64,000 nucleotides of DNA. Source: an uncultured Clostridium sp. Its GTDB lineage: Bacteria > Bacillota > Clostridia > TANB77 > CAG-508. The translations under genes were made by a program, and so were the position numbers. Location: NCBI GenBank assembly GCA_900553405.1, contig USDF01000001.1, forward strand, positions 2,567 to 66,566, in the 5' to 3' direction. Numbering within the stretch: the first letter of the stretch is position 1; each line of letters starts with the position of its first letter. This document shows positions 1 to 64,000 of this stretch, piece by piece. Under the pieces are notes generated by a model. The model was not told the DNA's origin. It searched no databases and worked only from the letters and a program-made list of their open reading frames with translations.

Positions 1-838
1 AGAAAGCATTATAATACCAAATCCCATAAGCATTATAATAAGTAAAGAAGAATAACCTTCTACATCTATTGCACCAGAAATTCTTCTGATTAATGTAACT
101 ATAAGTAAAATAAAAGCTGCAATAAAAGTTAAAACTCCTAAACCAGAAATAAATCTAATAGGGAAGTAAGAGAAACTTAAAATAGAATCTATTACTAATT
201 TTACTTTTTTAGAGAAGGTCCATCTAGATTTACCCGCTTCTCTTTTTAATCTAGTATATGGAACACTTGCTGTTTTAAAGCCACTCCATAAAATTTGACT
301 CATTAAAGATGTGTTTTTTTCAGCCATATTAACTAAAACGTCGATAACTTTTCTATCTATTAAGAAACTATCAAAACCACCTTTTGGATAATTTGGTAAA
401 GCAATTTTTCTCATCATATTTGCATATGTATTAGCTAAAAATGTTTGCATAAAAGATTCTTCTCTATCTGCTCTTGTTGCAATAACAACATCATTTCCTT
501 CATAGTATTTAGTAAGCATATCTATTATAAGTTCAGAAGGTTCTTGTAAATCTGCAGCTTTTCTAACAGCCATGTCTCCTGTACATCTAGAAAGACCTGC
601 TAATATAGCAGCATGTTCACCAAAATTTCTAGAAAGTCTCATTGTAACAATTTTATCGTCTAATTTTGCAATTTCTTGCATTACTTCATATGAATTGTCT
701 TTAGATCCATCATCTACAAAAATTAACTCATAATCAATTGAAAGCTTATTTAATACTTTTTCTCTTAAATCATTGTATAATGGAAGTAAACTTTCAGAGT
801 TATAGTATACTGGTACTATTATTGATAATTTTTTCATT
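1..838 (-). CDS. GT2 family glycosyltransferase (GtrB/ArnC-like polyprenyl-phosphate sugar transferase); C-terminus runs off window start
   Basis: Minus-strand translation starts MKKLSIIVPVYYNSESLLPLYNDLREKVL...FVDDGSKD, the typical DXD/GT-A N-terminus of bactoprenol glycosyltransferases. C-terminal TM helices present. Divergent from the downstream GT-C gene. Confidence 0.8.
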
Positions 839-969
839 TTAAAATCCCCTTTTATCAAAATGATATTATGCTCATTATTATATCACAAAAAAACAAAAAG
901 TAAACTAAAAAGACAAAAATATGCATAAAAATAGCACTTTTAAGGTTGTTGAAAAATGAAAAAAATTTA

Positions 970-998
970 TTGACTTTTTATATTTGCAAGTATATAAT
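970..998 (+). promoter_or_regulatory. sigma-A type promoter (TTGACT-17-TATAAT) upstream of GT-C/aminotransferase operon
   Basis: TTGACT at 970-975, 17-nt spacer, TATAAT at 993-998, about 40 nt upstream of the 1040 start. Confidence 0.45.
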
Positions 999-1039
999 AA
1001 AAATCACTATTATAAAGAGAAAAATAGGAAAATAAAAGG

Positions 1040-2383
1040 GTGAAAAAATTGAATAAAATACGTATTAAGGAAAAGTATATAAAAATAGCATTGATATTAC
1101 TTGTTTTTATGATGACACTTACTTGGGCAATTATACAACCAAATAATGAAGGACCAGATGAAGGCATGAAAATGGATATATGCCAATATATTGCGAACCA
1201 TGGAAAATTACCACATGGTGGAGAAGAAGAAATAAGAAATCCTATATGGGGAATATCTTATGGATTTACTCCAATATTATCTTATATAATAGGTGGATTG
1301 TTTGTAAAAATAGCAAGTAATTTTACTAGTGATATTCATATACTTTACATTGTTGCGAGATTAGTGAGTGTACTTTGCATTACAGCAATGAGTATAGTGA
1401 ATATAAAAATTGGAGAAAAACTATTTAAAAACAAATATTATAAATGGTTCTTTATAGTGCTTACAAGTGCATTGCCGCAAATAATATTTATAGGCTCTTA
1501 TATAAATAATGATTCATTAGCTTTGTTATCAATTTCAATTATCATATATGCTTGGTTGAATGGACTAGAAAACAAATGGAATATAAAGACTTGTATAATA
1601 TTTTCAATAGGATTAGCATTATGTGCCTTATCGTATTACAATGCATATGGTTATATATTAACAAGTGTAATTTTATTTATAGCATCATATTTTATAAATA
1701 AAAATGAAAATAACAAATTTGATTTTAAAAATATGTTTAAGAAAGGAATAATAATTGCTGGAATAACATTTTTATTATGTGGATGGTGGTTCATAAGAAA
1801 TGCAGTAATTTATAAAGGAGATTTCTTAGGACTAAGTACAGAGGAAGAATATTCTGAGCAATATGCTATGGAAGAATTTAAGCCAACTAATAGAAAAACT
1901 CCACAAAACACAAATATGGGATTATTTAATATGTTATTTAAAAAAGGTTGGGTAATTGTAACATTAAAGAGTTTTGTAGGAGTATTTGGAACAATGATAA
2001 TCACAATGGGAACAAAATTCTATTTACTTTACTTTGGAGTATTTGCTATTGGAATAATAGGATATATATCAAGATTTTATAAACTTAAACATATAAAAGA
2101 AGATAAAAATAAATCATTATTAGAAATAATATTTGGAATAAATATTGTGATACCAATTGGCTTAAGTATATATTATTCATATTGCAATGATTTTCAACCA
2201 CAAGGAAGATATATAATGCCAATGTTAATACCATTTATGTATTTTGTTGTATTAGGGTTAGAAAACATATTAGATAAATTTATAAAAAACAAAAAAGCAA
2301 AAAAAGTAGTACAAATTTTGATAATAATTATAGGAATATTATTGCCAATACATTGCCTAATAAGAATGATTCAAAAATATTAA
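1040..2383 (+). CDS. GT-C fold membrane glycosyltransferase (ArnT/PMT/GtrC-like, polyprenyl-phosphate-sugar dependent)
   Basis: 447 aa polytopic membrane protein. First periplasmic loop carries GPDEG (the DE motif of GT-C enzymes). Sits between the GT2 and aminotransferase genes. Confidence 0.6.
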   Translation: MKKLNKIRIKEKYIKIALILLVFMMTLTWAIIQPNNEGPDEGMKMDICQYIANHGKLPHGGEEEIRNPIWGISYGFTPILSYIIGGLFVKIASNFTSDIHILYIVARLVSVLCITAMSIVNIKIGEKLFKNKYYKWFFIVLTSALPQIIFIGSYINNDSLALLSISIIIYAWLNGLENKWNIKTCIIFSIGLALCALSYYNAYGYILTSVILFIASYFINKNENNKFDFKNMFKKGIIIAGITFLLCGWWFIRNAVIYKGDFLGLSTEEEYSEQYAMEEFKPTNRKTPQNTNMGLFNMLFKKGWVIVTLKSFVGVFGTMIITMGTKFYLLYFGVFAIGIIGYISRFYKLKHIKEDKNKSLLEIIFGINIVIPIGLSIYYSYCNDFQPQGRYIMPMLIPFMYFVVLGLENILDKFIKNKKAKKVVQILIIIIGILLPIHCLIRMIQKY

Positions 2384-2405
2384 TTATAGAAAGAGGAAAA
2401 ATAAA

Positions 2406-3545
2406 ATGATAGGATTTAATATACCACCAGTTATAGGAACTGAAGAAAAATATGTAAAACAAGCAATAGAAGCACATAAAATTTGCGGAGATGGAGAGTT
2501 TACAAAAAAGTGTAAAGAATGGATGGAAAATAGATTTAAAGCGGAAGAAGTTCTTCTTACAACTTCATGCTCTAGTGCTTTAGAAATGGCAGCACTTTTG
2601 GCAGATATAAAACCAGGAGACGAAGTTATTATGCCAGCATTCACATTTGTGTCTACTGCAAATGCATTTGTTTTAAGAGGGGCTAAAATAGTATTTGTTG
2701 ATATTAGACCAGATACTATGAATATAGATGAAAAATTAATAGAAGCGGCTATTACAGATAGAACTAAAGCGATAGTTCCTGTTCATTATGCAGGTGTAGC
2801 TTGTGAAATGGATAAAATATTAGAGATTGCTAAAAAACATAATTTATTAGTAATTGAAGATGCTGCACAAGGAGTTATGGCGAAATATAAAGATAAATAT
2901 TTAGGAACCATTGGAGATATAGGCTGTTATTCTTTCCATGAAACCAAAAATTATAGTTCTGGTGAAGGTGGAGCAGTAGTATTTAAAGATAATAGATATA
3001 CGGAAATGGCTGAAATTATAAGAGAAAAAGGAACTAATAGAAGTAAATTTTTTAGAGGTCAAGTAGACAAATATACATGGGTAGAATGTGGATCATCATA
3101 TTTGCCAAGTGATATAAATGCAGCATATTTATGGGCAGAATTAGAACAAGCAGATAGAATAAACGATAATAGACTTGATACATGGAATTATTATAATGAA
3201 AATTTAAAAATATTAGAAGATGAAGGATATATACAAAGACCTTACATTCCAGAAGAATGCAAACATAATGCACATATGTATTATATAAAAGCAAAAGATT
3301 TAGAGGAAAGAACAAATTTAATTAAATATTTAAAAGAAAATGGAGTACAAGCAGTATTTCATTATATTCCACTTCATACTGCACCAGCAGGAATTAAGTA
3401 TGGTAGATTTAATGGTGAAGATAAATATACAACAAAAGAAAGTGATAGATTATTAAGACTACCAATGTATTATAATCTACAAAAAGAAGACGCAGAAAAA
3501 GTGGTACAAACTATAAAAGATTTTTATACAAAGAATGTTAAATAA
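2406..3545 (+). CDS. DegT/DnrJ/EryC1 family PLP aminotransferase (WecE/ArnB-like, NDP-4-keto-sugar aminotransferase)
   Basis: N-terminus MIGFNIPPVIGTEEKYVKQAIEAHKICGDGEFTKKC matches the WecE/RffA start. Full-length 379 aa. Confidence 0.85.
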   Translation: MIGFNIPPVIGTEEKYVKQAIEAHKICGDGEFTKKCKEWMENRFKAEEVLLTTSCSSALEMAALLADIKPGDEVIMPAFTFVSTANAFVLRGAKIVFVDIRPDTMNIDEKLIEAAITDRTKAIVPVHYAGVACEMDKILEIAKKHNLLVIEDAAQGVMAKYKDKYLGTIGDIGCYSFHETKNYSSGEGGAVVFKDNRYTEMAEIIREKGTNRSKFFRGQVDKYTWVECGSSYLPSDINAAYLWAELEQADRINDNRLDTWNYYNENLKILEDEGYIQRPYIPEECKHNAHMYYIKAKDLEERTNLIKYLKENGVQAVFHYIPLHTAPAGIKYGRFNGEDKYTTKESDRLLRLPMYYNLQKEDAEKVVQTIKDFYTKNVK

Positions 3546-3569
3546 TTTTTGTAAAAGAGGAATTTAAAT

Positions 3570-4724
3570 ATGAAGAAAATAGCGATAATTGGAGCAAATG
3601 ATTTTCAAAATCCATTAATATTAAAAGCAAAAAGTTTAGGATACGAAACACATGTATTTGCATGGCAAGACGGATCTATTGGAGAAAAAACTGCAGATTA
3701 TTTTTATCCAATAAGTATAGTAGAAAAAGATGAAATTTTAAAAAAGTGTAAAGAAATAGGAATAGATGCAATTGCAACAATAGCATCAGATTTAGCAACA
3801 TTAACAGTTAACTATGTGGCTGAAAAATTAGGATTGCCAGGAAATTCTCTAGAATGCACTAAAAAGTCTACAAATAAATATGAAATGAGAAAGGCATTTA
3901 AAGAAACGGGAGTAGCAACTCCTGGATTTGAAATAGTATCTTCTCCTGAAGATATAGAAAAATTAAGTAATATGGAATATCCACTAATTGTAAAACCTAC
4001 AGACAGATCAGGAAGTAGAGCCATTACCAAAATTTATAAAAAAGAAGAGTTAGAAGAAGCAATTTCAAAAGCTATAGAAAATTCATTTGAGAAAAAAGCA
4101 ATAGTAGAAGAATATATTGAAGGAAATGAATTTAGTGCAGAAGGAATAACATACAATGGAGAACATAAATTTCTAACAATTACAAGAAAAGCAACTACTG
4201 GAGCACCTCATTTTATAGAAACAGGTCATATTGAGCCAGCAGGGCTTACTAAGAATATGGAAGAAAAAATTTATAATGAACTTACAAAAGCATTAACAGC
4301 ATTAAAAATAACTAATAGTGCAACACATTCAGAATTTAAAATTACACCTAACGGAGATATTAGAATAATTGAGATAGGTGCAAGAATGGGCGGAGATTGT
4401 ATAGGTTCAGATTTAGTACAAATTTCCACAGGATATGATTTTGTAAAAATGGTTATAGATGTAGCAATGGGAAATAAACCTTCATTTGAAAAGGTAACAG
4501 AGCCTAAAATAGCAGTTATAAGATTCATATTTAATAAAAAAGACCTAGAAGATTTTGAAAGAGTAAAAAAAGAAGCACCAGAATTAATCTATTTTGTAAG
4601 CAAAATAGAAGATATTTCCTCACACAAAGTTGTAGATAGTTCTTCAAGATTTGGATTTTATATACTTGCGTGTGAAAATAAAGAAAAGATTAGGTGGTTA
4701 TTGAACGAAGATGAACAATATTAA
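3570..4724 (+). CDS. ATP-grasp domain ligase
   Basis: 384 aa. N-terminal pre-ATP-grasp fold (KKIAIIGANDF), then the central ATP-grasp (EYPLIVKPTDRSGSRAI...EEYIEGNEFSAEG). Translationally coupled to the neighbouring genes. Confidence 0.75.
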   Translation: MKKIAIIGANDFQNPLILKAKSLGYETHVFAWQDGSIGEKTADYFYPISIVEKDEILKKCKEIGIDAIATIASDLATLTVNYVAEKLGLPGNSLECTKKSTNKYEMRKAFKETGVATPGFEIVSSPEDIEKLSNMEYPLIVKPTDRSGSRAITKIYKKEELEEAISKAIENSFEKKAIVEEYIEGNEFSAEGITYNGEHKFLTITRKATTGAPHFIETGHIEPAGLTKNMEEKIYNELTKALTALKITNSATHSEFKITPNGDIRIIEIGARMGGDCIGSDLVQISTGYDFVKMVIDVAMGNKPSFEKVTEPKIAVIRFIFNKKDLEDFERVKKEAPELIYFVSKIEDISSHKVVDSSSRFGFYILACENKEKIRWLLNEDEQY

Positions 4725-5142
4725 TAGTAATGGAAATTTCGAAAATATAGAAGAACAAAGAAGTTTAGAATTAAAAGATAAAAGTAATGCTAAAAAAGAT
4801 AAGAAAAAATTTATTAAAAACATTATAATACTCCAAGTAATAATTCTTATTTATACATTGTCAACAGTAACAGCAAAATTTGCATCAAATGAAGAATTCT
4901 TAAGCCTAAAATTTATATTGTTTTATGGTCTAGAAATATTTATACTAGGTGTTTATGCAATACTTTGGCAACAAATAATAAAGAAATTTGAAATATCAGT
5001 TGCGTATGCTAATAGAGCAATGTCTCTTTTATGGTCAATAGTATGGGCAATAGTATTTTTTGGAGAACAAATTACCTTAAAAAATGTAATAGGAGTAATA
5101 ATTGTAATAATAGGTACAATTATAGTGAATAGCGATGAATAG
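4711..5142 (+). CDS. small 4-TM DMT/SMR-like membrane protein (ArnE/EamA-like flippase subunit)
   Basis: 143 aa: hydrophilic N-terminus followed by 4 predicted TM helices. Overlaps the next small membrane gene by 8 nt. Confidence 0.55.
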   Translation: MNNINSNGNFENIEEQRSLELKDKSNAKKDKKKFIKNIIILQVIILIYTLSTVTAKFASNEEFLSLKFILFYGLEIFILGVYAILWQQIIKKFEISVAYANRAMSLLWSIVWAIVFFGEQITLKNVIGVIIVIIGTIIVNSDE

Positions 5143-5470
5143 TTATGTGTTTTTATTAATAGCCTCTGTTTTAATAGCGTCATGCTCACAAATAATATTA
5201 AAAAAGAGTGCATCAAAAGAGTATAGTTCAATTATTAGAGAATATTTAAATGTAAGAGTAATTGTAGGATATGGAATGATGTTTATATCTACAATACTTA
5301 CAATATTTGCATTTAAAGGTTTAGATTATAAAAATGGCCCAATAATTGAATCTTTAGGATACATATTTATAATGTTTTTAAGTAGAATTTTTCTAAAAGA
5401 AAAAATAACAAAGAAAAAAATAATAGGTAATTCGTTAATACTTTTAGGAATATTAGTATTTTATATTTAA
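5135..5470 (+). CDS. small 4-TM DMT/SMR-like membrane protein (ArnF-like flippase subunit)
   Basis: 111 aa, 4 hydrophobic helices. Paired with the preceding gene like the ArnE/ArnF heterodimer. Confidence 0.55.
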   Translation: MNSYVFLLIASVLIASCSQIILKKSASKEYSSIIREYLNVRVIVGYGMMFISTILTIFAFKGLDYKNGPIIESLGYIFIMFLSRIFLKEKITKKKIIGNSLILLGILVFYI

Positions 5471-5471
5471 A

Positions 5472-5514
5472 AAGGACATTTTGGGACTTACTCACTTTTG
5501 CTCTTTACATAAAA
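5472..5514 (+). repeat. copy A (degenerate) of a dispersed ~42-nt 3'-intergenic hairpin repeat
   Basis: aaggacattttgggacttactcacttttgctctttacataaaa. Related copies at 8083, 37892 and 50116. Confidence 0.6.
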
Positions 5515-5528
5515 CTACAAAGTATCAA

Positions 5529-5561
5529 TGTCAATAGGGATGCTCCTTATTGACATTTTTT
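5529..5561 (+). terminator. rho-independent terminator
   Basis: tgtcaatagggatgctccttattgaca, a 12-bp stem, followed by TTTTTT. Confidence 0.8.
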
Positions 5562-5608
5562 GTGTAGTAATATAATATTAATTTAAATAGAAAAGAAAGT
5601 AGGAAAAT

Positions 5609-6484
5609 ATGAAATATATATTTATAATAAATGCTATAGCAGGTAGAGGAAGATATAAAAAGATATTACCAAATATAGAAAAAATATGTAAAGAAAGAAA
5701 CATTGAATATGAAATAAGATATATTTCAGAAGAAAAAGATGGTTCACAAATAGCTTTAGAATACAAAGACGAAGAAAATGTAATATATGTAGTTGGTGGA
5801 GATGGAACAATAACAAGGACTTTGGCTGGTATAGTAGGAACAAAAAATAAATTAGGTGTTATTCCATCAGGTTCTGGAAATGATACGTATAGAACAATAA
5901 AAATGTTACCAGATAAAGAAACTAAAATAGATTTAGCTAAAATAAATGATACTTATTTTATAAATGTAGCATGTACAGGTGTAGATGCTGAAGTTGCAAA
6001 TAACATAGATAAATTAAGGAAAACAAAAATTCCGACAAGTCAACTTTATAATGCAAGTATTGTGTATACGTTTGTGAATTTTAAACATAAAAGAATGAAA
6101 CTTCATACAAGTATAAAAGATATTGATTCAAAATATACAATATTAAGTATATGTAATGGCGCGTATTATGGAGGAGGATTTAATATAGCTCCAAAAGCAG
6201 AATTAACAGATGGACTTTTAGATATTTATTATGCAGAAAAAATGTCTAAAATAAAGATGATACCGCTTCTACTAAAAATGAAAAGAGGAAAACATGAAGG
6301 AAAAAGAAAAATACATAAATTTAGGACAAATCACGTAGAAATAGATTTTGAAGAAGAAATTACATTTAATGTAGATGGAGAAAAAGTAACTAATAATCAT
6401 TTTACAATAGATATTTTACCGAAAATAATTACAGTATATAATGATGATGAATTTGTTGAAGAAGTAATAAAAGGAAAAAATTAA
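5609..6484 (+). CDS. diacylglycerol/lipid kinase family protein (DAGK_cat; YegS/DgkB-like)
   Basis: IFIINAIAGRGR ... VVGGDGT...GVIPSGSGND are the conserved DAGK catalytic-domain motifs. Confidence 0.8.
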   Translation: MKYIFIINAIAGRGRYKKILPNIEKICKERNIEYEIRYISEEKDGSQIALEYKDEENVIYVVGGDGTITRTLAGIVGTKNKLGVIPSGSGNDTYRTIKMLPDKETKIDLAKINDTYFINVACTGVDAEVANNIDKLRKTKIPTSQLYNASIVYTFVNFKHKRMKLHTSIKDIDSKYTILSICNGAYYGGGFNIAPKAELTDGLLDIYYAEKMSKIKMIPLLLKMKRGKHEGKRKIHKFRTNHVEIDFEEEITFNVDGEKVTNNHFTIDILPKIITVYNDDEFVEEVIKGKN

Positions 6485-6599
6485 TAATTTAGAAAAATAA
6501 ATTACCAAATTGGCACGGAAAAAATGGCAAAAATATAAATTATAATATACATTTATGATAAGATAATAAGCATAAAAATAAAATGAAAGAGGGAGAATA

Positions 6600-8012
6600 A
6601 TGAGAAAAATAAAAACTTTATCAATATTATTTATAGCATGCTTATTAGCTAGTTTAATATTTCCAATGTATGTAAATAAAGTATATGCTGGAATCAAAAA
6701 TGAAGTAACATTAAATTTTAAAGGTGGAACAATTCATGATGGCTATGTAGAATATAGCAAAAAAGCGAAATTACAATTATTCAAAGGAGATGAGTTAGTT
6801 ACTAATATTTCAAATAATATGGTAATTGATTTAAACGAAGCAGAGTACAAGTTTGTAATTGAAGAAATTGAAGATTCAAGTCTTTCTAGTGTTAATACCC
6901 ACATAAGATTAAATATTAATAATTGGTATTACCCAATGACAACAATAGTAGGTGAAGCTAAATCTACATTCAAATTAGAATCAAGTAAATTTAGTGGAAC
7001 ATTAGATGTTAAATTTGTAAGAACCAATATTGCTATTAACACAACAGTTAAAAATGTTTATAATGATATATCATCAAAAGGTGTAATAGATTTGACTAAT
7101 GGTAAAGAATATGTAATAGATTTTTCTAAAACTGATGAATTGACAGAAGGATTAAAATCATTTGCAGATTTAGACAAAACACTATATTATAAGAGAAGCA
7201 ATGATGGTCTATTAGCAACAGACAATGAAAGTGAAGCTGTTATAAAGATTGTTGGAAATAGGTCAGAGAATAAAGCAATATTAACTGCAGTAAATGTTGG
7301 AACTAAAAAAAATGAAGTTTTTAAAGGATTTCATACTCAATATACAGGTTCTAAATTGAGTTTTACTGGCTCAGATGGTGAAATTTTGAATGAAACAAGA
7401 TTTGATTATTATACTAGATGTACTTATGATTACACATTTAAATATGTAAAAGAAGAAGTTAAACCAAAAGAGTATAAAGTTATTGAAGGTGCAAACCAAA
7501 AATACACAATAGATGAATCAAAAAATGCAACATTTAGAATAAATGCAGAATATAATATATTTGAAAATGGTGGAAAAGTATATGTAGATAATACTTTAGT
7601 AGATAATAACAATTATACTTCTAAATCAGGTAGCACAATAATAACTTTAAAAGATGCTTATTTAAAAACATTGTCTGTTGGAGAACATACTTTGAAAGTA
7701 GCTTTTACAGATAGTGGAGAAGCAACAACTAAGTTTGAAATAGCTAAAAAAGTAGAAGAAAATAAAGACAATAACAGCAATAATAACAATAGTAATAAAA
7801 ATGATAATAACAATAATAATAATAATGACAACAGCGATAACAACGATAATATTGATAATACTACTTCAAACACAGAAAACGAAAATAAAGAAGAAATTAT
7901 CTCAAATCCAAAAACTGGAGATAATGTAATGCTATATGTAACAATAGCAAGTGTGTCAATATTAGTTTTAGGAGCAACAACAATGGTTTCTAGAAAGAGA
8001 AAAATGAATTAA
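6600..8012 (+). CDS. cell-wall anchored surface protein with NPKTG (sortase B-type) sorting signal
   Basis: N-terminal signal peptide (MRKIKTLSILFIACLLASLIFPMYVNKVYA). Asn/Asp-rich low-complexity linker. C-terminal NPKTG + hydrophobic stretch + RKRKMN tail. Confidence 0.7.
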   Translation: MRKIKTLSILFIACLLASLIFPMYVNKVYAGIKNEVTLNFKGGTIHDGYVEYSKKAKLQLFKGDELVTNISNNMVIDLNEAEYKFVIEEIEDSSLSSVNTHIRLNINNWYYPMTTIVGEAKSTFKLESSKFSGTLDVKFVRTNIAINTTVKNVYNDISSKGVIDLTNGKEYVIDFSKTDELTEGLKSFADLDKTLYYKRSNDGLLATDNESEAVIKIVGNRSENKAILTAVNVGTKKNEVFKGFHTQYTGSKLSFTGSDGEILNETRFDYYTRCTYDYTFKYVKEEVKPKEYKVIEGANQKYTIDESKNATFRINAEYNIFENGGKVYVDNTLVDNNNYTSKSGSTIITLKDAYLKTLSVGEHTLKVAFTDSGEATTKFEIAKKVEENKDNNSNNNNSNKNDNNNNNNNDNSDNNDNIDNTTSNTENENKEEIISNPKTGDNVMLYVTIASVSILVLGATTMVSRKRKMN

Positions 8013-8037
8013 AATAATAAAAAACATCAATATATAA

Positions 8038-8068
8038 AACAAGGTATATTAAATGCCTTGTTTTTTTA
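8038..8068 (+). terminator. rho-independent terminator
   Basis: acaaggtatattaaatgccttgt followed by a T-run. Confidence 0.7.
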
Positions 8069-8082
8069 TAATATAAATGATA

Positions 8083-8127
8083 TAAATAATGCAAAGGACA
8101 TTTGGGGACGGGTCACATTTGTCCTTT
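8083..8127 (+). repeat. copy B of dispersed 3'-intergenic hairpin repeat
   Basis: aaggacatttggggacgggtcacatttgtcctttgtaaattgaaa. Confidence 0.7.
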
Positions 8128-8346
8128 GTAAATTGAAATATAAAAAATGAAAAATTTTGTTTCATATTATAAAAATACCTTAAATCCTGTGTTATTTAGT
8201 GTTGTTTAGTATCGTTTGACCTTTTGAAAATGAACAAAATAGCATTAAATAATATTAAACATAACTAAACGAAAAAATTAAATTTGAGACTTTTATTCGT
8301 CTTAATTAGTCTCAATAAAAAATAACATATGAAAGGAGTAAAATAA

Positions 8347-9372
8347 ATGAGTAATATAACAATTGGAAATGAAAAAAATATTTTATTTTATAGTGATGAA
8401 AATGGACAAACCAAAGTAGAAGTAATTCTACAAGATGAAAATGTTTGGTTAAATGTAAATGCAATAGCTACTCTTTTTGATGTACAAAGACCTGCTATTG
8501 TAAAGCATATAAATAATATATACAATGATGAAGAATTAAGTAGGAAATCAACTTGTTCCATTTTGGAACAAGTTCAAGTGGAGGGAACTCGAAGTGTTAA
8601 AAGGCAAAAGGAATATTATAATCTAGATATGATTATTTCTATCGGGTTTAGAGTTAATTCTAAAAAAGCAATTAAATTTAGAACTTGGGCAAATAAGATA
8701 ATTAAAGATTATATGATACAAGGTTTTGCACTTGATGATAATAGATTTATGAAATCAAGAAAATCTGATCAAGAATATTTTAAAAGATTACTTGAAAGAA
8801 TAAAATTAATTCGTACTAGTGAGAGAATGTTTTATCAAAAAATTACAGATATCTTTGCTGAGTGTTCTATTGATTATGATAAAAATAGCGATATAGCAAA
8901 AGATTTTTATGCAACTATTCAAAATAAATTTCACTATGCTATTACTGGGAGTACTGCAGCAGAAATTATTTACAACAGAGTTGATAGTCAAAAAGTGAAT
9001 ATGGGATTAACAAATTGGGATAAATCTCCTGATGGAAAAATCTTAAAATCAGATGTTTCTGTTGCTAAAAATTATTTAGATGAAAAAGAAATAAAAAAAC
9101 TAAATAATTTGGTGAACTTATTTTTAGATATTGCAGAAAATAATGCAGAAAGAAATTTATCAATGAGTATGAATGAATGGAAGAATGAAGTAGAAACATC
9201 TTTAAAATTATTTCATTATGATGTATTGCAAGGCAAAGGAAAAATCTCTGCTGAAAAAGCAAAACAAAAAGCAGAAAATGAATATGAAAAATACAAAATT
9301 ATACAAGATAAAAAATTTGTTTCTGATTTTGATAAATTACTAATTGAAACAGAAAAGATAGAAAAGCATTAG
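8347..9372 (+). CDS. RhuM-family protein (virulence-associated / Fic-DOC-related DNA-binding family)
   Basis: 341 aa. N-terminus (ILFYSDENGQTKVEVILQDENVWLNVNAIATLF) recalled as typical of RhuM-family proteins. Confidence 0.55.
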   Translation: MSNITIGNEKNILFYSDENGQTKVEVILQDENVWLNVNAIATLFDVQRPAIVKHINNIYNDEELSRKSTCSILEQVQVEGTRSVKRQKEYYNLDMIISIGFRVNSKKAIKFRTWANKIIKDYMIQGFALDDNRFMKSRKSDQEYFKRLLERIKLIRTSERMFYQKITDIFAECSIDYDKNSDIAKDFYATIQNKFHYAITGSTAAEIIYNRVDSQKVNMGLTNWDKSPDGKILKSDVSVAKNYLDEKEIKKLNNLVNLFLDIAENNAERNLSMSMNEWKNEVETSLKLFHYDVLQGKGKISAEKAKQKAENEYEKYKIIQDKKFVSDFDKLLIETEKIEKH

Positions 9373-9409
9373 AAATAATTACAATATGAATTATAAGAGG
9401 TGAATAAAA

Positions 9410-11365
9410 ATGTTTAAATTACACTCAGAATATAAGCCAACAGGCGACCAACCACAAGCAATAGAATACTTATCAAAAGGAATAAAAGAAGGCAAGAAGT
9501 TTCAAACATTGCTAGGAGTAACAGGTTCTGGTAAAACTTTTACTATGGCAAATATAATTCAAAATGTACAAAAGCCTACACTTGTTTTAGCACATAATAA
9601 GACTTTAGCAGGACAACTTTATTCGGAGTTTAAAGAGTTCTTCCCAGAGAACAATGTAGAGTATTTTGTTTCATACTATGACTATTACCAACCAGAAGCG
9701 TATATTCCACAATCAGATACTTATATAGAAAAAGACTCCTCTGTAAATGATGAAATAGATAAACTTCGCCATAGTGCTACTGCCTCTCTTTTTGAAACAA
9801 GAGATACAATAATTGTAGCTTCTGTTTCTTGTATATATGGATTAGGAGATCCTATAGATTATGAAAATATGGCTATATCTTTAAGACCGGGTATGCAGAT
9901 AGAAAGAGATAAGGTACTAAAAAAATTAGTTAATATGCAATACACAAGAAATGAATTAGACTTTAAAAGAGGTACTTTTAGAGCTAAAGGTGATATTGTA
10001 GAAATTTATCCATCAGATGAAAGTGAAACAGCAATAAGAGTAGAATTCTGGGGAGATGAAATAGAAAAAATTTCAGAAATAAATCCACTTACAGGAAAAG
10101 TGCAAGCTACAAGAAATCATATTGTTATATTCCCAAATTCACACTATGTTACAACTTCAGATAAAATGGAAAGAGCATTAGATGCCATAGATAAAGAAAA
10201 AGAACAAAGGGTAGAATATTTTAAGTCTATTGGTAAATTAATAGAAGCACAAAGAATAGAAGAAAGAACAAATTTTGATATAGAAATGATGAAAGAAACA
10301 GGTTTTTGCCAAGGAATTGAAAACTATTCAAGACACATAAGTGGAAGAGAGGAAGGTAGTCCTCCATTTACATTATTTGATTATTTTCCCAAAGACTTTT
10401 TACTATTAATAGACGAATCACATGCAACAATACCACAAGTAAGAGCGATGTACAATGGAGATAGAGCAAGAAAAGAATCTTTAGTAAATTACGGTTTTAG
10501 ACTTCCATCAGCTTTTGATAATAGACCTTTAAAATTTGAAGAATTTGAACAACGAATTAATCAATGTATATTTGTTAGCGCAACGCCTGCAGATTACGAA
10601 AAAGAACATTCTAAAGATAATGTTGTAGAACAAATAATACGTCCTACAGGACTTTTAGATCCTAAAATAGAGGTAAAACCTGTAACAAATCAAGTAGATG
10701 ATTTAATAGAACAAATAAGACAAACTACAGAAGCGGGAGACAGAGTATTAGTTACGACTCTTACTAAAAAAATGGCAGAAGACTTATCTAGCTATTTAGC
10801 AGGTATAGGCATAAAAGTAAAATATATGCATTCAGATATAAAAGCATTAGAGAGAATGGAAATAATAAGAGATTTAAGACTTGGAGAGTTTGATGTTTTA
10901 GTTGGTATAAATCTTTTAAGAGAAGGTTTAGATATTCCAGAAGTTTCTTTAGTTGCTATACTAGATGCAGATAAAGAAGGATTTTTACGTTCAGAACGTT
11001 CTTTAATTCAAACTATAGGACGTGCCGCAAGAAATACCAATGGTATGGTAATAATGTATGCAGATGAACTTACAGAAAGTATGGAAAAAGCGATTTCTGA
11101 AACAAATAGAAGAAGAAAAATACAAGAGGAATACAACAAAGAACATGGGATTGTTCCTCAAACAATAAAGAAAAATATTAGAGATACTATTAAAGCTAGC
11201 ATAGTTGAAGAAGCACAGAAAGAATATAGTATAGATAAAGAAGCGGATATACAAGAAGTAATAGATAAATTAACAGATGAAATGCTAAAATATGCTTCAC
11301 AAATGGAATTTGAAAAAGCAGCAGAATTAAGAGATAAAATAAAAGAATTAACAGGTGAAGTTTAA
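9410..11365 (+). CDS. uvrB: excinuclease ABC subunit B
   Basis: 651 aa. Helicase motifs (GVTGSGKT), DExH (LIDESH), C-terminal UVR domain ([11 protein letters not shown]). Confidence 0.95.
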
Positions 11366-11485
11366 TTGGGTAAGAATAAGGATTTTTAATAAAGGCGTTA
11401 AAATAATTATTATAAAAATAGAAAGTTGGAAACAAATTAAAGTGACCAACTTTCTATTTTTTCATATTATAGATTAGGTGGTTTT

Positions 11486-12008
11486 ATGAGAGTTTTTAAA
11501 GAATTATATGAAGATGCAAAAAACATAATGAAGAAAGATCCTGCTTGCAAAAATATACTTGAAGTTATCATTTTATACCCGGGCTTTCACATATTAGTAT
11601 TCCATAGAATATCTAATTTCTTATACAGACATAAGCTAAAATTTTTAGCAAGATTAAATTCACAAATAGGAAGATTTTTTACAGGAATAGAAATTCATCC
11701 AGGAGCAAAAATAGGTAGAAGATTATTTATAGACCATGGAATGGGAATTGTAATTGGAGAAACTGCAACAATAGGTAATGATTGCACAATTTATCACAAT
11801 GCCACTTTAGGTGGAACAGGAAAAGATAAGTACAAAAGACATCCTGATTTAGGTAATAATGTAATGGTAGGTTGTGGTGCAAAAGTACTACGGACCGATA
11901 AAAATAGGTAACAATGTAAAAATAGGAGCAAATGCAGTAATTTTAAAAAATGTAGAAAGTAATGTAACAGTTGTTGGAATGCCGGGAAGAGTAGTAAAAA
12001 GAATATAA
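11486..12008 (+). pseudogene. cysE: serine O-acetyltransferase with a +1 frameshift (single-base insertion near 11890)
   Basis: N-terminal 141 aa are CysE-like with hexapeptide repeats. The ORF stops at 11911, but removing the C at 11890 (ctaCggacc) continues [39 protein letters not shown] to a stop at 12008. Confidence 0.7.
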
Positions 12009-12018
12009 AAATAAAAAA

Positions 12019-12042
12019 AGCCTATCAAAAAATGATAGGCTT
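12019..12042. terminator. hairpin terminator (GC-rich 10-bp stem, bidirectional context)
   Basis: aagcctatca-aaaaa-tgataggctt. Confidence 0.55.
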
Positions 12043-12065
12043 AAAACTACTTTCTCTTTTTTAAA

Positions 12066-12342
12066 AGAGAAATGTTATTTCTTGCGAACAACGCAAGCAA
12101 AACGTTTGTCATCTGAAGATGCCAAAGTTTTGGGTCCTCTCTGTACCACTAAGGAAGAATAATCCCGGGTGATTTTCTTTATTTCACTACCATATAAATC
12201 AATAGTGAAGAAAGGAGCAGAGGAACTAAGAAATTCTTCTACCTTTGAGTGGATGTACTGGCTTCTTGTAATGTACTGCATAAAAGAACCTCCTTTAAGT
12301 AGTTTTATAAAATTGTTATTTGAACATTATAACATAAAATTA
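12066..12342 (+). ncRNA. ffs: candidate signal recognition particle RNA (large Bacillus-type SRP RNA / scRNA)
   Basis: Non-coding ~275 nt. GUUUUGGGUCCUCUCUG and GAAGAAAGGAGCAGAGGAACUAAG ... GGAUGUACUGGC resemble, from memory, SRP RNA domain IV (GGAAGCAG ... GGAUGUAGCUGGC) and the B. subtilis scRNA GUUUGGGUCC motif. A ~17-bp long-range helix forms (GTACCACTAAGGAAGAA vs TTCTTCTACCTTTGAGTGGATGTAC). Small 5' hairpins (cttgcg-aacaa-cgcaag; catc-tgaa-gatg) fit an Alu domain. Confidence 0.4.
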
Positions 12343-12473
12343 AAGATATGTAAACTTTTTTAGAAAAAATGAACATAAAATAGTAATCAAGGATGTTTTT
12401 AACATAAAATAAAACAATAAAGAAGTATTAAACACTAAAATTTAATACTTCTTTTATTGCTTTATTAAAAAAA

Positions 12474-12761
12474 TTAAGCCCTTGAAGGTTGATTCTTCAT
12501 AGAGAGAATCCATAACTTTTGTGCAAAAGAATATTTTGAATCATTTTCATCTAAAGATTTCACATCTTCGCACTCTACTCTGACTTTTTTCCAAGAAATC
12601 CGGTGAGTTCTTGGAAAATAATTGAACTCTTTTAAATCTGTGACTTCAAGGCCATTTTGCCTAAGCTCAATAGCTTTAGTTTTACCAATTTTAAAATTGG
12701 CTACAAACAAACCAAATTCAGCTTCAGACTTCAATTTTTCTTCTACAGTTGCATTGATCAT
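12474..12761 (-). CDS. hypothetical small protein
   Basis: Start chosen at an internal Met with RBS (aaaggaggg-N5-ATG). A terminator hairpin lies downstream at 12425-12470. Confidence 0.4.
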   Translation of the reverse strand: MINATVEEKLKSEAEFGLFVANFKIGKTKAIELRQNGLEVTDLKEFNYFPRTHRISWKKVRVECEDVKSLDENDSKYSFAQKLWILSMKNQPSRA

Positions 12762-13005
12762 AAGTTGCCCTCCTTTTAGAATATAGCATAAATTAAACAA
12801 AGTTATACTAATTTCAACAAGTTTATGTATAAAGTATACCATAAAACAACAAATATGTAAACTAAAATTTTACTATTTTATACCAAACTCTTGTTTTTAT
12901 AAAATTAATATAGTATAATGAAAAAGATTTAAGACAAAATAATTTATAATATATAATTATGAAAGAGTAATGTTAAATTATATGTTTATTATATAGGGGG
13001 CAAAT

Positions 13006-15837
13006 ATGAACGATAAAATAATTATAAAAGGTGCGAAAGTACATAATTTAAAAAATATAAACTTAGAAATACCAAGAGATAAATTAGTTGTTATAACAGG
13101 TCTTTCAGGTTCAGGAAAATCATCTTTAGCATTTGATACTTTATATGCAGAAGGCCAAAGAAGATATGTAGAAAGTCTTTCTTCATATGCAAGACAATTC
13201 TTAGGAATGATGGAAAAACCAGAAGTGGAATCTATAGATGGACTTTCACCAGCAATTTCAATAGATCAAAAAACAACTTCAAAAAATCCACGTTCTACAG
13301 TAGGCACAGTTACTGAAATATATGATTATCTTCGTTTATTATATGCAAGAATAGGTGTACCATATTGCCCAAAATGTGGTAAGAAAATAGAAAAACAAAC
13401 AGTAGATCAAATAGTAGACTCTATTTTAGAAATGCCAGAAGGCACAAAAATACAAGTATTATCTCCAATAGTTAGAGGTAGAAAAGGTGAGTTCGTAAAA
13501 CAATTAGAAGGTTACCAAAAAGAAGGTTTCGTTCGTGCTAGAGTGGACGGAAATACAGTAGAGCTCTCAGATGATTTAGATTTAGACAGAAAGAAAAAAC
13601 ATAATATAGAATTAATTATAGATAGATTAGTTATAAAAGAAGATATTAGGAGTAGACTTACAGAAAGTGTTGAAATAGCATTAAAAAATGCTAATAATTT
13701 AGTCCTAATAGAAGATGCAACAAATAAACAAGAAAAATTATATAGTGGCAATTATGCATGTCCAGATTGCAATATTAGTTTTGATGAGTTATCACCAAGA
13801 ATGTTTTCGTTTAATAACCCATTCGGTGCATGCCCAAGCTGTACAGGTTTAGGTTTTTTAATGAAAATGGATGAAGACTTAATTATACCTGACAGAAATA
13901 AAACTTTATATGACGGAGTAAAAGCATTTGGTGCAAGTACTATGAAAAAAGGCGATACTATGGCAAAAATGTATTTTGAAAGTATCGGAAAACACTATGG
14001 TGTAAAAATAAAAGATGTTCCTATAAAAAAACTACCAAAAGAATTTTTAGATAAAATTTTATATGGGACAGGAACAGAAGAAATAGATTTTGAATATTCA
14101 TCACCATCAGGAGTTAGAAAATTTAAAGCTCCATTTGAGGGAGTAATACCAACATTAGAGAGAAGACACAATGAAACAAAATCACAAGGAATGCGCGATT
14201 TTTACGAAATGTATATGAGCGATAGTGATTGTCCAGAATGTCATGGTTCAAGACTTAATAAAAACAGCTTGGCAGTAAAAGTAGGTAGTAAAAATATACA
14301 AGAACTAACAGATATGCAAATTACAGGAATAAAAGATTATATAAATTCTTTAGAATTAAGTAAAAAAGACGAAATGATAGCAGGACAAATAATTAAAGAA
14401 TTAAACACAAGACTACAATTCTTAATAGATGTTGGTTTAGACTATTTAACTTTATCAAGAAGTGCTGGAACACTATCTGGTGGAGAAGCACAACGTATTC
14501 GTTTAGCAACTCAAATTGGTTCAGGCTTAACTGGTGTACTTTATATACTAGATGAACCAAGTATAGGACTTCATCAAAGAGACAATGATAGACTAATAGC
14601 AACTCTTAAAAAGTTACGTGATTTAGGAAATAGTGTTATAGTTGTAGAACATGATGAAGATACTATGTACGCAGCAGACCAAATAATAGATATAGGACCA
14701 GGTGCAGGTGTTCACGGAGGTAGAGTCTTAGCACAAGGAACAGCAGAAGAAATTAAAAAAGTAGAAGGTTCTATTACAGGAGATTATTTAAGTAAAAGGA
14801 AACAAATTCATGTACCTAAAAAAAGAAGAAAATCAAATGGAAGAACAATAGAAGTAAAAGGAGCAGTAGAAAACAACTTGAAAAATGTAAATGTTAAATT
14901 TCCACTTGGTGAATTTATATGTGTAACAGGTGTTTCAGGTTCTGGAAAGAGTACATTAGTAAACGAAATATTATACAAAACTATTGCTAAAGAATTAAAT
15001 GGCTCAAATATTAAACCAGGAAAATGCAAAGAAGTAAAAGGACTTGAAAATATAGATAAAATTATAAATATTGATCAATCACCAATTGGTAGAACACCAC
15101 GTTCTAATCCAGCAACATATACAGGAGTATTTGATTATATTAGAGATTTATTTGCAGGGACAAACGAAGCAAAAATGAGAGGATATGATAAAGGCAGATT
15201 TAGCTTTAACGTACCAGGTGGAAGATGTGAAGCATGTAGCGGAGATGGCGTTTTAAAAATAGAAATGCACTTTTTATCAGACATTTATGTGCCTTGTGAA
15301 GTATGTAAAGGAAAACGTTATAACAAAGAAACGTTAGAAGTAAAATATAAAGGAAAGACAATTTCAGACGTATTAGATATGACAGTAGAAGAAGCATTAG
15401 AGTTCTTTAAAAACTTACCTAAAATAAAAAATAAAATACAAACTTTATATGATGTAGGACTTGGATACATTAAGCTTGGACAACCATCTACAACATTATC
15501 TGGTGGAGAAGCACAACGTGTTAAATTAGCTACTGAGCTTTCTAAAAAGCCTACTGGAAAGACATTATATATTTTAGATGAGCCAACTACAGGACTTCAT
15601 ATTGCAGACGTTCATAGATTAGTTGATATTTTACAACGTTTAGTAGATACAGGAAATAGCATAATAGTAATTGAACATAATTTAGATTTAATAAAAACTT
15701 GTGACTACATTATAGATTTAGGACCAGAAGGAGGAGACAAGGGAGGAGAAGTAGTAGCAGTTGGAACTCCTGAACAAATAACTAAAAATGATAGAAGTTA
15801 TACAGGAAAATTCTTAAAGAAATATTTAGAAGAATAA
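13006..15837 (+). CDS. uvrA: excinuclease ABC subunit A
   Basis: 943 aa. Two ABC ATPase modules (GLSGSGKSS; GVSGSGKST) and zinc-finger Cys clusters. Confidence 0.95.
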
Positions 15838-15945
15838 TTGACAATAACAATAAAGCGAAAACTTCTAGCTATAAAAATCCTATTTAAAAGCTAATAACTT
15901 TTCATCGTCAAAAAGGACCACAGCAACTCTGTGGTCCTTACCATA

Positions 15946-16227
15946 TTATTTCATTTCCTTAATTTTAGAATTAAATTCACTCAAAGGAATACTATTAAAA
16001 TAAATTTTCTCTGGTGCAATATCTTCACCAGTACTCCATTTTAAAGTGATTCCAAAAACACTAACTCTTTTGAAATTTTCTTTTTCTCTTAAATTTTTAT
16101 AATAATCAAAATTTAACATTTCTTTCATATCATATATTTTTTCTTCACCATTTTGAAATTTAATATATAATAAAAAGTTTTCCAAAGCTTTTACCTCAAC
16201 AGGTAATTCTTCTATTAAATCTTCCAT
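15946..16227 (-). CDS. DUF2442 family protein
   Basis: 93 aa. Family assignment recalled from memory; these usually partner with DUF4160. Confidence 0.55.
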   Translation of the reverse strand: MEDLIEELPVEVKALENFLLYIKFQNGEEKIYDMKEMLNFDYYKNLREKENFKRVSVFGITLKWSTGEDIAPEKIYFNSIPLSEFNSKIKEMK

Positions 16228-16354
16228 AATATAAGCCCCCTAACTTAATACTATATTCAGCATATTGTACGTGAATATGTGGCATATGATGTTTGTCTGT
16301 ATCGTTGAAAAACATACTAACAATAATTCCATAAAATTGTGAAATAATAGGCAA
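16196..16354 (-). pseudogene. DUF4160-like N-terminal fragment (truncated partner of DUF2442)
   Basis: TTG start with RBS ggaggtg. Translation LPIISQFYGIIVSMFFNDTDKHHMPHIHVQYAEYS matches the DUF4160 N-terminal consensus, then runs out of frame into the DUF2442 start. The C-terminal half is missing. Confidence 0.4.
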
Positions 16355-16552
16355 TAATCTATCACCTCCTAAATTATAACAAGTTTAAGATATAATATCA
16401 ATATTTTTGGAAATTTTACTATAGAATTATAGTAAGAATTAAAAAAATGAAATAATAAATTATATATATCATATTATTTTACATAATGCAATGCTTTAAA
16501 TAAAAAATATTAAAAAAGCCATTACATTAAAATATGTAATGGCTTTTTAAAA

Positions 16553-16657
16553 CTATCTACAATTGTTATTGCTATTTTCATTATTATTGTTTCTGTTTTG
16601 ATTTTGGTTATTTTTCTTGCTATTATTTTTCTTATTTTCTTTATTTTTTTCTGACAT
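16553..16657 (-). CDS. 34-aa Asn/Lys-rich hydrophilic peptide (MSEKNKENKKNNSKKNNQNQNRNNNNENSNNNCR)
   Basis: Strong RBS (aaaggtaggtg, 8 nt upstream of ATG). A perfect bidirectional terminator hairpin lies at 16515-16548 (aaaagccattacat...atgtaatggctttt). Confidence 0.35.
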   Translation of the reverse strand: MSEKNKENKKNNSKKNNQNQNRNNNNENSNNNCR

Positions 16658-16832
16658 ATTAAAAGCACCTACCTTTCTTTTCAACAATAGTTTGACCTAA
16701 AAATTTAAAATCTATACATTGAATTACATATCGATATTTGTCACAAAAAAATTATCTTTTTTAAAAAATTTCATCTATATTTTACAAATAGAAAATATAT
16801 GTTATAATACATTTACAAATAAATAATAAGGA

Positions 16833-17549
16833 ATGATAAATGTGAATAATATAGTAATAGGAATAGAAGGCTTAGTTGGAAGTGGAAAAACATCAATGTG
16901 TAGAGAATTACTTAATGAAATTCCAAATAGTATCGTATTTCATGGAGGAAATTTATACAGAGGAATAATATATGCTGTAATGAATTCCAACAAAGAATTA
17001 GGAAGCAATATGCAAAACTTAAAACAAATGTTGCAAGATGTAGATATAAAAAAGATAATGGATATGTTAAAAGTAGAATTCAAAGTAGAAAATAGGGAAA
17101 CGGTTGTATATGTTAATGGTAAAAAAATAGAAGAAGAAAAATTGCAATCAAAACAAGCTTCAATGGCCGTATCTATTGCAGGAGGAAGTGCAGACAACAC
17201 AAAACTATTTTCGTTTTGTAAAAATATCATAAATGAATTTAAAGAAAAATATAATGTAATATTATCAGGAAGAGCATTAATGAGTATTTATCCAGAATTA
17301 GATTATCACTTTTTCATAACAGCTTCTTTAGATGAAAGGGTAAAAAGAAAAGCCTCTCAATATGGTAAAAATGTAAATTTAGAAGAGTTAAGAGAACATA
17401 TAATGTTAAGAGACGAACTTCAAAGAAAAGCTGGATTTTATGATTTAAATGAAAAAACAATAGAAATAGATGTAACAGAATGTAAAAATGTAAAAGAATC
17501 AACAGATAAATTATTGAAATACATAAATAGAGAAATTATATTAGCATAA
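16833..17549 (+). CDS. P-loop nucleotide kinase (cytidylate kinase family-like)
   Basis: Walker A (GIEGLVGSGKTS) and a CMK-like C-terminal pattern (FFITASLDERVKRKASQYG...HIMLRDELQRKAGFYDL). Confidence 0.55.
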   Translation: MINVNNIVIGIEGLVGSGKTSMCRELLNEIPNSIVFHGGNLYRGIIYAVMNSNKELGSNMQNLKQMLQDVDIKKIMDMLKVEFKVENRETVVYVNGKKIEEEKLQSKQASMAVSIAGGSADNTKLFSFCKNIINEFKEKYNVILSGRALMSIYPELDYHFFITASLDERVKRKASQYGKNVNLEELREHIMLRDELQRKAGFYDLNEKTIEIDVTECKNVKESTDKLLKYINREIILA

Positions 17550-17608
17550 TAAGAATTTAAGCTAATATAGGAACTATATAATATAAAATTGAGAAAGAAG
17601 GAAACGTT

Positions 17609-19015
17609 TTGGAATATAACAACGAGAAACTAGAAGAATTTAATAGATATATAAATGGAAAGAAAGTAGCAATAATAGGAATGGGAGTCAGTAATTTACC
17701 ATTATTAGACTACTTTTATGAAAAAGAAGCAAAAGTAACAGTTTTTGATAACAAAGAACAAGAAGAAATAGATAGCAATATCATAGCAAAATTAAACAGA
17801 TATGGATTTAACTATTTCTTTGGAAAAGACAATTTAGACAATTTGAAGGGATTTGACATTATATTTCGCTCACCAAGTTGTATGCCTTTTACAAAACAAT
17901 TAGCAGAGGAACAAGAAAGAGGAGCAATTATTACCACAGAAATAGAAATGGTATTAAAACTTGCACCATGTAAAACAATTGGTGTAACTGGTACAGAAGG
18001 AAAAACAACTACTACATCAATTATATATGAAATAGTAAAACAAGCAGGCTATAATTGCTTTTTAGGTGGAAACATAGGAAAACCAATATTTACAAAAATT
18101 AAAGATATGAAACCAGAAGATGTTGTTGTATTAGAAATGAGTAGTTTCCAATTAACAGATATGGACGTGAGCCCAGACATTTCTTTAGTTACAAATATTT
18201 ATCCAGATCACTTAAATGTTCATCGTTCATATGAAGAATACCAAGAAGCAAAGAAAAACATATTTAAACATCAAAATGAAAACGGAATATTAGTATTAAA
18301 TTATGATAATGAAATTACACGTTCATTTGCAAAAGAGGCAAACGGAAAAGTAATATTCTTTAGTAGTAAACAAAAACTTGAAGATGGCTATATTTACGAT
18401 AATACAGATGGAATGATAAAACAATGTGAGGACGGAATAAGAAGACATCTAATAAGCAAAAATGAAATAAAATTAAGAGGAATTCATAATTATGAAAATA
18501 TATGTGCAGCATTAGCTGTTACATCAAGTATAGCAGATATTACTTCGCAAATAAAAACAATAAAAGACTTTGCTGGTGTAGAGCATAGACTAGAATTTGT
18601 AAAAGAAATAAATGGAGTTAAATATTACAATGATTCAATAGGAACAAGTCCAGCAAGTACAATTGCAGGGTTAAATGCTTTTGATGAAAATATAATTCTT
18701 TTAGCAGGCGGTTCAGATAAAGGATTAGACTACAAAGAAGTAGGAGAGGCAATAGCAAAAAAAGTAGGAACTTTAATTTTATGTGGTCCTACAAGTGAAA
18801 AAATAGAAATGGCAACAAGAGAGGCACTAAAAGAAACAAATAAAAGTATAGAATTTTGCTATACAAATAATTTAGAAGAGTCTGTAAATGTAGCATATGC
18901 TAAAGCAAAAAAAGGAGATATAGTTTTACTTTCTCCTGCAAGTGCAAGCTTTGACACATTCAAGAACTTTGCAGAACGTGGAAACAAATTTAAAGAATTC
19001 GTAAACAAACTTTAA
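17609..19015 (+). CDS. murD: UDP-N-acetylmuramoyl-L-alanine--D-glutamate ligase
   Basis: 468 aa Mur ligase: GVTGTEGKTTTTS P-loop, Mur ligase C-terminal domain. TTG start with RBS. Confidence 0.85.
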   Translation: MEYNNEKLEEFNRYINGKKVAIIGMGVSNLPLLDYFYEKEAKVTVFDNKEQEEIDSNIIAKLNRYGFNYFFGKDNLDNLKGFDIIFRSPSCMPFTKQLAEEQERGAIITTEIEMVLKLAPCKTIGVTGTEGKTTTTSIIYEIVKQAGYNCFLGGNIGKPIFTKIKDMKPEDVVVLEMSSFQLTDMDVSPDISLVTNIYPDHLNVHRSYEEYQEAKKNIFKHQNENGILVLNYDNEITRSFAKEANGKVIFFSSKQKLEDGYIYDNTDGMIKQCEDGIRRHLISKNEIKLRGIHNYENICAALAVTSSIADITSQIKTIKDFAGVEHRLEFVKEINGVKYYNDSIGTSPASTIAGLNAFDENIILLAGGSDKGLDYKEVGEAIAKKVGTLILCGPTSEKIEMATREALKETNKSIEFCYTNNLEESVNVAYAKAKKGDIVLLSPASASFDTFKNFAERGNKFKEFVNKL

Positions 19016-19081
19016 TATTTTTTGTAACAAAAATTCTTAAGTTTGAATATGATAATACATAATTAAATAGGAGGTAAAACT

Positions 19082-19723
19082 ATGTATTATCAAAATTATG
19101 AAGATTATATGAGAACTGTTTTAGGCTATCCAGTAGAAAGAAGAGAAGAATATATTCCGTTAGAACAAAATTATAGTTTTGAAACAAGACTTGCAAATGC
19201 AAAAGAATTAGAAAATTGTTATCCGGAAATATATAGAGTAGTAAATCCAATTGTTTGCGAAGTATGTAATAAATATAATGGAAATTATACTAGAGAAAAT
19301 ATTGATGTAATGGTAGATGAAGTGTATAAAAGAGTTAATTTAAATAATGAAATTAATATAAAAATTAATCTAGATAATAGAATAGATAACAGAACTCAAG
19401 AAAAAGAGATAAACAGAAATAGTAATCTAAAAGCTAATACAAATACTAATTGCAATAGAGTTGTAGAAGACAACGCAAAAAGAAATGGTGAAAGCGAAAA
19501 TAATAGACAAATTAGACCTAATAATAACCCATTTTTAAATGATTTGATTAGAATATTAATATTAAATCAAATATTAGGTGGAGGAGGTTTCTTCCCAGGA
19601 ATACCACCACGCCCAAGACCACCTGTAAGGCCACCAATGCCACCAGTTAGACCGCCATTTCCAGGTGGACCAAGACAACTAATAACTGAAGAAAAAATGT
19701 ATAATGATTATTTTAAATTTTAA
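19082..19723 (+). CDS. hypothetical protein with Pro-rich C-terminus (PRPRPPVRPPMPPVRPPFPGGP)
   Basis: 213 aa ORF with RBS (aggaggtaaaact ATG). Low-complexity N/R-rich middle region. Confidence 0.5.
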   Translation: MYYQNYEDYMRTVLGYPVERREEYIPLEQNYSFETRLANAKELENCYPEIYRVVNPIVCEVCNKYNGNYTRENIDVMVDEVYKRVNLNNEINIKINLDNRIDNRTQEKEINRNSNLKANTNTNCNRVVEDNAKRNGESENNRQIRPNNNPFLNDLIRILILNQILGGGGFFPGIPPRPRPPVRPPMPPVRPPFPGGPRQLITEEKMYNDYFKF

Positions 19724-19805
19724 TGAAATTTATTAAAAGATGAACTTTGTAAGGTTAAAAACGTATTTAACTAATAGCAACAAAGAAAATAAATCTTGTA
19801 AAAAG

Positions 19806-19844
19806 GGAGAATCCCAAGTAGAATATCTACTTGGGATTCTTTTG
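19806..19844. terminator. bidirectional rho-independent terminator
   Basis: gggagaatcccaagtagaatatctacttgggattctttt; T-runs on both strands. Confidence 0.75.
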
Positions 19845-19885
19845 AGGGGGTGTAATGCAAAAAAGTACAGAGTACCTTTCGCAAA

Positions 19886-19998
19886 CGCGTGAAGAAGGAC
19901 TTGAACCTTCAACCTTCAGGAAAACAACTTGTGATACCTAGCTAGGATTTTTGAAATATACACAAGTACCTTACGCTCTACCAATTGAGCTACTCACG
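19886..19998 (-). other. aberrant tRNA-like gene (canonical acceptor, D and T arms; ~40-nt insertion in the anticodon region)
   Basis: Minus strand: GCGTGAG-TA-GCTCAATTGGTAGAGC-G-TAAGGT[ACTTGTGTATATTTCAAAAATCCTAGCTAGGTATCACAAGT]TGTTTTCCTGAAGGTTGAAGGTTCAAGTCCTTCTTCACGC. The insert has 7-bp terminal inverted repeats (ACTTGTG/CACAAGT) and an internal palindrome CCTAGCTAGG. Confidence 0.45.
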
Positions 19999-20236
19999 CA
20001 AACCCTTAAATAAAATTGAATTATTTTAATATGTTTATTATTCTAGCATGTTAAAACAAAAAAGTCAACATAATTTTTAAAAAAATTAAAAAATATGCCA
20101 AAAATAGAAAATTTAAATAAAATATTAAATTGAAAACAAAAAAATTAAATAAATCATTATAACTATATAGTAATGAATATAAAATAAAAAAATGAACAAA
20201 ATAGAAATATATAAAATAATGAAAGGTGGTATAAAA

Positions 20237-20677
20237 ATGAAAGTAAAAGATTGTATGTGCGATAGTGTAGCTTATATTAATCCAAACAGCACAATTTGCG
20301 ATTGTGCTAAATTAATGAGTGATAAACATGTTGGATGTGTTCCAGTATGCGATAAAGATGAAAGTGTGGTAGGTTTAGTTACAGACAGAGATGTTATATT
20401 AAGATGTGTTGCTTGTGGCAAAGATATAAATACAACACCTGTTAGTGAAATTATGACCTCAAAAGTTTGCTGTTGTAACGAAAATGATGAACTTAATAAT
20501 GCAGAAAAAATCATGAGCGAAAACCAAATTCGTCGTTTGCCAGTTGTAGATGACAACAACAAAATAATAGGAATATTAACAATAGGTGATTTGTGTAAAC
20601 ACGAAAATATTCAAACTCAAAACGTAGGACAAACAATAGAAAATATATGTAAATGTAATACTAAAAATGCTGAATAA
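20237..20677 (+). CDS. CBS-pair domain protein, unusually Cys-rich (16 Cys)
   Basis: Two CBS motifs (VGLVTDRDVILRC; IGILTIGDL). RBS aaaggtggt before ATG at 20237. Confidence 0.7.
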   Translation: MKVKDCMCDSVAYINPNSTICDCAKLMSDKHVGCVPVCDKDESVVGLVTDRDVILRCVACGKDINTTPVSEIMTSKVCCCNENDELNNAEKIMSENQIRRLPVVDDNNKIIGILTIGDLCKHENIQTQNVGQTIENICKCNTKNAE

Positions 20678-20719
20678 AACTTAGACAAGCATCATAAAAT
20701 AGAAAAAGGAGGAGAGAAA

Positions 20720-21820
20720 ATGGTAATTGATATGAATTATTGGTCAAAAGTATTAAAAAAAATAGTTATCCTTCTTTTTTCTATTTTAGGTGTTTATTTA
20801 GCATTCAAATTGGTCATTTTTTACATGCCTTTTTTAATAGCTTTTATTATTTCACTTCTTATTGAACCTATTATAAGGTTTAGTATGAAAAAATTAAAAT
20901 TAAAGAGAAAGACAAGCACAATACTTGTCTTTATAATAGTTTTATCAATATTAATAGGACTTTTAGCATGGGGAATATTTTCACTTATATCAGAATCCTC
21001 CAATTTACTTAATAGTTTGAACATTTATATGGAAAAAATATCAAACAAATTCCAAGAAATTGTATCTGGAATAGATTTAAGTAAAATTCATGTTCCAGAT
21101 GAAATAATAAATACATTAAAATCTTCTGGAGATGACATTTTGGGAGCTTTAGGAAACTGGATTAAAAATGTATTAACCAATCTATTAAATGTAATAACAT
21201 CATTACCTGCGATAGGTATTTATACTGTTATATGTATTATTGCGTTATATTTTATGTGCATAGATAAAATATATATGATAGATCAATTAGAACATCATTT
21301 TCCAGAGACTTGGGTAAGAAAATTTACCAAACATATAAAAAGTATAATAAAATCTTTAGGATGCTATTTAAAAGCAGAAGCAATATTAGTTCTTGTTTCA
21401 TTTGTAATATCACTAATAGGCTTATATATATTTAAATTGGTGGGGCTAAATGTTCCATTTCCTTTAATGGCAGCATTGGGAATAGGTTTTGTAGATGCTC
21501 TACCTATATTTGGTAGTGCCACTGTTATGATTCCATGGGCAATAATCTGTGCATGTGATGGTGATTTAACTTTAGGTATAAGTATAATAGTATTGCTTAT
21601 AATAATGAGTATAGTAAGACAATTTTTAGAACCAAGAGTTGTGTCTAAACAATTAGGAATACATCCAATTTTTACTTTAATTGCAATGTATACAGGTTTT
21701 AAATTTATAGGAGTAATAGGAATGCTTATAGGACCTATTGTTTTAATAATTTTGAAGAATATATTTAGTACAATGATAGACAAAGGAGTTGCAAAATCTA
21801 TTTTTGACCGAGAGATATAA
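20720..21820 (+). CDS. AI-2E family transporter (YtvI/PerM-like)
   Basis: 366 aa, ~8 TM, characteristic AI-2E family topology and length. Confidence 0.7.
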   Translation: MVIDMNYWSKVLKKIVILLFSILGVYLAFKLVIFYMPFLIAFIISLLIEPIIRFSMKKLKLKRKTSTILVFIIVLSILIGLLAWGIFSLISESSNLLNSLNIYMEKISNKFQEIVSGIDLSKIHVPDEIINTLKSSGDDILGALGNWIKNVLTNLLNVITSLPAIGIYTVICIIALYFMCIDKIYMIDQLEHHFPETWVRKFTKHIKSIIKSLGCYLKAEAILVLVSFVISLIGLYIFKLVGLNVPFPLMAALGIGFVDALPIFGSATVMIPWAIICACDGDLTLGISIIVLLIIMSIVRQFLEPRVVSKQLGIHPIFTLIAMYTGFKFIGVIGMLIGPIVLIILKNIFSTMIDKGVAKSIFDREI

Positions 21821-21944
21821 ATAGCAAAATTAAATTGTTGGTTATTAAGAAGTCTAAATAATATACAATACATGTCTTGATTTGAAAAAATTAATGTGTT
21901 ATAATAAATAAATCAACTATAAATACATCTAAGGAGGGTACTAA

Positions 21945-22139
21945 ATGAGTAAAATTAGCAGAGTAGAAGGAAATGAAGGATTATCACAGCAGGTTTTGAA
22001 ACTTGCAGAGCAAAAGATATTTGCTCTGCAGAAAATGGGTTATGGACCTATAGCTATTATGCATTATTTAGCGGAGGAAAATAACGTGGCGGTTTCTTTA
22101 ACCGGATATGAAGATGGATATGTAGCAACTATCTCTTAA
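21945..22139 (+). CDS. hypothetical small protein (64 aa)
   Basis: RBS ggaggg upstream. Followed by terminator aaaagcgaaactt...aagtttcgctttt at 22172-22215. Confidence 0.45.
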   Translation: MSKISRVEGNEGLSQQVLKLAEQKIFALQKMGYGPIAIMHYLAEENNVAVSLTGYEDGYVATIS

Positions 22140-22307
22140 TTCTTAGGTGTAAAAAAGATTTATTATCTAAAAAAGCGAAACTTTAGTATAAAATTATACT
22201 TGAAGTTTCGCTTTTAAAAATTTTTATTTTATTTTCAGTTCTTTAAAAAACTATTCCAAAAGCACCAAGTACTTTTGGAATAGTTCCTTAAAAGATAATC
22301 TAACTCT

Positions 22308-22850
22308 TTATAAAATAGTAGAAGTAGGAATATAATTATTATCTGGAGGATATACAAATTCATCATTAGGCTTTTCAATTTGTCTAACATTTGTTACTTC
22401 TAAAATTGGAATATCATTTCCGTGATATTTACCTTTTGTAATTTTACCCTCTAATTCTATCCAAGTGTTATCACAAAGCTTAATTGCATCTTTGTATTTA
22501 CAAAGAAAGCCTACAACAACACTTTGAAAATCAGAACTAATAATCATATTTCTTCCAAGAACAAACTCATCATTATTTAAATCATATACTCTGTATACGA
22601 AACCGGAAAACCTAAACTTTTGTCCAACATATGTATCTAAATTATCGTGTACAGATTGCAAAACATTCGTATAATTTTGAGTTGTAAGTTGAGTAATATC
22701 ACTATTTGAAATATCATCATTTAATTTAATACTTGCCTTATATATTTTATAACCTACAATTCCACACAAGATTATAACTACTAATATAATGATACCTAAT
22801 AGGATTTTATAAAAAAATGAACTATTTAATTTTAAATTATAAACAAACAT
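22308..22850 (-). CDS. membrane-anchored hypothetical protein (single N-terminal TM, extracytoplasmic domain)
   Basis: 180 aa ORF with an N-terminal TM helix. Confidence 0.5.
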   Translation of the reverse strand: MFVYNLKLNSSFFYKILLGIIILVVIILCGIVGYKIYKASIKLNDDISNSDITQLTTQNYTNVLQSVHDNLDTYVGQKFRFSGFVYRVYDLNNDEFVLGRNMIISSDFQSVVVGFLCKYKDAIKLCDNTWIELEGKITKGKYHGNDIPILEVTNVRQIEKPNDEFVYPPDNNYIPTSTIL

Positions 22851-23000
22851 AGAAAGAACCTACTTTCTTTTTAAAATAATTTTACTTAAATATATGCCTA
22901 AAATATATTAAATATACTTTAAATTTTTTCTTGCATTTTAAAGTAAATAATGATATAGTTAGACCTATAGAAAAATGATTTACGAAAGGAAGAAAAACAC

Positions 23001-25730
23001 ATGGGACTTTTTAAAACATATAGTGAGAAAGAAGTTAAAAGAATAAGACCAATAGTAGATAAAATTAATGGTTTAGAAGAAGAAATTTCAAAATTAACTG
23101 ACATAGAGTTAAAAGCAAAAACAGAGGAATTTAAAAATAGATATGCAAATGGTGAGTCTTTAGATGATTTATTACCAGAAGCATTTGCAGTTGTTAGAGA
23201 AGCATCAAAAAGAGTATTAGGAATGAGACATTTTGATGTTCAATTAATAGGTGGTGTTGTACTTCATCAAGGTAGAATTGCAGAAATGAAAACTGGTGAA
23301 GGTAAAACATTAGTTGCTACACTTCCAGTATATTTAAATGCACTTACAGGAGAAGGAGTTCATGTTATTACAGTAAACGATTACCTAGCAAAAAGAGATA
23401 GCGAATGGATGGGAAAAGTTTATAGATTTTTAGGATTAACAGTAGGTCTTGTAATATCAGGAATGAACCCAGCACAAAAACAACAAGCATATAATTGTGA
23501 TGTAACTTATGGAACAAATAATGAATTTGGATTTGATTATTTAAGAGACAACATGGTTATTTATAAAAATCAATTAGTTCAAAGAAAATTAAAATATGCA
23601 ATCGTAGACGAAATTGATAGTATTTTAATAGACGAGGCTCGTACACCTCTTATTATTTCAGGTAGAGCTAACAAATCTTCCGATTTATACAAAAAAGCAG
23701 ATAACTTTGTAAAAAGATTAAAAGCAAAAGTAATAGTTGAAGAAGATGTTAAAGATTTAGAACAAGCAGAAGATAACGAAAACTATGACTACATTGTAGA
23801 CTTAAAAGCAAAATCAGCTACACTTACAAGTAAAGGTATTAAAAAAGCTGAAGACGAATTCCATTTAGAGAACTTTAACGATATAGAAAACTCTGAGTTA
23901 GTTCACAATGTAAATCAAGCATTACGTGCTCATGGAATTATGAAAAAAGATATAGACTACATTGTAAAAGATGGCGAAGTTCTTATTGTAGACGAATTTA
24001 CAGGACGTATCATGTATGGAAGAAGATACAATAATGGATTACATCAAGCAATTGAAGCAAAAGAAGGAGTTAAAATTGCAGATGAATCAAAAACTTTAGC
24101 TACAATAACATTCCAAAATTACTTTAGAATGTACGAAAAATTATCTGGTATGACAGGTACAGCTATGACAGAAGAATCTGAATTCCAAGAAATTTATAAT
24201 TTAGACGTAATAGAAATACCAACAAATAAACCAATGATTCGTGATGATCACCATGATGTTATATATAAAAATGAAAATGCTAAATTTAGAGCAGTTATAA
24301 ATGATATAAAAGAAAGTCATGAAAAAGGCCAACCAGTGTTAGTTGGTACAGTATCAATTGAAAAATCTGAAAAATTAAGTAGCTTACTTAAAAAAGAAGG
24401 AATTAAACATGAAGTATTAAATGCTAAATTCCATGAAAAAGAAGCTGAAATTATAGCACAAGCTGGTAAGTTTGGAGCAGTTACAATTGCAACAAACATG
24501 GCAGGACGTGGTACAGATATTATGCTTGGTGGTAATAGTGAATATCTAGCAAAACAAGAAATGAGAAAGTTAGGTTATTCAAGTGAATTAATCGAACAAG
24601 CGACAGCATTTAACGAAACAGATGACAAAGAAATATTAGATGCTAGAAAGAAATTCAAAGAATTAGAAGAAAAACATAACAGTATTATAAAAGAAGAAAA
24701 AGAAAAAGTAATAGATGCAGGTGGACTAAAAATAATTGGTACAGAAAGACATGAATCTAGAAGAATTGACAACCAGTTACGTGGACGTTCTGGACGTCAA
24801 GGAGATAGAGGTGAATCTAGATTTTATATAGGTCTAGATGATGACTTAATGAAAATATTTGGTGGAGATAAAGTAACAGCTGTATACAATTTACTTGGTG
24901 CAGACGAAGATATGCCAATAGAATCAAGAATGATTACTAAATCTGTAGAATCTGCACAAAGAAGAGTAGAAGGTAGAAACTTTAGTATTCGTAAAAATGT
25001 ACTTGCTTATGACGATGTTATGAATGTTCAAAGAGAAATCATATATGCACAAAGAAGACAAGTTCTTGACGGAGAAGATTTAAAAGACAAAATTATAAAA
25101 ATGATGGATTCTGTTGCAGAAGATTTAATATCAGTTTATTTAACTGAAGAAAATGTTAATAAAGAAGCATTAATGGAAGATATTAAATCTACATTTGGAA
25201 TAGAAGAAGTTAAGTCAATAAATAGCAAAAAACTAAATATAAATGAGGTTATTACTGAAGTACAAGACAAAATCCACGAAATATATAGCAAAAAAGAAGA
25301 AGAATTTGGTAGTGAAGAATTAAGAGAATTAGAACGTATAGTAATGCTAAAAATAGTAGACCAAAGATGGATGGATCATATAGATAATATGGATGAACTA
25401 AAAAACGGAATTGGTCTTCAAGGATATGGTCAAAAGGATCCAGTTGTTCAATATAGAATACTTGGTGGAGAAATGTTTGACGAAATGACTGCAAATATTA
25501 AAGTTGATGTTGTAAGATTCTTATTAAATGCTAGAAAAAAAGAAGGCGGAGTATCAAAACGTGAAGAAACTTCTAAAATTACAAATGCTAGTTTAGAAGA
25601 TACAGCAATTAATTTAGTAGATGGTAGTTATAAAAAAGATGAGGGTGGAATGAACAAAACAGTTGTAAATGATGAACCAAAAGTTGGAAGAAATGACCCT
25701 TGTCCATGCCGGTTCAGGAAAAAAATATAA
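23001..25730 (+). CDS. secA: preprotein translocase ATPase SecA; C-terminal zinc-finger tail frameshifted (extra C at ~25710)
   Basis: 909 aa with canonical SecA motifs throughout. The annotated end ...[11 protein letters not shown] becomes the canonical [17 protein letters not shown] if the C at 25710 is removed. Confidence 0.95.
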
Positions 25731-25746
25731 AAACTGCTGTGGTAAA
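25711..25746 (+). repeat. attL core: 36-bp direct repeat (ggttcaggaaaaaaatataaaaactgctgtggtaaa), secA 3' end
   Basis: Identical 36-mer recurs at 32251-32286. Confidence 0.85.
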
Positions 25747-25998
25747 TAACCTCGCAAACCCTTATAAAATAAGGAATTGTTAAAAATAGAAAAAATGATA
25801 AATTTGTTCACAGATGACAATTTGTCCACGATTTGTCCACATAGCATAAATAATGTGGACAGAATCGAAGAAACCCCATAAAAATCAATAAAAAATCTAC
25901 ATGGACAATTATTGTGGACATAGTTATATAAAATGTCAGCATTTGAAATGCTGGCATTTTTCCGTTTCATTAAGTTTTATAATGAAGGAGAGATAACT

Positions 25999-26466
25999 AT
26001 GGTAAGCGTAAGAAAACGTGGAAAGGTATATGAATACCGATTTGAAATTGCAACAGTTGACGGAACAAGAAAATGGATAACAAAGTCAGGGTATCCAACA
26101 AAAGCAGAGGCTTTTAAAGAAGGAGCAAAAGCCTATAACGATTTTTACTACAATGGTCAAAAGACGCAGTTAAGAGAAAATATGTCGTATGCAGATTTTT
26201 TAGATTATTGGATAGATAATTATGCAAGTTTCAATTTGCATTACTCTACTACAATATCTTATATAAACATTATTAAAAATCACGTAAAACCAAGAGTAGG
26301 ATTTTATAAATTATGGCAATTAGATACACGTCTTTTACAGGAGTTTATCAATAAAATATATGTTGAGTATGGCTTTTCAAAAAACTATATGGCGAGTATT
26401 TTAAAAGTGGTTAAAGGTTCATTAAAATATGCGTGTTACACATTAAATTATATTACAAAATTGTAA
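25999..26466 (+). pseudogene. tyrosine recombinase/integrase N-terminal fragment (arm-binding + N-terminal SAM-like domain only)
   Basis: MVSVRKRGKVYEYRFEIATVDGTRKWITKSGYPTKAEAFKEGAKAYNDFY is a Tn916/phage-integrase-like N-terminus. Stops after 155 aa; no catalytic domain follows in any frame. Confidence 0.65.
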
Positions 26467-26467
26467 T

Positions 26468-26504
26468 ATTGAGTAATATTAGAATGACGACTTATATGAT
26501 AAAA
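26468..26504 (+). promoter_or_regulatory. candidate response-regulator box (tandem GTAATATT half-sites) upstream of transglycosylase gene
   Basis: tattacaaaattgtaatattgagtaatattagaatgacgactta; near-identical copy at 29050-29093. Confidence 0.45.
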
Positions 26505-26559
26505 AATGATAATATTACTGCAATAAATTACTTTTTAGTAAAGAAGGGATTAGCATTAT

Positions 26560-27249
26560 ATGAAATTAGTTAAAAAGATTGCAATAACAATTTTATTAAT
26601 ATTTATTTGTATAGGAAGTTATTTTATTTGTAGTGGTTATCAAATGTATAAGAATGCCATAAATAAAATGCCATTAAAGGATAAAATTACAACAATTAGG
26701 CAAAAAGAAGATTATACAAAAATTGATGATATGCCTCAAATATATTTAAAAGCAGTTGTATCAGTTGAAGATCATAGATTTTACAAACATTTTGGGATAG
26801 ATGTCATTTCTATTGGAAGAGCATTTGTAAATGATATAAAAAAAATGAAATTTGTAGAGGGAGGAAGCACAATTACCCAACAACTAGCCAAGAATATCTA
26901 TTTTACACAAGATAAGAAAATAGTAAGGAAAGTTGCAGAAATTTTTATGGCATTTAGCATAGAAAGTAACTACAATAAGGATGAAATATTAGAATTATAT
27001 TTGAATACTTCATATTTTGGCAATGGATTTTATTCTGTTAAGTCAGCAAGTTTAGGTTATTTTAATAAATTACCAAAAGATATGAACGATAGTGAATCAA
27101 TTATGCTAGCAGGAATCCCAAATGCTCCGTCTTTATATAATCCAATTCAAAATAAAAATTTAGCAATTGAAAGACAGAGGCAAGTTATAAATAAAATGAT
27201 TAAATATGGTAACCTAGATAAAGTTGAAGCAGAAAAAATTATAAAATAA
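26560..27249 (+). CDS. monofunctional biosynthetic peptidoglycan transglycosylase (GT51, MtgA-like)
   Basis: N-terminal TM anchor, then GT51 motifs EDHRFYKHFGID, GGSTITQQLAKN, RKVAE...MAF, YLNTSYFG. Confidence 0.85.
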   Translation: MKLVKKIAITILLIFICIGSYFICSGYQMYKNAINKMPLKDKITTIRQKEDYTKIDDMPQIYLKAVVSVEDHRFYKHFGIDVISIGRAFVNDIKKMKFVEGGSTITQQLAKNIYFTQDKKIVRKVAEIFMAFSIESNYNKDEILELYLNTSYFGNGFYSVKSASLGYFNKLPKDMNDSESIMLAGIPNAPSLYNPIQNKNLAIERQRQVINKMIKYGNLDKVEAEKIIK

Positions 27250-27341
27250 TTATATTTAATTTTCTGAATTATTATAATTTAGAAAATTAAAGTGATATAA
27301 TATGAATAATTATAAAAGCAAATTACGAAAGGAGATAAACT

Positions 27342-28004
27342 ATGAAAAAAATATTAATTATAGAAGATGAAAAAATCATAAGAAATGAGTTAAAATCTTT
27401 GTTAGAAAACTCAGGGTATGAAGTATTAATTATAGAAAAGTTTGATAATGTTAAAGAAAATATAAAAAATATGAAATTTGATTTAATTTTAATGGATATT
27501 AATTTACCTAATAAAAATGGTGAAATTTTATTAAAAGAAATTAGAAAAGAATCTAATGTTCCTATTATTATGGTTACGAGCAGAGTAGGAGAAGTAGATG
27601 AAGTTTTATCTATATCTTATGGTGCAGACGATTATATTACTAAGCCATACAATCCAACAATCTTACTATTGAGAATACAAAATATATTTAAACGAATGGA
27701 TAATAATATGGACGACTTATTTTATGATAATATTAGTGTTAATCCACAAAAAGGAATATTGAAACAAGGCGAAAAGGTATTAGAACTGACTAAAAATGAA
27801 ATGATTATCTTTACATATCTTTTAAGTAATCGTGGTAGAATAGTAACTCGTGATGATTTAATGACAGATTTATGGAATAATAATGAATTTATAAATGACA
27901 ACGCTCTAACAGTAAATATTAGTAGATTAAGAAATAAATTACAAAATTTTGGACTTGAAAATAGGATTGAAACAAGAAAAGGACAAGGGTATAAATTATT
28001 ATGA
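27342..28004 (+). CDS. OmpR-family response regulator (BceR-like)
   Basis: Receiver domain (ILIIEDE...LMDINLP) plus winged-helix C-terminus. Confidence 0.85.
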   Translation: MKKILIIEDEKIIRNELKSLLENSGYEVLIIEKFDNVKENIKNMKFDLILMDINLPNKNGEILLKEIRKESNVPIIMVTSRVGEVDEVLSISYGADDYITKPYNPTILLLRIQNIFKRMDNNMDDLFYDNISVNPQKGILKQGEKVLELTKNEMIIFTYLLSNRGRIVTRDDLMTDLWNNNEFINDNALTVNISRLRNKLQNFGLENRIETRKGQGYKLL

Positions 28005-29017
28005 GTTTTAAAAAATATTTATTAGATAAAACAGTACAGATAACTGTGTCAATTGTTGGATTCATAATTGCTATTCTTATGTTAAACGCATTTAAAGTGG
28101 AAAATGATTTAAAAATAGCATTGACAATATTATTTTTTTTAGTTGCAACATTTAATATTATTTTTGATTATTTCAGGAAATACAAATTTTACAAAAAAAT
28201 ATTAAATACGCTTGATAAGTTAGATAAAAAATATTTAATTTTAGAAATGTTAAAGAAGCCAAACTTTTATGATGGCGAAATTTTTTATCAAATTCTTTAT
28301 GATATAAACAAGTCAATGATTGAAAATGTAAAAGAATATAATTTAAGTATTACCGATTTCAAGGAATATGTAGAAATGTGGATTCATGAAGTAAAGATTC
28401 CAGTAGCAAGTTTAACTTTATTAATTCATAATAACAGAAATATGTTTGATAAAAGATATATAGAACAAATTAGAAAGTTAGATAACTATATAGATCAAAT
28501 TTTATATTTCGTTCGAAGCGAAAATGCCGAAAAAGATTATCTTATCAAAGAAAATGAATTGCAGAAGATTATTAAAGATGTTGCTTTAAAAAACAAAGAT
28601 GACTTATTAGAAAATAAAGTTAATCTTGAAGTTGATGTTCATAATGAAAAAGTTTTAACGGATTCAAAATGGTTAGAGTTCGTATTAAATCAGATTATAA
28701 ACAATAGTATTAAATATAAAAAAAATAATAACGATCCAATAATAAAAATTAGTGTAAAAGATGAAAAAGATAAAGTATATCTAACTATTTGGGATAATGG
28801 AATAGGAATACCTAAAAACGATATAAAAAGAGTATTTGATAAATCTTTCACTGGTGAAAACGGTAGAATAATGGCAAAATCAACAGGTATGGGACTTTAT
28901 ATTGTCAAGAAATTATGCGATAAATTAGGACATAAGATAATTATTGAATCTGAAATACATAAATATACAAAAATTACAATTATCTTTTATAAAAATGATT
29001 TTTATAAAATTGATTAA
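28001..29017 (+). CDS. intramembrane-sensing histidine kinase (BceS-like)
   Basis: Two N-terminal TM helices with a minimal loop, a HisKA region (HEVKIPVAS), and HATPase_c (GIGIP...GMGLYIVKKL). Overlaps the RR gene by 4 nt. Confidence 0.8.
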   Translation: MSFKKYLLDKTVQITVSIVGFIIAILMLNAFKVENDLKIALTILFFLVATFNIIFDYFRKYKFYKKILNTLDKLDKKYLILEMLKKPNFYDGEIFYQILYDINKSMIENVKEYNLSITDFKEYVEMWIHEVKIPVASLTLLIHNNRNMFDKRYIEQIRKLDNYIDQILYFVRSENAEKDYLIKENELQKIIKDVALKNKDDLLENKVNLEVDVHNEKVLTDSKWLEFVLNQIINNSIKYKKNNNDPIIKISVKDEKDKVYLTIWDNGIGIPKNDIKRVFDKSFTGENGRIMAKSTGMGLYIVKKLCDKLGHKIIIESEIHKYTKITIIFYKNDFYKID

Positions 29018-29049
29018 AGTTTATGCAGATTTAGATACTAAAAATAAAT

Positions 29050-29093
29050 ATTACAAAATTGTAATATTCTGTAATATTAGAATAACGACTAAT
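29050..29093 (+). promoter_or_regulatory. second copy of candidate response-regulator box upstream of ABC transporter genes
   Basis: tattacaaaattgtaatattctgtaatattagaataacgactaa, 40/44 identical to the 26461-26504 copy. Confidence 0.45.
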
Positions 29094-29135
29094 CCTATCT
29101 TTTATATTACAATGTAATCAGAAAGGAGAAAGATT

Positions 29136-29903
29136 ATGGAAAATATCTTAAAAATTGATAAAATTGAAAAATATTATGGCAATAAATCTAGTCTTACAAA
29201 AGCAATTGATAACCTATCATTTGATGTTGAAAAGGGAGAATTTGTTGCAATAATGGGAGCAAGTGGCTCTGGAAAGACTACTCTTTTAAATTGTATATCT
29301 ACAATTGATAAAGTTACATCTGGACATATTTATGTAGCAGGTAATGATATCACAAAATTAAGAGGAAATAGTCTAAATAAGTTTAGAAGGGAAGAGTTAG
29401 GCTTTATATTTCAAGATTTTAATTTGCTTGATACTTTAACTGCTTATGAAAATATTGCTTTGGCACTTTCTATTCAAAATGTGAATTCAAGAGAAATTGA
29501 TACAAGAATTAAAAAAATTGCAAAAGAACTGGATATTGTTAATGTACTTAATAAATATCCATATCAAATGAGTGGAGGTCAAAAGCAAAGAGTCGCTAGT
29601 GCAAGAGCAATAATTACTAATCCAAAGTTAATTCTTGCAGATGAACCAACAGGTGCATTGGATTCAAAGTCAGCTAAAATGCTTTTAGAAAAATTTGATT
29701 ATTTGAATAAAGAATTACAAGCAACAATTCTTATGGTGACACATGATGCGTTTACTGCAAGTTATTCTTCAAGAGTCATATTTATCAAAGATGGTAAAAT
29801 TTTTAATGAAATAATTAAAGGAACAAATTCTAGAAAAGAATTTTTTGATAAAATAATAGATGTTGTAACATTACTTGGTGGTGACTTAAACGATGCTCTT
29901 TAA
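29136..29903 (+). CDS. ABC transporter ATP-binding protein (BceA-like)
   Basis: Walker A (GASGSGKTT), ABC signature (MSGGQKQRVASARA), Walker B (ILADEPTGALD). Confidence 0.9.
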   Translation: MENILKIDKIEKYYGNKSSLTKAIDNLSFDVEKGEFVAIMGASGSGKTTLLNCISTIDKVTSGHIYVAGNDITKLRGNSLNKFRREELGFIFQDFNLLDTLTAYENIALALSIQNVNSREIDTRIKKIAKELDIVNVLNKYPYQMSGGQKQRVASARAIITNPKLILADEPTGALDSKSAKMLLEKFDYLNKELQATILMVTHDAFTASYSSRVIFIKDGKIFNEIIKGTNSRKEFFDKIIDVVTLLGGDLNDAL

Positions 29904-31938
29904 GTTATCATTAAAAAATATTAGTAAGAGTATAAAGGATTATGCCATCTATTTCTTTACTCTGATACTAGGTGTTGCAATTTTTTATGTGTTCAATGCA
30001 ATAGATGATCAGTCAGTTATGATGAAGGTATCATCAACAACAGCAGAAATAATAAAACTTATGACCAATGTTCTTTCTGGTGTTAGCGTGTTTGTATCTA
30101 TAATATTAGCGTTTTTAATTGTTTATGCAAGTAGATTCTTAATAAAAAGAAGAAATAAAGAATTTGGAGTTTATTTAACGCTTGGAATGAGCAAAAAGAA
30201 AATATCCTTAATATTATTTATTGAAACATTAATAATAGGTATAGTTTCATTGGTAGTTGGTTTAGGAATAGGTTTTTTATTATCACAATTGATGAGTATT
30301 TTGGTTGCTAATATGTTTGAAGCAGATTTAACTAGATTTCAATTCGTATTTTCACCAAATGCTTGTATTAAAACTTTGATTTATTTTAGTATTATGTATT
30401 TTGTAGTTATGATATTTAATACTATAAATATTAGTAAATGTAAATTGATAGATTTAATGCATTCTAACAAAAAATCTGAAAAAATAAAATTAAAAAATCC
30501 ATTGTTTTGTACAATAGTGTTTATTATTTCTTGTATAGCATTAGGATTTGCTTATTATCAGGTTACTGGTGGTATTGAGAAAATGACTTATGCAAATAGT
30601 ATTTTTGTTCCTATAGGAATAGGTGCTGTTTCAACTTTCTTTGTGTTTTGGTCTTTATCGGGATTGCTTTTAAAAATATTTATAAGTATGAAGAACACTT
30701 ATTATAAAGGGTTAAATAGTTTCACCCTTAGACAGTTTTCAAGTAAAATAAATACTATGACTTTTTCGATGACAATAATATGTTTGATGTTATTTATAAC
30801 GATTTGCGTGTTATCGAGTGCAATGTCTATGAAAATATCTATGACAAATAATTTGAAAAAACTGGCTCCAGCAGATGTTCAAATTGGTAAGTTTATAAAT
30901 GTAACTAATTATGAGTATTATTCTGAAAAACAAATAGAAGATTCAAAAATCTCAATATATGATACACTTGAAAATTTAGGCTATGATGTAGATAACAAAC
31001 TTAAAGATATAGTAAAACTTGATGTTTATAACTTTGATAATATTGACTTAAAAACCAGTATTGGCTCTTACTATGATATTGCAAAGGATGAATATCCTTT
31101 AATGCCATACAATAAGAAGGAAAGTATTGTAAAGATAAGTGATTACAACAAAATTGCAAAATTGTTTGGACTAAAAGAATATACATTAAATGATGATGAA
31201 TATTTTATTGTTGCTAATTATTCAGAATATGTAGAATTCAGGAATGAGGGACTTAAGGTAGATACAATACTTAATATAAATGAAAAGAAATTAAAACCAA
31301 AATATGATAGTTGTGTAGAAGGTTTTATTGCAATGAATTCAACATATTCAAATCTGGGAATTTTTGTTGTTCCTGATAATGCAGTAAATGATTCAATGAA
31401 AAAATATGAATATTTAACTGCTAATTATAATGTTACAGATATAAATGAGAAAAATCTTTCGGAAAAAGAGTTAAGTGAAATTTGCAAAGAAAATTCTAAT
31501 AATACTGTTATTGATTTTGATTCTAAAATGACAATTAAAGAAAATAGTATTGGACTAGGTGCAATGGTTACCTTTATAGGATTATACTTAGGTATTATAT
31601 TCTTAATTTCTTGTGCTGCAATTCTAGCACTTAAAGAATTATCGGAATCAAGTGATAATGTAGAAAAGTTTAATATGCTAAGAAAAATAGGCGTAGATGA
31701 AAAAATGATTAATAAAGCATTGTTTAGACAAATTGGTATATTTTTTATGTTTCCGTTATTAGTTGCAATTATACATTCTATATTTGGAATTAAATTTTGT
31801 AATTATTTGTTAAGTGCCTTTGGAGCCGCTAATTTAGTATCATCAATAATTGGTGTTGCAATATTTATTGTTGCGATTTATGGAGGATACTTCTTAGTAA
31901 CTTATATTTGCAGTAAAAATATAATTAAGGAAAAATAA
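29893..31938 (+). CDS. ABC transporter permease, FtsX family with large extracellular domain (BceB-like, 10 TM)
   Basis: 681 aa. Two FtsX-type 4-TM modules separated by a ~230-aa extracellular domain. Overlaps the ATPase gene. Confidence 0.85.
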   Translation: MLFKLSLKNISKSIKDYAIYFFTLILGVAIFYVFNAIDDQSVMMKVSSTTAEIIKLMTNVLSGVSVFVSIILAFLIVYASRFLIKRRNKEFGVYLTLGMSKKKISLILFIETLIIGIVSLVVGLGIGFLLSQLMSILVANMFEADLTRFQFVFSPNACIKTLIYFSIMYFVVMIFNTINISKCKLIDLMHSNKKSEKIKLKNPLFCTIVFIISCIALGFAYYQVTGGIEKMTYANSIFVPIGIGAVSTFFVFWSLSGLLLKIFISMKNTYYKGLNSFTLRQFSSKINTMTFSMTIICLMLFITICVLSSAMSMKISMTNNLKKLAPADVQIGKFINVTNYEYYSEKQIEDSKISIYDTLENLGYDVDNKLKDIVKLDVYNFDNIDLKTSIGSYYDIAKDEYPLMPYNKKESIVKISDYNKIAKLFGLKEYTLNDDEYFIVANYSEYVEFRNEGLKVDTILNINEKKLKPKYDSCVEGFIAMNSTYSNLGIFVVPDNAVNDSMKKYEYLTANYNVTDINEKNLSEKELSEICKENSNNTVIDFDSKMTIKENSIGLGAMVTFIGLYLGIIFLISCAAILALKELSESSDNVEKFNMLRKIGVDEKMINKALFRQIGIFFMFPLLVAIIHSIFGIKFCNYLLSAFGAANLVSSIIGVAIFIVAIYGGYFLVTYICSKNIIKEK

Positions 31939-32250
31939 TATATCTGATAAAACGATATCTCAGTAGTTTAACTAATCTTAATATATAGTATATAATTATG
32001 AACAGAAAAAAACACAAATGTATGATTTTCCAATTCGCACAATTTATTGAACTTTGAAATATGGTATAATGATGGCAGTGAACGGATGTGGACGGTGTCC
32101 ACAATTTGTCCACAGTAGAGAAATATTTATAATATAAATAGTACAGATAATACAAATAATATAGATGTTACCTAGTCTGGAAAAGCCTGAAATACAGGTA
32201 ATATTATAAATACAAATAATACAGATAATATGGGAGTACAAAGTTCTTGT

Positions 32251-32286
32251 GGTTCAGGAAAAAAATATAAAAACTGCTGTGGTAAA
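32251..32286 (+). repeat. attR core: second copy of the 36-bp secA 3'-end repeat; continues into native secA tail (...[16 protein letters not shown])
   Basis: Identical to 25711-25746. Downstream sequence encodes the native SecA CCGK terminus and stop at 32296. Confidence 0.85.
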
Positions 32287-32382
32287 AATCAGTAATATCA
32301 ACCTATCTTGTAACAAAAAAAGATACTTAAAGCAACAGAAAATAAAGATTAAGATAGTTAAATTTTATCTAAAAAGGAAGGA

Positions 32383-32411
32383 AACCAGAGATTGTTAATC
32401 TCTGGTTTTTT
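32383..32411 (+). terminator. rho-independent terminator (native secA terminator)
   Basis: aaccagagattgttaatctctggtt + TTTTT. Confidence 0.85.
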
Positions 32412-32460
32412 GCCCCTATGTTAGCTCTCTTTATTATTGTAGAAAAAGTGTCAAAAATGA

Positions 32461-32489
32461 TTGACAAATGTTACAAAACCCATTATAAT
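32461..32489 (+). promoter_or_regulatory. consensus sigma-A promoter TTGACA-17-TATAAT
   Basis: TTGACA 32461-66, TATAAT 32484-89. Confidence 0.6.
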
Positions 32490-32555
32490 ACTTATGTTAA
32501 CTGTAAAAAATGCCCATGAAAAATAATAGGCACCACAAACGAAAGGAGAATTTTA

Positions 32556-32931
32556 TGCCAGAAGATTTTAGACATGAGCAAATTAAAGAATTAATACAAA
32601 ATAGTAATTCTTACTGCTTTAGTAGATAACTTAGCGGAAGGAAAAGAACAGGCTTTAAAAGTAATAAAAGCTTGGAAACCATTTCCGGATATACTGTTTT
32701 ATTGCAAAATTGATGCAGTAACAGCATATGAAAGAAATAAGCTGAGAGCAAATCATGATGAATTTGAAGATTTAGAATCATTAAAGTATTATGAAGAAAA
32801 ATACGAAGAAGCAGTTAAATTTTTGAGAGAAAACACTAACCTGAGAATTGTTGAACTGGATACTTCAGATTCGATGCAGGAAAGTGTAAACAAAGTAAAG
32901 GAGACAGTAGAACATGAAGGACTTAATTAAA
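32556..32931 (+). pseudogene. nucleoside/nucleotide kinase-like gene remnant (no P-loop; two frames)
   Basis: A 24-aa ORF, then in the +1 frame ...LAEGKEQALKVIKAWKPFPDILFYCKIDAVTAYERNKLRANHDEF..., which resembles the C-terminal lid region of dNK/dTMP-kinase-like P-loop kinases. No Walker A anywhere. Confidence 0.45.
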
Positions 32932-33729
32932 AAATATCAGTATTTAAAGGAAATTGACTTCTCAAAATTAGAAGTCATTGCAGATGGAAAATCTAAAACA
33001 ATATATGCTTTGGATGATGAAACTGCAATTATGTTTTACAAGCCACATCTTAGAAGTGTAACCAATAAACGTGAAGGTGTTATCGAAGGCACAGATGTGT
33101 ACCGGATGTATGCAACAATGTTTTTCTTAAATCTTATGGAGGAAAATAATATTCCAACAGAAAGAGTTGTAGACAGAATCTTCAACATCAATGGAAAATT
33201 GGCAATTTTAATAAAACGTTGCCAACCAATTCCACTTGAATGGACTAGAAGATATTATGCGGCAGGCTCAATTGTGAGACTTTTCCCGATTTTCGTTAAA
33301 GATGGACAGAAATTTGATCCACCACTTAATAAGTATGACGCAAAAATTGATGTCAGCTTAACAGGTGGAATTGATGATCCGACAATGAACGAAAGCTATA
33401 TTACAGGACTTCATCTTATGACTAAGGAACAATTTGATGAAGCAGACAAGATGCTTTCAAAAATCGGAGATATTTTAAGAACTGTCTACGAAGATGCCGG
33501 AATCAAGCTGGTTGACTTGAAAATGGAGTTTGGAATTCTGAATGAGAGAATCATATTAATAGACGAACTCAGTCAGGACTGTATGAGAGCAAATGATATG
33601 GTAACGGGAGAAACTCTTACTAAAGATGCTTACAGGCAGTGGAAAACTCCAGAAGAAGTATTATCAACTTATGAAACATTCTTAAAAAGAATGTGCCCAA
33701 AATACAAAGATTTAGTGGTAACCTTATAA
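32914..33729 (+). CDS. SAICAR synthetase family paralog (PurC-like, divergent)
   Basis: DPTMNESYITGLHLMTKEQFDEA...AGIKLVDLKMEFGILNERIILIDELSQDCMRAND aligns with E. coli PurC (DPMVNESY...GLILVDFKLEFGL...LGDEFSPDGSRLWD). The region has higher GC than its surroundings. Confidence 0.75.
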   Translation: MKDLIKKYQYLKEIDFSKLEVIADGKSKTIYALDDETAIMFYKPHLRSVTNKREGVIEGTDVYRMYATMFFLNLMEENNIPTERVVDRIFNINGKLAILIKRCQPIPLEWTRRYYAAGSIVRLFPIFVKDGQKFDPPLNKYDAKIDVSLTGGIDDPTMNESYITGLHLMTKEQFDEADKMLSKIGDILRTVYEDAGIKLVDLKMEFGILNERIILIDELSQDCMRANDMVTGETLTKDAYRQWKTPEEVLSTYETFLKRMCPKYKDLVVTL

Positions 33730-33775
33730 CGAAATATTTTAATAAAAATCAAAGTTTCATAGAAAGGACAAAATC

Positions 33776-35071
33776 ATGAAAGTAGACGTTATTGTAGGTG
33801 GTTTATATGGAGATGAAGAAAAGGGCAAGATTGTGAGCTACTTGGGAAATGAAAACAATTATGATTATGTTTTCCGGGTTAATGCTTCAACGAATGCAAG
33901 TCATTGTGTGCAGTTAGAAGGAAGTGATGACATCATTGTTACAAAGCAGCTTCCATCAGTTTTCTTTAATGATGATGTGAAGTTTGTTGTAGGACCGGGC
34001 GCAGTTCTAAACTTGAAAGCCTTAAAGGAAGAAGTTTATTCAAGGCCGGATGATTTAATGAATAAGGTAAGCATTGCATCAACAATTTGCTTATTAATTG
34101 AGCCGTATATCGAAAAAACGGTAGGTTCTACAATTTCAAAATCGTTAGGAAGCACCAATCAGGGAACTGGAGTTGCAGTAGTTGCGCGGACAAGAAGACA
34201 TTGTCTGAGGTTGTATGATGTTGCAAATTGCGTAAATGGAAAATTAACAGTTGAAGAATTAGTAGAAAAGATTATTTTTACTTCTAATGAAACTGATTTT
34301 GTATATTTTTCAAAGAAAGAAAAAGCCTATTTTTCTAAAATTGCTGAGGATTTAATTAATGAATACAAGGCAATTGTTGAGAAAATTGGAGAATTTTCTC
34401 TTGAATACACGCAGTTCTTAAACGCTATTCCGGAAGACAGCAAAATCTTGATTGAAGGCTGTAATGGGATTATGTTAGACAATCTTCATGGATTAAATCC
34501 ATACACAACAAGCGCATCAACAGCAGTAAATGCATTAATGAATGGAGCAAACATTTCTCCATACCATTTGAATGATACATATATCATTTGTACAGGTTAC
34601 TTTTGCTGCCTCAATAAAAGACCATTTTTAACAGAGATGGAAGAGGAAGATGCAGAGAAAATCTATATTAACAATGATGAAGTAGATAATGCAGAAGGTA
34701 TGAAGAGAAGAATTGGGTGGTTTGATTTACCAACATTAAAAAAAGCACTTACAGGGCATGAAGGTGCAAAGCTGGTCATCAACAAGCTTGATATTATGAA
34801 AGACTTGGAAAAAGTAAAGATTTGCACAGAATACCGCCTTTCAGATGGAAGAACGGTAGAATATATGCCGGACAACTTAATGGAATTACAAGGAGCAGTA
34901 CCAGTCTACCGTGAATTTGATGGCTGGGGAGATATCTCTCAAGCAACTTGCAAGGACGAATTACCAGAAGCCTTATTGGAATTTTTATCATATGTGGAAA
35001 AAGAAACACATTTTAAAATTGCTTTTGTAGGAAATGGTAGAGGACAGAATTCACTCATAAAGATGTTATAA
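33776..35071 (+). CDS. adenylosuccinate synthetase family paralog (PurA-like, divergent active-site motifs)
   Basis: GDEEKGKIV (PurA GDEGKGKIV); KLDIMKDLEKVKICTEYRLSDGRTVEY (PurA [25 protein letters not shown]); MKRRIGWFD (PurA TGRRRRTGWLD). The GGHNAGH and GTTGRGIGP motifs are replaced by NASTNASH and GSTNQGTGV. Confidence 0.75.
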   Translation: MKVDVIVGGLYGDEEKGKIVSYLGNENNYDYVFRVNASTNASHCVQLEGSDDIIVTKQLPSVFFNDDVKFVVGPGAVLNLKALKEEVYSRPDDLMNKVSIASTICLLIEPYIEKTVGSTISKSLGSTNQGTGVAVVARTRRHCLRLYDVANCVNGKLTVEELVEKIIFTSNETDFVYFSKKEKAYFSKIAEDLINEYKAIVEKIGEFSLEYTQFLNAIPEDSKILIEGCNGIMLDNLHGLNPYTTSASTAVNALMNGANISPYHLNDTYIICTGYFCCLNKRPFLTEMEEEDAEKIYINNDEVDNAEGMKRRIGWFDLPTLKKALTGHEGAKLVINKLDIMKDLEKVKICTEYRLSDGRTVEYMPDNLMELQGAVPVYREFDGWGDISQATCKDELPEALLEFLSYVEKETHFKIAFVGNGRGQNSLIKML

Positions 35072-35082
35072 TAACTATAAAA

Positions 35083-35122
35083 AACAAACAGACTCAAATT
35101 GGGTCTGTTTGTTTTTGTTTTG
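35083..35122 (+). terminator. rho-independent terminator
   Basis: aaacaaacagactcaaattgggtctgtttgttttt. Confidence 0.8.
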
Positions 35123-35193
35123 AAAATTAAGATTGTCTATTTTTTCATATTTCTTCTTTATAAAAATTTCTAAATAATTTTTTATAAAATCAC

Positions 35194-35260
35194 TTGACAA
35201 TTGAATATACATTCAACTATAATAAATTTACAGTTGAGTATCAATTCAATTATTGTTGAA
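35194..35260 (+). promoter_or_regulatory. cad operon promoter with ArsR/CadC-type palindromic operators
   Basis: TTGACA (35194-99), spacer containing the palindrome TTGAATATACATTCAA, then TATAAT (35218-23). A second inverted repeat attcaa-ttattg-ttgaat lies downstream. Confidence 0.6.
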
Positions 35261-35297
35261 TATAATATAAAAAATACAAAAGAAAGAAGGGAAAAAC

Positions 35298-35657
35298 ATG
35301 TCAAAAAATGAGTTCATATGTGATTGTAATGTTATTCATCAAGATGTAGTTGCAAGCACAAAAGAAAAGATGACAGATGAATATTTATTTAGTAAACTTG
35401 CAGAATTTTTTAAAATACTAGGAGATATAACAAGAGCTAAAATATTATTTGCATTAGATCAAAATGAAATGTGTGTATGTGATATAGCAAACGTGCTTGG
35501 AATGACCAAATCATCAATATCACATCAGCTTGGAACATTAAGAAGATCTGGAATAGTAAAATGTAGAAAACAAGGAAAAGAAGTATATTATATGTTAGAT
35601 GATGAACATGTAAGTAGATTATTCGAGTTAGGAATAGAGCATATAGAACATAAATAA
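35298..35657 (+). CDS. cadC: ArsR/SmtB family metal-sensing repressor (CadC-like)
   Basis: HTH region plus metal-binding Cys (CDC N-terminal; MCVCDIA alpha-3 site). Confidence 0.8.
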   Translation: MSKNEFICDCNVIHQDVVASTKEKMTDEYLFSKLAEFFKILGDITRAKILFALDQNEMCVCDIANVLGMTKSSISHQLGTLRRSGIVKCRKQGKEVYYMLDDEHVSRLFELGIEHIEHK

Positions 35658-35723
35658 AAGCTATTTATGAGTTAAAAAGTAGTCAGTAAGTTTAAAAGTA
35701 AAAAATGAAAGGAAGGATTTATT

Positions 35724-35945
35724 ATGAAAAAAGTATTAAAATTAGAAGGATTAGATTGCGCAAATTGTGCAGCAGAATTAGAAAATAGAATAAACAAAGT
35801 AGAAGGAGTAGAAAACGTATCTGTTAGTTTCATGACACAAAGATTAACTTTTGAATGTAATGAAGAAATATTAGAAGAAAAATTAAAAGAAATTAAGAAA
35901 ATAATAAAGAAAGAAGAACCAGACGTTGAAGTTGAAGAAATCTAA
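35724..35945 (+). CDS. heavy-metal-associated (HMA) domain metallochaperone
   Basis: GLDCANCAAELE = MxCxxC-type HMA motif. 73 aa. Confidence 0.75.
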   Translation: MKKVLKLEGLDCANCAAELENRINKVEGVENVSVSFMTQRLTFECNEEILEEKLKEIKKIIKKEEPDVEVEEI

Positions 35946-36052
35946 CTGAAATAAATGTTATTAGATATTTGTTTAACAAATGATTAAAATTCAAAAAGAA
36001 AGAGTGTGTATTTTTAATTTATATAATACACATTAAATGAGGAATTTATAGA

Positions 36053-37891
36053 ATGAAAAAAAGAGCAAGAAAAATTATAATAGCATTAGTTTTGTTTGCA
36101 ATTGCATTATTAATACCATTTTCATATGAATGGATAAATAATGTGATATTTATTGCAAGTTATTTAATAGTTGGTTTAGAAATAGTATTAAAAGCAATAA
36201 GAAATATAACAAGAGGAAAAGTATTTGATGAAAATTTTCTTATGGCAATAGCAACTATAGGAGCATTTGCAGTAGGCGAATTTCCAGAAGCAGCAACAGT
36301 TATGATACTTTATCAAATAGGCGAATTGTTCCAAAGTTATGCAGTAGATAAATCAAGAAAATCTATATCAAGTTTAATGGATATTAGACCAGATTATACA
36401 AATGTAAAAAGAGAAAATGAAGTTTTAAAAGTTTCACCAGAAGAAGTAAAAATAGGAGAACTAATCGTAGTAAAACCAGGAGAAAAAATTCCATTAGATG
36501 GAGTTATCGAAGAAGGAAAATCTATGTTAGATACTTCAAGTTTAACAGGGGAATCTATGCCACAAGACGTAAATATAGGAGACAACGTTTTAAGTGGATG
36601 TATAAATAAAAGTGGATTATTAACAATAAAAGTAACAAAAGAATTTGGAGAGTCTACAGTAAGCAAAATACTAGATTTAGTAGAAAATGCAAGTAGTAAA
36701 AAATCAAAATCTGAAAACTTTATTACTAAATTCGCTAAATATTATACTCCAGCTGTAGTAATAATAGCAGTAATTTTAGCTGTTGTACCACCAATTATTA
36801 TAAAAGATGCCGTATTTACAGATTGGTTATATAGAGCTTTAACATTTTTAGTAGTATCATGCCCATGTGCACTTGTAATATCAATACCACTAGGATTCTT
36901 TGGAGGAATAGGTGGAGCTTCTAAAAAAGGAATATTAGTAAAAGGAAGTAATTACCTAGAAGCTTTAGCACAAACAGAAATAGTTGTATTTGATAAAACA
37001 GGTACACTAACAGAGGGAATTTTTGAAGTACAAAAAATAGAAACAGTAGATATAAAAAAAGAAGAACTTTTAGAATTAGCAGCATATGCAGAAAATCATT
37101 CAAACCATCCAATATCTTTATCTGTAAAAAATGCATATAAAAATAAAATAGATATGAAAAAAATTACAGAAACAGAGGAAATAGCAGGACTAGGAGTTAA
37201 AGCAATAATAGACGGAAAACAAGTGCTAGTTGGAAACGATAAATTAATGGAACAAGCAAAAATTAGTTATGAAAAATCAACAGATATAGGAACTATATTA
37301 TATGTTGCAATAGATAACAAATTTGCAGGATATATCGTAATTGCAGATAAAATAAAGAATGATTCTAAAAAAACAATAGAAATTTTAAAAGGAAATAACA
37401 TTAAAAAAACAGTTATGCTTACAGGAGACAAAAAACAAGTAGGCGAGCATGTAGCTGATATTTTAGGATTAGACGAAGTTTATACAGAACTACTACCAGA
37501 CGGAAAAGTAAAAAAAGTAGAAGAATTATTAAAACAAAAAAGCGAAAAAGGAAAACTTGTATTTGTTGGTGATGGAATAAATGATGCACCAGTATTAGCT
37601 CTAGCAGATATAGGAATTGCAATGGGGGGACTTGGTTCAGATGCTGCAATAGAGGCTGCAGATGTTGTAATAATGACAGACGAACCATCTAAAATAGGAA
37701 ATGCAATACAAATTTCTAAAAAAACAATGAGAATAGTTCGTGAAAATATAATTTTTTCATTAGTAGTTAAAATAGCCGTATTAATTTTAAGTGCATGTGG
37801 ATTATCTACAATGTGGGAAGCAGTATTCGCAGATGTAGGAGTATCTATTATAGCAATATTAAATTCATTAAGAGTATTAAGAAATAAATAA
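36053..37891 (+). CDS. cadA: P1B-type heavy-metal (Cd/Zn) translocating ATPase
   Basis: CPC motif (VSCPCALVIS), DKTGTLT phosphorylation site, GDGINDAP hinge. Confidence 0.9.
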   Translation: MKKRARKIIIALVLFAIALLIPFSYEWINNVIFIASYLIVGLEIVLKAIRNITRGKVFDENFLMAIATIGAFAVGEFPEAATVMILYQIGELFQSYAVDKSRKSISSLMDIRPDYTNVKRENEVLKVSPEEVKIGELIVVKPGEKIPLDGVIEEGKSMLDTSSLTGESMPQDVNIGDNVLSGCINKSGLLTIKVTKEFGESTVSKILDLVENASSKKSKSENFITKFAKYYTPAVVIIAVILAVVPPIIIKDAVFTDWLYRALTFLVVSCPCALVISIPLGFFGGIGGASKKGILVKGSNYLEALAQTEIVVFDKTGTLTEGIFEVQKIETVDIKKEELLELAAYAENHSNHPISLSVKNAYKNKIDMKKITETEEIAGLGVKAIIDGKQVLVGNDKLMEQAKISYEKSTDIGTILYVAIDNKFAGYIVIADKIKNDSKKTIEILKGNNIKKTVMLTGDKKQVGEHVADILGLDEVYTELLPDGKVKKVEELLKQKSEKGKLVFVGDGINDAPVLALADIGIAMGGLGSDAAIEAADVVIMTDEPSKIGNAIQISKKTMRIVRENIIFSLVVKIAVLILSACGLSTMWEAVFADVGVSIIAILNSLRVLRNK

Positions 37892-37932
37892 AGGACATTT
37901 GGGAACGGGTCACTTTTGTCCTATACATAAAA
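37892..37932 (+). repeat. copy C of dispersed 3'-intergenic hairpin repeat
   Basis: aggacatttgggaacgggtcacttttgtcctatacataaaa, immediately after the cadA stop. Confidence 0.7.
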
Positions 37933-38052
37933 TAGACGAATATAACTTCGCCTATTTTAGTGTTTATTGTAAACTATTAGAGATGGACCATTTTAGTTTA
38001 GTAAATTTATTATATTTTGCCCTCAAAACTAAAACGCCCCGTCACTAATAGT

Positions 38053-38658
38053 TTAGTTTAATAAATTTGCAATTAAGTCAATTACTGTGTTAGTCATTAC
38101 CGTATAGTCTAGTTCACTGTGTTTATGATATACAATTTCATGGCATAAGTCATCAATCAAATTAATTGCAATGTGAACTTTTTCATACAAGTTAGCTGTA
38201 TCAAATCCACTATTTGCTAGTATATTATAAAGTGTTTTTGTCATATACATTTCATGTTCTTGAAAGAAACTAGCTATTTCTTTATCTGAATGAACCATAG
38301 CTGTAATTTCTTCGTGAGCTGATTGTGAAAGTTTATGATTTTCTACAAATTTATCTATCATTTCTTTTAATATTTCTTTTATATTAGCTTTAGAAACAGT
38401 TTTGCCCTCAGTTATAGTAAGCATAGGGTAGAAAATATCACCTGCGTATCTTTTAATTCCTTCAAGTAATATATCATGTTTATCATTAAAATATTGATAC
38501 ACAATACCAGTAGAAACACCAGCAGCTTTTGCTATTTGTGCTGTGTTTGTATTGTAGTATCCTTTATTACATATAAGCTCAAAACCAGCTTCTATAATTT
38601 TTTCTTTTTTCTCAATAGAACGTTTTTGTATAGGTTCTCTAATATCGTTAGATGTCAT
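38053..38658 (-). CDS. TetR/AcrR family transcriptional regulator
   Basis: N-terminal HTH (YYNTNTAQIAKAAGVSTGIVYQYF). Divergent from the ABC transporter genes. Confidence 0.85.
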   Translation of the reverse strand: MTSNDIREPIQKRSIEKKEKIIEAGFELICNKGYYNTNTAQIAKAAGVSTGIVYQYFNDKHDILLEGIKRYAGDIFYPMLTITEGKTVSKANIKEILKEMIDKFVENHKLSQSAHEEITAMVHSDKEIASFFQEHEMYMTKTLYNILANSGFDTANLYEKVHIAINLIDDLCHEIVYHKHSELDYTVMTNTVIDLIANLLN

Positions 38659-38908
38659 GTTATCAGTCCCTTCTTTAAAAATGATATAGCTAAATTATAA
38701 GTATTAAGCAATATCAGTATATTTAATATACATTAAAAAAGTATGTATAAAACTAAGTTCTCTAAAATTAAATTAACTATATTATAAAGGCAACAAAATA
38801 AAAAGTCAAGAAATATGAAAAATATTTCATATTCTATTGACTTTTGAAATAATAATATTTATAATGTCTAACAGAATATGAAATAAATTTCAAGTTAAGG
38901 AGGAGACT

Positions 38909-39619
38909 ATGGAGAAAATAGTTGAAATAAAAAATGTAAGTAAAATTTACAAAACAGGAGAAAAAGAATTTAAAGCACTAGATAACATTGATTTATCTAT
39001 AAACAAAGGAGAATTTGTTGTAATACTTGGACCATCAGGAGCAGGAAAATCAACATTATTAAATTTAATAGGTGGAATGGATACACCAACAAATGGAAGC
39101 ATAAAAATTGATGGAGAAGATATCTCAAAATATAATGAGAACAAATTGAGCGAGTATAGAGCAGAGAATATCGGATTTATCTTTCAATTTTACAACATAT
39201 TGCCAACACTTACTGTATTGGAAAATGTTGAATTAATTAAAGATGTTGTAAAAAACGGAAACGATAGCAAAGAAGCTATAAAAGCTGTTGGATTAGAAAA
39301 TCACATGAATAAATTTCCAAACCAATTATCTGGAGGTGAACAACAAAGAGTTTCTATAGCAAGAGCTATAGCTAAAAATCCAAAATTACTATTATGCGAT
39401 GAACCAACAGGTGCACTAGATTCAAAAACAGGTGTCGAGGTTTTAAAACTATTACGCAAACAATGTGATGGAAACAATGGAGCAAATACAGTAATTATAG
39501 TAACTCACAATAGCTTATTTGCAGATATTGCAGACACAGTAATAAGAGTAAAAAACGGAAAAATAGAAAGTGTAACTGCAAATGAAAATCCTAAAAAGAT
39601 TGACGAGGTGAAATGGTAA
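38909..39619 (+). CDS. ABC transporter ATP-binding protein (MacB/YknY-like)
   Basis: Walker A GPSGAGKST, signature LSGGEQQRVSIARA, Walker B LLLCDEPTGALD. Confidence 0.9.
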   Translation: MEKIVEIKNVSKIYKTGEKEFKALDNIDLSINKGEFVVILGPSGAGKSTLLNLIGGMDTPTNGSIKIDGEDISKYNENKLSEYRAENIGFIFQFYNILPTLTVLENVELIKDVVKNGNDSKEAIKAVGLENHMNKFPNQLSGGEQQRVSIARAIAKNPKLLLCDEPTGALDSKTGVEVLKLLRKQCDGNNGANTVIIVTHNSLFADIADTVIRVKNGKIESVTANENPKKIDEVKW

Positions 39620-42036
39620 TGGCTAAATTAAACAAAAAAATATTAAGAGATATAAAACAAAACAAAATGCAATTTTTTAATGTTTTTATTATGATATTTT
39701 TAGGAGTATTTGTTTTTGCAGGAGTACATTCATATATGGATGGTATGCAAATAAGTGGCGATAATTACTATGAATCAAACAATTTACAAGACTTATGGCT
39801 AACAGGTGAAAACTTTAATAAAGAAGATTTAGACAAAGTAAAAAATATCGAAAATGTTAAAAACGCAGAAAGATTATTAAGCATAAGAACAGACTTAGAA
39901 AATGAAAAAGAAAAAGACGTACAACTAGAAACAATCTTTATTGAATCAAATGAAATATCAAAAATGTACATTGCAGATGGAGAAGAATTTTCTAAAGAAA
40001 AAGATGGTGTATGGTTTGATAGCTATTTAGCAAAATATTTAGACCTAAAAGTTGGAGATGAAATTACTTTTAAATATAAAGACTACACAATGACAGAAAA
40101 AATAAGAGGTCTAGTAAACACACCAGACCATGTGTATTTTGTAAAAGATGAAACAGCAATTTTCCCAACACATAAGGATTATGGTTACATATATCTTTCT
40201 ATAAATGAATTTCCAAAACAATATATTTATGATGAGATAAAAAATAAAATTGTGGCAGAAAATACTATAATGGAAAACATGAAAGATAGCATAACAAATG
40301 AAACAATAGAAAAAATGATTCCAGACTTTAACATAGAAGACTATTATATATTTAATCAAGTAATTGTAGATGTAGATGATACAAGCAAAATAGAAGAAAC
40401 AAAAAGAAATATAGAAAATGATATTAAAGCTGCAATAGCAGTTACAGATAGAGAAGCAAGCGCATCTTGCGAAACATATAATTCAGAAATAGAAGAGGGA
40501 GCAACATATTCAGAAGTATTTACATTTTTATTCTTATTTATAGCAATATTATCTGTTGTAACAACAATGAACAGATTTGTAAAAAAACAAAGAACACAAA
40601 TAGGAACATTAAAAGCATTAGGATTTAAAAATAGCAAAATAATAAGACACTATGTAGGCTATGGATTTTATATAAGTATAGCAGCTTCAATACTTGCACT
40701 ATTAGTTGGAAACTTTGGATTAGGCAAATTCTTCATGAACATGGAAATGTCATATTTTGAAGTTCCAGTTTATAGTACAATATTATTACCTACAGTATAT
40801 ATACTTGCAGTATTTGTAGTAATAATAGTAACTATTGCAACATATTTCTCTTGCAGAAAAATCTTAAAAGAACCAGCAGTAGAAGCATTAAGAATAGAAA
40901 TACCAAAAGTAAAGAAAACAAATTTTGACTTAACAACAAAAGGAATATTCAAAAAAGCCTCAATTTCTACAAGATGGAATTTAAGAGATATAGGAAGAAA
41001 TAAAGGAAGAAGCATAATGGGTATAGTAGGAATAATAGGCTGTACAATGCTTTTAGTATGTGCATTTGGCTTACTAGACACAATGAATTCTTACTTAGAC
41101 TGGCAATTTGACAAAATAAATAATTTCGAATACAAACTAGGATTATCAAGTAATTATACTGATGAAGAGCTAGAAGATGCAAAAAACAAATACGGAAATG
41201 CTACAAGTCAAACTCTAGCAATAGAAGTAAAAAATGGAGATAAAAAAGAAACAAATACTTTAACAATAAATGACGCAAAAGATTATTTAAAATATACAGA
41301 CCATAACAAAAACTATATAGACTTAAAAGATGATGGAATATATATTACAGAAAAATTATCAGAAAAATACGACTTAAAAGTTGGAGACGAAATATCTTGG
41401 CATGCATTTGGAAACAATAATTGGTATACATGTAAAATAGTAGGAATAAATCGTGACCCACAAAATCAAAATTTAAATATGACTAGAAAATATTATGAGT
41501 CTTTAGGACTTGAATATAAAGCAGATTCGTTATATACTAATTATGACTTAAGTGACACAAAAACAATCGCAGGAGTAGAAACAATACAAAGCATTTCAAA
41601 CCTAAGAGAAGGTATAGAAAGCATGTTAGAAACTACAAAAACAATGGTTGTAATATTAATAGTAGTGTCAGTAATTTTAGCATATGTAATTATTTACAAT
41701 TTAGGAATACTATCATTTGCAGAAAAACAATATCAATTTGCAACATTAAAAGTATTAGGATTTAAAGATAAGCAAATAAAGAAAATATTTGTAAAACAAA
41801 ATATATGGCTTTCTATAGTAGGTATTCTAGCAGGATTACCACTAGGATATACAATGATAGACTATATATTTAAAGCAGCACTTGGAGAAAACTATGACTT
41901 TCCAGCAATGATAAGTGTACCTTCATATTTGTATGCAGCAATAGGAAGCTTTGTAGTAGCACTACTTGTAAATAAAACACTATCTAGAAAAGTTAAAACA
42001 ATTGATATGGTAAGTAGTTTAAAAGGAAACGAATAA
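39619..42036 (+). CDS. ABC transporter permease, FtsX/MacB-type with two 4-TM modules and large extracellular domains
   Basis: ~805 aa, duplicated FtsX architecture. The ORF-track start at 39613 overlaps the upstream stop, so ATG 39619 is also possible. Confidence 0.8.
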   Translation: MAKLNKKILRDIKQNKMQFFNVFIMIFLGVFVFAGVHSYMDGMQISGDNYYESNNLQDLWLTGENFNKEDLDKVKNIENVKNAERLLSIRTDLENEKEKDVQLETIFIESNEISKMYIADGEEFSKEKDGVWFDSYLAKYLDLKVGDEITFKYKDYTMTEKIRGLVNTPDHVYFVKDETAIFPTHKDYGYIYLSINEFPKQYIYDEIKNKIVAENTIMENMKDSITNETIEKMIPDFNIEDYYIFNQVIVDVDDTSKIEETKRNIENDIKAAIAVTDREASASCETYNSEIEEGATYSEVFTFLFLFIAILSVVTTMNRFVKKQRTQIGTLKALGFKNSKIIRHYVGYGFYISIAASILALLVGNFGLGKFFMNMEMSYFEVPVYSTILLPTVYILAVFVVIIVTIATYFSCRKILKEPAVEALRIEIPKVKKTNFDLTTKGIFKKASISTRWNLRDIGRNKGRSIMGIVGIIGCTMLLVCAFGLLDTMNSYLDWQFDKINNFEYKLGLSSNYTDEELEDAKNKYGNATSQTLAIEVKNGDKKETNTLTINDAKDYLKYTDHNKNYIDLKDDGIYITEKLSEKYDLKVGDEISWHAFGNNNWYTCKIVGINRDPQNQNLNMTRKYYESLGLEYKADSLYTNYDLSDTKTIAGVETIQSISNLREGIESMLETTKTMVVILIVVSVILAYVIIYNLGILSFAEKQYQFATLKVLGFKDKQIKKIFVKQNIWLSIVGILAGLPLGYTMIDYIFKAALGENYDFPAMISVPSYLYAAIGSFVVALLVNKTLSRKVKTIDMVSSLKGNE

Positions 42037-42043
42037 CGTGGCA

Positions 42044-42060
42044 AAAGGGACGCCCTTTTT
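42044..42060 (+). terminator. rho-independent terminator
   Basis: aaagggacgccctttttt. Confidence 0.7.
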
Positions 42061-42148
42061 TACCACAAAAATTACTAAAAGAGACGTCCTTTTGATGACA
42101 AAAAAATTGATACGAGTTATAATGCTTTAAAAAGAGGAAAAAGAAAAA

Positions 42149-43954
42149 ATGGGAAATATAGTTTTATTAGATGATCTAACAATTAACAAAATAGCTGCAG
42201 GTGAAGTTATAGAAAGACCTGCAAACGTAGTAAAGGAACTTGTAGAGAACTCACTAGATGCAGGGGCAACACATATAATAGTAGAAATAAAAAATGGTGG
42301 TAAAACTTTAATAAAAGTAACCGACAATGGAAAAGGCATATCTAAAGATGATATGCCTATTTCCATTGAAAGACATGCAACTAGCAAAATAAGAAAAGTA
42401 GAAGATTTAGAAAACACATATACAATGGGATTTAGAGGTGAAGCATTAGCAAGTATTTCTGCAATATCAGAAATGACAATGATATCTAAAACTCTAGAGG
42501 AAACAACAGGATATAAAATTCAAACAACAGCAGGAAATGTAATAGATATAGAAGAATGCGGAGCACAAACTGGTACAACTATAATAGTAGAAAAATTATT
42601 TTTTAATACACCTGTAAGATATAAATTTTTAAAACAAGATGCTACTGAAAATAAATATATAAAAGAATGGGTTCATAAAGTAGCACTTGCAAATCCACAA
42701 GTGTCTTTCAAATTAGTAAGTGATGGAAAACAAATATTTTTTTCTAATGGAAATGGAAAAATAGAAGATATTATTTATTTATTATATGGAAAAGAAATAA
42801 AAGAAAATTTGGTAAAAGTAGACTACGAAGAAAATAATATAAAAATCACTGGAGTAGTAGGAAACACAATGGTAGCAAGAGATACAAGAAAGGACCAAAT
42901 AATATTTTTGAATAAAAGGCATATACAAAATGTAGCTTTAATGAGCAGTGCAGACCAAGCTTTTAAAGGTGCTACAGGAATTGGAAAATATGGATTTTAT
43001 ATATTAAATTTAGAAATGTCAGCAAATTATTATGATGTAAATGTGCATCCTACAAAGATAGAAGTAAGATTTAATGAAGAACATGAAATAACTAGAATTT
43101 TGTATCATGCAATAAAAAATTCAATATTAAATTCAGAGTTTTTAGGGAATAATCAAAATGAAAATAAAGAGAAATATATTGAAAATGAGTTTGAATTTTT
43201 GACAACAAATAAAATAGAAAGCAATGGAGAATTCAATATAACTAGTAAAATTGATTTGCCTAAAACAGATGTGACATCTTTAAAAATAGAAGAAAATACA
43301 GAAAAAAACATAGAAAACAGCGATTTACCAAAAATAGAAAATCAAAATATTGAACTTAGAAAAAGAGAAGAAAAGAGAAAAGTAGAATATAAGTATATAG
43401 GAATTTTGTTTAGAACATACATAATAGTAGAAATAGCAGATGAAATATACTTAATAGATCAACATGCAGCACATGAAAGAGTTTTATATGAACAAATAAA
43501 AGAAAATTATAAGAATCATATAGAACAAAATAGTCAATTAACATTAATACCAGAAGTAGTAAACTTGACACATAAAGAAATGGAATTCGTAAAAGAAAAT
43601 ATGAAACTATTTAGAGATATAGGGTTTGACATAGAAGAATTTGGAGAAAATACATTAAAGATAAATGGAATACCAGATTTAGAATATAGAGCAAAAACAA
43701 ACAATATATTTTTAGATATATTAGATGAAATGTTAAGTAATGAAAGAACATCTGTAAAAGACGTAGAAGAAAGATTTATAGCAACAGTAGCATGTAAGGC
43801 AGCAGTAAAGGCAAATATGGATTTAAAAGAAAAAGAGGTAGATGATTTAATACAAAGTTTACTATCATTAAATAATCCATACACATGTCCACACGGAAGA
43901 CCAACGACAATAAAAATTTCTAAAGAATATCTTGAAGAGCATTTAGGAAAATAG
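42149..43954 (+). CDS. mutL: DNA mismatch repair protein MutL
   Basis: GHKL ATPase N-terminus (AAGEVIERPANVVKELVENSLDAGAT), C-terminal dimerisation domain. No mutS in this window. Confidence 0.9.
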   Translation: MGNIVLLDDLTINKIAAGEVIERPANVVKELVENSLDAGATHIIVEIKNGGKTLIKVTDNGKGISKDDMPISIERHATSKIRKVEDLENTYTMGFRGEALASISAISEMTMISKTLEETTGYKIQTTAGNVIDIEECGAQTGTTIIVEKLFFNTPVRYKFLKQDATENKYIKEWVHKVALANPQVSFKLVSDGKQIFFSNGNGKIEDIIYLLYGKEIKENLVKVDYEENNIKITGVVGNTMVARDTRKDQIIFLNKRHIQNVALMSSADQAFKGATGIGKYGFYILNLEMSANYYDVNVHPTKIEVRFNEEHEITRILYHAIKNSILNSEFLGNNQNENKEKYIENEFEFLTTNKIESNGEFNITSKIDLPKTDVTSLKIEENTEKNIENSDLPKIENQNIELRKREEKRKVEYKYIGILFRTYIIVEIADEIYLIDQHAAHERVLYEQIKENYKNHIEQNSQLTLIPEVVNLTHKEMEFVKENMKLFRDIGFDIEEFGENTLKINGIPDLEYRAKTNNIFLDILDEMLSNERTSVKDVEERFIATVACKAAVKANMDLKEKEVDDLIQSLLSLNNPYTCPHGRPTTIKISKEYLEEHLGK

Positions 43955-44027
43955 ATTATAAATGCAAGATAACTTATTTAATAAAGATTAAGGACTATTC
44001 AAGAGAATAGTCCTATAGAGATTTTCT

Positions 44028-44234
44028 TTAAAATTTTAGTTTCATAAGTTTTTCAATTATAAAACATATTATAAAAACTAATAAAACAGTTCCTAAAGAA
44101 ATTGATATGTTCCAAATATGGATACCGAATATAGCTGCTAATACGCCAAATAGGATAAAACCTATACCAAGTGATATAAAACTATTAAGTAGTACTAAAA
44201 TCTTACCTATATCATTTTTGGTCATGTTGCTCAT
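44028..44234 (-). CDS. small 2-TM membrane protein
   Basis: 68 aa hydrophobic ORF. Confidence 0.4.
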   Translation of the reverse strand: MSNMTKNDIGKILVLLNSFISLGIGFILFGVLAAIFGIHIWNISISLGTVLLVFIICFIIEKLMKLKF

Positions 44235-44412
44235 ATCTTTTGCCTCTCTTTCATAATGTTGAATTTTATGCTTAAGCGATTATAACACATTTGACATAAA
44301 AAGTAAATATCAAGAATTGTTTTTCCATAGAAGAAAATAAAAGATATATATATTAGAAAAATAAATTATAAAAATTAGAGCCTAAAATATAGGCTCTAAA
44401 TAATTAAAAATA

Positions 44413-44592
44413 TTAAGGCATTTTCTTATTAAAGATTTTTCTTTTCCTCTTTTCAAAATCTTTAGTACAACTAATTCTACTACCATCTATTAACATTATA
44501 TGGTTAGGTTCATACCGAAGAGGGCAGTTTTTTTCTTTGCAAAATGCACATTCAATATTATCTTTTATTACTGAAAATAAATTTTTTTTCAT
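44413..44592 (-). CDS. small Cys-containing protein (59 aa, CxxC...C)
   Basis: Internal Met with RBS gaaaggtgg. The longer ORF-track version lacks an RBS. Confidence 0.4.
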   Translation of the reverse strand: MKKNLFSVIKDNIECAFCKEKNCPLRYEPNHIMLIDGSRISCTKDFEKRKRKIFNKKMP

Positions 44593-44723
44593 ATTACTAT
44601 ACCACCTTTCAAAAATTATTGATAAGATTAAATAAAACACATTAGTTGCAATCAATATAATAACATGAAAGATATAAAAAAACAAGAAAAAGATATTAAA
44701 TAATAAAATAAGGAGGAGAAAAC

Positions 44724-45500
44724 ATGGATTTAGTTATAGGACTTGCAATTCCATTTTTAGGAACAACATTGGGATCAGCAATGGTATTCCTGATGAAAAA
44801 CAAAATAGACAATAAAATAGAAAAACTTTTATTAGGATTTGCTTCAGGAGTAATGATAGCAGCATCAATTTGGTCATTGCTAATACCTGCAATAGAAATG
44901 TCAGAGTCACAAGGAAAAATAGCATGGGTGCCAGCTGCAATAGGATTTTTACTGGGAATAACATTTTTACTTGTGCTAGATAGCTTAATTCCACACTTAC
45001 ACTTAAAGAGTGACAAACCAGAAGGAATAAAAAGTAAACTAAAAAAGACAACAATGATGGTATTTGCAGTAACTCTTCATAATATTCCAGAAGGAATGGC
45101 AGTAGGGGTAACATTTGCTGGAGCACTTACACAAAATGCAGGAATAACAATGGCAGGGGCATTTGCATTAGCAATAGGTATAGCAATTCAAAACTTCCCA
45201 GAAGGCGCAATTATTTCAATGCCGTTAAAAAGTGAAGGAATGTCAAAAAGTAAAGCATTTTTATATGGAACATTATCCGGAATAGTAGAGCCAATAGGAG
45301 CAATAATTACAATATTATTAACGAGTGCTGTAGTACCAATCCTTCCATATTTGCTAGCTTTTGCAGCAGGAGCTATGATATATGTTGTAGTAGAAGAACT
45401 TATACCAGAGTCACAAGCAGGGGAACACTCAAACATAGGAACAATAGGAGTAGCAATAGGTTTTGTAGTTATGATGATTTTAGACGTTGCATTAGGGTAA
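44724..45500 (+). CDS. ZIP family metal (zinc) transporter ZupT-like
   Basis: 8 TM; HNIPEGMAVG and NFPEGA motifs. Confidence 0.85.
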   Translation: MDLVIGLAIPFLGTTLGSAMVFLMKNKIDNKIEKLLLGFASGVMIAASIWSLLIPAIEMSESQGKIAWVPAAIGFLLGITFLLVLDSLIPHLHLKSDKPEGIKSKLKKTTMMVFAVTLHNIPEGMAVGVTFAGALTQNAGITMAGAFALAIGIAIQNFPEGAIISMPLKSEGMSKSKAFLYGTLSGIVEPIGAIITILLTSAVVPILPYLLAFAAGAMIYVVVEELIPESQAGEHSNIGTIGVAIGFVVMMILDVALG

Positions 45501-45641
45501 AATTAATAAGCAATCTTTGGATTGCTTTTAATTTGTTTTAAGCAAAAATCAGTCAAAAAAAATATGAAATTTAGATAAAAAAATTGATAATTGAAAACAA
45601 GTATGATAGTATATAAAAAACTAAAGAATTGGAAGTGTAAA

Positions 45642-47045
45642 ATGAACCAGAAAAAACAATTATTAATAAATACAATAATAATAGCAATAGGAAAGTTAAG
45701 TACACAAGTAATTTCATTCCTATTATTACCATTATATACATCAAAATTAAGTCCAGAAGAATATGGAACATATGACTTTTTTGTAACACTATCTGTATTT
45801 TTATTACCAATAATAACATTACTTATGGAAGAATCTATGTTTAGATTCTTAATTGATGCAGAAGATGAAAAATCTAAAAAAAGAGTTATAACAGCAACCA
45901 TAGCATATACCATATTTGGAAGTGTATTATTCACAATAATTGTAGCTTTAATAATGAGTTTTATGCATTATGAATATACATTAGTATTTATAATGTTTAT
46001 GATATCAAACATATTGATAGGGCTAAGTAATGCTTTATCAAGAGGCATGGGCAGAATAAAGTTATATTCATTATCAAACTTTATTTTAGGTGTATCAACA
46101 ATTATATTAAATATAATATTTATAGTAAACTTTAAACTTGGTGTAAATGGTCTTTTATGGTCAAATGTAATAGCAAATTCAGTTACTGCAATATTCATAT
46201 TAGCAAAACTTCATCTAATGAGATATGTAAGTAAAGAGGACCTTAGCAGAAAAACGCTATCAAAAATGATTAGATATTCAGTTCCATTGGTACCCAATAA
46301 TTTATCTTGGGTCATAATAAGTTTATCAGATAGACTTATGCTAACTCAGATGGCTGGAACTGCACAAAATGGTATATATTCAATTGCTAATAAATTTCCT
46401 AATATAGTATATACATGTTATGGATTTTTCTCTACAGCATGGAAAGAATCAGCTGCTAAGATTTTAAAAGAAGATAACAAAGAAAAATATTACAATAGCA
46501 TATATAAAGATGTAAAAAACTTTTTAAAGGCAATAGTAATAGGATTAATTGCAATAATGCCATTTGCATTTCCTATATTAGTAGATTCTAGTTACAATGA
46601 AGCATATATATATATTCCTATTTTGGTAATTTCAATATATTATACAAATATGTCAAATTTCTTTGGGGGAATTTTTGGAGCATATAAAGATACAAAGATA
46701 ATGGGAAGTACAACAATTGTAGCAGCAATTATAAATATAGTAATAAATTTTATATTTATACCTAAGTTTGGAATATATGCAGCTGTATTTTCAACATTAA
46801 TCTCTAATATAATTATATATTGGTATAGAAGGCAAAAATTGAAAATGTATATAAATTTAAAAGGAAAATTCAATTATATATTTTGGATATTGCTAGCATT
46901 AACATTATTTACGTATTATAAAAACAATATGATAATTAATATATTAATGTTTGTATTAGTATTAGCATATTGCATATTTACTAATAAGAATTTTATAGGT
47001 CGAATTTTAAGACCAATAGTAAATAGATTTAAGAAGAATAATTAA
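45642..47045 (+). CDS. polysaccharide biosynthesis/oligosaccharide flippase family protein (MOP superfamily, Wzx/SpoVB-like)
   Basis: ~467 aa, 12-14 TM, N-terminal pattern typical of PST-family transporters. Confidence 0.7.
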   Translation: MNQKKQLLINTIIIAIGKLSTQVISFLLLPLYTSKLSPEEYGTYDFFVTLSVFLLPIITLLMEESMFRFLIDAEDEKSKKRVITATIAYTIFGSVLFTIIVALIMSFMHYEYTLVFIMFMISNILIGLSNALSRGMGRIKLYSLSNFILGVSTIILNIIFIVNFKLGVNGLLWSNVIANSVTAIFILAKLHLMRYVSKEDLSRKTLSKMIRYSVPLVPNNLSWVIISLSDRLMLTQMAGTAQNGIYSIANKFPNIVYTCYGFFSTAWKESAAKILKEDNKEKYYNSIYKDVKNFLKAIVIGLIAIMPFAFPILVDSSYNEAYIYIPILVISIYYTNMSNFFGGIFGAYKDTKIMGSTTIVAAIINIVINFIFIPKFGIYAAVFSTLISNIIIYWYRRQKLKMYINLKGKFNYIFWILLALTLFTYYKNNMIINILMFVLVLAYCIFTNKNFIGRILRPIVNRFKKNN

Positions 47046-47217
47046 AACTTACATTTAGGTGTAAGTTTTTTTCTAGCTGTTTTTACTCCATTCCTAAAAA
47101 CAGCTGAATTAATCAAAAATAATTGGACAAAATATACAAAAAATGCAATGTTAGCCTTGACAAACAATTTAAAAAATATTATAATGTTAACCAAGACTAA
47201 CAAAAAGGAGAAATATT

Positions 47218-47667
47218 ATGATATCAAAGTCTTTAGAGGAATATCTAAAAACAATATACATATTAAAAAAACAGAATGAAAATGTACGTGTTACAGATAT
47301 TGCTAATAAAATGAATTGCACCAAGCCAAGTGTAAATAAAGCAATAAAAAATTTGAAAGAAAATGAAATGGTAAATTATCAATCATATGGTACTATAGAA
47401 CTTACTGAAAAAGGAGAAGAACTAGCTAAAAAAATATTAGAAGCTTATGATATAGTTTATTTATTTTTGAAAGACGTTTTAAATTTAGAAGATGGACAAG
47501 CACAAGAAGAAGCAGAAAACATCAAATCTGTAATATCAGATGATACAACAAATAAACTTGCAAAATATATTCATAAAGTTTTAGGTTTAACAAATCTAGA
47601 TTGTGACTATGATATAAATAAAGAAAAGTGCAGATGCTGCGCAAGAAGAAAGATAGAAAGGAAATAG
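47218..47667 (+). CDS. DtxR/MntR family metal-dependent transcriptional regulator
   Basis: N-terminal HTH (EEYLKTIYIL...VRVTDIANKMNCTKPSVNKAIKNL). C-terminal Cys cluster. Confidence 0.75.
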   Translation: MISKSLEEYLKTIYILKKQNENVRVTDIANKMNCTKPSVNKAIKNLKENEMVNYQSYGTIELTEKGEELAKKILEAYDIVYLFLKDVLNLEDGQAQEEAENIKSVISDDTTNKLAKYIHKVLGLTNLDCDYDINKEKCRCCARRKIERK

Positions 47668-47670
47668 AAA

Positions 47671-48408
47671 ATGAGTAACGAATTATTAGAAATAAAAGAT
47701 TTACATGTAAATGCAGGAGAAAAAGAAATTTTAAAAGGAATAGATTTAAATATAAGAAAAGGAGAAATACATGTAATAATGGGACCAAATGGTTCTGGAA
47801 AAACTACAACTGCAAATGCAATATTAAATAATCCAGAATACACAAAAACAAATGGAACAATTAATTTTGAAGGAGAAGATATAACAAATTTAAAAACAGA
47901 CGAAATAGCAAGAAAAGGTATTTTTATGTCTTTCCAATTACCAGAAGAGATACCAGGAGTTTCTGTTACAAACTTTTTGAAATATGCTAAAAATAAAATT
48001 ACTGGACAACCTGTAAAAATATTTCAATTCAAAGATGAACTTGCAAAATATATGGAAGAACTAAATATGAATCCAAAGAATATGGAAAGAAGCTTAAATG
48101 TAGGTTTCTCTGGCGGAGAAAAAAAGAAAAACGAAATATTACAAATGCTTGTATTAAATCCAACGCTTGCAATTTTAGATGAAACAGATTCAGGACTAGA
48201 TGTAGATGCAATAAAGACTGTTTCAAAAGGAATAGAAATGTTTAAAAATGAGAATAATGCAGTTTTAATTATTACTCATAATACTAAAATTTTACACAGC
48301 TTAAAAGTTGATTATGTACATGTTTTAGTAAATGGAAAAATTGTAAAAACAGGTGGACAAGAATTGGCGTCAGAAATTGAAGAGAACGGATACCAAATGT
48401 ACAAATAA
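47671..48408 (+). CDS. sufC: Fe-S cluster assembly ATPase SufC
   Basis: Walker A GPNGSGKTT, SufC-type signature, 245 aa. Confidence 0.9.
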   Translation: MSNELLEIKDLHVNAGEKEILKGIDLNIRKGEIHVIMGPNGSGKTTTANAILNNPEYTKTNGTINFEGEDITNLKTDEIARKGIFMSFQLPEEIPGVSVTNFLKYAKNKITGQPVKIFQFKDELAKYMEELNMNPKNMERSLNVGFSGGEKKKNEILQMLVLNPTLAILDETDSGLDVDAIKTVSKGIEMFKNENNAVLIITHNTKILHSLKVDYVHVLVNGKIVKTGGQELASEIEENGYQMYK

Positions 48409-48453
48409 AAAGTAGCTGTATATTATACAGCTACTAGCCAGTGAGGACTTTAA

Positions 48454-48624
48454 TTACACAGCTTCAAGTAGAAACATGCAAACAGGAAATATAACACAAA
48501 ATACCCCAACAGATATAATGATGTCCCATATATTAATGGGACATCCTGCCCAAAGTATACCAAATACCAAAAGTGATATACCAATGGAAATTAACAGAAA
48601 TAAAAAGAAAAATTTTTTCTTCAT
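48454..48624 (-). CDS. 56-aa hydrophobic small protein (not in ORF track)
   Basis: Strong RBS (ataggaggac-N6-ATG). The sequence contains a perfect 24-bp palindrome ATGTCCCATATATTAATGGGACAT. Confidence 0.35.
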   Translation of the reverse strand: MKKKFFFLFLLISIGISLLVFGILWAGCPINIWDIIISVGVFCVIFPVCMFLLEAV

Positions 48625-48714
48625 ATAAATGTCCTCCTATAAATTTAAAATTTAATTACAAAATTTATTATAACATAAGTAATATGAAAACACAAGTAAT
48701 GAAAGGAAAAAAAC

Positions 48715-50115
48715 ATGGCAAAGACTCAAGTTGAAGAGATAAATAGAAATATTTATGATATAAAAAATAAAGACGAATATGACTTTAAAATAAAAAAAGG
48801 TTTAACACCAGAAATTATAGAAGAAATATCAAAACAAAAAAATGATCCAGACTGGATGAGAGAATTTAGACTAAAAGCATTAGAAGTATATAACAAATTA
48901 GAAATGCCAACATGGGGACCAGATATTTCAGAATTAAATATGGATGAAATTGCAACATATGTACGTCCAAAAACAAAATTAAATAGTTCATGGGAAGATG
49001 TACCAGAAGATATAAAAAATACTTTTGATAAATTAGGAATTCCAGAAGCAGAAAAGACATCTTTAGCAGGCGTTGGAGCTCAATATGATTCAGAGGTAGT
49101 TTACCATAGCATGAAAGAAGACCTTATAAAACAAGGTGTAATTTATACAGATATGGAAACAGCAGTAAGAGAATATCCGGATTTAGTAAAAGAACATTTT
49201 ATGAAATGTGTACCAGTTACAGACCACAAATTTGTAGCACTTCATGGAGCAGTATGGTCAGGAGGGTCTTTTGTATATGTTCCAAAGGGAGTAAAAGTAG
49301 ACATACCACTTCAATCATATTTTAGACTAAACTCACCAGAATCAGGACAATTCGAACACACTTTAATAATAGTAGATGAAGGAGCAAGTCTACACTTTAT
49401 AGAAGGATGTAGCGCACCAAAATACAACAAGGTAAATCTACATGCTGGATGTGTTGAGTTATATGTAAAAGATAATGCTTATTTAAGATATTCTACAATA
49501 GAAAACTGGTCAAAAAATATGCTTAACTTAAATACAAAAAAAGCAATTGTAGGAAAAAATGCACAAGTAGACTGGGTAACAGGTTCATTTGGTTCAAAAA
49601 TATCAATGCTTTATCCAATGAGTATATTAAATGGAGAAAACGCTAAAACAGAATACACAGGAATTTCATTTGCAGGAGGCGGACAAAACCTAGACAATGG
49701 ATTTAAAGTAGTTCACAACGCGCCAAATACATCAAGTGTAGTAAATGCAAAATCAATATCAAAAAATGGTGGAAAGTGCACATATAGGAGTTTAGTAAGA
49801 ATAAACGAAAACGCAGTAAACTCTAAATCTTCTGTATCGTGTGAATCACTTATGTTAGATGATATATCAATATCAGACACAATACCAGTAAATGATATAA
49901 GAACAGATGAAGTAGAATTTTCACACGAAGCAAAAATAGGAAAAATAAGTGATAAAACAATATTCTACCTAATGAGTAGAGGATTATCAGAAGAAGACGC
50001 AAAAGCAATGATAGTAAGAGGATTTGCATATCCAATATCAAAAGAATTACCAGTTGAATATGCAGTAGAAATGAACAATTTAATTAACTTAGAATTAGAA
50101 GGAGCAATTGGATAA
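48715..50115 (+). CDS. sufB: Fe-S cluster assembly protein SufB
   Basis: 466 aa, canonical SufB C-terminal beta-helix region. Confidence 0.9.
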   Translation: MAKTQVEEINRNIYDIKNKDEYDFKIKKGLTPEIIEEISKQKNDPDWMREFRLKALEVYNKLEMPTWGPDISELNMDEIATYVRPKTKLNSSWEDVPEDIKNTFDKLGIPEAEKTSLAGVGAQYDSEVVYHSMKEDLIKQGVIYTDMETAVREYPDLVKEHFMKCVPVTDHKFVALHGAVWSGGSFVYVPKGVKVDIPLQSYFRLNSPESGQFEHTLIIVDEGASLHFIEGCSAPKYNKVNLHAGCVELYVKDNAYLRYSTIENWSKNMLNLNTKKAIVGKNAQVDWVTGSFGSKISMLYPMSILNGENAKTEYTGISFAGGGQNLDNGFKVVHNAPNTSSVVNAKSISKNGGKCTYRSLVRINENAVNSKSSVSCESLMLDDISISDTIPVNDIRTDEVEFSHEAKIGKISDKTIFYLMSRGLSEEDAKAMIVRGFAYPISKELPVEYAVEMNNLINLELEGAIG

Positions 50116-50157
50116 CGGACATTTGGGGACGGGTCACTTTTGTCCTTTACATAAAAA
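50116..50157 (+). repeat. copy D of dispersed 3'-intergenic hairpin repeat (closest to consensus)
   Basis: cggacatttggggacgggtcacttttgtcctttacataaaaa, directly after the sufB stop. Confidence 0.7.
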
Positions 50158-50329
50158 TATAGAAACTTTTGATAAAAAAGCTTAAGATTGTTAAAATATT
50201 AAAAGAATATGATATTTCAAAAATGGGGGCTAAAAAGGACAGCCAATATGAGAAAATTAAAAAAAAGGGGTGTCCCTAATTGAAAAAATTTTCGAAAAAG
50301 GGGCGTCCCTAATAGGAAAGGAAAAGAAA

Positions 50330-51385
50330 ATGATATTAAACGAAACACCTGTAAGAACTTCAAGAAATTTTAATATAAATAATATTAAGTTAGAAAATAT
50401 TGAAGTACCGGAAATAGTACATGAATTTAATAATGTGCAAATAATTAACAATAGTTCTAATTTAAATATAAATGAAAATGTAAGCAATTTTAATCTTGTA
50501 TACGGATTACATGACGACTTAACAAATTTAGTTAAAAATAAGGCAAATAAAAAGATTAAATTACAAGTCAACGAAAATGAAGAAAGCGAAGTTCAAGTAA
50601 AATTTAAATTTGATAAAGATAATATAGAATTAGTTGAAAATATTCAAATTAAAGCAGAAACAAATTCAAAAATGAGTATTATTATAAAATACGAGTCTGA
50701 AGAAGATATAAAAGCATTTCATAATGGAATAATTAATGTAGTAGCAAAAGAAAATGCTACAGTAAATATAGTAATAGTAAATCTTATGAATAAAGTTTCA
50801 AACAATTTTATGAGCATACAAAACAATTTTGAAGAAAATGCTAAGGTTAACTATACTATAGTAGATTTTGGTGGAAAGAATAGTATAACAAATTATTATT
50901 CTAATTTGTTAGGTGATTTTTCAGACAACACTTTAAATACTATCTATTTAGGAAAAGAAGACCAACTATTTGACTTAAATTATATTGCAGAATTACGTGG
51001 CAAAAAAACGAATATAGATATTGAAGTTCAAGGTGCTTTAAAAGATAAAGCTAAAAAGCATTTTAAAGGGACAATAGATTTCAAAAAAGGTTGTAAAAAA
51101 GCTACTGGAAATGAAAATGAAGCATGTATGCTTTTATCTGATACAGCAAAATCTTTAGCTTTGCCAATGCTTCTTTGCTCAGAAGAAGAGGTAGAAGGAA
51201 ATCATTCAAGTTCAGCAGGAAAAATAGGGGAGAAAGAGCTATTTTATATAATGAGTAGAGGTTTTGAACTTAAAGAAGCTATGAAACTAATGGTTAGAGC
51301 AAGATTTAACGAAATATTAGAAAGAATAGAAAATGAAGAATTAAAAAATCAAATTATAGATGAAATTGAGAAAAGGCTAGACTAA
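50330..51385 (+). CDS. sufD: Fe-S cluster assembly protein SufD-like
   Basis: ~351 aa, SufB/D family C-terminal region. Start chosen at the Met with RBS aggaaaggaaaag. Confidence 0.8.
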   Translation: MILNETPVRTSRNFNINNIKLENIEVPEIVHEFNNVQIINNSSNLNINENVSNFNLVYGLHDDLTNLVKNKANKKIKLQVNENEESEVQVKFKFDKDNIELVENIQIKAETNSKMSIIIKYESEEDIKAFHNGIINVVAKENATVNIVIVNLMNKVSNNFMSIQNNFEENAKVNYTIVDFGGKNSITNYYSNLLGDFSDNTLNTIYLGKEDQLFDLNYIAELRGKKTNIDIEVQGALKDKAKKHFKGTIDFKKGCKKATGNENEACMLLSDTAKSLALPMLLCSEEEVEGNHSSSAGKIGEKELFYIMSRGFELKEAMKLMVRARFNEILERIENEELKNQIIDEIEKRLD

Positions 51386-51413
51386 TAAAAATAAGTTGAA
51401 AGGGAAAAGAATA

Positions 51414-51611
51414 ATGAAAAGTTCAAAAGAGTTTATGGACAATTTTATGGAAAACTGGAAAAATATGATTAAGTACCAAGATGTAAAATTGAATCCGATT
51501 GAGCCAAATTATGATGAGTTTGAAAGAGCGTTTAATGAAGAAAAGAAAATAGTAAGTACTCAAGAATGTAGAAAATCTAGAAAAATGATAGAAATAGATG
51601 ATGAAAGATAG
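51414..51611 (+). CDS. small hypothetical protein within suf operon
   Basis: 65-71 aa (alternative start 51396). Confidence 0.4.
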   Translation: MKSSKEFMDNFMENWKNMIKYQDVKLNPIEPNYDEFERAFNEEKKIVSTQECRKSRKMIEIDDER

Positions 51612-51619
51612 AAGGAAGG

Positions 51620-52847
<1,228 letters not shown>

Positions 52848-52886
52848 TTACAATTTTTGAATTGTAAAAGGAGAATAAAATTATAG

Positions 52887-53756
52887 ATGAATATTGATAA
52901 AGAAGAACTAGATCAAGCTTTGAAATTTTATGAAATAGATGATGTAGCATATGCTGATAAGTGCTATAGATGTTTAGAATTTTTAAACAACAATAAAGAA
53001 TTTAAAAACGAAGCAGATAAAGTATATTCTATTTTATATGAAGACACTGAAAATAAAATAGAGGACTTATGGAACTTTCAAGACATTAAAGAATTATTTG
53101 GCGAAGAAAATAATCCTTATATTACTAATATATTAGTACTTAGCGGATATAAAACGCACTTAAATAATATGAAAAAATTCAATTTAGATAGTGAGCAATG
53201 TAAAATTCATAAAATAAGAGTAAAAGAAACACTTACTAATGATATATATCAACGAAAATATGATGGAATACGAATATCTCAAATGATATGGGGAGCATAT
53301 TTTATTAATTTGAAATTAATAGAAGTAGGAAGATTACAATATGAAAAATCTATATTAAACCCCATAACAAAACAAAAAGAAAATTGTATAAAAATACATA
53401 TACCAAGAGGCAATAGTTTAGATGATCAACCGGTTAAAAAATCAATAAAACAATCTAAAACACTAATTGAAAAATATTTTAAACTAAAAGATTATAAATA
53501 TTATTGTAATAGTTGGTTACTAAGTAAACAAATACAAGAATTGTTAGATGAAAATTCGAATATAGCAAAATTTTATAAAATGTTTGATGTAATAGAAGGA
53601 GAAGAATGTACAGCTGATATTTTAAATTTTGTATACAATATCAAAAAATGCGATAATTACAATAACCTAGAAGAAAGCACATCACTACAAAGAAATGTAA
53701 AAAAATTATTAAAAGATGAAATAATGATAAAGACAGGTATAGGAATTTTAAAATAA
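52887..53756 (+). CDS. hypothetical protein inserted between sufS and sufU
   Basis: 289 aa, no confident family assignment. Cys pairs (CYRC) near the N-terminus. Confidence 0.45.
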   Translation: MNIDKEELDQALKFYEIDDVAYADKCYRCLEFLNNNKEFKNEADKVYSILYEDTENKIEDLWNFQDIKELFGEENNPYITNILVLSGYKTHLNNMKKFNLDSEQCKIHKIRVKETLTNDIYQRKYDGIRISQMIWGAYFINLKLIEVGRLQYEKSILNPITKQKENCIKIHIPRGNSLDDQPVKKSIKQSKTLIEKYFKLKDYKYYCNSWLLSKQIQELLDENSNIAKFYKMFDVIEGEECTADILNFVYNIKKCDNYNNLEESTSLQRNVKKLLKDEIMIKTGIGILK

Positions 53757-53786
53757 CAAATAATTAAATAGGGAAAGGAAATAAAA

Positions 53787-54224
53787 ATGGAAGACTTAAC
53801 AGATGTTTATAACGAGCTAATAATGGAACATAGTATGAATTCATATAACAAAAAAGAACTTAAAGATGCAGACTACTGTGAGGTTGGTCATAATCCAAAT
53901 TGTGGAGATGAAATAACACTTGAATTAAAACTAAATGGAGATATAATTGAAGATATGGCTTTTACGGGTCACGGTTGTGCAATTTCTCAAGCATCAACAT
54001 CTATAATGATAGATACACTAAAAGGAAAAACTATAGAAGAAGCAAAAGAGATTGTAAAGACTTTTATAGAAATGATAAAAAGAGAAATAACCGATGAAAA
54101 AGAATTAGAAAAATTAGAAGATGCTATAGCTTTTAGAAATGTAGCTAATATGCCTGCCAGAGTAAAATGTGCACTTTTAGCATGGCATACGATTGAAGAT
54201 ATATTAAATAAAGATTGTCAATAG
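53787..54224 (+). CDS. sufU: SufU/NifU-like Fe-S (zinc-dependent sulfurtransferase) scaffold
   Basis: HNPNCGDE ... GHGCAISQAS ... C-terminal Cys motifs. Confidence 0.85.
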   Translation: MEDLTDVYNELIMEHSMNSYNKKELKDADYCEVGHNPNCGDEITLELKLNGDIIEDMAFTGHGCAISQASTSIMIDTLKGKTIEEAKEIVKTFIEMIKREITDEKELEKLEDAIAFRNVANMPARVKCALLAWHTIEDILNKDCQ

Positions 54225-54250
54225 GAACGCTCTTATTGACAATCTTTATT
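54215..54250 (+). terminator. rho-independent terminator (near-identical hairpin to 5529-5561)
   Basis: ttgtcaatagga-acgc-tcttattgacaa + TCTTTATTT. Confidence 0.75.
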
Positions 54251-54477
54251 TAGTTAAAAAACAATTTTTACATTAATTAAAAGTATAAAGTGTTTTTTTA
54301 TGTTACACTTTGAATAAATATATAAACCAAAGGCATTGTAAAAATTATGTAAATATGATACAATTGTATTGTAATTTTTTGCAAGGAAAATTATGGTAGG
54401 TTGCTAACACCTATAGTATATAATTTTCAAAGCAAACTACAAAACACTATTTATTATTTAATAATGGAGGATATTTT

Positions 54478-55845
54478 ATGAATCTAAGAGAAAAAATTTA
54501 CCATCGGACTCATTTAAGAGAAGTAAAACATACAACTCTTAATCCTTATGGACCTGGTGTGGTACGTATACATTTAGTACCGCCGAGACCACAAAATGAA
54601 TTGGCACCTAGTGTAGCTATTTTAAACGGAAAGGATATCTTGCCAATTAATTCTTCTTGGGCTATTCTTCTTTCTGAATTTATTGACCAACTCAATAAAT
54701 TCAATGGTCATGAAATTACAAAAGAAGATTTAAGAATTGTTCGGGACAGAACTTTAATTGAAGTACGCAAGATTTATCCAAAAGTGAAAAAAGAAAGGTT
54801 GCAAAAAGACCTTTCCATAATTATCGAGACTCTGTGTAGTATTGCATATGGTGAGACTCCTAAAGTGGATATTCCATATATGACTATTGGTGAATATGCT
54901 CAATACATGAATGCACCTCACAGAATGGATTTAATGATTAGTAGCATGTCAAAAAATGGAGTATGGCATTGCAACCAAAAGTGTGTAAATTGCTATGCAG
55001 CAGGACAGCACAATGCTATCGTTTCCGAAATTTCAACTGAAGAATGGAAAACTATTATTGACAAATGTAGGAAAGTTTATATTCCTCAGCTTACATTTAC
55101 AGGAGGAGAGCCTACCATGAGAAATGATTTAGTAGAACTAATAGACTATTCTCGTTGGTTTGTTACTCGGCTTAATACTAATGGTCAATTGCTTTCTAAA
55201 GAATTGTGTAAGCAGCTTTATGAAGCAAGTTTAGATAGTATTCAAATAACTCTTTATTCTTCAAAAGAAGATGAACATGAGCAATTAATCGGAAATTGTC
55301 ATGGTGCTTTTGAAAAAACTGTGCAAGGGATAAAAAATGCTTTAGCAGCAGGTCTGAATGTAAGCGTAAATACGCCATTGTGCAAGGTAAACCCTAATTA
55401 TGTAGAAACTCTTAAGTTTTTACATGAACTTGGCGTAAAATACGTGTCTTGCTCTGGTATTATCTTTACTGGAAATGCAAGAAATCCATCTGCTAAAATG
55501 CAACAAATGTCGGAAGATGATCTTTATTCTGTACTGAAAGCAGCTACAAAGTATTGTAAAGAAACTCATATGGAAATTGCATTTACATCTCCTGGATTGG
55601 TTTCTGAAGAAAGATTACGCAAACTTGGCATTGAAGTTCCAACGTGTGGAGCTAGTATGAGCAATATGGCAATTGCCCCTAATGGGGACGTAGTGCCTTG
55701 CCAAAGTTGGCTTAATGAAAATTCTTCACTTGGTAACATGTTAACAGATTCTTGGAAAAAGATTTGGAATGCACCTCTTTGTTTGAGTACAAGAGAATTT
55801 GCAGCTAAACTTGAGTACAAATGTCCATTAAGACAAGGATTTTAA
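54478..55845 (+). CDS. radical SAM enzyme with C-terminal SPASM/twitch domain and ~150-aa N-terminal extension
   Basis: CNQKCVNC (CX3CX2C) at residues ~163-170. GGEPTM glycine-rich motif. C-terminal CGASMSNMAIAPNGDVVPC and further Cys residues typical of SPASM auxiliary clusters. Confidence 0.75.
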   Translation: MNLREKIYHRTHLREVKHTTLNPYGPGVVRIHLVPPRPQNELAPSVAILNGKDILPINSSWAILLSEFIDQLNKFNGHEITKEDLRIVRDRTLIEVRKIYPKVKKERLQKDLSIIIETLCSIAYGETPKVDIPYMTIGEYAQYMNAPHRMDLMISSMSKNGVWHCNQKCVNCYAAGQHNAIVSEISTEEWKTIIDKCRKVYIPQLTFTGGEPTMRNDLVELIDYSRWFVTRLNTNGQLLSKELCKQLYEASLDSIQITLYSSKEDEHEQLIGNCHGAFEKTVQGIKNALAAGLNVSVNTPLCKVNPNYVETLKFLHELGVKYVSCSGIIFTGNARNPSAKMQQMSEDDLYSVLKAATKYCKETHMEIAFTSPGLVSEERLRKLGIEVPTCGASMSNMAIAPNGDVVPCQSWLNENSSLGNMLTDSWKKIWNAPLCLSTREFAAKLEYKCPLRQGF

Positions 55846-55859
55846 GAAAGGAAATAGCT

Positions 55860-56813
55860 ATGAGAAAATTTAAGAGATTTTTTGCATTTTTATTTTTAAT
55901 AGCAATTTGTATTCTTGCTATACCTAATAAAGTGTTTGCCAAAGAGCCACTGGATGAAATTCAAGATTATGAGTTGATCGTTGACATGCGGAATGATGGA
56001 ACAATGGATATCAAGTATCATATTGAGTGGAAGGTTTTAGACGATTCGTCTGAAGGACCACTTTCTTGGGTAAAAATTGGAATTCCGAATAAGCACGTTG
56101 ATGAGATACAGGCGAGTAGCAGTAATATAAACGAAATCAAGTATATGGCTGAGTCAGGCAAAACATATATAAAGGTTCATTTTGATCGTGAATATTATGC
56201 TAATGAAATTATAAGTTTTGATTTTTCAATTCATCAATCACATATGTATGTAATAGATGAAGAAGATCATTTGCTTAGATATTCATTTACACCTGGTTGG
56301 TTTGATGAAATTGAAGTTAAAAATATTGTAATAAGATGGAATGACTTTAATGTCATTAAAAGCAATTCTAAACAATCAGAGAACGGATATCTAGTATGGA
56401 ACTCTTCATTATCATATGGAGAAAAGATAAATGCTTCCGTTTCATATAATTTAGATGCTTTTAACACCAATAAAGCGGAGCAATACAAGGAAAATGAAAG
56501 CACTGTAAATGAAACGACAGTTATTTTAGTCGTTGGTGTAATTTTTTTAGTGATTGTTGTTATTGCATTACTTATATATTTGTCAAGAGATGATTATGAT
56601 AATCATAGCGGTTTTGGAGGTGGTGGAACAGTTTATCACAGCACATATATACACCATTCTTCATGTGCAAGTCGTAGTTCTTGTGTAAGCCATTGTGCAT
56701 GTGCATGCGCTTGTGCTGGTGGTGGAAGAGCGGGTTGCTCTAAAAAAGATTTTTATGCTACAAAATTGAACTCCAATATGATTCAGGAGGTCCTTAAAGA
56801 AGATTTAAAATAA
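55860..56813 (+). CDS. membrane protein: signal peptide, ~190-aa extracytoplasmic domain, one TM, Gly/Cys/His-rich cytoplasmic tail (…HHSSCASRSSCVSHCACACACAGGGRAGCS…)
   Basis: Start at the Met with RBS aaggaaatag. Cleavable signal peptide MRKFKRFFAFLFLIAICILAIPNKVFA. TM helix VILVVGVIFLVIVVIALLIYL. The tail is encoded by unusually GC-rich tgtgcatgtgcatgcgcttgtgct. Architecture reminiscent of DUF2207-type proteins (uncertain). Confidence 0.6.
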   Translation: MRKFKRFFAFLFLIAICILAIPNKVFAKEPLDEIQDYELIVDMRNDGTMDIKYHIEWKVLDDSSEGPLSWVKIGIPNKHVDEIQASSSNINEIKYMAESGKTYIKVHFDREYYANEIISFDFSIHQSHMYVIDEEDHLLRYSFTPGWFDEIEVKNIVIRWNDFNVIKSNSKQSENGYLVWNSSLSYGEKINASVSYNLDAFNTNKAEQYKENESTVNETTVILVVGVIFLVIVVIALLIYLSRDDYDNHSGFGGGGTVYHSTYIHHSSCASRSSCVSHCACACACAGGGRAGCSKKDFYATKLNSNMIQEVLKEDLK

Positions 56814-56825
56814 AAAGTGTTTCGT

Positions 56826-56866
56826 ATTAAAAATAGCACTCGTTTAATAACGAGTGCTATTTTCAT
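56826..56866. terminator. bidirectional terminator hairpin
   Basis: aaatagcactcgtt-aata-acgagtgctattt. Confidence 0.75.
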
Positions 56867-56929
56867 ATTTAATTTTTTAATCATAAAACATTTTAGAATA
56901 AATTTTATGATTTCAATCATTAACAGCAA

Positions 56930-57502
56930 TTATTTATTATTGCTGTATTCTGCTAAAGTAGGCCACTTTGTATCTTTATCTGAAAAAATAAGTTTTTTGA
57001 ATCCACCCACTTCTTCAATAGGCCAGTTAATTTCAAGTGCAGGATCATTCCAAATAAGTCCGCCTTCATCTCCAGGTTGATAAAACTTGTTAACTTTGTA
57101 TGCAAAAATAGCTTCATCAGATGTTACTAAAAAGCCATGTGCAAAGTTTTCAGGAATGAAAAACTGACGATTGTTGTCTCCTGTAAGTAATACTCCGTAA
57201 GCCTTTCCATAAGTAGGTGAATCTTTTCTTAAATCAACAGCTACATCATAAACAGCTCCTTTAACAACTCTAACAAGCTTTGCCTGAGAAAATTCACCAT
57301 TTTGGAAGTGTAACCCTCTTATTACTCCTTTTTTAGAACAAGATTGGTTATCCTGTATAAAAGTACAATTAATTCCGATTTCTTCGAAATCTCTCTGAGA
57401 GTATGTTTCCATGAAGTAACCCCTGCTGTCACCATGTCTTGTAGTTTCAACAACTTTTAATCCTTCAATACCTGTTTCTTCAACAATTTTTACCTGTCCC
57501 AT
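56930..57502 (-). CDS. rfbC: dTDP-4-dehydrorhamnose 3,5-epimerase
   Basis: 190 aa cupin. Matches the RmlC family (HGDSRGYFMETY, GLHFQ, FIPENFAHGF). Confidence 0.85.
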   Translation of the reverse strand: MGQVKIVEETGIEGLKVVETTRHGDSRGYFMETYSQRDFEEIGINCTFIQDNQSCSKKGVIRGLHFQNGEFSQAKLVRVVKGAVYDVAVDLRKDSPTYGKAYGVLLTGDNNRQFFIPENFAHGFLVTSDEAIFAYKVNKFYQPGDEGGLIWNDPALEINWPIEEVGGFKKLIFSDKDTKWPTLAEYSNNK

Positions 57503-57723
57503 TTATCGGTCCTCCTTTAATTTTTTCTTTACAAAACAATTGTAAAGTATATTTAATTAAGTAACATAAATATTATATCATATATTTCATATATTGCAAT
57601 AGTAGAATTTGTAGAAAAATATGTAAAAATAACAATATAATAAATTCACTTATTTTTTAGTGGCTTGTATTTTTTTATTTTTTTTAGTATTATATATAGA
57701 GAGATACAAAGGAGTGTGAAGTT

Positions 57724-58843
57724 ATGTTAGATTTTGATGAAAACAAAAGAATTTTAAATCAATTAAACGGAAAATTAAAAGAATTGGGTGAATCTCTTTG
57801 AAATATCTAACTTAGAAATTAGATTAAAAGATTTAGAAAGTAAAACAAATGATGCCTCTTTTTGGGAAGATTCACAAAATTCAACAAAAATATTAAAAGA
57901 AATAAATGAAATAAAGGCTAAAATACATACGTACAATAATATAAAAAATAATTTACAAAACGTAATTCAAATGAACGATTTAATACAAGAAGAAAAAGAA
58001 GAAAGCTTGGAAGAAGAACTAAAAGATTCTATAAAAAATTTGCAAAAGGAAATTGACAAACTAGAAATAAATACATTATTATCTGGAAAATATGATAAAA
58101 ACAATGCAATTTTGACTATTCATCCTGGAGCAGGAGGAACAGAAAGTTGTGATTGGGCTCAAATGTTATATAGAATGTATACAAGATGGGCTTTAGACAA
58201 TGGATATGAAGTAAAAGAATTAGATTATTTAGATGGTGAAGAAGCAGGTTTGAAAAGTGTTACATTTTTAGTTAAAGGTTTATATGCATATGGATATTTA
58301 AAAGGAGAAATGGGTGTACATAGGTTAGTAAGGATATCACCATTTGATAGTGGAGGAAGAAGACATACTTCTTTTGCTTCATTAGAAGTTTTACCAGAAA
58401 TCTCTGAAGATATTGAAATAAATATAAATCCAGATGACCTAAGAGTTGACACTTATAGAGCTTCAGGAGCAGGAGGGCAACACGTTAACAAAACATCATC
58501 TGCGGTTCGTATTACACATATTCCAACAAACATAGTAGTATCTTGTCAATCTGAACGTTCACAAATTCAAAATAGAGATACAGCTATGAAAATGTTGAAA
58601 TCAAAGCTTTTGAATTTAAAAGAAAAAGAACATAAAGATAAAATAGAAGATTTAAAGGGAAATCAAATGGATATAGCATGGGGAAGTCAAATACGTTCAT
58701 ATGTATTTTGCCCATACACAATGGTAAAAGACCACAGAACTAATTATGAGGTAGGAAATATACAAGGCGTGATGGATGGAGACTTAAATGATTTTATGGA
58801 TGCATATTTAAAAATGGAAAGTAAATCACAAAATAAAGAATAG
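57724..58843 (+). CDS. prfB: peptide chain release factor 2, with programmed +1 ribosomal frameshift at CTT TGA (~57794-57800)
   Basis: Frame 0 from ATG 57724 reads MLDFDENKRILNQLNGKLKELGESL then in-frame TGA. The +1 frame continues ...EISNLEIRLKDLES... through the SPF and GGQ motif (RASGAGGQHVNKT). An SD-like GGGUGA sits upstream of the shift site. Confidence 0.9.
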
Positions 58844-58931
58844 TTTTTATTCTTTATTTTTTTGTTCTAAAATAGACAAGACCTGAATATATATATTTAT
58901 ATAACAAAAACAAGAGAAGGGAAGAGGTACT

Positions 58932-59234
58932 ATGGCATTGGAAGATAGAAAAATGCAATCAAATAATATGAATGTAATTCAAAATTTAGTATTAGAAAAT
59001 AGAGAAAAACTTAGCATTTCTGGAGTTTTAGATGTGCTTAGTTTCGACGATCAAGTAGTAATAGTTGAAACAGAATTAGGACTTCTTACGATAAAGGGAG
59101 AAAATTTAAGAATTAATAAATTAAGTATAGATACTTCAGAAGTTATAGTTGAAGGCGAAATATATAATTTAGCATATAGTGAAAATGATATGGATAAAAA
59201 ATCAGGAGGAATATTTAATAAAATATTTAAATAA
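58932..59234 (+). CDS. yabP: sporulation protein YabP
   Basis: 100 aa. Family assignment recalled from memory; yabP-yabQ-divIC synteny. Confidence 0.75.
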   Translation: MALEDRKMQSNNMNVIQNLVLENREKLSISGVLDVLSFDDQVVIVETELGLLTIKGENLRINKLSIDTSEVIVEGEIYNLAYSENDMDKKSGGIFNKIFK

Positions 59235-59258
59235 AACTTAAAATTAGAAGGTGATAAT

Positions 59259-59750
59259 TTGGAAAATGGAATATTAATGCAATTATACTCTATGTTAGTT
59301 TTTATTATTAGCGGTATATTTATAGGTATATTTTTCGACATATTTCGTATACTTAGAAAATCTTTTCATACTCCAGATATTATTACATATATAGAGGATG
59401 CTCTATTTTGGCTTATTACAGGTTTATTTTTAATATTTGTTATATTTAATTTTACTAATGGAGAAATACGAATTTATAATATCATTGGATTAATTTTAGG
59501 TAGTCTTTTATACATGATTTTAATAAGTAAAATCTTTATAAAAATTAATGTTAAAATTGTTTTATTCATAAAAAAAATCGTAACAAGTATAGTAAAAATA
59601 TTAATAATACCAATACAATTTCTTGCTAAAATTCTACAAAAAATATTTAAGCCTTTTACATTTTTCGTCATTAATACAAAGAATATATTATTAAATTTCA
59701 AAAAAAGTAAAAATAATAAGAAAAAACATCTAGAAAAAGAAGGATTTTAG
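59259..59750 (+). CDS. yabQ: spore cortex biosynthesis membrane protein YabQ
   Basis: 163 aa multi-TM protein directly after yabP. Confidence 0.65.
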   Translation: MENGILMQLYSMLVFIISGIFIGIFFDIFRILRKSFHTPDIITYIEDALFWLITGLFLIFVIFNFTNGEIRIYNIIGLILGSLLYMILISKIFIKINVKIVLFIKKIVTSIVKILIIPIQFLAKILQKIFKPFTFFVINTKNILLNFKKSKNNKKKHLEKEGF

Positions 59751-59822
59751 AAATAAATGTAGAAAAATATAAATAGAGCATATTTTGTAGACAAAAGAAA
59801 ACATTAGAGAGAGAGTAAACTT

Positions 59823-60098
59823 ATGAAAATAATAAAAAATATAATAAAAAAAATATTATTAATTGCTGTTGGCATATATATAATTAGTATATTTATTTCT
59901 CAACAACAACTTTTAAATACATACCAAAAAGAAATAGGAAAGTACGAAACTCAAAAACAAGAAGCTGAAGAAACAAAAGAATCTTTAGTTGCTATGAAAG
60001 ACAACGTAAATTCACCAGAATATATTGAAGAAATTGCTAGAGAAAAATTAGGAATGTACTTACCTAATGAAAGAGTTTATATTGATATTGGAAAATAG
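59823..60098 (+). CDS. divIC: septum formation initiator DivIC/FtsB family
   Basis: 91 aa: N-terminal TM, then a coiled coil (QQQLLNTYQKEIGKYETQKQEAEETKE) and the C-terminal EKLGMYLPNERVY motif. Confidence 0.75.
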   Translation: MKIIKNIIKKILLIAVGIYIISIFISQQQLLNTYQKEIGKYETQKQEAEETKESLVAMKDNVNSPEYIEEIAREKLGMYLPNERVYIDIGK

Positions 60099-60256
60099 TG
60101 GAAAAAAAGAGGAATATTTTACCTCTTTTTTCTTTACTTATTCGTAATTTTATAGTATAATATATACATATTCTATCAGAATAATTTATTTTTTCTTTTT
60201 AAATACCAAAAAATAAAAATGAAATTAAAATTAAATAAAAAAGGGGGCTAAAATTT

Positions 60257-61633
60257 ATGAATTTAGAAGATGCTACTTTAGTAGAATTGCGTCAACTAGC
60301 CAAAGAAAGGGATATTAAAAATGTATCCAAATTAAAAAAGGAAGAATTAATTGAAATTCTTGAAAATAAAACAAATAAATCAAATGAAATAGATGAGAAT
60401 ACAGAGAAAAATAATACTCCAAGAAGATTTTATCCTTTAGTAAACGAGGAAATCACTCCTGAAGGTCCAGAGTTAGAAGCAGGGGAAGGATATAAATTAA
60501 CAAGTGAAGATGATAGAATCGTTCAAGGTGTATTAGAAATCTTACCTGATGGTTATGGATTTTTAAGAGGAGAAAATTACTTATCTACACCTAAAGATAT
60601 TTATGTTTCACCTATACAAATTAGAAGATTTAAATTAGATAAAGGAGACAAAATAAAAGGAATTGCCAGACTTCCAAAAGAAGGAGAAAAATTTCCTGCA
60701 TTAATATTTGTTGGTGAAGTTAATGGTGAAGCACCTGAAAAGGCCTATAGACGTATAAAATTTGATGACTTAACACCAATATATCCTGAGGAAAAATTAC
60801 GTTTAGAAACAACTCCAAACGAATACGCAATGAGAATGATAGATTTAATTTCTCCAATTGGTAAGGGCCAAAGAGGGCAAATAGTTGCTCCTCCAAAAGT
60901 AGGAAAGACTACATTACTTAAAAAAATAGCAAATAGTATAAGTACTAATAATCCTGAAGTTGAACTTATTGTTCTTCTTATAGATGAAAGACCAGAAGAA
61001 GTTACAGATATGAAACGATCAATAAAAGGTGAAGTTATATATTCTACATTTGATGAAGTACCTGAAAATCATGTAAAAGTTGCTGAAATGGTATTAGAAA
61101 GAGCAAAAAGACTTGTTGAACACAAAAAAGATGTTGTTATTTTATTAGATAGTATAACAAGACTTGCAAGAGCTTACAACCTAGTTGTTCCTTCATCTGG
61201 AAGAACATTATCTGGAGGTCTTGATCCTGCATCACTACATAAACCAAAAAAATTCTTTGGTGCAGCAAGAAATATAGAAAATGGGGGAAGCCTTACAATA
61301 TTAGCTACTTCATTAATTGAAACAGGCAGTAGAATGGACGATGTAATCTTCGAAGAATTTAAGGGAACAGGTAATATGGAAGTACATTTAAATAGAGCAC
61401 TTTCAGAAAAGAGAATTTTCCCAGCAATAGATATAAATAAATCTGGAACAAGAAAAGAAGAAAAATTATTAACTAAAAAAGAACTAGAAACAGTATTTGC
61501 ATTAAGAAAAGCATTATCTAAAATGCCTACAGAAGATGTTACAGAAACAATAATAAATCAAATGATTACAACTAAAAATAATAGAGAATTTATAGATAAA
61601 ATAGATAGTTTCTTATATAAATTTAAAGATTAA
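60257..61633 (+). CDS. rho: transcription termination factor Rho
   Basis: N-terminal Rho_N ([28 protein letters not shown]), CSD-like RNA-binding domain, RecA-like ATPase ([12 protein letters not shown]). Confidence 0.95.
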
Positions 61634-62728
61634 TTAAATTTGATAATATTTAATAATTTAGATAAAACATTGAATATTAAAAATTTTGAAAAAAAGTTAG
61701 GTAGAGGGTAAGATGTTAGAACTTTCTACCTAATATTTTTGCTTTTATCATTGCACAAAATGAAACTTTTGTGCAAAAAGAGATAGGAGTAAAATATAAA
61801 ACCATACATATATGGTCTTACCCGCAAAATCTTGCAATTCCTTGCTATTACTAGTATTTAAGCTGTTTATTCTAACAACAAACTATATTACTTCCTTATA
61901 AAACTCTCTTAAATTTGATTCTGAAGCCTCATTATTTTTAATTATTCTTGGTTGGATTTTTTTTCATTATTGTAACCACATATTTTAAAAAAATTTATAT
62001 AACTTTAGATTATTTTATCAAAATTTCACAAATCCCAATATTTCAGTATTTCCCTTAATTATTCAAACAACAAGTTATATGTCTGAAAAATAAAAACGCC
62101 TTAAAATCGACTCTCATGCGTCGCTTTTTTTAGCCTTTTTCAAGCATTTTTAATAAATGCCTAAAAATCAGCATTTCTACTAAAAATTATATAATAAACA
62201 CTAGATTTATAAATTAGCATATCTAATCATAAACATATAACTTGTTTGATTAAATATAAAAATGTCTTAAAATCGATTTTGATGCGTTCAAAATATAAAA
62301 TTATATTATGAATTAATAATCTAAATTTATATAATTATTATACACAATGATTTTATAAATTTATAATAAAAAGTTTATTTAAAAACATTTTAGACAAATG
62401 TTCGTTTGAAAAATTTATATTCAAAATTAACTTTGCACAAAATTTTTGACTTGAATTTATATAAATCAAAATTTTAAATTTCTGATTATTTTAAATTCTA
62501 TTTTAATTTTTAGTTTTATTTTTATATTTCAAATTTTTATAATGATTTTTTTATTTTGTAAATACTTCTTTTTTTAGATTTTATAATTATTAAAATTTGA
62601 TATTTTTGAAATAGCCTATTTCCCTATTCCCTACTAATAAGTAGTTTTTTAATAAATGAAAAAAGTCTATTTTTATAATTTTTAATCATAAAATAAATTA
62701 GAGACCATAATCTATGACCTCCAATCTA

Positions 62729-63127
62729 TTACTGTCTTTTTTGCTGTTCTTCAATTAAAAACTTTGCATATTTTGAATCTTTTCCATAGTATTTTTCGAC
62801 TAATTGTATATGCTTGCTTTCAGAAACAGGTATTATAATTTTATTAGTTACAAATACTGTTGACCCTAAAATCAGTAAAATAATTGGTCCTATTAATAGA
62901 GAATTAAAAGCCAAGCAAATTACTAGGGCAACCAGTGGGACAAAATAAATAACTCCAATTAATGCTACCACATGCAAAGTCCGTATTGACGATATGTATG
63001 TATTTCTACAATCCAGCTTCGTTTTATTGGTAACTTTGTTTACTAATCTAATAGCTACAAAACATACAACTATCTCAATGAGATAAACAAATAAAATTGC
63101 AATAATTCCAATTAGAATATTAGACAT
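62729..63127 (-). CDS. hypothetical 3-4 TM membrane protein
   Basis: 132 aa ORF with RBS aggagg. Confidence 0.5.
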   Translation of the reverse strand: MSNILIGIIAILFVYLIEIVVCFVAIRLVNKVTNKTKLDCRNTYISSIRTLHVVALIGVIYFVPLVALVICLAFNSLLIGPIILLILGSTVFVTNKIIIPVSESKHIQLVEKYYGKDSKYAKFLIEEQQKRQ

Positions 63128-63323
63128 AAAAATTTTCCTCCTATATACATTTGTTTTATAGAATGTTTATACGTTACACTTTGTGTTGATATTATACTAT
63201 ATTTTTATGTAAAATACAAGCATTTTCCTATTCTTTACTTTTTATTGAATTTTTAATTAATATATGTTATAATTTTTATGTAACTTATAATTTCATATAT
63301 TAGAGAAAGGATATCTATTTGCT

Positions 63324-63548
63324 ATGAAAGAATCAAAAACACCACTAAGTAATACTAAAGTATATCCAATTGAAGGAAAGGTTTATCGGGCTATAATACC
63401 ATTTGATGATGGCTCCTCTTTAAATATTCTTTTTAAAGTAGAAAGTATGGGAGTTATTGAACCATGTACTTCAACAGATAAATTTATTTATTCTTCACTT
63501 TCAAAAGATATACAGCGTAGAATATATACGTTGTATTCAATTTTGTAA
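63324..63548 (+). CDS. hypothetical small protein
   Basis: 74 aa. Followed by terminator aatccttatagttt...aactataaggattt (63570-63612). Confidence 0.4.
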   Translation: MKESKTPLSNTKVYPIEGKVYRAIIPFDDGSSLNILFKVESMGVIEPCTSTDKFIYSSLSKDIQRRIYTLYSIL

Positions 63549-63631
63549 AAAGATTTATCTGTAATAAAAATCCTTATAGTTTAAATGATTATTAAAACTA
63601 TAAGGATTTTATTATTTATTTAAAATCTGTC

Positions 63632-64000
63632 TTATTTCAAAAGCCAATTGGCGATATCACAGATTTGAATTCCTTCATATTGATAATCCTCATGTTTTGT
63701 TCTAGCAATTATCATCTTAGGATATGCATCTTTAATCTGTAGTAATGGCTCTACTTCTCTTTTTAGGGTATCTTCATAGTCTATATTATCTGAAACTTGA
63801 ATATAAATTTTTTCGTTTCTTTTTAATGCTATAAAGTCTACTTCTTTATTATATAATATTCCCGTATATACTTCATATCCTCTTCTTAGTAATTCAATTG
63901 CAACAATGTTTTCATATACTCTACCATAATCTAAAGATTTTGTACCTAAACGAGCATATCTAAATGCATGATCAGATAAATAATATTTTTCGTCACTATT
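63632..64000 (-). CDS. ATPase with C-terminal DUF4143 domain (AAA-family ATP-binding protein), 5' end beyond window
   Basis: C-terminal translation ...[45 protein letters not shown]... matches the DUF4143 region of AAA_14-family ATPases. Confidence 0.6.

What the first reader, a model, noticed from the sequence alone, without database searches (positions are those of the whole stretch)
1..5561. Arn/Gtr-like lipid-linked aminosugar modification operon that uses an ATP-grasp ligase in place of a formyltransferase
The gene set mirrors the Gram-negative arn pathway logic: a GT2 ArnC/GtrB-like enzyme charging undecaprenyl phosphate, a GT-C ArnT/PMT-like enzyme transferring from the lipid carrier on the outer face, an ArnB/WecE-type NDP-4-keto-sugar aminotransferase, and a pair of ~110-140-aa 4-TM proteins like the ArnE/ArnF flippase. 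The N-acylating/formylating enzyme position is taken by an ATP-grasp ligase, which would attach a carboxylate (amino acid or organic acid) to the sugar amine. In a Gram-positive this most likely decorates teichoic acid or a wall polysaccharide with a cationic or zwitterionic amino-acyl-aminosugar, with CAMP-resistance or phage-receptor implications. The dehydratase/oxidase making the 4-keto sugar is not in the window.
Basis: partly seen in the sequence, partly recalled or inferred. Interest (0 to 1): 0.58.

Follow-up and report, generated by a model that had tools for sequence, protein, structure and literature searches.

The report
Lipid-linked acylated aminosugar decoration cassette
A six-gene cassette, conserved across many uncultured and cultured gut Clostridia, most likely makes an N-acylated 4-amino-6-deoxy sugar, loads it on a lipid carrier, flips it and attaches it to a cell-surface polymer; the chemistry has never been described for these bacteria.

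Summary
The genes are real: a GtrB/ArnC-type GT2 (1-837, minus strand, divergent, cut by the window edge) and a + strand operon 1040-5470. The operon encodes a DUF2142 GT-C-fold transferase, a WecE aminotransferase (65% identical to E. coli WecE), an ATP-grasp ligase and two small EamA/SMR-like membrane proteins. It has a promoter-like site at 970-998 and a terminator-like hairpin at 5527-5557.

In 61 species-level loci, the ATP-grasp gene lies within 6 kb of WecE (59), GT2 (58), the small-protein pair (56-57) and a GT-C-like protein (53), in several gene orders. WecE–ATP-grasp and ATP-grasp–EamA fusions exist.

Best reading: dTDP-Fuc4N is N-acylated by the ATP-grasp, moved to undecaprenyl phosphate, flipped, and transferred outside the cell.

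It works like Arn and like Gram-positive multi-component glycosylation, but it fails Arn membership. The closest precedent for the ligase is Neisseria PglB2, where an ATP-grasp replaces an acetyltransferase.

The acyl group and the acceptor are unknown. No rmlA/rmlB is in the window, nor in the ~6 kb upstream in close relatives. I rate it a new variant of a known kind, interest 0.55.

The parts
1..837 (-). GT2 polyprenyl-phosphate glycosyltransferase (GtrB/ArnC/PgfS-like). The first 279 of 316 codons are present; the C-terminus is cut by the window edge.
   Evidence: Pfam Glycos_transf_2, 79 bits. The full protein from L001 matches GtrB sll0501 (5EKP, 175 bits) and ArnC structures (144-153 bits) over its full length. 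NCBIfam PgfS 216 bits and ArnC 169 bits, both below cutoff. Two C-terminal hydrophobic helices at residues 232-250 and 265-283. Non-canonical 'RKAADLQEP' in place of 'MDxDLQDPP'.
877..904 (-). Promoter-like site for the GT2 gene.
   Evidence: TTTACT-16-TATAAT with an upstream TG, 10/12 matches. Consensus match only.
970..998 (+). Promoter-like site for the five-gene operon.
   Evidence: TTGACT-17-TATAAT, 11/12 matches; joint-highest match count (11 of 12) among sites in 1-8400. Consensus match only.
1040..2383 (+). DUF2142 membrane protein, a GT-C-fold glycosyltransferase (447 aa).
   Evidence: Pfam DUF2142, 49.6 bits. Homologues also carry PMT_2/PMT hits. AF2 model pLDDT 93.4. The top 42 Foldseek PDB hits are all GT-C-fold membrane proteins — mostly glycosyltransferases (STT3/AglB/PglB, Pmt4, ArnT, ALG9/12, Emb, DPY19) plus GPI-transamidase PIG-U chains. 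D40-E41 after TM1, N156/D158, D261, D384 and R390 are invariant in 41-50 homologues.
2406..3545 (+). WecE-type dTDP-4-keto-6-deoxy-D-glucose 4-aminotransferase (379 aa).
   Evidence: NCBIfam TIGR02379 654 bits (cutoff 435) and PRK11706 650 bits (cutoff 375). 560 bits to E. coli WecE 4PIW; 65% identity. The 'SFHETKN' segment (which I take, from memory, to hold the PLP lysine) is identical to E. coli WecE in the alignment.
3570..4724 (+). ATP-grasp carboxylate-amine ligase (384 aa), the proposed N-acylase of the sugar 4-amine.
   Evidence: Pfam ATP-grasp_4, 90 bits. PDB best hits are 4DIM and the L-amino-acid ligases BL00235 and BacD. AF2 model pLDDT 90; Foldseek TM 0.82 to BL00235. E268/R272/G274-G275 are invariant. 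Fused to WecE in L014 and L026, and to EamA1 in L009. Relatives at 37-38% identity are fused to a Bac_transf phosphoglycosyltransferase, the PglB2 architecture.
4711..5142 (+). Small EamA/SMR-like membrane protein 1 (143 aa, with a hydrophilic N-terminal 36 residues); candidate flippase subunit.
   Evidence: Pfam EamA, 27.8 bits. NCBIfam ArnE 32 bits and ArnF 22 bits, below cutoffs. Start codon overlaps the ATP-grasp stop by 14 nt. Present in 56/61 loci.
5135..5470 (+). Small EamA/SMR-like membrane protein 2 (111 aa); candidate flippase subunit.
   Evidence: Pfam EamA, 36.9 bits. Of 66 family members scanned, 56 hit the ArnF model and 54 the ArnE model; 38 hit EbrB. Overlaps EamA1 by 8 nt. Present in 57/61 loci.
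5527..5557 (+). Terminator-like hairpin followed by a T-run; end of the operon.
   Evidence: 14-pair stem with 4 GC pairs, then TTTTTGTG.

Best explanation
The cassette is a self-contained donor-plus-transfer module that decorates an extracytoplasmic polymer of a monoderm gut Clostridium with an N-acylated 4-amino-4,6-dideoxyhexose.

Proposed steps:
1. dTDP-4-keto-6-deoxy-D-glucose, made by RmlA/RmlB encoded elsewhere, is transaminated by the WecE orthologue to dTDP-Fuc4N. This is inferred from orthology. The galacto configuration is assumed from 65% identity to E. coli WecE.
2. The ATP-grasp enzyme activates a free carboxylic acid as an acyl phosphate and couples it to the C4 amine. It takes the place of the acetyl-CoA-dependent WecD/PglB acetyltransferase and pulls the transamination forward. 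This is inferred. The acid is most likely an amino acid, less likely a hydroxy acid such as glycerate.
3. The membrane-anchored GT2 transfers the acylated sugar from dTDP to undecaprenyl phosphate (inferred from GtrB/ArnC homology).
4. The two small EamA/SMR-like proteins act as a heterodimeric flippase for the Und-P-sugar (inferred from ArnE/ArnF-like similarity and strict linkage).
5. The DUF2142 GT-C enzyme transfers the sugar on the outer face to an acceptor, probably a wall polysaccharide or teichoic acid. The fold is shown by modelling; the acceptor is inferred.

What is shown directly: gene content, family membership, fold, synteny and fusions. No biochemical step has been shown.
For: Family assignments:
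- WecE scores above the curated cutoffs and is 65% identical to E. coli WecE.
- The GT2 matches GtrB and ArnC structures over its full length and has two C-terminal TM helices.
- The DUF2142 model has pLDDT 93.4, and its top 42 PDB matches are all GT-C-fold proteins. An invariant D40-E41 follows TM1.
- The ATP-grasp has invariant Mg/catalytic-Arg residues E268 and R272. Its nearest solved relatives are L-amino-acid ligases. The mechanism of that class is described in PMC9486568.

Coupling of the genes:
- 56-59 of 61 species-level loci keep WecE, GT2 and both small proteins within 6 kb of the ATP-grasp, in several gene orders. 53 of 61 have a GT-C-like protein: DUF2142 in 38, YfhO in 5, DUF6056 in 3, and DUF6020 and/or an unclassified polytopic membrane protein ('memb12', no Pfam hit) in 7.
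- WecE–ATP-grasp single ORFs occur in two species, and ATP-grasp–EamA1 fusions occur in L009; two database homologues (P0110, 504 aa; P0118, 507 aa) have the matching length but their C-terminal parts were not checked.
- RmlA/RmlB lie next to the cassette in 6-8 of the 61 loci, and in a Blautia variant.

Precedent and wider pattern:
- In Neisseria PglB2, an ATP-grasp domain replaces the acetyltransferase and gives a 4-glyceramido sugar (PMC11130364, PMC6959607).
- Proteins with that architecture are 37-38% identical to this ATP-grasp and sit directly after a DegT aminotransferase.
- ATP-grasp relatives sit near (within one to three genes of) DegT aminotransferases in capsule loci of Bacteroides, Parabacteroides and Enterococcus.

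Hints that the acid is an amino acid:
- An ATP-grasp fused to a hexapeptide acyltransferase (P0261).
- A PglD-like acetyltransferase beside the ATP-grasp in L056.
- An ATP-grasp fused to a PLP enzyme of the amino-acid-handling family.
- LAL_C2 domains in relatives.
Against: - No biochemical or compositional data exist for any member.
- No rmlA/rmlB is in the window or in the ~6 kb upstream in close relatives. Precursor supply in this organism is therefore unverified.
- The GT2 carries 'AAD' where the family has the metal-binding 'DxD'. GtrB-type enzymes are known with UDP/GDP donors, not dTDP donors (my own knowledge).
- The small proteins score only 17-32 bits against the ArnE/ArnF models, and 38 of 66 scanned members (more than half) also hit SMR efflux models.
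- The ATP-grasp family at about 34% identity also occurs in a non-sugar context: a Providencia plasmid, between radical SAM and MFS genes.
- The one genetically characterised precedent, PglB2, adds glycerate rather than an amino acid.
- The order of acylation and lipid transfer is not determined. The ATP-grasp–EamA1 fusion would also fit acylation at the membrane.
Confidence: 0.62

Rival explanations
1. Same pathway, but the ATP-grasp attaches a hydroxy acid such as D-glycerate (or another non-amino acid), as Neisseria PglB2 does. The decoration would then be neutral, not cationic or zwitterionic.
For: PglB2 is the only genetically characterised ATP-grasp acting at the 4-amine of a 4-amino-6-deoxyhexose, and it yields a glyceramido sugar (PMC11130364, PMC6959607). 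PglB2-architecture proteins are 37-38% identical to this ATP-grasp, closer than L-amino-acid ligases at 24-25%. In 20 of 61 loci an SDR accompanies the ATP-grasp, sometimes with a second DegT. One SDR–ATP-grasp fusion exists. This would fit oxidation and transamination of a hydroxyacyl group.
Against: The window's minimal cassette has no SDR. Relatives carry LAL_C2 domains and fusions to hexapeptide acyltransferase or to amino-acid-type PLP enzymes. Direct comparison with the Neisseria PglB2 sequence was not possible.
Confidence: 0.22
2. The acceptor is protein. The cassette is a Pgf-like O-glycosylation system that modifies sortase-anchored surface proteins, such as the NPKTG-anchored protein encoded at 6600-8012.
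For: The GT2's best NCBIfam hit is PgfS of the S. mutans protein-glycosylation system, at 216 bits. The GT-C model matches protein O-mannosyltransferase Pmt4 with the highest query TM-score, 0.60. An NPKTG-anchored protein lies about 1 kb downstream in the window and in L004/L005.
Against: PgfS scores well below its cutoff of 500. The surface-protein gene is missing from L006 and L022, which are 88-97% identical in the ATP-grasp, and from all more distant loci. Distant loci sit in rhamnose/ABC-transporter/LtaS/GDPD/YfhO contexts typical of wall polymers. The surface-protein gene lies beyond the terminator-like hairpin (5527-5557) that ends the operon, with the lipid-kinase gene in between.
Confidence: 0.15
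3. The acylation is transient, as N-formylation is in the Arn pathway. The acyl group only drives the transamination and gates lipid transfer. It is removed after flipping, leaving a free cationic Fuc4N on the polymer.
For: This is the logic of the Arn pathway (my own knowledge of ArnA/ArnD). A polysaccharide deacetylase family gene lies near the DegT–ATP-grasp genes in the Bacteroides finegoldii locus.
Against: No deacylase or polysaccharide-deacetylase gene is in the window cassette or among the recurrent neighbours of the 61 loci. Spending ATP on a group that is then discarded is costly.
Confidence: 0.08
4. The linkage is incidental. The ATP-grasp makes a small peptide or metabolite, the two small proteins are an SMR-type efflux pair exporting it or drugs, and only GT2/GT-C/WecE belong to glycosylation.
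For: 38 of 66 small-protein members also hit the EbrB SMR efflux model. The nearest solved ATP-grasp relatives make dipeptides. A 34%-identical ATP-grasp sits next to an MFS transporter on a Providencia plasmid.
Against: In-frame WecE–ATP-grasp fusions occur in two species. The ATP-grasp, WecE, GT2 and the small pair co-occur in 56-59 of 61 loci despite rearranged gene order. The cassette genes have overlapping, likely translationally coupled starts. ArnE/ArnF are the most frequent hits, in 54-56 of 66 members.
Confidence: 0.04

Closest known systems
Multi-component (three-component) transmembrane glycosylation systems of Firmicutes: CsbB/GtcA/YfhO, GtlA/GtlB, GacI/J/K/L, CsdAB (review PMC8035078)
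   Same: A membrane-linked GT-A/GT2 charges undecaprenyl phosphate. A small flippase moves the lipid-linked sugar. A GT-C-fold enzyme with an acidic motif in an outer loop transfers a single sugar to LTA, WTA or a wall polysaccharide. In some related loci the GT-C partner is a YfhO protein.
   Different: Known systems add Glc, Gal or GlcNAc taken directly from housekeeping UDP-sugars, and they use GtrA- or Wzx-type flippases. Here the cassette carries its own donor-tailoring enzymes (WecE plus ATP-grasp), the donor is presumably a dTDP-6-deoxy-aminosugar, the flippase candidates are an ArnE/ArnF-like pair, and the GT2 has AAD instead of DxD.
Arn (PmrHFIJKLM) L-Ara4N lipid A modification pathway of Gram-negative bacteria
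   Same: The overall logic matches: 4-transamination of a nucleotide 4-keto sugar, N-acylation of the amine before lipid transfer, an ArnC-like GT2, a pair of small 4-TM proteins as flippase, and a GT-C transferase on the outer face.
   Different: There is no ArnA (oxidative decarboxylase/formyltransferase) and no ArnD. The aminotransferase is WecE-type, not ArnB-type. The sugar is a dTDP-hexose, not a UDP-pentose. Acylation is ATP-dependent from a free acid, not from formyl-THF. The GT-C is DUF2142, not ArnT. The host is monoderm, so the acceptor is not lipid A. All Arn equivalog models score below cutoff.
Neisseria PglB2 (ATP-grasp/phosphoglycosyltransferase), which makes glyceramido-acetamido-trideoxyhexose (GATDH)
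   Same: An ATP-grasp takes the place of the acetyltransferase that normally caps the 4-amino group of a 4-amino-4,6-dideoxyhexose nucleotide. Proteins with the same Bac_transf+ATP-grasp architecture are 37-38% identical to this ATP-grasp and follow a DegT aminotransferase.
   Different: PglB2 works on a UDP-2-acetamido sugar, is fused to a phosphoglycosyltransferase that makes Und-PP-sugar, and feeds an oligosaccharyltransferase-dependent protein glycosylation pathway. Here the ATP-grasp is free-standing (or fused to WecE or EamA1), the sugar is dTDP-linked without a 2-acetamido group, and the carrier is Und-P with GT-C transfer. The Neisseria sequence itself could not be compared.
Enterobacterial common antigen Fuc4NAc branch (RmlA, RmlB, WecE, WecD)
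   Same: The WecE orthologue is 65% identical, so the same dTDP-4-amino-4,6-dideoxyhexose intermediate is expected.
   Different: There is no WecD acetyltransferase, no WecF/WzxE/WzyE, and no Und-PP-linked repeat unit. An ATP-grasp acylation and Und-P/GT-C delivery take their place.
L-amino-acid ligases (BacD/YwfE, BL00235, RizA)
   Same: They share the ATP-grasp fold (TM 0.71-0.83) and the catalytic Glu/Arg/Gly-Gly motif, which implies acyl-phosphate chemistry.
   Different: Identity is only 19-25%. The genomic context is sugar biosynthesis rather than peptide antibiotics. The amine partner is inferred to be a nucleotide sugar. No LAL_C2 domain was detected in the window protein.

Membership tests
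Multi-component transmembrane glycosylation system (Gram-positive; PMC8035078) | Membrane-linked GT-A-fold glycosyltransferase that makes a C55-P-sugar | tested here: met
   Met by homology only. The GT2 matches GtrB (175 bits) and ArnC (144-153 bits) structures over its full length, and has two C-terminal TM helices. Caveat: the DxD motif is replaced by AAD.
Multi-component transmembrane glycosylation system (Gram-positive; PMC8035078) | GT-C-fold multi-spanning glycosyltransferase with a DxD or modified acidic motif in an extracellular loop | tested here: met
   AF2 model pLDDT 93.4. The top 42 PDB matches are all GT-C-fold proteins. An invariant D40-E41 follows TM1.
Multi-component transmembrane glycosylation system (Gram-positive; PMC8035078) | GtrA-type or Wzx-type flippase | tested here: not met
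   No GtrA or Wzx gene is in the cassette. Two EamA/SMR-like half-size proteins are present instead. A flippase role for them is inferred.
Multi-component transmembrane glycosylation system (Gram-positive; PMC8035078) | Sugar is transferred to LTA, WTA or a wall polysaccharide outside the cell | not testable with these tools
   Only contextual hints from related loci: YfhO, LtaS-like, GDPD, RmlABD and ABC-2 transporter genes.
Arn L-Ara4N pathway | ArnA (UDP-GlcA oxidative decarboxylase plus formyltransferase) and ArnD deformylase | tested here: not met
   No such genes are in the window cassette or among recurrent neighbours.
Arn L-Ara4N pathway | ArnB aminotransferase | tested here: not met
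   The ArnB model NF008658 scores 198 bits against a cutoff of 631. The WecE models score 650-654 bits, above their cutoffs.
Arn L-Ara4N pathway | ArnC, ArnE/ArnF and ArnT equivalogs | tested here: not met
   ArnC scores 169 bits against a cutoff of 529. ArnE scores 17-32 bits against 92, and ArnF 19-22 against 99. The GT-C is DUF2142 with no NCBIfam hit. The resemblance is at superfamily level only.
WecE dTDP-4-amino-4,6-dideoxyhexose transaminase | Score above the curated family cutoff, and a conserved PLP lysine | tested here: met
   TIGR02379 654 bits (cutoff 435) and PRK11706 650 bits (cutoff 375). 65% identity to E. coli WecE, including the 'SFHETKN' segment, which I take from memory to hold the PLP lysine.
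PglB2-type sugar-amine ATP-grasp acylase | ATP-grasp domain that replaces an N-acetyltransferase next to a 4-aminotransferase; same family as Bac_transf–ATP-grasp fusion proteins | tested here: met
   P0348 and P0363 (Bac_transf + ATP-grasp) are 37-38% identical, with E-values of 1e-58 to 1e-61 against 1.84 billion proteins. For P0348 (the only one whose contig was examined) a DegT gene lies directly upstream.
PglB2-type sugar-amine ATP-grasp acylase | Direct homology to Neisseria PglB2, and a glyceroyl product | not testable with these tools
L-amino-acid ligase (LAL) family | ATP-grasp fold with catalytic Glu/Arg | tested here: met
   Fold and motif are met.
L-amino-acid ligase (LAL) family | LAL C-terminal domain (LAL_C2) in the window protein | tested here: not met
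   LAL_C2 was not detected in the window protein, although it is present in relatives.
L-amino-acid ligase (LAL) family | Dipeptide-forming activity | not testable with these tools
   Enzyme activity is untestable with these tools.

The most novel reading that the evidence does not exclude
Gut Clostridia, and more broadly many Bacillota, possess a previously unrecognised envelope-charge-modifying system, which would be functionally parallel to D-alanylation and to Gram-negative L-Ara4N addition. An ATP-grasp ligase aminoacylates dTDP-Fuc4N. A GtrB-like enzyme with a non-canonical AAD motif uses this dTDP donor to charge undecaprenyl phosphate. An ArnE/ArnF-type heterodimer flips the product in a monoderm. 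Interchangeable GT-C enzymes (DUF2142, YfhO, DUF6056) place the zwitterionic or cationic sugar on different wall polymers. The result would shape antimicrobial-peptide resistance, phage adsorption and immune recognition.
Probability: 0.3. Interest if true: 0.72.

Novelty: new variant of a known kind. Interest (0 to 1): 0.55.

Why it matters
Very little is known chemically about the cell envelopes of the abundant, mostly uncultured gut Clostridia.

This cassette predicts a specific, testable surface decoration: an N-acyl, probably aminoacyl, Fuc4N delivered through undecaprenyl phosphate. The pattern-limited genome scan found relatives of the ATP-grasp in 314 stretches of species-representative genomes. 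The ATP-grasp belongs to a family of about 1,000 clusters at 50% identity with E ≤ 1e-30.

If confirmed, four things would follow:
- A new donor type (dTDP-6-deoxy-aminosugar) and a new tailoring step (ATP-grasp N-acylation) would be added to Gram-positive extracellular glycosylation.
- ArnE/ArnF-type flippases would be extended to monoderms.
- A biochemical function would be assigned to a large family of unnamed ATP-grasp proteins that sit beside sugar aminotransferases in capsule loci of Bacteroides, Enterococcus and others.
- A candidate determinant of antimicrobial-peptide resistance, phage receptor specificity or zwitterionic-glycan immunomodulation in commensals would be identified.

Tried and rejected
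**Searches that found nothing useful**
- Sequence and profile searches of the DUF2142 protein against PDB found nothing. Its GT-C status therefore had to come from a structure model.
- Eight full-text literature searches found no paper describing the cassette. One query was rejected for syntax, and one was too broad to be useful.
- Chamot-Rooke 2007 and Viburiene 2013, both on PglB2, are not held. A direct comparison with PglB2 was therefore impossible.
- Cluster look-ups gave no informative names for the fusion proteins. Database names for homologues are only 'ATP-grasp domain-containing protein' and 'DUF2142 domain-containing protein'.

**The missing dehydratase**
- There is no rmlA/rmlB in the window.
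- Upstream of the GT2 gene in L004, L005 and L022 lie a small membrane protein, SmpB, FBP aldolase, an RNase J-like protein and an FtsH-like protein.

**Ideas rejected**
- That the SDR found in 20 related loci is the missing dehydratase. By my own reading of one representative sequence it lacks the Asp-Glu of the RmlB-type 'TDEVYG' motif; in family scans it scores only 80-95 bits against RmlB/GalE models, and it co-occurs with a true RmlB.
- A formate-dependent, PurT-like formylase. PurT-type models score about 39 bits, against 79-146 bits for LAL-like models, and PurT ranks 49th in the fold search. This is not excluded.
- Membership of the Arn system (see the membership test).
- The Providencia plasmid hit, which proved to be an unrelated radical-SAM/MFS context.

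Full report
**1. What is in the sequence**

The window has about 26% G+C. Region 1-5561 holds six genes.

On the minus strand, 1-837 encodes the first 279 residues of a family-2 glycosyltransferase. An identical metagenomic contig, L001, gives the complete 316-aa protein. The gene is divergent from the rest, so the set is not a single operon.

The + strand unit comprises:
- a 447-aa DUF2142 membrane protein (1040-2383);
- a 379-aa DegT-family aminotransferase (2406-3545);
- a 384-aa ATP-grasp protein (3570-4724);
- two small membrane proteins of 143 and 111 aa (4711-5142 and 5135-5470).

The last three genes overlap, by 14 and 8 nt. A promoter-like site with 11 of 12 matches lies at 970-998. 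A 14-pair hairpin followed by a T-run lies at 5527-5557.

The rest of the window is housekeeping: uvrB, uvrA, cmk, murD, secA, purA, mutL, sufBD and rho. The cassette is a stand-alone insert, not part of a large polysaccharide locus.

**2. Family assignments**

*GT2.* It matches the polyprenyl-phosphate glycosyltransferases GtrB (5EKP, 175 bits) and ArnC (144-153 bits) over its whole length. It has the two C-terminal hydrophobic helices of that family. NCBIfam ranks PgfS (216 bits) and ArnC (169 bits) first, both far below their cutoffs.

*Aminotransferase.* It exceeds the curated cutoffs of both WecE models, at 654 bits against 435 and 650 against 375. The ArnB model reaches 198 bits against a cutoff of 631. 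It is 65% identical to E. coli WecE over 375 columns, and the 'SFHETKN' segment is identical to E. coli WecE in that alignment; that this segment holds the PLP lysine is my recollection, not a tool result.

*DUF2142 protein.* It has no sequence match in the PDB, even as a 41-sequence profile. Close homologues do carry precomputed PMT_2/PMT Pfam hits. An AlphaFold2 model built on 50 homologues has mean pLDDT 93.4. Its 42 best Foldseek matches in the PDB are all GT-C-fold proteins: mostly glycosyltransferases (STT3/AglB/PglB, Pmt4 with TMq 0.60, ArnT, ALG9/ALG12, EmbA-C, DPY19, AftA), plus several GPI-transamidase PIG-U chains. D40-E41, directly after the first transmembrane helix, are invariant. 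So are N156, D158, D261, D384 and R390. This fits the acidic outer-loop motif expected of GT-C enzymes (PMC8035078).

*ATP-grasp protein.* It hits ATP-grasp_4 (90 bits). Its nearest solved relatives are 4DIM, an uncharacterised structural-genomics target, and the L-amino-acid ligases BL00235, BacD/YwfE and RizA, by both sequence and modelled fold (pLDDT 90; TM up to 0.83). E268 and R272, in 'IEIGARMGG', are invariant. I assign these, by analogy rather than by alignment, to the Mg-binding acidic residue and the catalytic arginine that position the carboxylate and stabilise the acyl phosphate in this enzyme class (PMC9486568).

*Small proteins.* They are half-size EamA/SMR-like proteins. Of 66 family members scanned, 56 hit the ArnF model and 54 the ArnE model. 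38 also hit the SMR protein EbrB. All scores are below the curated cutoffs.

**3. Is the association real?**

A scan of one genome per GTDB species found 314 stretches encoding relatives of the ATP-grasp. 80 loci were fetched, nearly all from Clostridia MAGs of human, ruminant and rabbit guts. A few come from cultured species: Roseburia amylophila, Laedolimicola spp., Anaerosacchariphilus hominis and Clostridium amylolyticum.

In the 61 loci with at least 4.5 kb on both sides, these lie within 6 kb of the ATP-grasp gene:
- WecE in 59;
- the GT2 in 58;
- EamA2 in 57 and EamA1 in 56;
- a GT-C-like protein in 53 (DUF2142 38; YfhO 5; DUF6056 3; DUF6020 and/or an unclassified polytopic protein 7).

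Gene order differs between groups. The GT2 can be divergent upstream, co-directional upstream, or downstream of the EamA pair. The linkage is therefore maintained by selection rather than by simple inheritance of one block.

Three further observations tie the parts together:
- WecE and the ATP-grasp are one continuous ORF (764-767 aa) in two species, L014 and L026.
- The ATP-grasp is fused to EamA1 in L009; two database homologues (P0110, P0118) have a matching length of 504-507 aa, but their C-terminal parts were not examined.
- Two genomes carry two paralogous cassettes each: OV788638.1 (L032 and L078) and CAKPGC01 (L019 and L072).

RmlA/RmlB are adjacent in 6-8 of the 61 loci. In a Blautia variant, a bona fide RmlB (483 bits against a cutoff of 365) directly precedes an ATP-grasp–PLP-enzyme fusion, a second ATP-grasp and the EamA pair. 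More distant loci lie inside wall-polymer clusters with RmlD, ABC-2 transporter pairs, further GT2/GT4 genes, LtaS-like, GDPD, GtrA and CotH genes.

**4. The missing precursor genes**

No rmlA/rmlB relative is in the 64-kb window. In the three closest relatives (94-97% identity in the ATP-grasp), the 6 kb upstream of the GT2 encode a small membrane protein, SmpB, FBP aldolase, an RNase J-like protein and an FtsH-like protein. Precursor supply must be encoded elsewhere. I could not search the whole genome.

**5. Most likely mechanism**

The proposed steps, all inferred unless stated otherwise, are:
1. dTDP-4-keto-6-deoxyglucose is converted to dTDP-Fuc4N by WecE.
2. The ATP-grasp N-acylates the C4 amine with a free carboxylic acid.
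3. The GT2 transfers the sugar to undecaprenyl phosphate.
4. The EamA1/EamA2 pair flips the lipid-linked sugar.
5. The DUF2142 GT-C transfers it to an extracytoplasmic acceptor.

The sugar has no carboxylate, so in an ATP-grasp reaction it can only be the amine partner.

The order of steps 2 and 3 is not fixed by the data. The WecE fusion favours acylation at the nucleotide stage. The EamA1 fusion shows at least that the ligase works at the membrane.

The variable GT-C partner suggests a conserved donor module (WecE, ATP-grasp, GT2, EamA pair) combined with an acceptor-specific transferase.

**6. Which acid?**

This is unresolved. Several points favour an amino acid:
- The nearest characterised relatives are L-amino-acid ligases.
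- Relatives carry the LAL_C2 domain.
- A 50%-identical relative is fused to a hexapeptide acyltransferase (P0261).
- L056 has a PglD-like acetyltransferase beside the ATP-grasp. On a sugar with a single amine, that enzyme would need a second amine to act on.
- A 55%-identical Blautia relative is fused to a PLP enzyme of the D-cysteine desulfhydrase/ACC deaminase family.

Other points favour a hydroxy acid:
- The only genetically characterised case, Neisseria PglB2, gives a glyceramido sugar (PMC11130364, PMC6959607).
- Proteins with the PglB2 architecture (Bac_transf + ATP-grasp) are 37-38% identical to the window protein and follow a DegT gene.
- An extended SDR accompanies the ATP-grasp in 20 of 61 loci, sometimes with a second DegT-like protein. 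This could convert a hydroxyacyl group into an aminoacyl group. That idea is speculation.

The window cassette has no SDR, so the acid is probably a common metabolite.

**7. Comparison with known systems**

*What it works like.* It resembles the Arn pathway and the multi-component transmembrane glycosylation systems of Firmicutes (PMC8035078).

*Membership.*
- It meets the GT-A and GT-C criteria of the Firmicute systems. Its flippase candidates are not GtrA- or Wzx-type, and its sugar is not one of the known Glc/Gal/GlcNAc.
- It fails Arn membership on every tested feature.
- The aminotransferase is a true WecE.
- The ATP-grasp belongs to a large unnamed family: 1,007 clusters at 50% identity with E ≤ 1e-30. 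Three of the four annotated plasmid-borne relatives examined sit near (within one to three genes of) sugar 4-aminotransferases in capsule loci of Bacteroides, Parabacteroides and Enterococcus.

**8. Novelty and verdict**

No paper describing the cassette was found in eight full-text searches of a limited library. Database names are generic.

The individual principles are known: Und-P-linked extracellular glycosylation, and an ATP-grasp replacing an acetyltransferase on a 4-amino sugar. The following appear new:
- the combination of the two;
- the dTDP-6-deoxy-aminosugar donor;
- an ArnE/ArnF-like pair in a monoderm;
- the non-canonical AAD motif of the GT2;
- the modular swapping of GT-C partners.

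I rate it a new variant of a known kind, with interest 0.55. Confidence in the general mechanism is 0.62. Confidence that the acyl group is an amino acid is roughly even.

Noticed in passing
window 19886-19999 (-): An Rfam tRNA match (47.7 bits, full model 1-71) has 48 nt where the 7-nt anticodon loop should be. ARAGORN finds no tRNA anywhere in the window. It may be a tRNA with a short insert or intron, or a tRNA-like element.
   Followed up: partly
window 1-837 (-); L001:133-1083 (-): The GT2 has 'RKAADLQEP' where GtrB/ArnC-type enzymes have 'MDxDLQDPP'. The first Asp of the metal-binding DxD is Ala and is preceded by Lys. This is conserved in 34 of 72 GT2s from related loci. Other loci have MDCDLQDRP or DDDGQxP. 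It may reflect an unusual donor or altered metal dependence.
   Followed up: partly
L014:8855-11158, L026:8855-11149, L009:10001-11524: There are natural gene fusions: WecE–ATP-grasp (764-767 aa) in two species, and ATP-grasp–EamA1 (507 aa) in another. P0110 and P0118 have a similar length.
   Followed up: yes
L032 and L078 (both OV788638.1); L019 and L072 (both CAKPGC01): Two paralogous cassettes occur in one genome. One resembles the window's cassette. The other has an extra SDR, and its GT2/EamA/DUF2142 genes lie downstream of the ATP-grasp.
   Followed up: partly
L088-L090 (Blautia sp. contigs): This variant module runs RmlB, an ATP-grasp fused to a PLP enzyme of the D-cysteine desulfhydrase/ACC deaminase/CuyA family (722 aa, 128 members at 90% identity), a second ATP-grasp with LAL_C2, and the EamA pair.
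   Followed up: partly
window 5609-6484 (+) and 6600-8012 (+): A YegS/DgkB-type lipid kinase follows the cassette terminator (a promoter-like site lies at 5550-5578, upstream of its start). After it comes a 470-aa NPKTG-anchored surface protein with an Asn/Asp-rich stalk. Both are kept in L004 and L005; the kinase is also kept in L006; both are absent from L022 and all more distant loci. DAG kinase recycles the DAG produced by LTA synthesis (my own knowledge), so this is a weak hint towards LTA.
   Followed up: partly
window 8347-9372 (+): A RhuM-family gene (338 bits) lies between the surface-protein gene and uvrB. In L004 that interval is only about 140 bp (about 225 bp in L005). The gene therefore looks like a strain-specific insertion.
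   Followed up: partly
window 54478-55845 (+) and 55821-56813 (+): A radical SAM/SPASM protein is followed by an overlapping 330-aa ORF with no Pfam hit. It may be a peptide-maturation pair.
   Followed up: no
L049, L051, L064: These loci are labelled Prevotella sp., Alistipes onderdonkii and Thermoguttaceae, but they have Lachnospiraceae-type layouts. L064 has gene coordinates and identities identical to the Roseburia amylophila locus L061. These are probably mis-binned or contaminant contigs in the public assemblies.
   Followed up: no
L084 (Bacteroides finegoldii plasmid 2, record 35347-54345): DegT, two tandem ATP-grasp genes, an NAD(P) oxidoreductase and a glycosyltransferase lie next to an LTA-synthase-family gene. 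On the other strand are GtrA, GT2 and polysaccharide-deacetylase genes. This is a Bacteroidota counterpart with an Arn-like deacylase candidate.
   Followed up: no

Follow-up and report, generated by a model that had tools for sequence, protein, structure and literature searches.

In Bacillus subtilis, BceRS signalling is for the most part insulated, with the BceAB transporter as its induced target (reviewed in PMC11009047). The BceRS-BceAB and PsdRS-AB systems share four components, with a permease of 10 transmembrane (TM) helices carrying a large divergent extracellular domain between TM7 and TM8, a two-TM kinase without a sensor domain, an OmpR-type regulator and a TNACA-N4-TGTAA box before the transporter genes (PMC11009047; PMC9020739). 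Target protection by BceAB provides the mechanistic background (PMC7038271). In Staphylococcus aureus, the Bce-type system GraXRS-VraFG has an expanded regulon that includes dlt and mprF (PMC11009047), and the VraTSR cell-wall stress stimulon induces mgt/sgtB, pbp2 and murZ (PMC3032642; PMC9380581).

In the 64-kb stretch of DNA analysed here (the window), the same four components and architecture as in the B. subtilis systems are encoded within an insertion at the 3' end of secA; the genes, att cores and arms described below are given on the plus strand. The explanation that we favour, and consider reasonably likely, is that the insertion is a non-autonomous secA islet with a Bce cassette that co-induces the transporter and a monofunctional peptidoglycan glycosyltransferase (MGT). 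The cassette encodes an OmpR-family response regulator of 220 aa (27342-28004; Pfam Response_reg and Trans_reg_C) and an intramembrane-sensing histidine kinase of 338 aa (28001-29017; hydropathy, PDB and NCBIfam matches). By hydropathy, the kinase lacks a sensor domain and has two TM helices (residues 12-30 and 37-55) connected through a loop of some 6 residues; its best PDB match is BceS (7e-28 versus 4.5e-14 for the next), and its best NCBIfam match is SapS, under the SapS cutoff. A BceA-like ABC ATPase of 255 aa (29136-29903; Pfam ABC_tran, with Walker A, signature and Walker B in the translation) and a BceB-like FtsX permease of 681 aa (29893-31938; Pfam FtsX, hydropathy and PDB) follow. 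Hydropathy divides the permease into seven TM helices, one extracellular domain at residues 308-561 (about 254 aa) and three more TM helices, and its PDB matches are PsdB and BceB only. These Pfam, hydropathy and PDB results bear out the regulator, kinase, ATPase and 10-TM permease proposed in the earlier note, and under the published module definition (PMC11009047) the four genes are a complete and genuine Bce-type module.

Unlike in B. subtilis BceRS, a second copy of the inducible promoter precedes a GT51 glycosyltransferase gene in the islet cassette. Its product, at 26560-27249, is an MGT of 229 aa (Pfam Transgly, 2.5e-61), in agreement with the earlier assignment, and has one N-terminal TM helix (residues 7-25, hydropathy); the PDB matches are GT51 domains and MGTs, and the EDxxF, GGSTITQQ, RKxxE and ELYLN motifs are intact in the alignment. 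Across the 64 kb, the strict box consensus TNACA-N4-TGTAA (PMC9020739) occurs only at 26453 and 29051, in both cases as a palindrome. The first BceR-type box, TTACAAAATTGTAA at 26453-26466, lies 93 nt upstream of the MGT start within a 46-nt promoter repeat (26450-26495), and the second, at 29051-29064, lies 71 nt upstream of the ATPase start within the other repeat copy (29048-29093), the two copies being 91% identical. Promoter scans say little in this AT-rich DNA (62 matches versus 57 expected). As the MGT and the ATPase share the same box and promoter, the link between the MGT and the Bce genes that had been suggested earlier is strengthened.

A 91%-identical duplicate could also be recent and neutral, in which case the MGT would be a passenger, a captured housekeeping-type transglycosylase whose box is a by-product of promoter duplication and which has no specific Bce role. 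MGTs are non-essential in S. aureus (PMC9380581), and no box was found near the distant MGT homologues L031 and L034, which would fit such a passenger; L069 has no box either. Yet in the diverged modules L030 (MGT 75%), L063 (72%) and L026, the box is perfectly kept before both the MGT and the ATPase genes while the surrounding sequence has diverged. Stand-alone MGT homologues of 50-69% identity in unrelated loci of 12-15 kb each (L065, L071, L067 and L033) likewise have the MGT gene preceded by a strict box at a distance of 76-122 nt; this is the only box of the locus except in L071, where a second lies at 11209. Moreover, the MGT is linked to Bce or ABC-TCS operons in three distinct arrangements; it follows a Bce-type operon in L070 and lies 28 nt after an ABC/TCS operon in L069. 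It is also the most conserved cassette gene, with 97-100% identity across about 20 GTDB species representatives. These observations make a mere passenger improbable; because box placement is kept in diverged modules and at stand-alone homologues, the MGT is probably a member of the Bce regulon. Regarded earlier as unusual, the pairing turns out not to be rare in nature; 4141 index blocks of the assembly collection contain exactly this MGT protein, and the combination recurs in diverged modules and with other gene orders. No paper describing an MGT/Bce-module pairing was found in a literature search.

For the co-induced cassette, regulator binding, antibiotic induction, MGT activity and a resistance benefit are all predictions from sequence. 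The BceAB-like transporter would be expected to recognise complexes between peptides and lipid II-cycle intermediates and to signal to the intramembrane-sensing kinase, and the phosphorylated OmpR-type regulator would then bind the boxes before the transporter genes and before the MGT gene. An antibiotic attack on lipid II-cycle intermediates would thus induce the transporter and the MGT together; the transporter would free the lipid target, and the extra glycan polymerase would consume lipid II, either shortening its exposure or restoring polymerisation capacity. An additional glycosyltransferase would bring no obvious benefit against bacitracin or other UPP binders. A Bce-regulated MGT might instead bypass glycosyltransferases that are themselves inhibited, for example by moenomycin-type compounds or, in class A PBPs, through lack of substrate; or, like the additional components of some Bce modules, it might bind lipid II as an accessory to the transporter/kinase complex. 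Bce modules frequently include additional proteins and control enlarged regulons (PMC11009047), mgt and pbp2 are upregulated in the stress regulon of S. aureus in what has been read as a boost to synthesis, and the MGT is membrane-anchored like the transporter. The sequence offers nothing that tells these roles apart, but the intact catalytic motifs speak against a purely structural accessory, as do the boxes of stand-alone MGTs against obligatory pairing with one transporter, and we regard a bypass or accessory role as rather unlikely.

The proposed co-induction has partial precedents in S. aureus. Like VraTSR, the islet would use an envelope-stress two-component system to raise a monofunctional glycosyltransferase under lipid II-cycle inhibitors; VraTSR, however, is a LiaRS-like three-component system, neither Bce-type nor OmpR-type, has no coupled ABC transporter sensor and controls a chromosomal regulon, whereas the islet unit is a compact mobile cassette. 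GraXRS-VraFG is a precedent for Bce-associated regulators that control envelope effectors beyond the transporter, but its effectors alter surface charge, include no peptidoglycan polymerase and do not lie in the same cassette.

The insertion itself has the hallmarks of site-specific integration. A perfect 36-bp direct repeat, GGTTCAGGAAAAAAATATAAAAACTGCTGTGGTAAA, is present in exactly two copies in the window without mismatches, one within the secA tail coding sequence (attL core, 25711-25746) and one at 32251-32286 (attR core), and shuffled sequences lead to an expectation of zero chance copies even when three mismatches are tolerated. The left arm (25747-25998) contains an element-supplied stop, TAACCTCGCAAACCCTTATAAAATAAGG, arm-type sites and a hairpin (25937-25953); TGTCCAC lies at 25823 and 25834, GTGGACA at 25855 and 25914, and one-mismatch copies at 25805 and 25901. 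The right arm (31958-32250) contains GTGGACG at 32088, itself a one-mismatch copy, TGTCCAC at 32096 and 32107, A/T-rich ACAGATAATA repeats and a secA-like pseudo-tail starting ATGGGAGTACAAAGTTCTTGT. Six of the eight TGTCCAC/GTGGACA sites of the window lie in these islet-end clusters (2.3 expected). The left arm is kept in L003, L007, L018, L020 and L073, and the right arm in the first four of these loci. Right of attR, the displaced secA tail runs to 32295, with AAT CAG TAA encoding NQ* and a terminator hairpin at 32382-32408 (tail end and terminator, 32287-32408); a ...GKNQ* tail also terminates secA in 21 metagenome loci. The bracketing repeats, the arm-type clusters and the native secA tail with its terminator, all reported earlier, thus stand. 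In principle, such repeats could come from a chimeric assembly or from tandem copying of the secA tail at this locus, and a second assembly does break at 26496 and 31750, inside the cassette; the window DNA is probably metagenome-derived and the cassette is multi-copy in the source sample, and the cassette allele placed between the arms could be an assembly choice. Both host/arm junctions are nevertheless seen in the independent contigs L001 and L002, and the arm-cassette-arm layout recurs in long contigs of other samples (377 kb for L003, 175 kb for L018), which makes an origin of the repeats other than as att sites extremely improbable. The segment 25711-32286 is therefore read as a non-autonomous site-specific integrative islet, belonging to a family of tyrosine-integrase elements that use the secA 3' end in uncultured low-GC gut Bacilli.

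The secA gene of the window (23001-25730; 909 aa; Pfam SecA domains, no SEC-C) carries a frameshift that was absent from the earlier note. An extra C at 25710, directly left of the repeat, makes the protein end in CPCRFRKKI* at 25730 and lose its zinc-finger tail; with the frame shifted, translation of the tail sequence in attL does not yield the zinc-finger motif. An identical 909-aa SecA is found in the second assembly, and secA is in frame at this position in every relative examined (L007, L073 and the 21 metagenome loci).

In this clade, the secA 3' end, which had been called uncommon as an attachment site, is a hot spot, with tandem islet arrays and many different integrases and arm repeats. 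Five secA-tail cores lie in tandem in L018, full-length integrases directly follow secA in L043, L045, L047, L053, L055 and L060, and in L007 and L073, related hosts that share the synteny, the site is occupied by other contents. A search for an empty secA site found none, the 21 loci with an uninterrupted tail all being from other species and most continuing into element sequences. A literature search found no paper on the secA 3' end as an integration target.

The integrase gene of the islet is a stump of 155 aa (25999-26466) matching Pfam Phage_int_SAM_3 only, with PF00589 absent, so that the loss of the catalytic domain reported earlier is confirmed. The stump comprises the arm-binding and SAM-like core-binding parts, corresponding to residues 1-151 of 422-aa relatives, and is 56% identical to these residues of the intact L053 integrase (Arm-DNA-bind_4, SAM_3 and Phage_integrase); the full-length 422-aa integrases after secA come with differing arm repeats. 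A three-way alignment that sets the window against the integrase gene of L038 and the flank of the cassette in L004/L007 places the truncation joint at a 12-nt microhomology, ATTAAATTATAT (26442-26453), where integrase sequence ends and cassette upstream sequence starts. The alignment indicates a deletion or illegitimate recombination that fused the N-terminal 152 integrase residues to the five-gene cassette. The cognate integrase can be recognised in L073, at the same secA site of a related host, where 151 of 152 aa are identical over the stump and the sequence runs on to about 425 aa with R, K, HxxR, H and Y.

The 5.5-kb five-gene cassette is nested in the islet, and its ends, at 26425 (by blastn) and 31957, are sharp wherever it occurs. 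At the joint 31957/31958, the window lacks 278 bp that are present in L020 and all other cassette contexts, namely the permease terminator and a 79-aa HTH gene on the minus strand. Neither the nesting nor this deletion was in the earlier note. Copies of the cassette are 91-99% identical except for a swapped permease extracellular domain, which together with TM8-10 is the sole diverged segment between alleles, and they occur in more than 20 uncultured gut species at no fewer than two integration sites, the secA 3' end and the 5' end of a GTPase gene. The unit thus differs from B. subtilis Bce systems in being a horizontally spreading cassette with swappable extracellular-domain alleles.

Cis-mobilisable elements of the CIME type, integrative mobilisable elements and tandem accretion at one att site are known from streptococcal ICEs and IMEs. 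As in such elements, att repeats and arm sites are kept here without a working integrase, several islets are arrayed at one site and related autonomous elements occupy the same site; the islet differs in its target, the secA 3' end, and its mobilisation is deduced from distribution only. No relaxase or oriT was identified. The earlier note considered the element probably fixed, but L003, L018 and L020 carry the whole segment 25717-32285, including the integrase/module junction, at 98.1-98.7% identity between flanks that are unrelated. In these hosts, secA is only about 60-70% identical (69.6% in nt for secA of L003 and L018; 41-60% aa identity between the L018 and window SecA proteins), so that the truncated element must have spread between hosts after integrase loss. 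From this distribution we infer trans-mobilisation by related integrases, even though the window's own copy may be immobile.

A fixed islet might alternatively have reached several hosts on larger transferred segments that then recombined homologously in the conserved secA tail and in neighbouring islets; the tandem arrays offer homology for this. An intact, uninterrupted cognate integrase was sought among relatives and not found, its close relatives being mostly broken, and the arm sites of the window differ from those of L003 and L007 at two points, though L073 shares one of these differences. Apart from these, the arm sites are strictly conserved; in hosts whose secA identity is below 70%, the att cores are precisely where the shared segment stops, and the L073 integrase is full length bar one frameshift in a contig riddled with indels, secA included. 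A fixed islet is therefore possible but doubtful, and mobilisation in trans is the preferred reading.

By this reading, a decayed mobile element in the secA tail brings a peptide-antibiotic sensing and resistance module that is widely shared among uncultured human-gut bacteria, and its regulator appears to switch on an extra cell-wall polymerase besides the transporter.

The islet integrated in the 3' end of secA (25711–32286) is bounded by 36-bp core repeats, attL (25711–25746) and attR (32251–32286), which occur in exactly two copies in the 64 kb, none being expected from shuffled sequences. Between these repeats lie an integrase fragment, a GT51 monofunctional transglycosylase (MGT; 26560–27249), an OmpR-type response regulator (RR), an intramembrane-sensing histidine kinase (HK), a BceA-like ABC ATPase (29136–29903) and a BceB-like, 681-aa FtsX-type permease (29893–31938), in this order; the five genes from MGT to permease are referred to here as the cassette. 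Arm-type sites (TGTCCAC/GTGGACA) populate both ends of the islet, which hold six of the eight sites in the window against 2.3 expected, and one-mismatch copies are located at 25805, 25901 and 32088. To the right of attR, the displaced secA tail is followed by a terminator hairpin (32382–32408). The earlier note had described the perfect repeats, the arm-site clusters, this gene content and the native secA tail with its terminator, and all of these were confirmed. The stretch 25717–32285 recurs whole in three other contigs (L003, L018 and L020) at 98.1–98.7% identity, bounded by the same cores and set in different flanks. These genomes are unrelated to that of the window: secA nucleotide identity is only 69.6% in L003 and L018, and the L018 SecA protein is 41–60% identical. 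Because direct repeats of the target, arm-type sites and the same core-bounded element in unrelated genomes are found together, we infer insertion of a site-specific integrative element, which has spread horizontally.

The right end of the islet and the displaced tail together make a 21-codon reading frame (32231–32295), whose ATGGGAGTACAAAGTTC start is kept in L003, L020 and a syntenic relative (L007) and upstream of which lies a promoter-like TTGAAC...TATAAT (~32049–32073); this frame is probably just extended attP/attB homology. In a second assembly of the same organism, one contig (L001) stops at window position 26496 and another (L002) begins at 31750; the assembly thus breaks inside the cassette on both sides, as is typical of a sequence that several genomes in one metagenome share. 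At the left end, secA stops at 25730 with the protein end CPCRFRKKI and loss of the C-terminal zinc-finger motif, the frame being shifted by one surplus C at 25710, the base next to the left att repeat. secA is in frame in every relative examined at this position, and the identical 909-aa SecA is found in one second assembly (two in all), possibly from the same sample. This base could be an assembly error or a real mutation, arisen, e.g., where a conversion tract between the two repeats ended. Upstream in the window, a tRNA-like gene (19886–19999, minus strand; Rfam tRNA, 47.7 bits) has canonical acceptor, D and T arms and a 48-nt hairpin-like insert in the anticodon region; CCA is not encoded, and ARAGORN made no call.

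Bce modules are the main systems for sensing and resisting peptide antibiotics in Firmicutes, and their mechanism of protection is still debated. In the islet, genes for the RR (OmpR-type), HK, ATPase and permease are contiguous in a single locus (27342–31938). The permease has seven hydrophobic segments, a 254-aa hydrophilic domain (residues 308–561) and three more segments, and is assigned to Pfam FtsX; its PDB matches are PsdB (2e-30) and BceB (9e-30) and no others, and its extracellular domain is the part that diverges between alleles. The kinase has TM helices at residues 12–30 and 37–55 joined by a ~6-residue loop, with no extracytoplasmic domain, and its top PDB match is BceS, ahead by 14 orders of magnitude. 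These features of the permease and kinase are among those defining Bce modules (PMC11009047). In addition, TTACAAAATTGTAA is located at 29051–29064, 71 nt before the ATPase start, and follows the BceR-type consensus TNACA-N4-TGTAA, which is quoted with an AT-rich spacer (PMC9020739). The architecture of the two membrane proteins and their PDB matches bear out the BceRS/BceAB-type assignment of the earlier note, and the module, judged from its sequence to be of the Bce type, is predicted to sense and resist peptide antibiotics targeting lipid II-cycle intermediates. A second ABC ATPase (236 aa) with an FtsX/MacB-type permease (807 aa) is encoded at 38053–42036, adjoining a divergent TetR gene, and is unrelated to the islet.

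The MGT has the composition of a monofunctional GT51 enzyme, with Pfam Transgly over residues 43–213 of 229, a single N-terminal TM helix (residues 7–25) as membrane anchor and no transpeptidase domain. Its motifs EDHRF, GGSTITQQ, RKVAE and ELYLN align to the GT domain of Aquifex PBP1a, the GT51 motifs being intact. With the NCBIfam equivalog models of named MGTs and PBPs, the protein scores under the cutoffs, and no orthologue is therefore assigned. Upstream of both MGT (26450–26495) and the ATPase gene (29048–29093) lies a direct repeat of 46 nt (91% identical) that includes TTACAAAATTGTAA, and the palindromes within those two repeats (26453–26466 and 29051–29064) are the only strict TNACA-N4-TGTAA matches in the 64 kb. 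Recent duplication would be one explanation of such a pair. Three diverged modules retain the box without any change in front of MGT and of the ATPase gene, with the adjoining sequence altered (L030, MGT 75% identical; L063, 72%; L026). Also, MGT homologues at four loci without nearby Bce genes (L065, L071, L067 and L033; 50–69% identity) have a strict box 76–122 nt upstream; it is the only one in the 12–15 kb of L065, L067 and L033, and L071 has a second at 11209. The GTAAT element found downstream of the box in transporter promoters is likewise present in L065 and L071. The box is thus conserved in diverged modules and at stand-alone homologues, and the link of MGT with the module is therefore more than a recent duplication; comparative footprinting strongly suggests that the two are co-regulated. 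In other loci, MGT follows a Bce-type RR–HK–ABC–permease operon (L070) or is co-operonic with a different ABC/two-component set (L069), and no box was seen upstream of the homologues in L031 and L034. In this AT-rich DNA, scanning for promoter and terminator consensus sequences gave no useful information on promoters.

The cassette also behaves as a unit separate from the islet. In all other cassette contexts, similarity to the window begins at 26425 and stops at 31957. At one group of loci (L004–L006 and L008–L012), the cassette is located upstream of a YlqF/RbgA-like GTPase gene, and in L005 it lies within a segment flanked by 65-nt repeats of the 5' end of the GTPase gene (9099–9163 and 17799–17863; 85% identity). 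A TnpB/IS605 OrfB gene has joined the GTPase-site element in L005. At the position corresponding to 31957, L020 (6398–6674) keeps 278 bp containing the permease terminator and a gene for a 79-aa HTH protein on the minus strand, as do all other contexts; the secA-type islet thus originally had these 278 bp, which have been deleted from the window (at 31957/31958), L003 and L018. The exact MGT protein is found in 4141 index blocks of the assembly collection, and MGTs with 97–100% identity occur in ~20 GTDB species representatives, all uncultured human-gut MAGs with labels including Bacilli bacterium, uncultured Tenericutes, Clostridium sp. CAG:594 and Coprobacillus sp. CAG:605. The pairing of an MGT with a Bce module, which the earlier note called unusual, is therefore not rare, although it seems new to the literature: no paper linking BceAB to a monofunctional transglycosylase was found (coverage being incomplete, this is absence of evidence only), and transglycosylases are absent from a review of Bce modules. 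Neither the islet nor its promoter had a match in the plasmid, phage and IMG/VR collections.

The two alleles of the cassette seen among the window, L004, L005, L007 and L013 are 97–100% identical everywhere except at 30774–31957, where nucleotide identity between alleles is 48–63% for the extracellular domain of the permease and 71–79% for TM8–10. This divergence suggests that recombination has exchanged the domain presumed to set specificity. L026 differs from the window in kinase (55%) and permease (58%) alike, as if the two had been swapped together, with MGT at 98% and RR at 94%, a pattern that fits the kinase–transporter co-evolution described for Bce modules (PMC11009047).

The 3' end of secA, regarded in the earlier note as an uncommon attachment site, is instead an integration hot spot in the clade of the window, where integrase genes follow secA and L018 carries five tandem secA-tail cores (6015, 7065, 9171, 15716 and 17918), which delimit four or more islets in a row. 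The gene order of the window (cmk, murD-like, CBS, AI-2E, DUF1980, secA), whose host is an uncultured low-GC gut bacterium, is shared by L007 and a further relative, L073, at ~83% identity, also for secA; next to secA, L007 carries a differently joined cassette plus further islets, and L073 has ParA/ParB/adhesin cargo behind an integrase of full length. A metagenome DNA scan for an uninterrupted secA tail ending in KNQ and the stop codon yielded 21 loci, all of other species with 72–78% secA nucleotide identity; no empty secA site was found, most of these loci holding arm repeats, integrases or a second core. Tandem repeats come after the secA tail at nearly all of the 21 loci and vary by locus (TTGTTTGC, TGTTCGCA, TTGTCAAC, TTGTTGCC, TTGTCGCC or TTTGACA), and the integrase genes beyond them include six of full length (422–434 aa). 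The integrase of one such locus, L053, has the domains Arm-DNA-bind_4, SAM_3 and Phage_integrase and HTH_36 among its neighbours; AAA_25/DnaB_C or KilA-N genes are found in other secA-site loci. In L042–L062, the same repeats together with TTGTCCAC occur as arm repeats beside related integrases in the first 150 nt past the secA stop. Tandem arrays of small islets, each ended by the secA tail core and most without an integrase, are present in L018 (6015–17932), L003 and L059 (821–3512). A literature search of incomplete coverage found no paper that describes integration at the end of secA, which is absence of evidence only. Related integrases that share this one target and differ in their arm repeats form a natural series, which could serve to study how arm-site specificity evolves and by what route defective islets are mobilised.

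The integrase gene of the islet (25999–26466) ends at residue 155 of its product, which contains Phage_int_SAM_3, a SAM-like core-binding domain, as its only Pfam domain. A catalytic domain with R-K-H-R-H-Y is absent, as the earlier note had stated, and the gene is a remnant, non-functional as an integrase. The product aligns to residues 1–151 of the 422-aa L053 integrase with 56% identity, and matches the L073 integrase at 151 of 152 residues. Across one frameshift, the L073 integrase runs on to ~425 aa with R, K, HxxR, H and Y; the L073 contig is rich in indels, its secA being split six ways. In a three-way alignment, the integrase gene match ends and the sequence upstream of the cassette begins at a shared 12 nt, ATTAAATTATAT (26442–26453), and the truncation therefore arose at this microhomology, by illegitimate recombination or a deletion. 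Since L003, L018 and L020 have the identical junction, the truncated islet has spread among hosts after loss of its integrase. Such spread favours mobilisation in trans and does not fit the suggestion that the element is probably fixed, as far as the family is concerned, although the copy in the window may be inert. Post-truncation spread and the cognate L073 integrase both lend indirect support to mobilisation of the islet by an integrase supplied in trans.

A word-indexed protein search gave integrases of ≤260 aa only, as if the whole family consisted of pseudogenes; this was a search artefact, given the 422–434 aa integrases in the loci of the DNA scan and the cognate one in L073. Individual relatives are pseudogenes: that of L038 (10001–11130) is interrupted by an in-frame TAA and, further on, by a frameshift, and that of L007 (17274–18125) has stops at other positions. 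A programmed frameshift at the integrase poly-A tract was considered and dropped, as the defects of the L038 and L007 copies are unlike. The 46-aa 'members' of the integrase cluster are unrelated proteins, and a 48-aa ORF left of the cassette in L004-type loci was ruled out as an integrase remnant.

In the current view, transporters of the BceAB type strip bound peptide from lipid II-cycle intermediates and signal their own activity to the kinase (PMC7038271; PMC11009047). In the cassette, activated RR would induce the transporter as well as the extra glycan polymerase, and MGT would quickly use the lipid II released by the transporter. The pool of exposed target would then shrink, or the capacity for polymerisation would be regained. 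A role of MGT in resistance is proposed here as a hypothesis. The nearest precedent is the Staphylococcus aureus VraTSR stimulon, which likewise raises mgt/sgtB and pbp2 under cell-wall stress, but involves another regulator family and no mobile cassette. The Bce module is of a known type, and its apparently co-regulated peptidoglycan polymerase, carried on a non-autonomous secA islet, seems new.

A broader reading, which we doubt somewhat more than we believe, is that the clade of ~230-aa MGTs in gut Firmicutes represents a dedicated, BceR-controlled effector of resistance by target consumption. Peptide attack on the lipid II cycle would be sensed and would induce the target-protecting transporter together with an emergency glycan polymerase, which would capture lipid II ahead of the antibiotic. 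The five-gene cassette would then be among the more widely exchanged genes of uncultured small-genome gut Bacilli, riding within non-autonomous islets moved in trans by diverse integrases aimed at the 3' end of secA.

The near-identity of the cassette over more than 20 uncultured gut species, with interchangeable extracellular-domain alleles, makes it relevant to the gut resistome, and these alleles may bear on lantibiotic or host-defensin competition. If true, target consumption would be a resistance principle undescribed for Bce systems. The packaged, co-regulated peptidoglycan polymerase offers a concrete, testable extension of the target-protection model, raising the question of whether lipid II, once freed, must be used quickly for resistance to follow.

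Follow-up and report, generated by a model that had tools for sequence, protein, structure and literature searches.

The PurC-like and PurA-like genes described here are best explained as what is left of a broken operon, whose intact form carries a cassette resembling those of the pentostatin/coformycin pathways together with an add-on PurA-like enzyme; we put the probability of this reading as a whole at about 60%. By alignment with contigs of the same species, the two genes can be recognized as the distal end of this operon, broken by a deletion of 4,409 bp. In the window, i.e., the whole 64-kb stretch of DNA that was analyzed, the features of the locus are the following:

32382..32408, no strand assigned: upstream hairpin terminator (12-bp stem), just 5' of the promoter and closing the preceding unit
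32461..32489, + strand: sigma-70-type promoter TTGACA-17-TATAAT, 12/12 consensus match
32556..32630, + strand: 24-codon ORF made of the DHH/DHHA1 start and an out-of-frame kinase remnant
32606..32608, no strand assigned: deletion junction with AAT microhomology, placed by blastn coordinates and junction sequences
32606..32930, + strand: kinase 3' remnant, ~105 C-terminal codons and the stop codon of an FmdA::HisG::kinase fusion, all from its Tmk-like domain
32914..33729, + strand: PurC-like gene, SAICAR-synthetase family paralog, 271 aa, intact
33776..35071, + strand: PurA-like gene, assigned to a clade of the adenylosuccinate synthetase (AdSS) family, 431 aa, ORF intact
35080..35123, + strand: intrinsic terminator with a 17-bp stem and a 3-nt loop, then a U-rich tract

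The first-pass annotation of this region had described a consensus promoter, a kinase remnant split over two frames, PurC-like and PurA-like genes and a strong terminator. The promoter, both ORFs (Pfam SAICAR_synt, 121 bits, and Adenylsucc_synt, 270 bits) and the terminator (hairpin and U-tract, dG -21.7, z -6.2) are all in place. The split kinase has to be read differently: the stretch 32606–32930 does derive from a kinase, but the frame that starts at the ATG at 32556 belongs to the 5' end of a gene for a DHH/DHHA1 phosphoesterase. This short ORF begins MPEDFRHEQIKELIQNSN..., is preceded by the retained RBS of that gene (AAAGGAG) and follows it for the first ~17 codons, after which it reads the kinase remnant out of frame up to the stop codon. 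The remnant is 65% identical to residues 627–735 of the protein L008_4 (tblastn) and does not appear in the window's ORF list; since it has neither a start codon nor a P-loop, it is a pseudogene fragment.

The intact operon was found on conspecific metagenome contigs and consists of genes for a DHH phosphoesterase, a CoaD-like protein, an SDR, an FmdA::HisG::Tmk-like kinase fusion, and the PurC-like and PurA-like proteins. Comparison by blastn with one of these contigs (L021) matched window positions 32188–32608, a segment that includes the upstream hairpin terminator, to positions 1–421 of the contig, and window positions 32606–41071 to positions 4831–13296, at 99.5–99.8% identity. The 4,409 bp in between (L021 422–4830) are absent from the window, and the breakpoint has a microhomology of 3 bp (AAT). 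Lost with them are most of the DHH gene, the whole of the CoaD-like and SDR genes, and codons 1 to ~627 of the fusion, a protein of 735 aa when intact of which the window keeps only the last ~105 aa. The deletion brings the promoter, which serves the DHH/DHHA1 gene in intact strains, next to the remnant operon, where it now drives a frameshifted stub, the fragment of the kinase and both complete ORFs. In L021–L023 the same ArsR/HMA/P-type ATPase/TetR/ABC genes lie downstream as in the window, the full operon lies upstream, and the PurA-like protein differs from that of the window at two residues only (G15 and V209). None of the four distinct contexts shown (23 contigs read for P0001) had the deletion: three carried the full operon and one ended at the contig edge. 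The exact window proteins were found on only two contigs. The deletion rests on a single MAG contig, and an assembly artefact is unlikely because the junction is not a repeat. The earlier suspicion that the locus is a relic agrees with this comparison, and the intact kinase that was to be looked for beside the pair in other genomes is present in the conspecific contigs as part of the fusion.

The four substitutions that separate the window PurC-like and PurA-like proteins from the intact-operon alleles are all non-synonymous, I75M and I111T in the former and the private G15E and V209L in the latter. G15E falls in the P-loop, at a position that is glycine in 102 of the 103 PurA-like family sequences with a residue there. 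The first-pass annotation had counted GDEEKGK among the conserved motifs, but the PurA-like family and all AdSS have GDEGKGK. Given that HisG, FmdA and SDR are missing and that the P-loop of the PurA-like protein is mutated, the pathway is most likely dead in the window strain and the two ORFs decaying. The loss of HisG, SDR and FmdA by deletion, the damaged P-loop and the pentostatin/coformycin-type signature had not been part of that annotation.

The block is compositionally foreign. Its GC content is 0.346, peaking locally at 38.5%, compared to a mean of 0.274 for the window, and the GC3 values of the PurC-like and PurA-like ORFs (0.30 and 0.29) are the two highest in the window (mean 0.16, sd 0.047, across 42 window ORFs). 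Raised GC and codon bias had been noted before at 38–40%; the anomaly holds, but the GC content is 34–35%. The total of promoter-like sites in the region was not above that of shuffled sequences (18 vs. 17.4).

The PurC-like protein stays far below the TIGR00081 purC equivalog cut-off (85.9 vs. 189.9; NCBIfam). Over 68 family members, the ATP and ribotide-binding residues are kept (K11 and K13 in GK.K, R94, AAGS, D175, E179, D191, R199, K211 and R215), and the 30–50 loop of PurC (DD.TA.NG..K ... KG..N) is invariantly rewritten to P-H-.-R-S-.-T-..-R ... T-D-..-R. The protein is a divergent paralog of SAICAR synthetase. In relatives, genes for SDR, FmdA, HisG::Tmk-like kinase and PurC-like proteins occur together in Clostridia (L008–L012, L114, L139, L152), in an archaeon MAG (L149) and in environmental contigs (L150, L151), and the PurC-like gene accompanies the other three even at loci without a PurA-like gene. 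The HisG domain of the cassette passes the TIGR00070 cut-off (93.5 vs. 75.75; Pfam HisG, 82 bits), and the SDR reaches 130 bits for adh_short in L009 and is present in L021–L025. Three further clusters (L004, L014, L015) add a HisE-like protein and a HisA::HisI fusion, with no HisB, HisC, HisD, HisF or HisH in any of them.

This gene content resembles that of known pathways to deaminase inhibitors. PenA (HisG), PenB (SDR) and PenC (a SAICAR synthetase homologue) are the key enzymes of pentostatin-type clusters and have been used as mining probes (PMC12648386; bioRxiv 10.1101/728154). Pentostatin-type pathways are known from actinomycetes and fungi only and are overlooked by standard cluster finders (PMC12648386), and the adechlorin cluster recruits a HisA homologue, AdeK (PMC13055916), as some cassette relatives recruit HisE-like and HisA::HisI proteins. 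In the pentostatin, coformycin and adechlorin operons (PenA-PenB-PenC; CofA-CofB; Ade) HisG, SDR and a SAICAR-synthetase homologue come together as in the intact cassette, a likeness of gene content. However, instead of actinomycetes the carriers are here gut Clostridia, one archaeal MAG and contigs from the environment, and the HisG forms a fusion protein with a Tmk-like kinase and, in many cases, also with an amidohydrolase of the FmdA/AmdA type. In the window, HisG, SDR and FmdA are deleted and only the SAICAR-synthetase homologue remains. Since the FmdA-like protein and the Tmk-like kinase are always in the cassette and have no counterpart in the pen and cof clusters, its product may differ from coformycin or pentostatin. 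Another fusion comes from Cordyceps, where Cns3 of the cordycepin/pentostatin cluster is said, from work of Xia and co-workers in 2017, to join a nucleoside kinase to HisG. Presumably this is a similar case of a kinase fused to HisG inside a pentostatin-linked locus, although we take its domain order to be reversed; in the cassette the kinase is Tmk-like, the host bacterial or archaeal, and no Cns1/Cns2 equivalents were identified.

By analogy, the SDR, FmdA, HisG::kinase and PurC-like core would work like the pentostatin/coformycin pathway, with (d)ATP phosphoribosylated by the HisG domain. HisE, HisI and HisA activities, which some relatives encode in the cluster and which housekeeping enzymes would supply elsewhere, would carry the product to PRFAR; the PurC-like protein would be the cyclase of the CofB/PenC type that makes the 1,3-diazepine ring; and reduction of the 8-keto group would fall to the SDR, release of the nucleoside to a phosphoesterase. 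PRFAR is reportedly the substrate in the mechanism that Ren and co-workers described for CofB in 2020. A nucleoside-analogue or antimetabolite biosynthesis module, one of the functions raised in the first-pass annotation, is the best reading of the locus.

The PurA-like protein also falls far below its equivalog cut-offs (245.4 vs. 395.55 for TIGR00184, 240.2 vs. 402 for NF002223) and is ~27% identical to E. coli PurA. Its predicted structure (AF2, pLDDT 90.3) has TM scores of 0.85–0.90 to full-length AdSS structures. In a survey of 116 clusters (106 close and 10 distant members; E. coli numbering), D13, K16, N38, H41, R143, R305 and the GTP-specific K331 and D333 were invariant. Fold, length, P-loop, the D13/H41 catalytic pair, R143 and K331/D333 are common with canonical PurA (EC 6.3.4.4). 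Set against it are substitutions shared by all or nearly all members: Q34N, T128S, G130N, R131Q, A223C, Q224N, V273L, G274N, G298D, T300A, T301E and R303M. Within the loop that replaces GGHNAGH (NASTNASH in the window), which had been taken as lost, N38 and H41 are in fact retained. Q34, Q224, V273, T300, T301 and R303 are, as we read the published structures, the IMP O6 and aspartate pocket of E. coli AdSS, the last four presumably holding the aspartate (Honzatko/Fromm structures). The base and aspartate pocket is thus remodelled throughout. The PurA-like proteins form a distinct and previously undescribed clade of the AdSS family, of more than 100 clusters, that is neither PurZ nor housekeeping PurA.

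The two genes had been described as a paralog pair, which is not supported: the PurC-like cassette occurs without PurA-like, and PurA-like genes are found in operons without HisG or PurC-like, so that the PurA-like enzyme does not need the cassette and is separable from it. In Bacilli it lies in operons with PnuC, a nucleoside-deoxyribosyltransferase-like protein, a Tmk-like kinase, a Zn-phosphoesterase-like protein, an NrtR-like regulator and Ham1. PurA-like::kinase fusions occur, and the stand-alone kinase is homologous to the HisG-fused kinase domain (hhalign, 96.5%). The formycin/coformycin supercluster also includes an adenylosuccinate synthetase homologue for tailoring (bioRxiv 10.1101/728154). 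There (for/foc; FocO/ForA) a PurA homologue and PenA/B/C homologues share one locus as here, the PurA homologue tailors a nucleotide analogue in the last step by turning an oxo into an amino group, and coformycin shields the product from deamination, in line with the protector-protege concept (PMC12648386). However, C-nucleoside genes and PurB or PurH homologues are absent here, and PurA-like is dispensable for the cassette. With the aspartate pocket remodelled, an aspartate/PurB route for the clade is doubtful.

Other explanations center mostly on the PurA-like enzyme. It could, together with the Tmk-like kinase, serve the salvage or supply of (deoxy)adenylate, turning dIMP/IMP-type nucleotides into the adenine-type NMP and then NDP. 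Its substrates would come from imported nucleosides or from (d)ITP hydrolysed by Ham1, with no need for ribonucleotide reductase and possibly none for PurB, and in Clostridia it would feed (d)ATP to HisG. The Bacilli operons fit this, as do the canonical PurA encoded in the same operon in L017, L019 and L146 (and likewise in L112 and L116; it scores 527 and 571 on the two purA models in L017), the PurA-like::kinase and HisG::kinase fusions, which suit a linear chain, and the changes T128S, G274N and loss of R303, common with the deoxynucleotide-specific PurZ. Yet a change of sugar alone leaves unexplained why the aspartate pocket has gained the acidic D298 and E301 and lost R303; Q224N and Q34N, beside the reacting C6, point to a different base or a different nucleophile, and no nucleoside kinase was clearly identified. 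We consider salvage rather unlikely as the full explanation; it overlaps the supply branch of the broken-operon reading and does not exclude that branch. The PurZ and PurZ0 enzymes of Z-genome phages are likewise AdSS-family paralogs with altered specificity, and the first-pass annotation had drawn the analogy, by which PurA-like would attach succinate to a dNMP such as dGMP, giving a non-canonical base in phage or host DNA. A phage-like contig (L028, with homing endonucleases and PHROG hits) does carry HisG, Ham1, PurA-like (43%), PurC-like (28%) and HAD genes, Ham1 could act like MazZ as an NTP pyrophosphatase, and the kinase fusion would yield NDP. The analogy is not supported by the protein itself: the NF038379 model gives 85.9 bits against a cut-off of 300, and TM scores to PurZ/PurZ0 (7odx, 6fko, 7vf6) are 0.61–0.63. 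The clade is full length and GTP-type and keeps D13 and K331/D333, where PurZ (~350–365 aa, using (d)ATP) has S13 and F331 (Ghobesvirus), and it has changed the Q224 and T301 that PurZ keeps. Most PurA-like loci lie in chromosomal operons that also encode regulators and transporters, no DatZ/MazZ partners were seen in the loci examined (L028 has Ham1 and no DatZ), and searches of IMG/VR and INPHARED gave no family member. DNA-base modification is very unlikely.

Antibiotic clusters commonly duplicate the target enzyme, and with this precedent PurA-like could be a self-resistance or back-up AdSS making adenylosuccinate from IMP and aspartate, insensitive to the cluster's inhibitor. Its catalytic and GTP residues are kept and it coexists with canonical PurA, but T300, T301, R303 and V273 are all replaced and two acidic residues gained, coformycin-type products act on deaminases and not on AdSS, and many PurA-like operons have no biosynthetic genes, which leaves this role highly improbable. 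That both genes are simply divergent housekeeping purA and purC of an AT-rich Clostridium is hardly credible. The strong Pfam matches and the absence of any other purA or purC from the 64-kb window speak for it. Against it stand the equivalog scores, which support the divergence already claimed, the family-wide changes at substrate-contacting positions, the canonical PurA (570 bits) adjoining PurA-like in relatives, a GC3 twice the genome's, and the deletion and P-loop mutation tolerated in the window strain. The operon partners are HisG, SDR and FmdA and not pur genes, in agreement with the earlier statement that this is not a purine-biosynthesis operon.

In the broken-operon reading, PurA-like would be a separable add-on, possibly a GTP-dependent enzyme of the AdSS type that takes a hypoxanthine-type nucleotide, perhaps 2'-deoxy or ring-expanded, and activates its oxo group, which an amine other than aspartate might then replace. 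In series with the Tmk-like kinase, it might provide the adenine-type nucleotide for HisG or tailor a companion adenosine analogue. The role of PurA-like has been deduced from residues, fusions and neighbors. A bolder version, speculative and in our view improbable, is that the clade has a new activity, that of a GTP-dependent ligase or aminase whose substrate is a hypoxanthine nucleotide, either ring-expanded (8-ketocoformycin-type) or 2'-modified, with a non-aspartate amine donor and no PurB step. Combined with the widespread cassette, it would then equip anaerobic Firmicutes of the gut, some archaea and one phage or more with a compact system that pairs a deaminase inhibitor with a protected adenosine analogue. 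If true, this could serve microbial competition or counter deaminase-based antiphage defence.

The window copy is a broken and probably inactive remnant that is of value because it points to the intact operons. It leads to a compact conserved cassette that combines the pentostatin three-enzyme signature with two unexplained domains (FmdA and the Tmk-like kinase), and to a well-defined new clade of the AdSS family in which the substrate pocket is systematically rebuilt. If the chemistry is confirmed, the former would be a gut-microbiome source of adenosine-deaminase inhibitors or adenosine analogues, and the latter would extend a textbook enzyme family by a new reaction.

The PurC-like and PurA-like genes of the window, paralogs in the SAICAR-synthetase and adenylosuccinate-synthetase (AdSS) families respectively, are both intact, and the consensus promoter and strong terminator described in the first-pass annotation are both present around them.

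Features of the window at the PurC-like and PurA-like genes
32461-32489, promoter TTGACA-17-TATAAT, perfect match
32606-32930, kinase-derived remnant without start codon, the last ~105 codons of a fusion gene
32914-33729, + strand, PurC-like ORF of 271 aa, intact; Pfam SAICAR_synt, 121 bits
33776-35071, + strand, PurA-like ORF of 431 aa, intact; Pfam Adenylsucc_synt, 270 bits
35080-35123, terminator after the PurA-like gene, 17-bp hairpin plus U-tract; dG -21.7 kcal/mol, z -6.2

Both proteins scored far below the cut-offs of the NCBIfam equivalogs (85.9 against 189.9 for purC and 245.4 against 395.55 for purA). The compositional anomaly of the block is real, since the two genes have a GC content of 0.346 against 0.274 for the window and the two highest GC3 values (0.30 and 0.29) among 42 ORFs (mean 0.16, sd 0.047), although the 38–40% GC first ascribed to it was too high. 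Searching 31800-35400 against Rfam (E ≤ 1) for an upstream riboswitch or leader RNA gave chance-level matches only and no family.

How the locus arose can be read from the conspecific metagenome contigs L021–L023, in which the PurA-like protein differs from the window copy at two residues and the same genes follow downstream (ArsR, HMA, P-type ATPase, TetR, ABC transporter). Upstream, they carry a full operon.

Gene order of the intact operon in L021–L023
Gene 1, DHH/DHHA1 phosphoesterase, 333 aa
Gene 2, CoaD-like protein, 164 aa
Gene 3, SDR, 231 aa
Gene 4, FmdA_AmdA::HisG::thymidylate-kinase-like fusion, 735 aa
Genes 5 and 6, PurC-like, then PurA-like

By blastn, L021 1-421 corresponds to window 32188-32608 and L021 4831-13296 to window 32606-41071, at 99.5–99.8% identity, so that 4,409 bp are missing from the window; the junction shows a 3-bp AAT microhomology. 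The locus is a deletion remnant, a reading to which we give a probability of about 95%. Because of the deletion, the promoter, the RBS and the peptide 'MPEDFRHEQIKELIQNSN' are those of the DHH gene, and only part of the kinase remnant earlier read in two frames is kinase-derived, namely 32606-32930 (65% identity to residues 627-735 of L008_4, from another clostridial locus). An intact kinase does accompany the pair elsewhere, as a domain of the 735-aa fusion in the full operon of L021–L023. The deletion was found in none of four distinct contexts among 23 contigs read with a near-identical protein (three had the full operon and one was cut at the contig end), and the window's exact proteins occurred only in two records of one 68-kb contig. 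The CoaD-like gene upstream of the SDR was considered as a pathway member and set aside: it is probably a housekeeping coaD, barely over the equivalog cut-off and not conserved in the clostridial loci L008, L010 and L011.

The two genes differ from their L021 counterparts at four nucleotides, and each of these differences changes an amino acid (I75M and I111T in the PurC-like protein, G15E and V209L in the PurA-like one). G15E turns the P-loop GDEGKGK into GDEEKGK, a motif that had been listed as retained; G15 is kept in all near relatives and in 102 of the 103 family sequences having a residue there, which makes the change a private lesion of the window copy. Since HisG, FmdA and SDR are missing and the P-loop is altered, the window strain most likely lacks an active pathway. 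A second damaged P-loop (G12V plus K16T) was seen in P0008, a 95% identical PurA-like allele with four member sequences, which suggests decay of the gene in at least two lineages of the window's species group.

Other rearrangements and repeats were observed nearby. A 36-bp perfect direct repeat (window 25711-25746 and 32251-32286) duplicates the secA 3' end, with its C-terminal zinc-finger motif. In L023, secA continues directly into the sequence at 32287, so the 6.5-kb block between the copies (25747-32242) has been inserted at the 3' end of secA. The block carries an ORF of 177 aa, a transglycosylase-like gene, a BceAB-type ABC transporter, and a response regulator together with a SapS-like histidine kinase. 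Relative to L023, the window secA (23001-25730) has a 1-nt insertion at ~25695-25730 and therefore a changed C-terminal end, so that the zinc-binding tail is without its final two cysteines. A 46-nt direct repeat (91% identical; 26450-26495 and 29048-29093) contains the palindrome ATATTACAAAATTGTAATAT and lies once 5' of the transglycosylase-like gene and once 5' of the ABC transporter. The two copies are putative binding sites of the two-component regulator encoded next to them. In the intergenic stretch 32122-32230, directly before the duplicated secA tail, an AT-rich motif of 31 nt (AATATTTATAATATAAATAGTACAGATAATA) occurs in three copies, overlapping or close together and 77–84% identical. 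Finally, a 45-bp sequence just 3' of the P-type ATPase gene (37888-37932) recurs at 91–93% identity just after a gene ending at 50115 (50112-50156), and may be a shared terminator or small repeat element.

The 735-aa fusion has three parts, an FmdA/AmdA amidohydrolase, a HisG over the hisG equivalog cut-off (93.5 vs 75.75) and a dTMP-kinase-like P-loop domain. A cassette of SDR, FmdA, HisG::kinase and PurC-like was found in other Clostridia (L008–L012, L114, L139, L152), and also in an archaeon MAG (L149) and environmental contigs (L150, L151). Three clusters (L004, L014, L015) add a HisE-like protein and a HisA::HisI fusion; HisB/C/D/F/H were absent from all loci examined, these three included, which rules out a true histidine/ATP-recycling operon. 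The gene content of the three clusters implies a pathway stopping at PRFAR. In the PurC-like family, all residues with which PurC binds ATP and the ribotide are kept and the conserved 30-50 loop is invariantly rewritten, as would be expected of an AICAR-like ribotide binder with different chemistry. For coformycin synthesis, Ren et al. (2020) reportedly found that CofB converts the product of HisA by cyclisation into 8-ketocoformycin-5'-phosphate, a compound that CofA then reduces. Clusters of the pentostatin/coformycin type are mined for by their key enzymes, which are PenA (a HisG homologue), PenB/CofA (an SDR) and PenC/CofB (homologous to SAICAR synthetase) (PMC12648386; bioRxiv 10.1101/728154), and the adechlorin cluster recruits a HisA homologue (PMC13055916). 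The intact cassette shares these three families, a likeness by family membership, but its FmdA and kinase domains have no counterpart there and its product may therefore differ. We lean modestly towards a cassette that would perform pentostatin/coformycin-type ring-expansion chemistry.

The PurC-like/PurA-like pair is not obligate: L149–L152 have the cassette without PurA-like, and operons in Bacilli have PurA-like without the cassette. The latter hold PnuC, a nucleoside-deoxyribosyltransferase-like protein, a small Tmk-like kinase, a Zn-phosphoesterase-like protein, an NrtR-like regulator and Ham1; the NARP3 phage NAD system, suggested by PnuC, proved unrelated. A solitary PurA-like gene in locus L013 has no cassette remnants nearby, so that strict cassette dependence of the clade is ruled out. 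The small kinase of Bacilli and the kinase domain of the HisG fusion are homologues (hhalign 96.5%), and in four clusters the small kinase is itself joined to PurA-like, suggesting consecutive steps from PurA-like to kinase and possibly to HisG. Two of the loci (L016, at 8787-9971, and L019) have, between the deoxyribosyltransferase-like and PurA-like genes of the Bacilli operons, an additional protein of 394 aa whose N-terminus weakly resembles CofE (F420-0:glutamate ligase; E 6e-12, well under the cut-off).

A protein search gave more than 100 PurA-like clusters at at least 52% identity, plus a group at 41–46%. In the numbering of E. coli AdSS, whose reference sequence was validated against the alignment and residue list, the clade keeps D13, K16, N38, H41, T129, R143, S240, R305, K331 and D333; Q34N, T128S, G130N, R131Q, I133T, A223C, Q224N, V273L and G298D are invariant changes and G40S, G274N, T300A, T301E and R303M nearly so. 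From published structures we take Q224 to contact the 6-oxo group of IMP, and V273, T300, T301 and R303 to hold the aspartate, R303 also contacting the 2'-OH. The aspartate pocket has lost an arginine and gained two acidic residues, which speaks for another amine donor and probably another nucleotide.

Each of four rival explanations received its own score: salvage alone, DNA modification of the PurZ kind, a resistance isozyme, and housekeeping purA/purC. In line with the first-pass annotation, the PurA-like clade is not housekeeping PurA, because a canonical PurA (527–571 bits, over the cut-off) directly adjoins the PurA-like gene in the relatives L017, L019 and L146. The analogy with PurZ, the AdSS-family enzyme of Z-genome phages, is not supported. 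PurZ of Ghobesvirus (gp50) has T128S, G274N and the loss of R303 in common with the clade, which hints weakly at a sugar that is 2'-deoxy or altered in another way, but it has S13 and F331 and keeps Q224 and T301; the PurA-like protein scored 85.9 against the PurZ cut-off of 300, and its confident AF2 model (pLDDT 90.3) gave TM 0.61–0.63 vs PurZ/PurZ0 and 0.85–0.90 vs full-length AdSS structures. A phage origin of the clade was rejected, as no member was found in INPHARED, where tblastn gave matches of at most 29% identity, all canonical PurA or PurZ, or in IMG/VR scanned with the protein, the family alignment and the RVNASTNASH motif, where the short matches were canonical PurA auxiliary genes, not PurZ. 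A motif scan of metagenomes gave 39 matches, 11 of them family members. One phage-like contig (L028; ENA ERZ15185467 NODE_330), with homing endonucleases and PHROG families, has in a row at 7669-11606 HisG, Ham1, PurA-like (43% identity), a weak PurC-like (28%) and a HAD_SAK_2 phosphatase.

More tentatively than for the cassette, we infer that the PurA-like protein would exchange an oxo group for an amine in a GTP-dependent reaction, with a donor other than aspartate, acting in series with the kinase. It would either supply an adenine-type (deoxy)nucleotide to HisG or serve in tailoring an accompanying adenosine analogue, which is the role of the AdSS homologue in the formycin/coformycin supercluster (bioRxiv 10.1101/728154). 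No paper on this Firmicutes cluster or this PurA-like clade was found in the literature searched. What is added to known systems is a pentostatin-type signature in new taxa, with extra domains, together with a new AdSS clade; it is the family that deserves attention rather than the window locus, whose copy is broken.

What the first reader, a model, noticed from the sequence alone, without database searches (positions are those of the whole stretch)
50116..50157. Dispersed ~42-nt hairpin element with a conserved loop, always just after a stop codon and in the same orientation (4 copies in 64 kb)
Copies sit at 5472-5514 (after the ArnF-like gene), 8083-8127 (after the surface protein), 37892-37932 (immediately after the cadA stop) and 50116-50157 (immediately after the sufB stop). 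Consensus: (A)AGGACATTTGGGGACGGGTCACTTTTGTCCTTTACATAAAA. A 7-bp stem AAGGACA/TGTCCTT encloses a ~19-nt loop. The loop TTTGGGGACGGGTCACTTT is conserved better than the stem (copy A has a degenerate stem but keeps loop fragments). That argues for a protein- or RNA-recognition function (3'-UTR stability element, RNA-binding-protein site, or a small mobile REP/MITE-like unit) rather than a simple terminator. Three copies are followed by separate terminator hairpins.
Basis: seen in the sequence. Interest (0 to 1): 0.55.

Follow-up and report, generated by a model that had tools for sequence, protein, structure and literature searches.

The report
REP-like hairpin repeat of a tyrosine transposase
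The four hairpins are copies of a small, probably mobile DNA repeat of the REP type, which in related gut Clostridia flanks a single-copy tyrosine transposase gene; the kind is known, but this family is undescribed and sits unusually tightly against stop codons.

Summary
The four copies are real: three are intact, one is decayed, and none is expected by chance.

The unit is 41 nt: AAAGGACATTTGGGGACGGGTCACTTTTGTCCTTTACATAA. Its conservation stops sharply at both ends. It forms an 8-9 bp stem around a 19-nt loop.

About 110 near-identical copies occur in about eight related uncultured gut Clostridia genomes. In five of those genomes, two inverted copies flank a 257-aa gene. That gene has the HUH and Tyr motifs of a Y1 transposase. 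Its only sequence match in the PDB, and its best fold match, is E. coli TnpA-REP (RAYT).

Relatives of this gene at 30-50% identity are flanked by hairpins with quite different stems. Their loops keep the same GGGGAC(G/A)G core. That core is close to the GGGGWSAS motif published for TIRYT/TIRtron elements.

So the element is a REP-like repeat of a RAYT/TIRYT system. It is not a terminator, and it matches no Rfam family.

The stop-codon adjacency is real: 23 of 41 independent loci start within 3 nt of a stop, and the TAA often forms the stem base. It is not universal, because about a third of loci carry the element antisense. Its cause is unresolved.

Within the family, the loop is no better conserved than the stem. 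The loop outlasts the stem only between lineages.

Verdict: a new member of a known kind, of moderate interest.

The parts
50114..50154 (+). REP-like copy D (AACGGACATTTGGGGACGGGTCACTTTTGTCCTTTACATAA). The core starts 1 nt after the sufB stop (50113-50115). It lies between sufB and a sufD-like gene.
   Evidence: 58.2 bits, E = 2.3e-17. Gene identities.
37890..37930 (+). REP-like copy C (AAAGGACATTTGGGAACGGGTCACTTTTGTCCTATACATAA). Its first two A's are the last two bases of the stop codon (37889-37891) of a P-type ATPase gene. The next gene is convergent.
   Evidence: 53.0 bits. Gene identities. Orthologous copies are in L024, L043 and L051.
8093..8133 (+). REP-like copy B, with the variant tail TTTGTAAAT. 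It lies 83 nt after the stop of gene 6600..8012 and downstream of a terminator-like hairpin at 8036-8064.
   Evidence: (50.0 bits). Orthologous copies are in L074 and L039.
5471..5512 (+). Decayed REP-like copy A (AAAGGACATTTTGGGACTTACTCACTTTTGCTCTTTACATAA, with a 1-nt insertion and several substitutions). It starts directly after the stop (5468-5470) of an EamA-family gene. A terminator-like hairpin follows at 5527-5557.
   Evidence: (20.2 bits, E = 1.7e-5). Intact orthologous copies are in L074, L026 and L057.

Best explanation
The element is a REP-like repeat: a short, non-autonomous hairpin-forming DNA repeat. It belongs to a RAYT/TIRYT system, meaning a domesticated single-locus Y1 (HUH) tyrosine transposase plus the repeats that flank its gene.

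**Shown**
- A 41-nt unit with sharp boundaries is dispersed at tens of copies per genome in a small clade of uncultured gut Clostridia.
- It occurs as singlets, as tail-to-tail inverted doublets, and as the ends of a composite hairpin of about 290 nt.
- Two inverted copies flank the transposase gene.
- Diverged homologues of that gene are flanked by hairpins with different stems but the same GGGGAC(G/A)G loop core.

**Inferred**
- The transposase binds the hairpin on single-stranded DNA, as IS608 TnpA and E. coli TnpA-REP do.
- It reads the conserved loop and cleaves nearby. This spreads copies and keeps them uniform.
- Copies survive mainly just after genes, because they are tolerated there.
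- Once transcribed, the hairpin can act as a 3'-end structure. In E. coli, REPs stabilise upstream mRNA, and REPs within 15 nt of a stop codon disturb translation termination.

**Unresolved**
Most sense copies abut or overlap the TAA stop. This could come from target choice (insertion 3' of (T)AA), from selection, or from both.
For: **The repeat**
- Sharp boundaries at -3 and +38, with at least 94% identity at core positions +1 to +32 across 109 copies.
- 113 copies in 85 loci plus the window, almost all from about eight related MAGs.

**The transposase gene**
- A 257-aa gene is flanked by inverted copies in L060, L085, L010 and L069: copy, 73 nt, gene, 12 nt, inverted copy (coordinates from L060). 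L014 holds the gene's 3' part and the downstream copy.
- Pfam Y1_Tnp, E = 7.8e-10.
- NCBIfam REP_Tyr_transpos scores 68.9 bits against 17.6 bits for IS200.
- The HxH and Y-I-H-x-N-P-V motifs are invariant.
- The only PDB sequence hit of the family profile is 4ER8, TnpA-REP.
- The AF2 model (pLDDT 87) matches 4ER8 best, followed by IS608 and ISDra2 TnpA.
- The order fhs, transposase gene, groES is kept at 49% protein identity, which suggests vertical inheritance.

**Diverged homologues**
- 27 of 52 homologue loci carry GGGAC[AG]G inverted on both flanks.
- 49% of 126 gene-proximal motifs sit inside a perfect stem of at least 6 bp. The figure is 4.1% when the 3' halves are swapped between loci and 4.8% at random positions.
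- About 50 different stems enclose the motif.

**Genomic context**
- Only 1 of 78 copies lies between divergent genes, and all 18 inverted pairs are tail-to-tail.
- 38 copies lie within 3 nt of a stop, against 2.0 expected. After collapsing orthologues this is 23 of 41 loci.

**Turnover**
- Decayed copy A.
- A 5'-truncated copy in L036.
- Contigs encoding a 100% identical SufB either carry the copy (window, L173) or lack it (L172, L174).

**Literature**
- TIRYT genes are flanked by inverted repeats that share GGGGWSAS, and these form moderately abundant families in some species. GTAG REPs often supply the stop codon of the flanking ORF (PMC3733652).
- RAYT Group 1 occurs in Clostridia (PMC5581495).
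- E. coli REPs within 15 nt of a stop stall ribosomes (as summarised in PMC12306157).
Against: - The window itself has no transposase gene. The link rests on close relatives at 90-97% nucleotide identity.
- No clean empty versus filled site was found, so transposition, the exact element ends and the target are not demonstrated.
- The NCBIfam RAYT score is below that model's cut-off of 80 bits.
- The element lacks the GT(A/G)G head that defines classical REPs.
- Copy numbers are modest, at most 29 exact 18-mer matches per MAG.
- The extreme stop-codon adjacency does not follow from the transposase model alone.
- No binding, cleavage or RNA data exist.
Confidence: 0.8

Rival explanations
1. It is mainly a host-selected RNA element. 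Transcribed at the end of genes, the hairpin blocks 3'-5' exonucleases or interferes with the terminating ribosome. An RNA-binding protein reads the loop. The transposase link is only historical.
For: - Strong sense bias and stop-codon adjacency: 40 sense versus 19 antisense loci, and 23 of 41 sense loci within 3 nt of a stop.
- Copy D lies inside the sufB-sufD pair.
- Orthologous copies persist across species.
- E. coli gives a precedent for REPs near stop codons (PMC12306157).
Against: - About a third of loci carry the element antisense to both neighbouring genes.
- The loop core co-varies with the presence of the transposase gene across very distant lineages.
- Every position of the 41 nt is conserved, not just a structure. 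Within the family there is no compensatory change.
- This reading is not exclusive of the main explanation.
Confidence: 0.25
2. It is a binding or uptake site read as double-stranded DNA by a host protein, for example a nucleoid protein or a DNA-uptake signal. That would explain why the sequence is kept exactly.
For: - Near-identity of all copies within and between species.
- The transposase carries a C-terminal helical extension that may bind DNA. Weak HTH hits occur in some family members.
Against: - Stems differ completely between lineages yet stay complementary. That points to a folded single strand rather than a duplex site.
- There is a tight link to a Y1 transposase, whose solved relatives bind hairpin DNA.
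- No candidate host protein is known.
Confidence: 0.05
3. It is an unusual rho-independent terminator shared by many genes.
For: It lies downstream of genes. Tail-to-tail doublets between convergent genes form very stable long hairpins, at -64 to -132 kcal/mol.
Against: - Single copies have a 19-nt loop and are followed by CATAA, not a T-run.
- The terminator scan does not call them. It finds separate terminator-like hairpins next to copies A and B.
- Copy D lies between sufB and sufD.
- Antisense copies sit directly upstream of ribosome-binding sites.
Confidence: 0.03

Closest known systems
TIRtron / TIRYT elements (Di Nocera et al. 2013, PMC3733652). These are probably TnpA-REP subclass 2.1 of Quentin et al. 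2018 (PMC6006769), which corresponds to RAYT Group 1 of Bertels et al. 2017 (PMC5581495).
   Same: - A RAYT-like Y1 transposase of about 250 aa with a C-terminal extension.
- The gene is flanked by inverted repeats carrying a GGGGWSAS-type motif. Here the motif is GGGGACGG; in relatives it is GGGGACAG.
- The flanking repeat also forms a moderately abundant dispersed family, with dimers.
- Group 1 has been reported in Clostridia.
   Different: - The published descriptions treat the flanks as terminal inverted repeats. They report no REP-like secondary structures next to subclass 2.1 genes. Here the motif sits in the loop of a hairpin whose stem differs between lineages.
- None of the four REP/RAYT papers I term-searched reports a Firmicutes/Clostridia repeat family.
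- Position 7 of the motif is G, not A, in this family.
- Assignment to subclass 2.1 / Group 1 was not tested against reference sequences.
Classical REP/BIME elements with TnpA-REP (RAYT) in E. coli and other Proteobacteria (Nunvar 2010, PMC2817692; PDB 4ER8).
   Same: - A short extragenic palindrome with many copies.
- It lies between tandem and convergent genes and almost never between divergent ones.
- The transposase gene is flanked by two inverted copies and sits at a single syntenic locus.
- Copies are often close to, or overlap, the stop codon of the upstream gene.
- 4ER8 is the best fold match and the only PDB sequence match.
   Different: - There is no GT(A/G)G head.
- The stem is AT-rich and 8-9 bp, with a large conserved 19-nt loop, rather than a GC-rich bulged stem with a small loop.
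- The conserved determinant is in the loop, not at the 5' foot.
- The protein is longer and scores below the NCBIfam RAYT cut-off.
REPINs of Pseudomonas (Bertels and Rainey 2011, PMC3116915).
   Same: In relatives, many copies are inverted doublets that fold into one long hairpin. One version of about 290 nt has a conserved spacer of about 200 nt and recurs at many loci.
   Different: - All four window copies are singlets.
- Doublets are exclusively tail-to-tail.
- The spacer ranges from 47 to about 260 nt.
Ends of IS200/IS605 insertion sequences (IS608, ISDra2).
   Same: A Y1 HUH transposase fold, and recognition of subterminal hairpins on single-stranded DNA. The recognition mode is from my own knowledge; the fold match is.
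   Different: - The gene is not multi-copy and sits at a conserved chromosomal position.
- The hairpins are dispersed without the gene.
- The IS200 model scores only 17.6 bits.

Membership tests
REP / RAYT system in the broad sense (REPtron) | A short extragenic imperfect palindrome able to form a stem-loop | tested here: met
   An 8-9 bp stem and a 19-nt loop. Folding z-scores are -3.1 (DNA) and -2.1 (RNA). Only 6 of 113 copies overlap a long ORF.
REP / RAYT system in the broad sense (REPtron) | Many dispersed copies per genome | tested here: met
   Four copies in 64 kb. Up to 29 exact 18-mer matches in one incomplete MAG. 68 independent loci. This is modest next to the more than 100 copies typical of proteobacterial REPs.
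REP / RAYT system in the broad sense (REPtron) | The transposase gene is flanked by two copies in inverted orientation | tested here: met
   Seen in full in L060, L085, L010 and L069, with a partial view in L014, and in L091. The window has no such gene, so this is shown for close relatives only.
REP / RAYT system in the broad sense (REPtron) | A Y1 transposase with HUH and catalytic Tyr motifs, closer to TnpA-REP than to IS200 TnpA | tested here: met
   Caveat: the NCBIfam score of 68.9 bits is below the equivalog cut-off of 80.
Classical GTAG (or CGTC) REP | A conserved GT(A/G)G or CGTC tetranucleotide at one end of a GC-rich palindrome with a short loop | tested here: not met
   The consensus is AAAGGACA...TGTCCTTTACATAA. 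There is no GTAG or CGTC tag, the stem is AT-rich and the loop is 19 nt.
TIRtron / TIRYT | The flanking inverted repeats share the motif GGGGWSAS | tested here: met
   This family has GGGGACGG (7 of 8 positions). Many homologue loci have GGGGACAG (8 of 8). 27 of 52 loci carry GGGAC[AG]G inverted on both flanks.
TIRtron / TIRYT (subclass 2.1) | A C-terminal helix-turn-helix extension (Bac_DnaA_C, HTH_23 or HTH_28 type) | tested here: inconclusive
   Residues from about 150 to 254 are all-helical in the model. Only scattered weak HTH hits appear in single family members. No fold search of the C-terminal part alone was done.
TIRtron / TIRYT (subclass 2.1 / RAYT Group 1) | Clusters with reference members of the subclass | not tested
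REPIN | Two inverted REPs plus a spacer that fold into one hairpin, acting as the replicating unit | tested here: inconclusive
   18 tail-to-tail pairs in relatives fold at -64 to -132 kcal/mol. None is in the window, and most copies are singlets.
Rho-independent terminator | A GC-rich stem, a loop of 3-8 nt and a following T-run | tested here: not met
   None of the four window copies is called by the terminator scan. The tail is TTTACATAA.
Curated RNA families (Rfam 15) | A match at the gathering threshold | tested here: not met
   Only a tRNA-like hit elsewhere in the window. The composite element gives only spurious plant microRNA-precursor hits.

The most novel reading that the evidence does not exclude
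The window's repeat may be one family of a large, so far unrecognised REP superfamily. It would be the counterpart of GTAG and CGTC REPs for RAYT Group 1 / TIRYT transposases. In it, the conserved recognition motif GGGGAC(G/A)G(T/G)TC lies in the hairpin loop, much as a nick site lies in the origin hairpin of rolling-circle Rep proteins. The stem is free to vary between lineages. The superfamily would be common in uncultured low-GC gut Firmicutes, where it reaches up to one copy per about 2 kb (L094). In this lineage the repeat has additionally become coupled to stop codons, which suggests a role in, or targeting by, the end of translation or of the gene.
Probability: 0.4. Interest if true: 0.6.

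Novelty: new member of a known kind. Interest (0 to 1): 0.4.

Why it matters
REP/RAYT systems have been studied almost only in Proteobacteria. For the largest RAYT group (Group 1, subclass 2.1), the literature reports no associated hairpin repeats.

This window and its relatives show such repeats in uncultured gut Clostridia. They also suggest a simple rule: a variable stem and a conserved GGGGAC(G/A)G loop. That rule can be tested directly with a purified protein and oligonucleotides.

Practical consequences:
- These repeats break metagenome assemblies, since several contigs end inside the composite element.
- They mark rearrangement junctions.
- They place a stable hairpin on the stop codon of housekeeping genes such as sufB and a P-type ATPase gene. 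This may affect mRNA decay or translation termination.

Tried and rejected
- **Known RNA families:** Rfam at gathering threshold on the whole window gave no family for the repeat. The composite element gave only spurious microRNA-precursor hits.
- **Target-site duplication:** copies whose 5' flank is not TAA still end in TAA, so there is no duplication (inspection).
- **Clean empty versus filled sites:** flank-pair BLAST found only orthologous filled sites, a 5'-truncated copy and rearranged regions. The sufB alleles with and without the repeat also differ downstream, so the element ends could not be read off.
- **A fifth, decayed copy at about 38010-38050 (-):** suspected by eye because L024 and L043 have an intact copy there. 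The profile search did not support it.
- **Covariation within the family:** there is none beyond chance. Copies are simply identical, and a few have longer stems.
- **G-T versus A-C mismatch asymmetry, as a clue to the functional strand:** the counts are too small and are confounded by mutation bias.
- **Single-sequence PDB search with the transposase:** nothing found. The profile was needed.
- **Pfam search for a C-terminal HTH:** inconclusive.
- **Clustering loci by downstream flanks:** misleading, because doublet partners and the 200-nt unit link unrelated loci. It was redone with upstream flanks only.
- **Alternatives considered and dropped:** integron attC sites, CRISPR repeats, DDE-type MITEs and DNA uptake sequences. 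Reasons: housekeeping gene context, no arrays, no duplications, and the link to a Y1 transposase.

Full report
**1. The observation**

The core GGACATTTGGGGACGGGTCACTTTTGTCC occurs three times in the window with at most one mismatch, at 8096, 37893 and 50117, all on the + strand. None is expected by chance. A profile built from the family finds a fourth, decayed copy at 5469-5513 and nothing else significant.

Reading the sequence and the ORF list gives the spacing to the upstream stop:
- Copies A, C and D begin 3, 1 and 1 nt after the stop codons of an EamA-family gene, a P-type ATPase gene and sufB.
- Copy B lies 83 nt after its gene, beyond a terminator-like hairpin at 8036-8064.

The window is 27% G+C and almost all its genes are on the + strand. 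'Same orientation' therefore cannot be judged from the window alone.

**2. The family**

One scan of 185,579 species genomes with CATTTGGGRACGGGTCAC returned 85 stretches. Nearly all come from about eight uncultured gut 'Clostridia', 'Clostridium' or 'Lachnospiraceae' MAGs, with up to 29 matches in one MAG. Seven single hits in unrelated phyla look like chance. The window is 90-97% identical to several of these contigs.

Together with the window there are 113 copies. Aligned, they show a 41-nt unit, AAAGGACATTTGGGGACGGGTCACTTTTGTCCTTTACATAA. Core positions +1 to +32 are at least 94% conserved. Conservation falls to background at -4 and at +39. The strand folds into a stem of up to 9 bp, TAAAGGACA/TGTCCTTTA, around a 19-nt loop.

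Within the family, stem and loop are equally conserved. An arms-only search, which does not depend on the loop used for the scan, gives about 2% loop divergence in 34 unselected copies. There is no compensatory variation within the family.

**3. Genomic context**

Of 78 copies with both neighbouring genes known:
- 36 lie between tandem genes in sense orientation;
- 22 lie between tandem genes in antisense orientation;
- 19 lie between convergent genes;
- 1 lies between divergent genes.

All 18 inverted pairs are tail-to-tail.

Among 71 sense copies, 47 start within 3 nt of the stop codon, and the commonest spacing is 1 nt (TAA-A-GGACA). If placement within the spacer were uniform, 2.0 of 55 would be expected; 38 are observed.

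After collapsing orthologous copies there are 68 independent loci. Of these, 40 are sense and 19 antisense. Of 41 sense loci, 23 are within 3 nt of the stop.

Antisense copies often sit directly upstream of a ribosome-binding site or form the second arm of a doublet.

**4. What it belongs to**

In L060, a 257-aa gene lies between two inverted copies: copy, 73 nt, gene, 12 nt, inverted copy. The same gene with the same flanks is in L085, L010 and L069. L014 holds the gene's 3' part and the downstream copy.

Evidence on the protein:
- It matches Pfam Y1_Tnp.
- It scores 68.9 bits on NCBIfam 'REP-associated tyrosine transposase' against 17.6 bits on the IS200 model. The 68.9 is below the curated cut-off of 80.
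- An alignment of 19 homologues keeps HxH and Y-I-H-x-N-P-V invariant.
- The profile's only PDB hit is 4ER8, E. coli TnpA-REP.
- An AlphaFold model (pLDDT 87) matches 4ER8 best, then the IS608 and ISDra2 transposases.

The window has no such gene.

At 49% protein identity the gene still lies between fhs and groES. It therefore behaves like a vertically inherited chromosomal gene, as described for RAYTs (PMC5581495).

**5. The wider family gives the structural evidence**

In L086 the flanking and dispersed repeat is CGCGAACTA-TTTGGGACGGGGTCATT-TAGTTCGCG. The stem is entirely different and the loop is nearly the same.

Among 85 loci encoding homologues at 28-78% identity:
- 27 of the 52 with enough flank carry GGGAC[AG]G inverted on both sides of the gene.
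- 49% of 126 distinct gene-proximal motifs are enclosed by a perfect stem of at least 6 bp. The figure is 4.1% when the 3' halves are exchanged between loci and 4.8% at random positions.
- About 50 different stems enclose a loop with the consensus GGGGACGGTTCT.

This is covariation between lineages. It shows that the hairpin is the conserved object and the loop is the constant part.

Some lineages carry many copies. L094 has at least 9 in 20 kb. Stop-codon adjacency is much weaker in these other lineages, with 5 of 73 copies within 3 nt. The adjacency is therefore a property of this particular family, whose stem begins with TAAAGG.

**6. Comparison with what is known**

- Nunvar et al. defined RAYTs by the inverted REPs that flank them, and REPs by a GT(A/G)G head (PMC2817692). 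This element has no such head.
- Di Nocera et al. described RAYT-like 'TIRYT' genes flanked by inverted repeats that share GGGGWSAS, with moderately abundant repeat families in a few species. They also noted that GTAG REPs often supply the stop codon of the flanking ORF (PMC3733652).
- Quentin et al. equate TIRYTs with their subclass 2.1. These are long proteins with a C-terminal HTH, corresponding to Group 1 of Bertels et al., which occurs in Clostridia (PMC5581495). They state that no REP-like structures were found next to these genes (PMC6006769).

The present family fits the TIRYT description:
- Motif GGGGACGG here, and GGGGACAG in relatives.
- A protein of about 250 aa with a helical C-terminal part.

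It adds that the motif lies in a hairpin loop. Assignment to subclass 2.1 is inferred, not tested.

A library search for TIRYT, TIRtron and Group 1 RAYT found only these papers and one on cyanobacteria.

**7. Mechanism**

Shown: the association, the hairpin, the dispersal, the context bias and the turnover. The evidence for turnover is:
- decayed copy A;
- a truncated copy in L036;
- contigs encoding an identical SufB with the repeat (window, L173) and without it (L172, L174).

Inferred from solved relatives: the transposase binds the folded single strand, reads the loop and cleaves nearby. No clean empty site was found, so the element's exact ends and its target remain unknown.

The stop-codon coupling may come from two sources.
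- One is insertion 3' of (T)AA. TAA is so frequent in these spacers that this alone seems insufficient; that is my estimate from base composition, not a computed result.
- The other is selection: for a harmless position, or for an RNA-level effect like that reported for E. coli REPs within 15 nt of a stop (PMC12306157).

Copy D sits between sufB and a sufD-like gene. This fits an intra-operon hairpin rather than a terminator.

**8. Verdict**

The finding is real and is explained as a REP-like repeat of a RAYT/TIRYT system. It is a new member of a known kind. It has two features worth following up: the loop-borne recognition motif and the stop-codon embedding.

Noticed in passing
window 19886-19999 (-): A tRNA-like gene (Rfam tRNA, 47.7 bits) with canonical acceptor, D and T arms. 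In place of the 7-nt anticodon loop it has 48 nt containing a 7-bp stem (ACTTGTG/CACAAGT). ARAGORN calls nothing here. It lies on the strand opposite to nearly all genes in the window.
   Followed up: partly
L024:3572-3769; also L043, L025, L036 (two copies), L047, L067, L080, L029 and several contig ends (L001, L078, L011, L017, L054, L055, L051): A repeated unit of about 200 nt, itself an imperfect palindrome. It sits between tail-to-tail REP copies and makes a composite hairpin of about 290 nt (-105 to -132 kcal/mol). It occurs in either orientation. Many contigs end inside it. It is absent from the window. Rfam gives only spurious microRNA-precursor hits.
   Followed up: partly
L063:4999-6450 (also L008, L076, L084): A YhcG/DUF1016 PDDEXK-nuclease gene (349 aa) lies between two direct REP copies that share extended flanks (...CCGACAAGGACA ... 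ACATAACAATAAG...). This may be a larger repeated or mobile unit carrying the hairpin.
   Followed up: no
window about 8135-9400 and about 37950-42130: REP copies mark the edges of segments that differ between relatives. A RhuM/Bro-N family gene (8347..9372) follows copy B but is absent in L074 and L039, where uvrB follows instead. The segment from about 38.0 to 42.1 kb is absent in L051, where the ATPase gene plus its REP directly abuts the orthologue of 42149..43954.
   Followed up: partly
L094 (Ga0137297_10005), whole 20.6-kb locus: A different lineage-specific family, GGGTGTTTTT-GGGGACAGACCTT-AAAAACACCC, occurs at least 9 times in 20 kb around a 43%-identical transposase homologue. Several copies lie 5-8 nt after stop codons. 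L125 and L139 also carry multiple copies of their own versions.
   Followed up: no
L171-L174 versus window 50116-50270: Contigs encoding a 100% identical SufB carry at least three different sufB-sufD spacers: with the REP, without it, and with a small antisense ORF of about 60 aa. The spacer turns over faster than the genes.
   Followed up: partly
window 50225-50290: Downstream of copy D the spacer holds two further short GGACA / TGTCC-containing palindromes (AAAAAGGACAGCC... and GGGGTGTCCC). L173 has an extra repeat of the second. Their relation to the REP is unclear.
   Followed up: no
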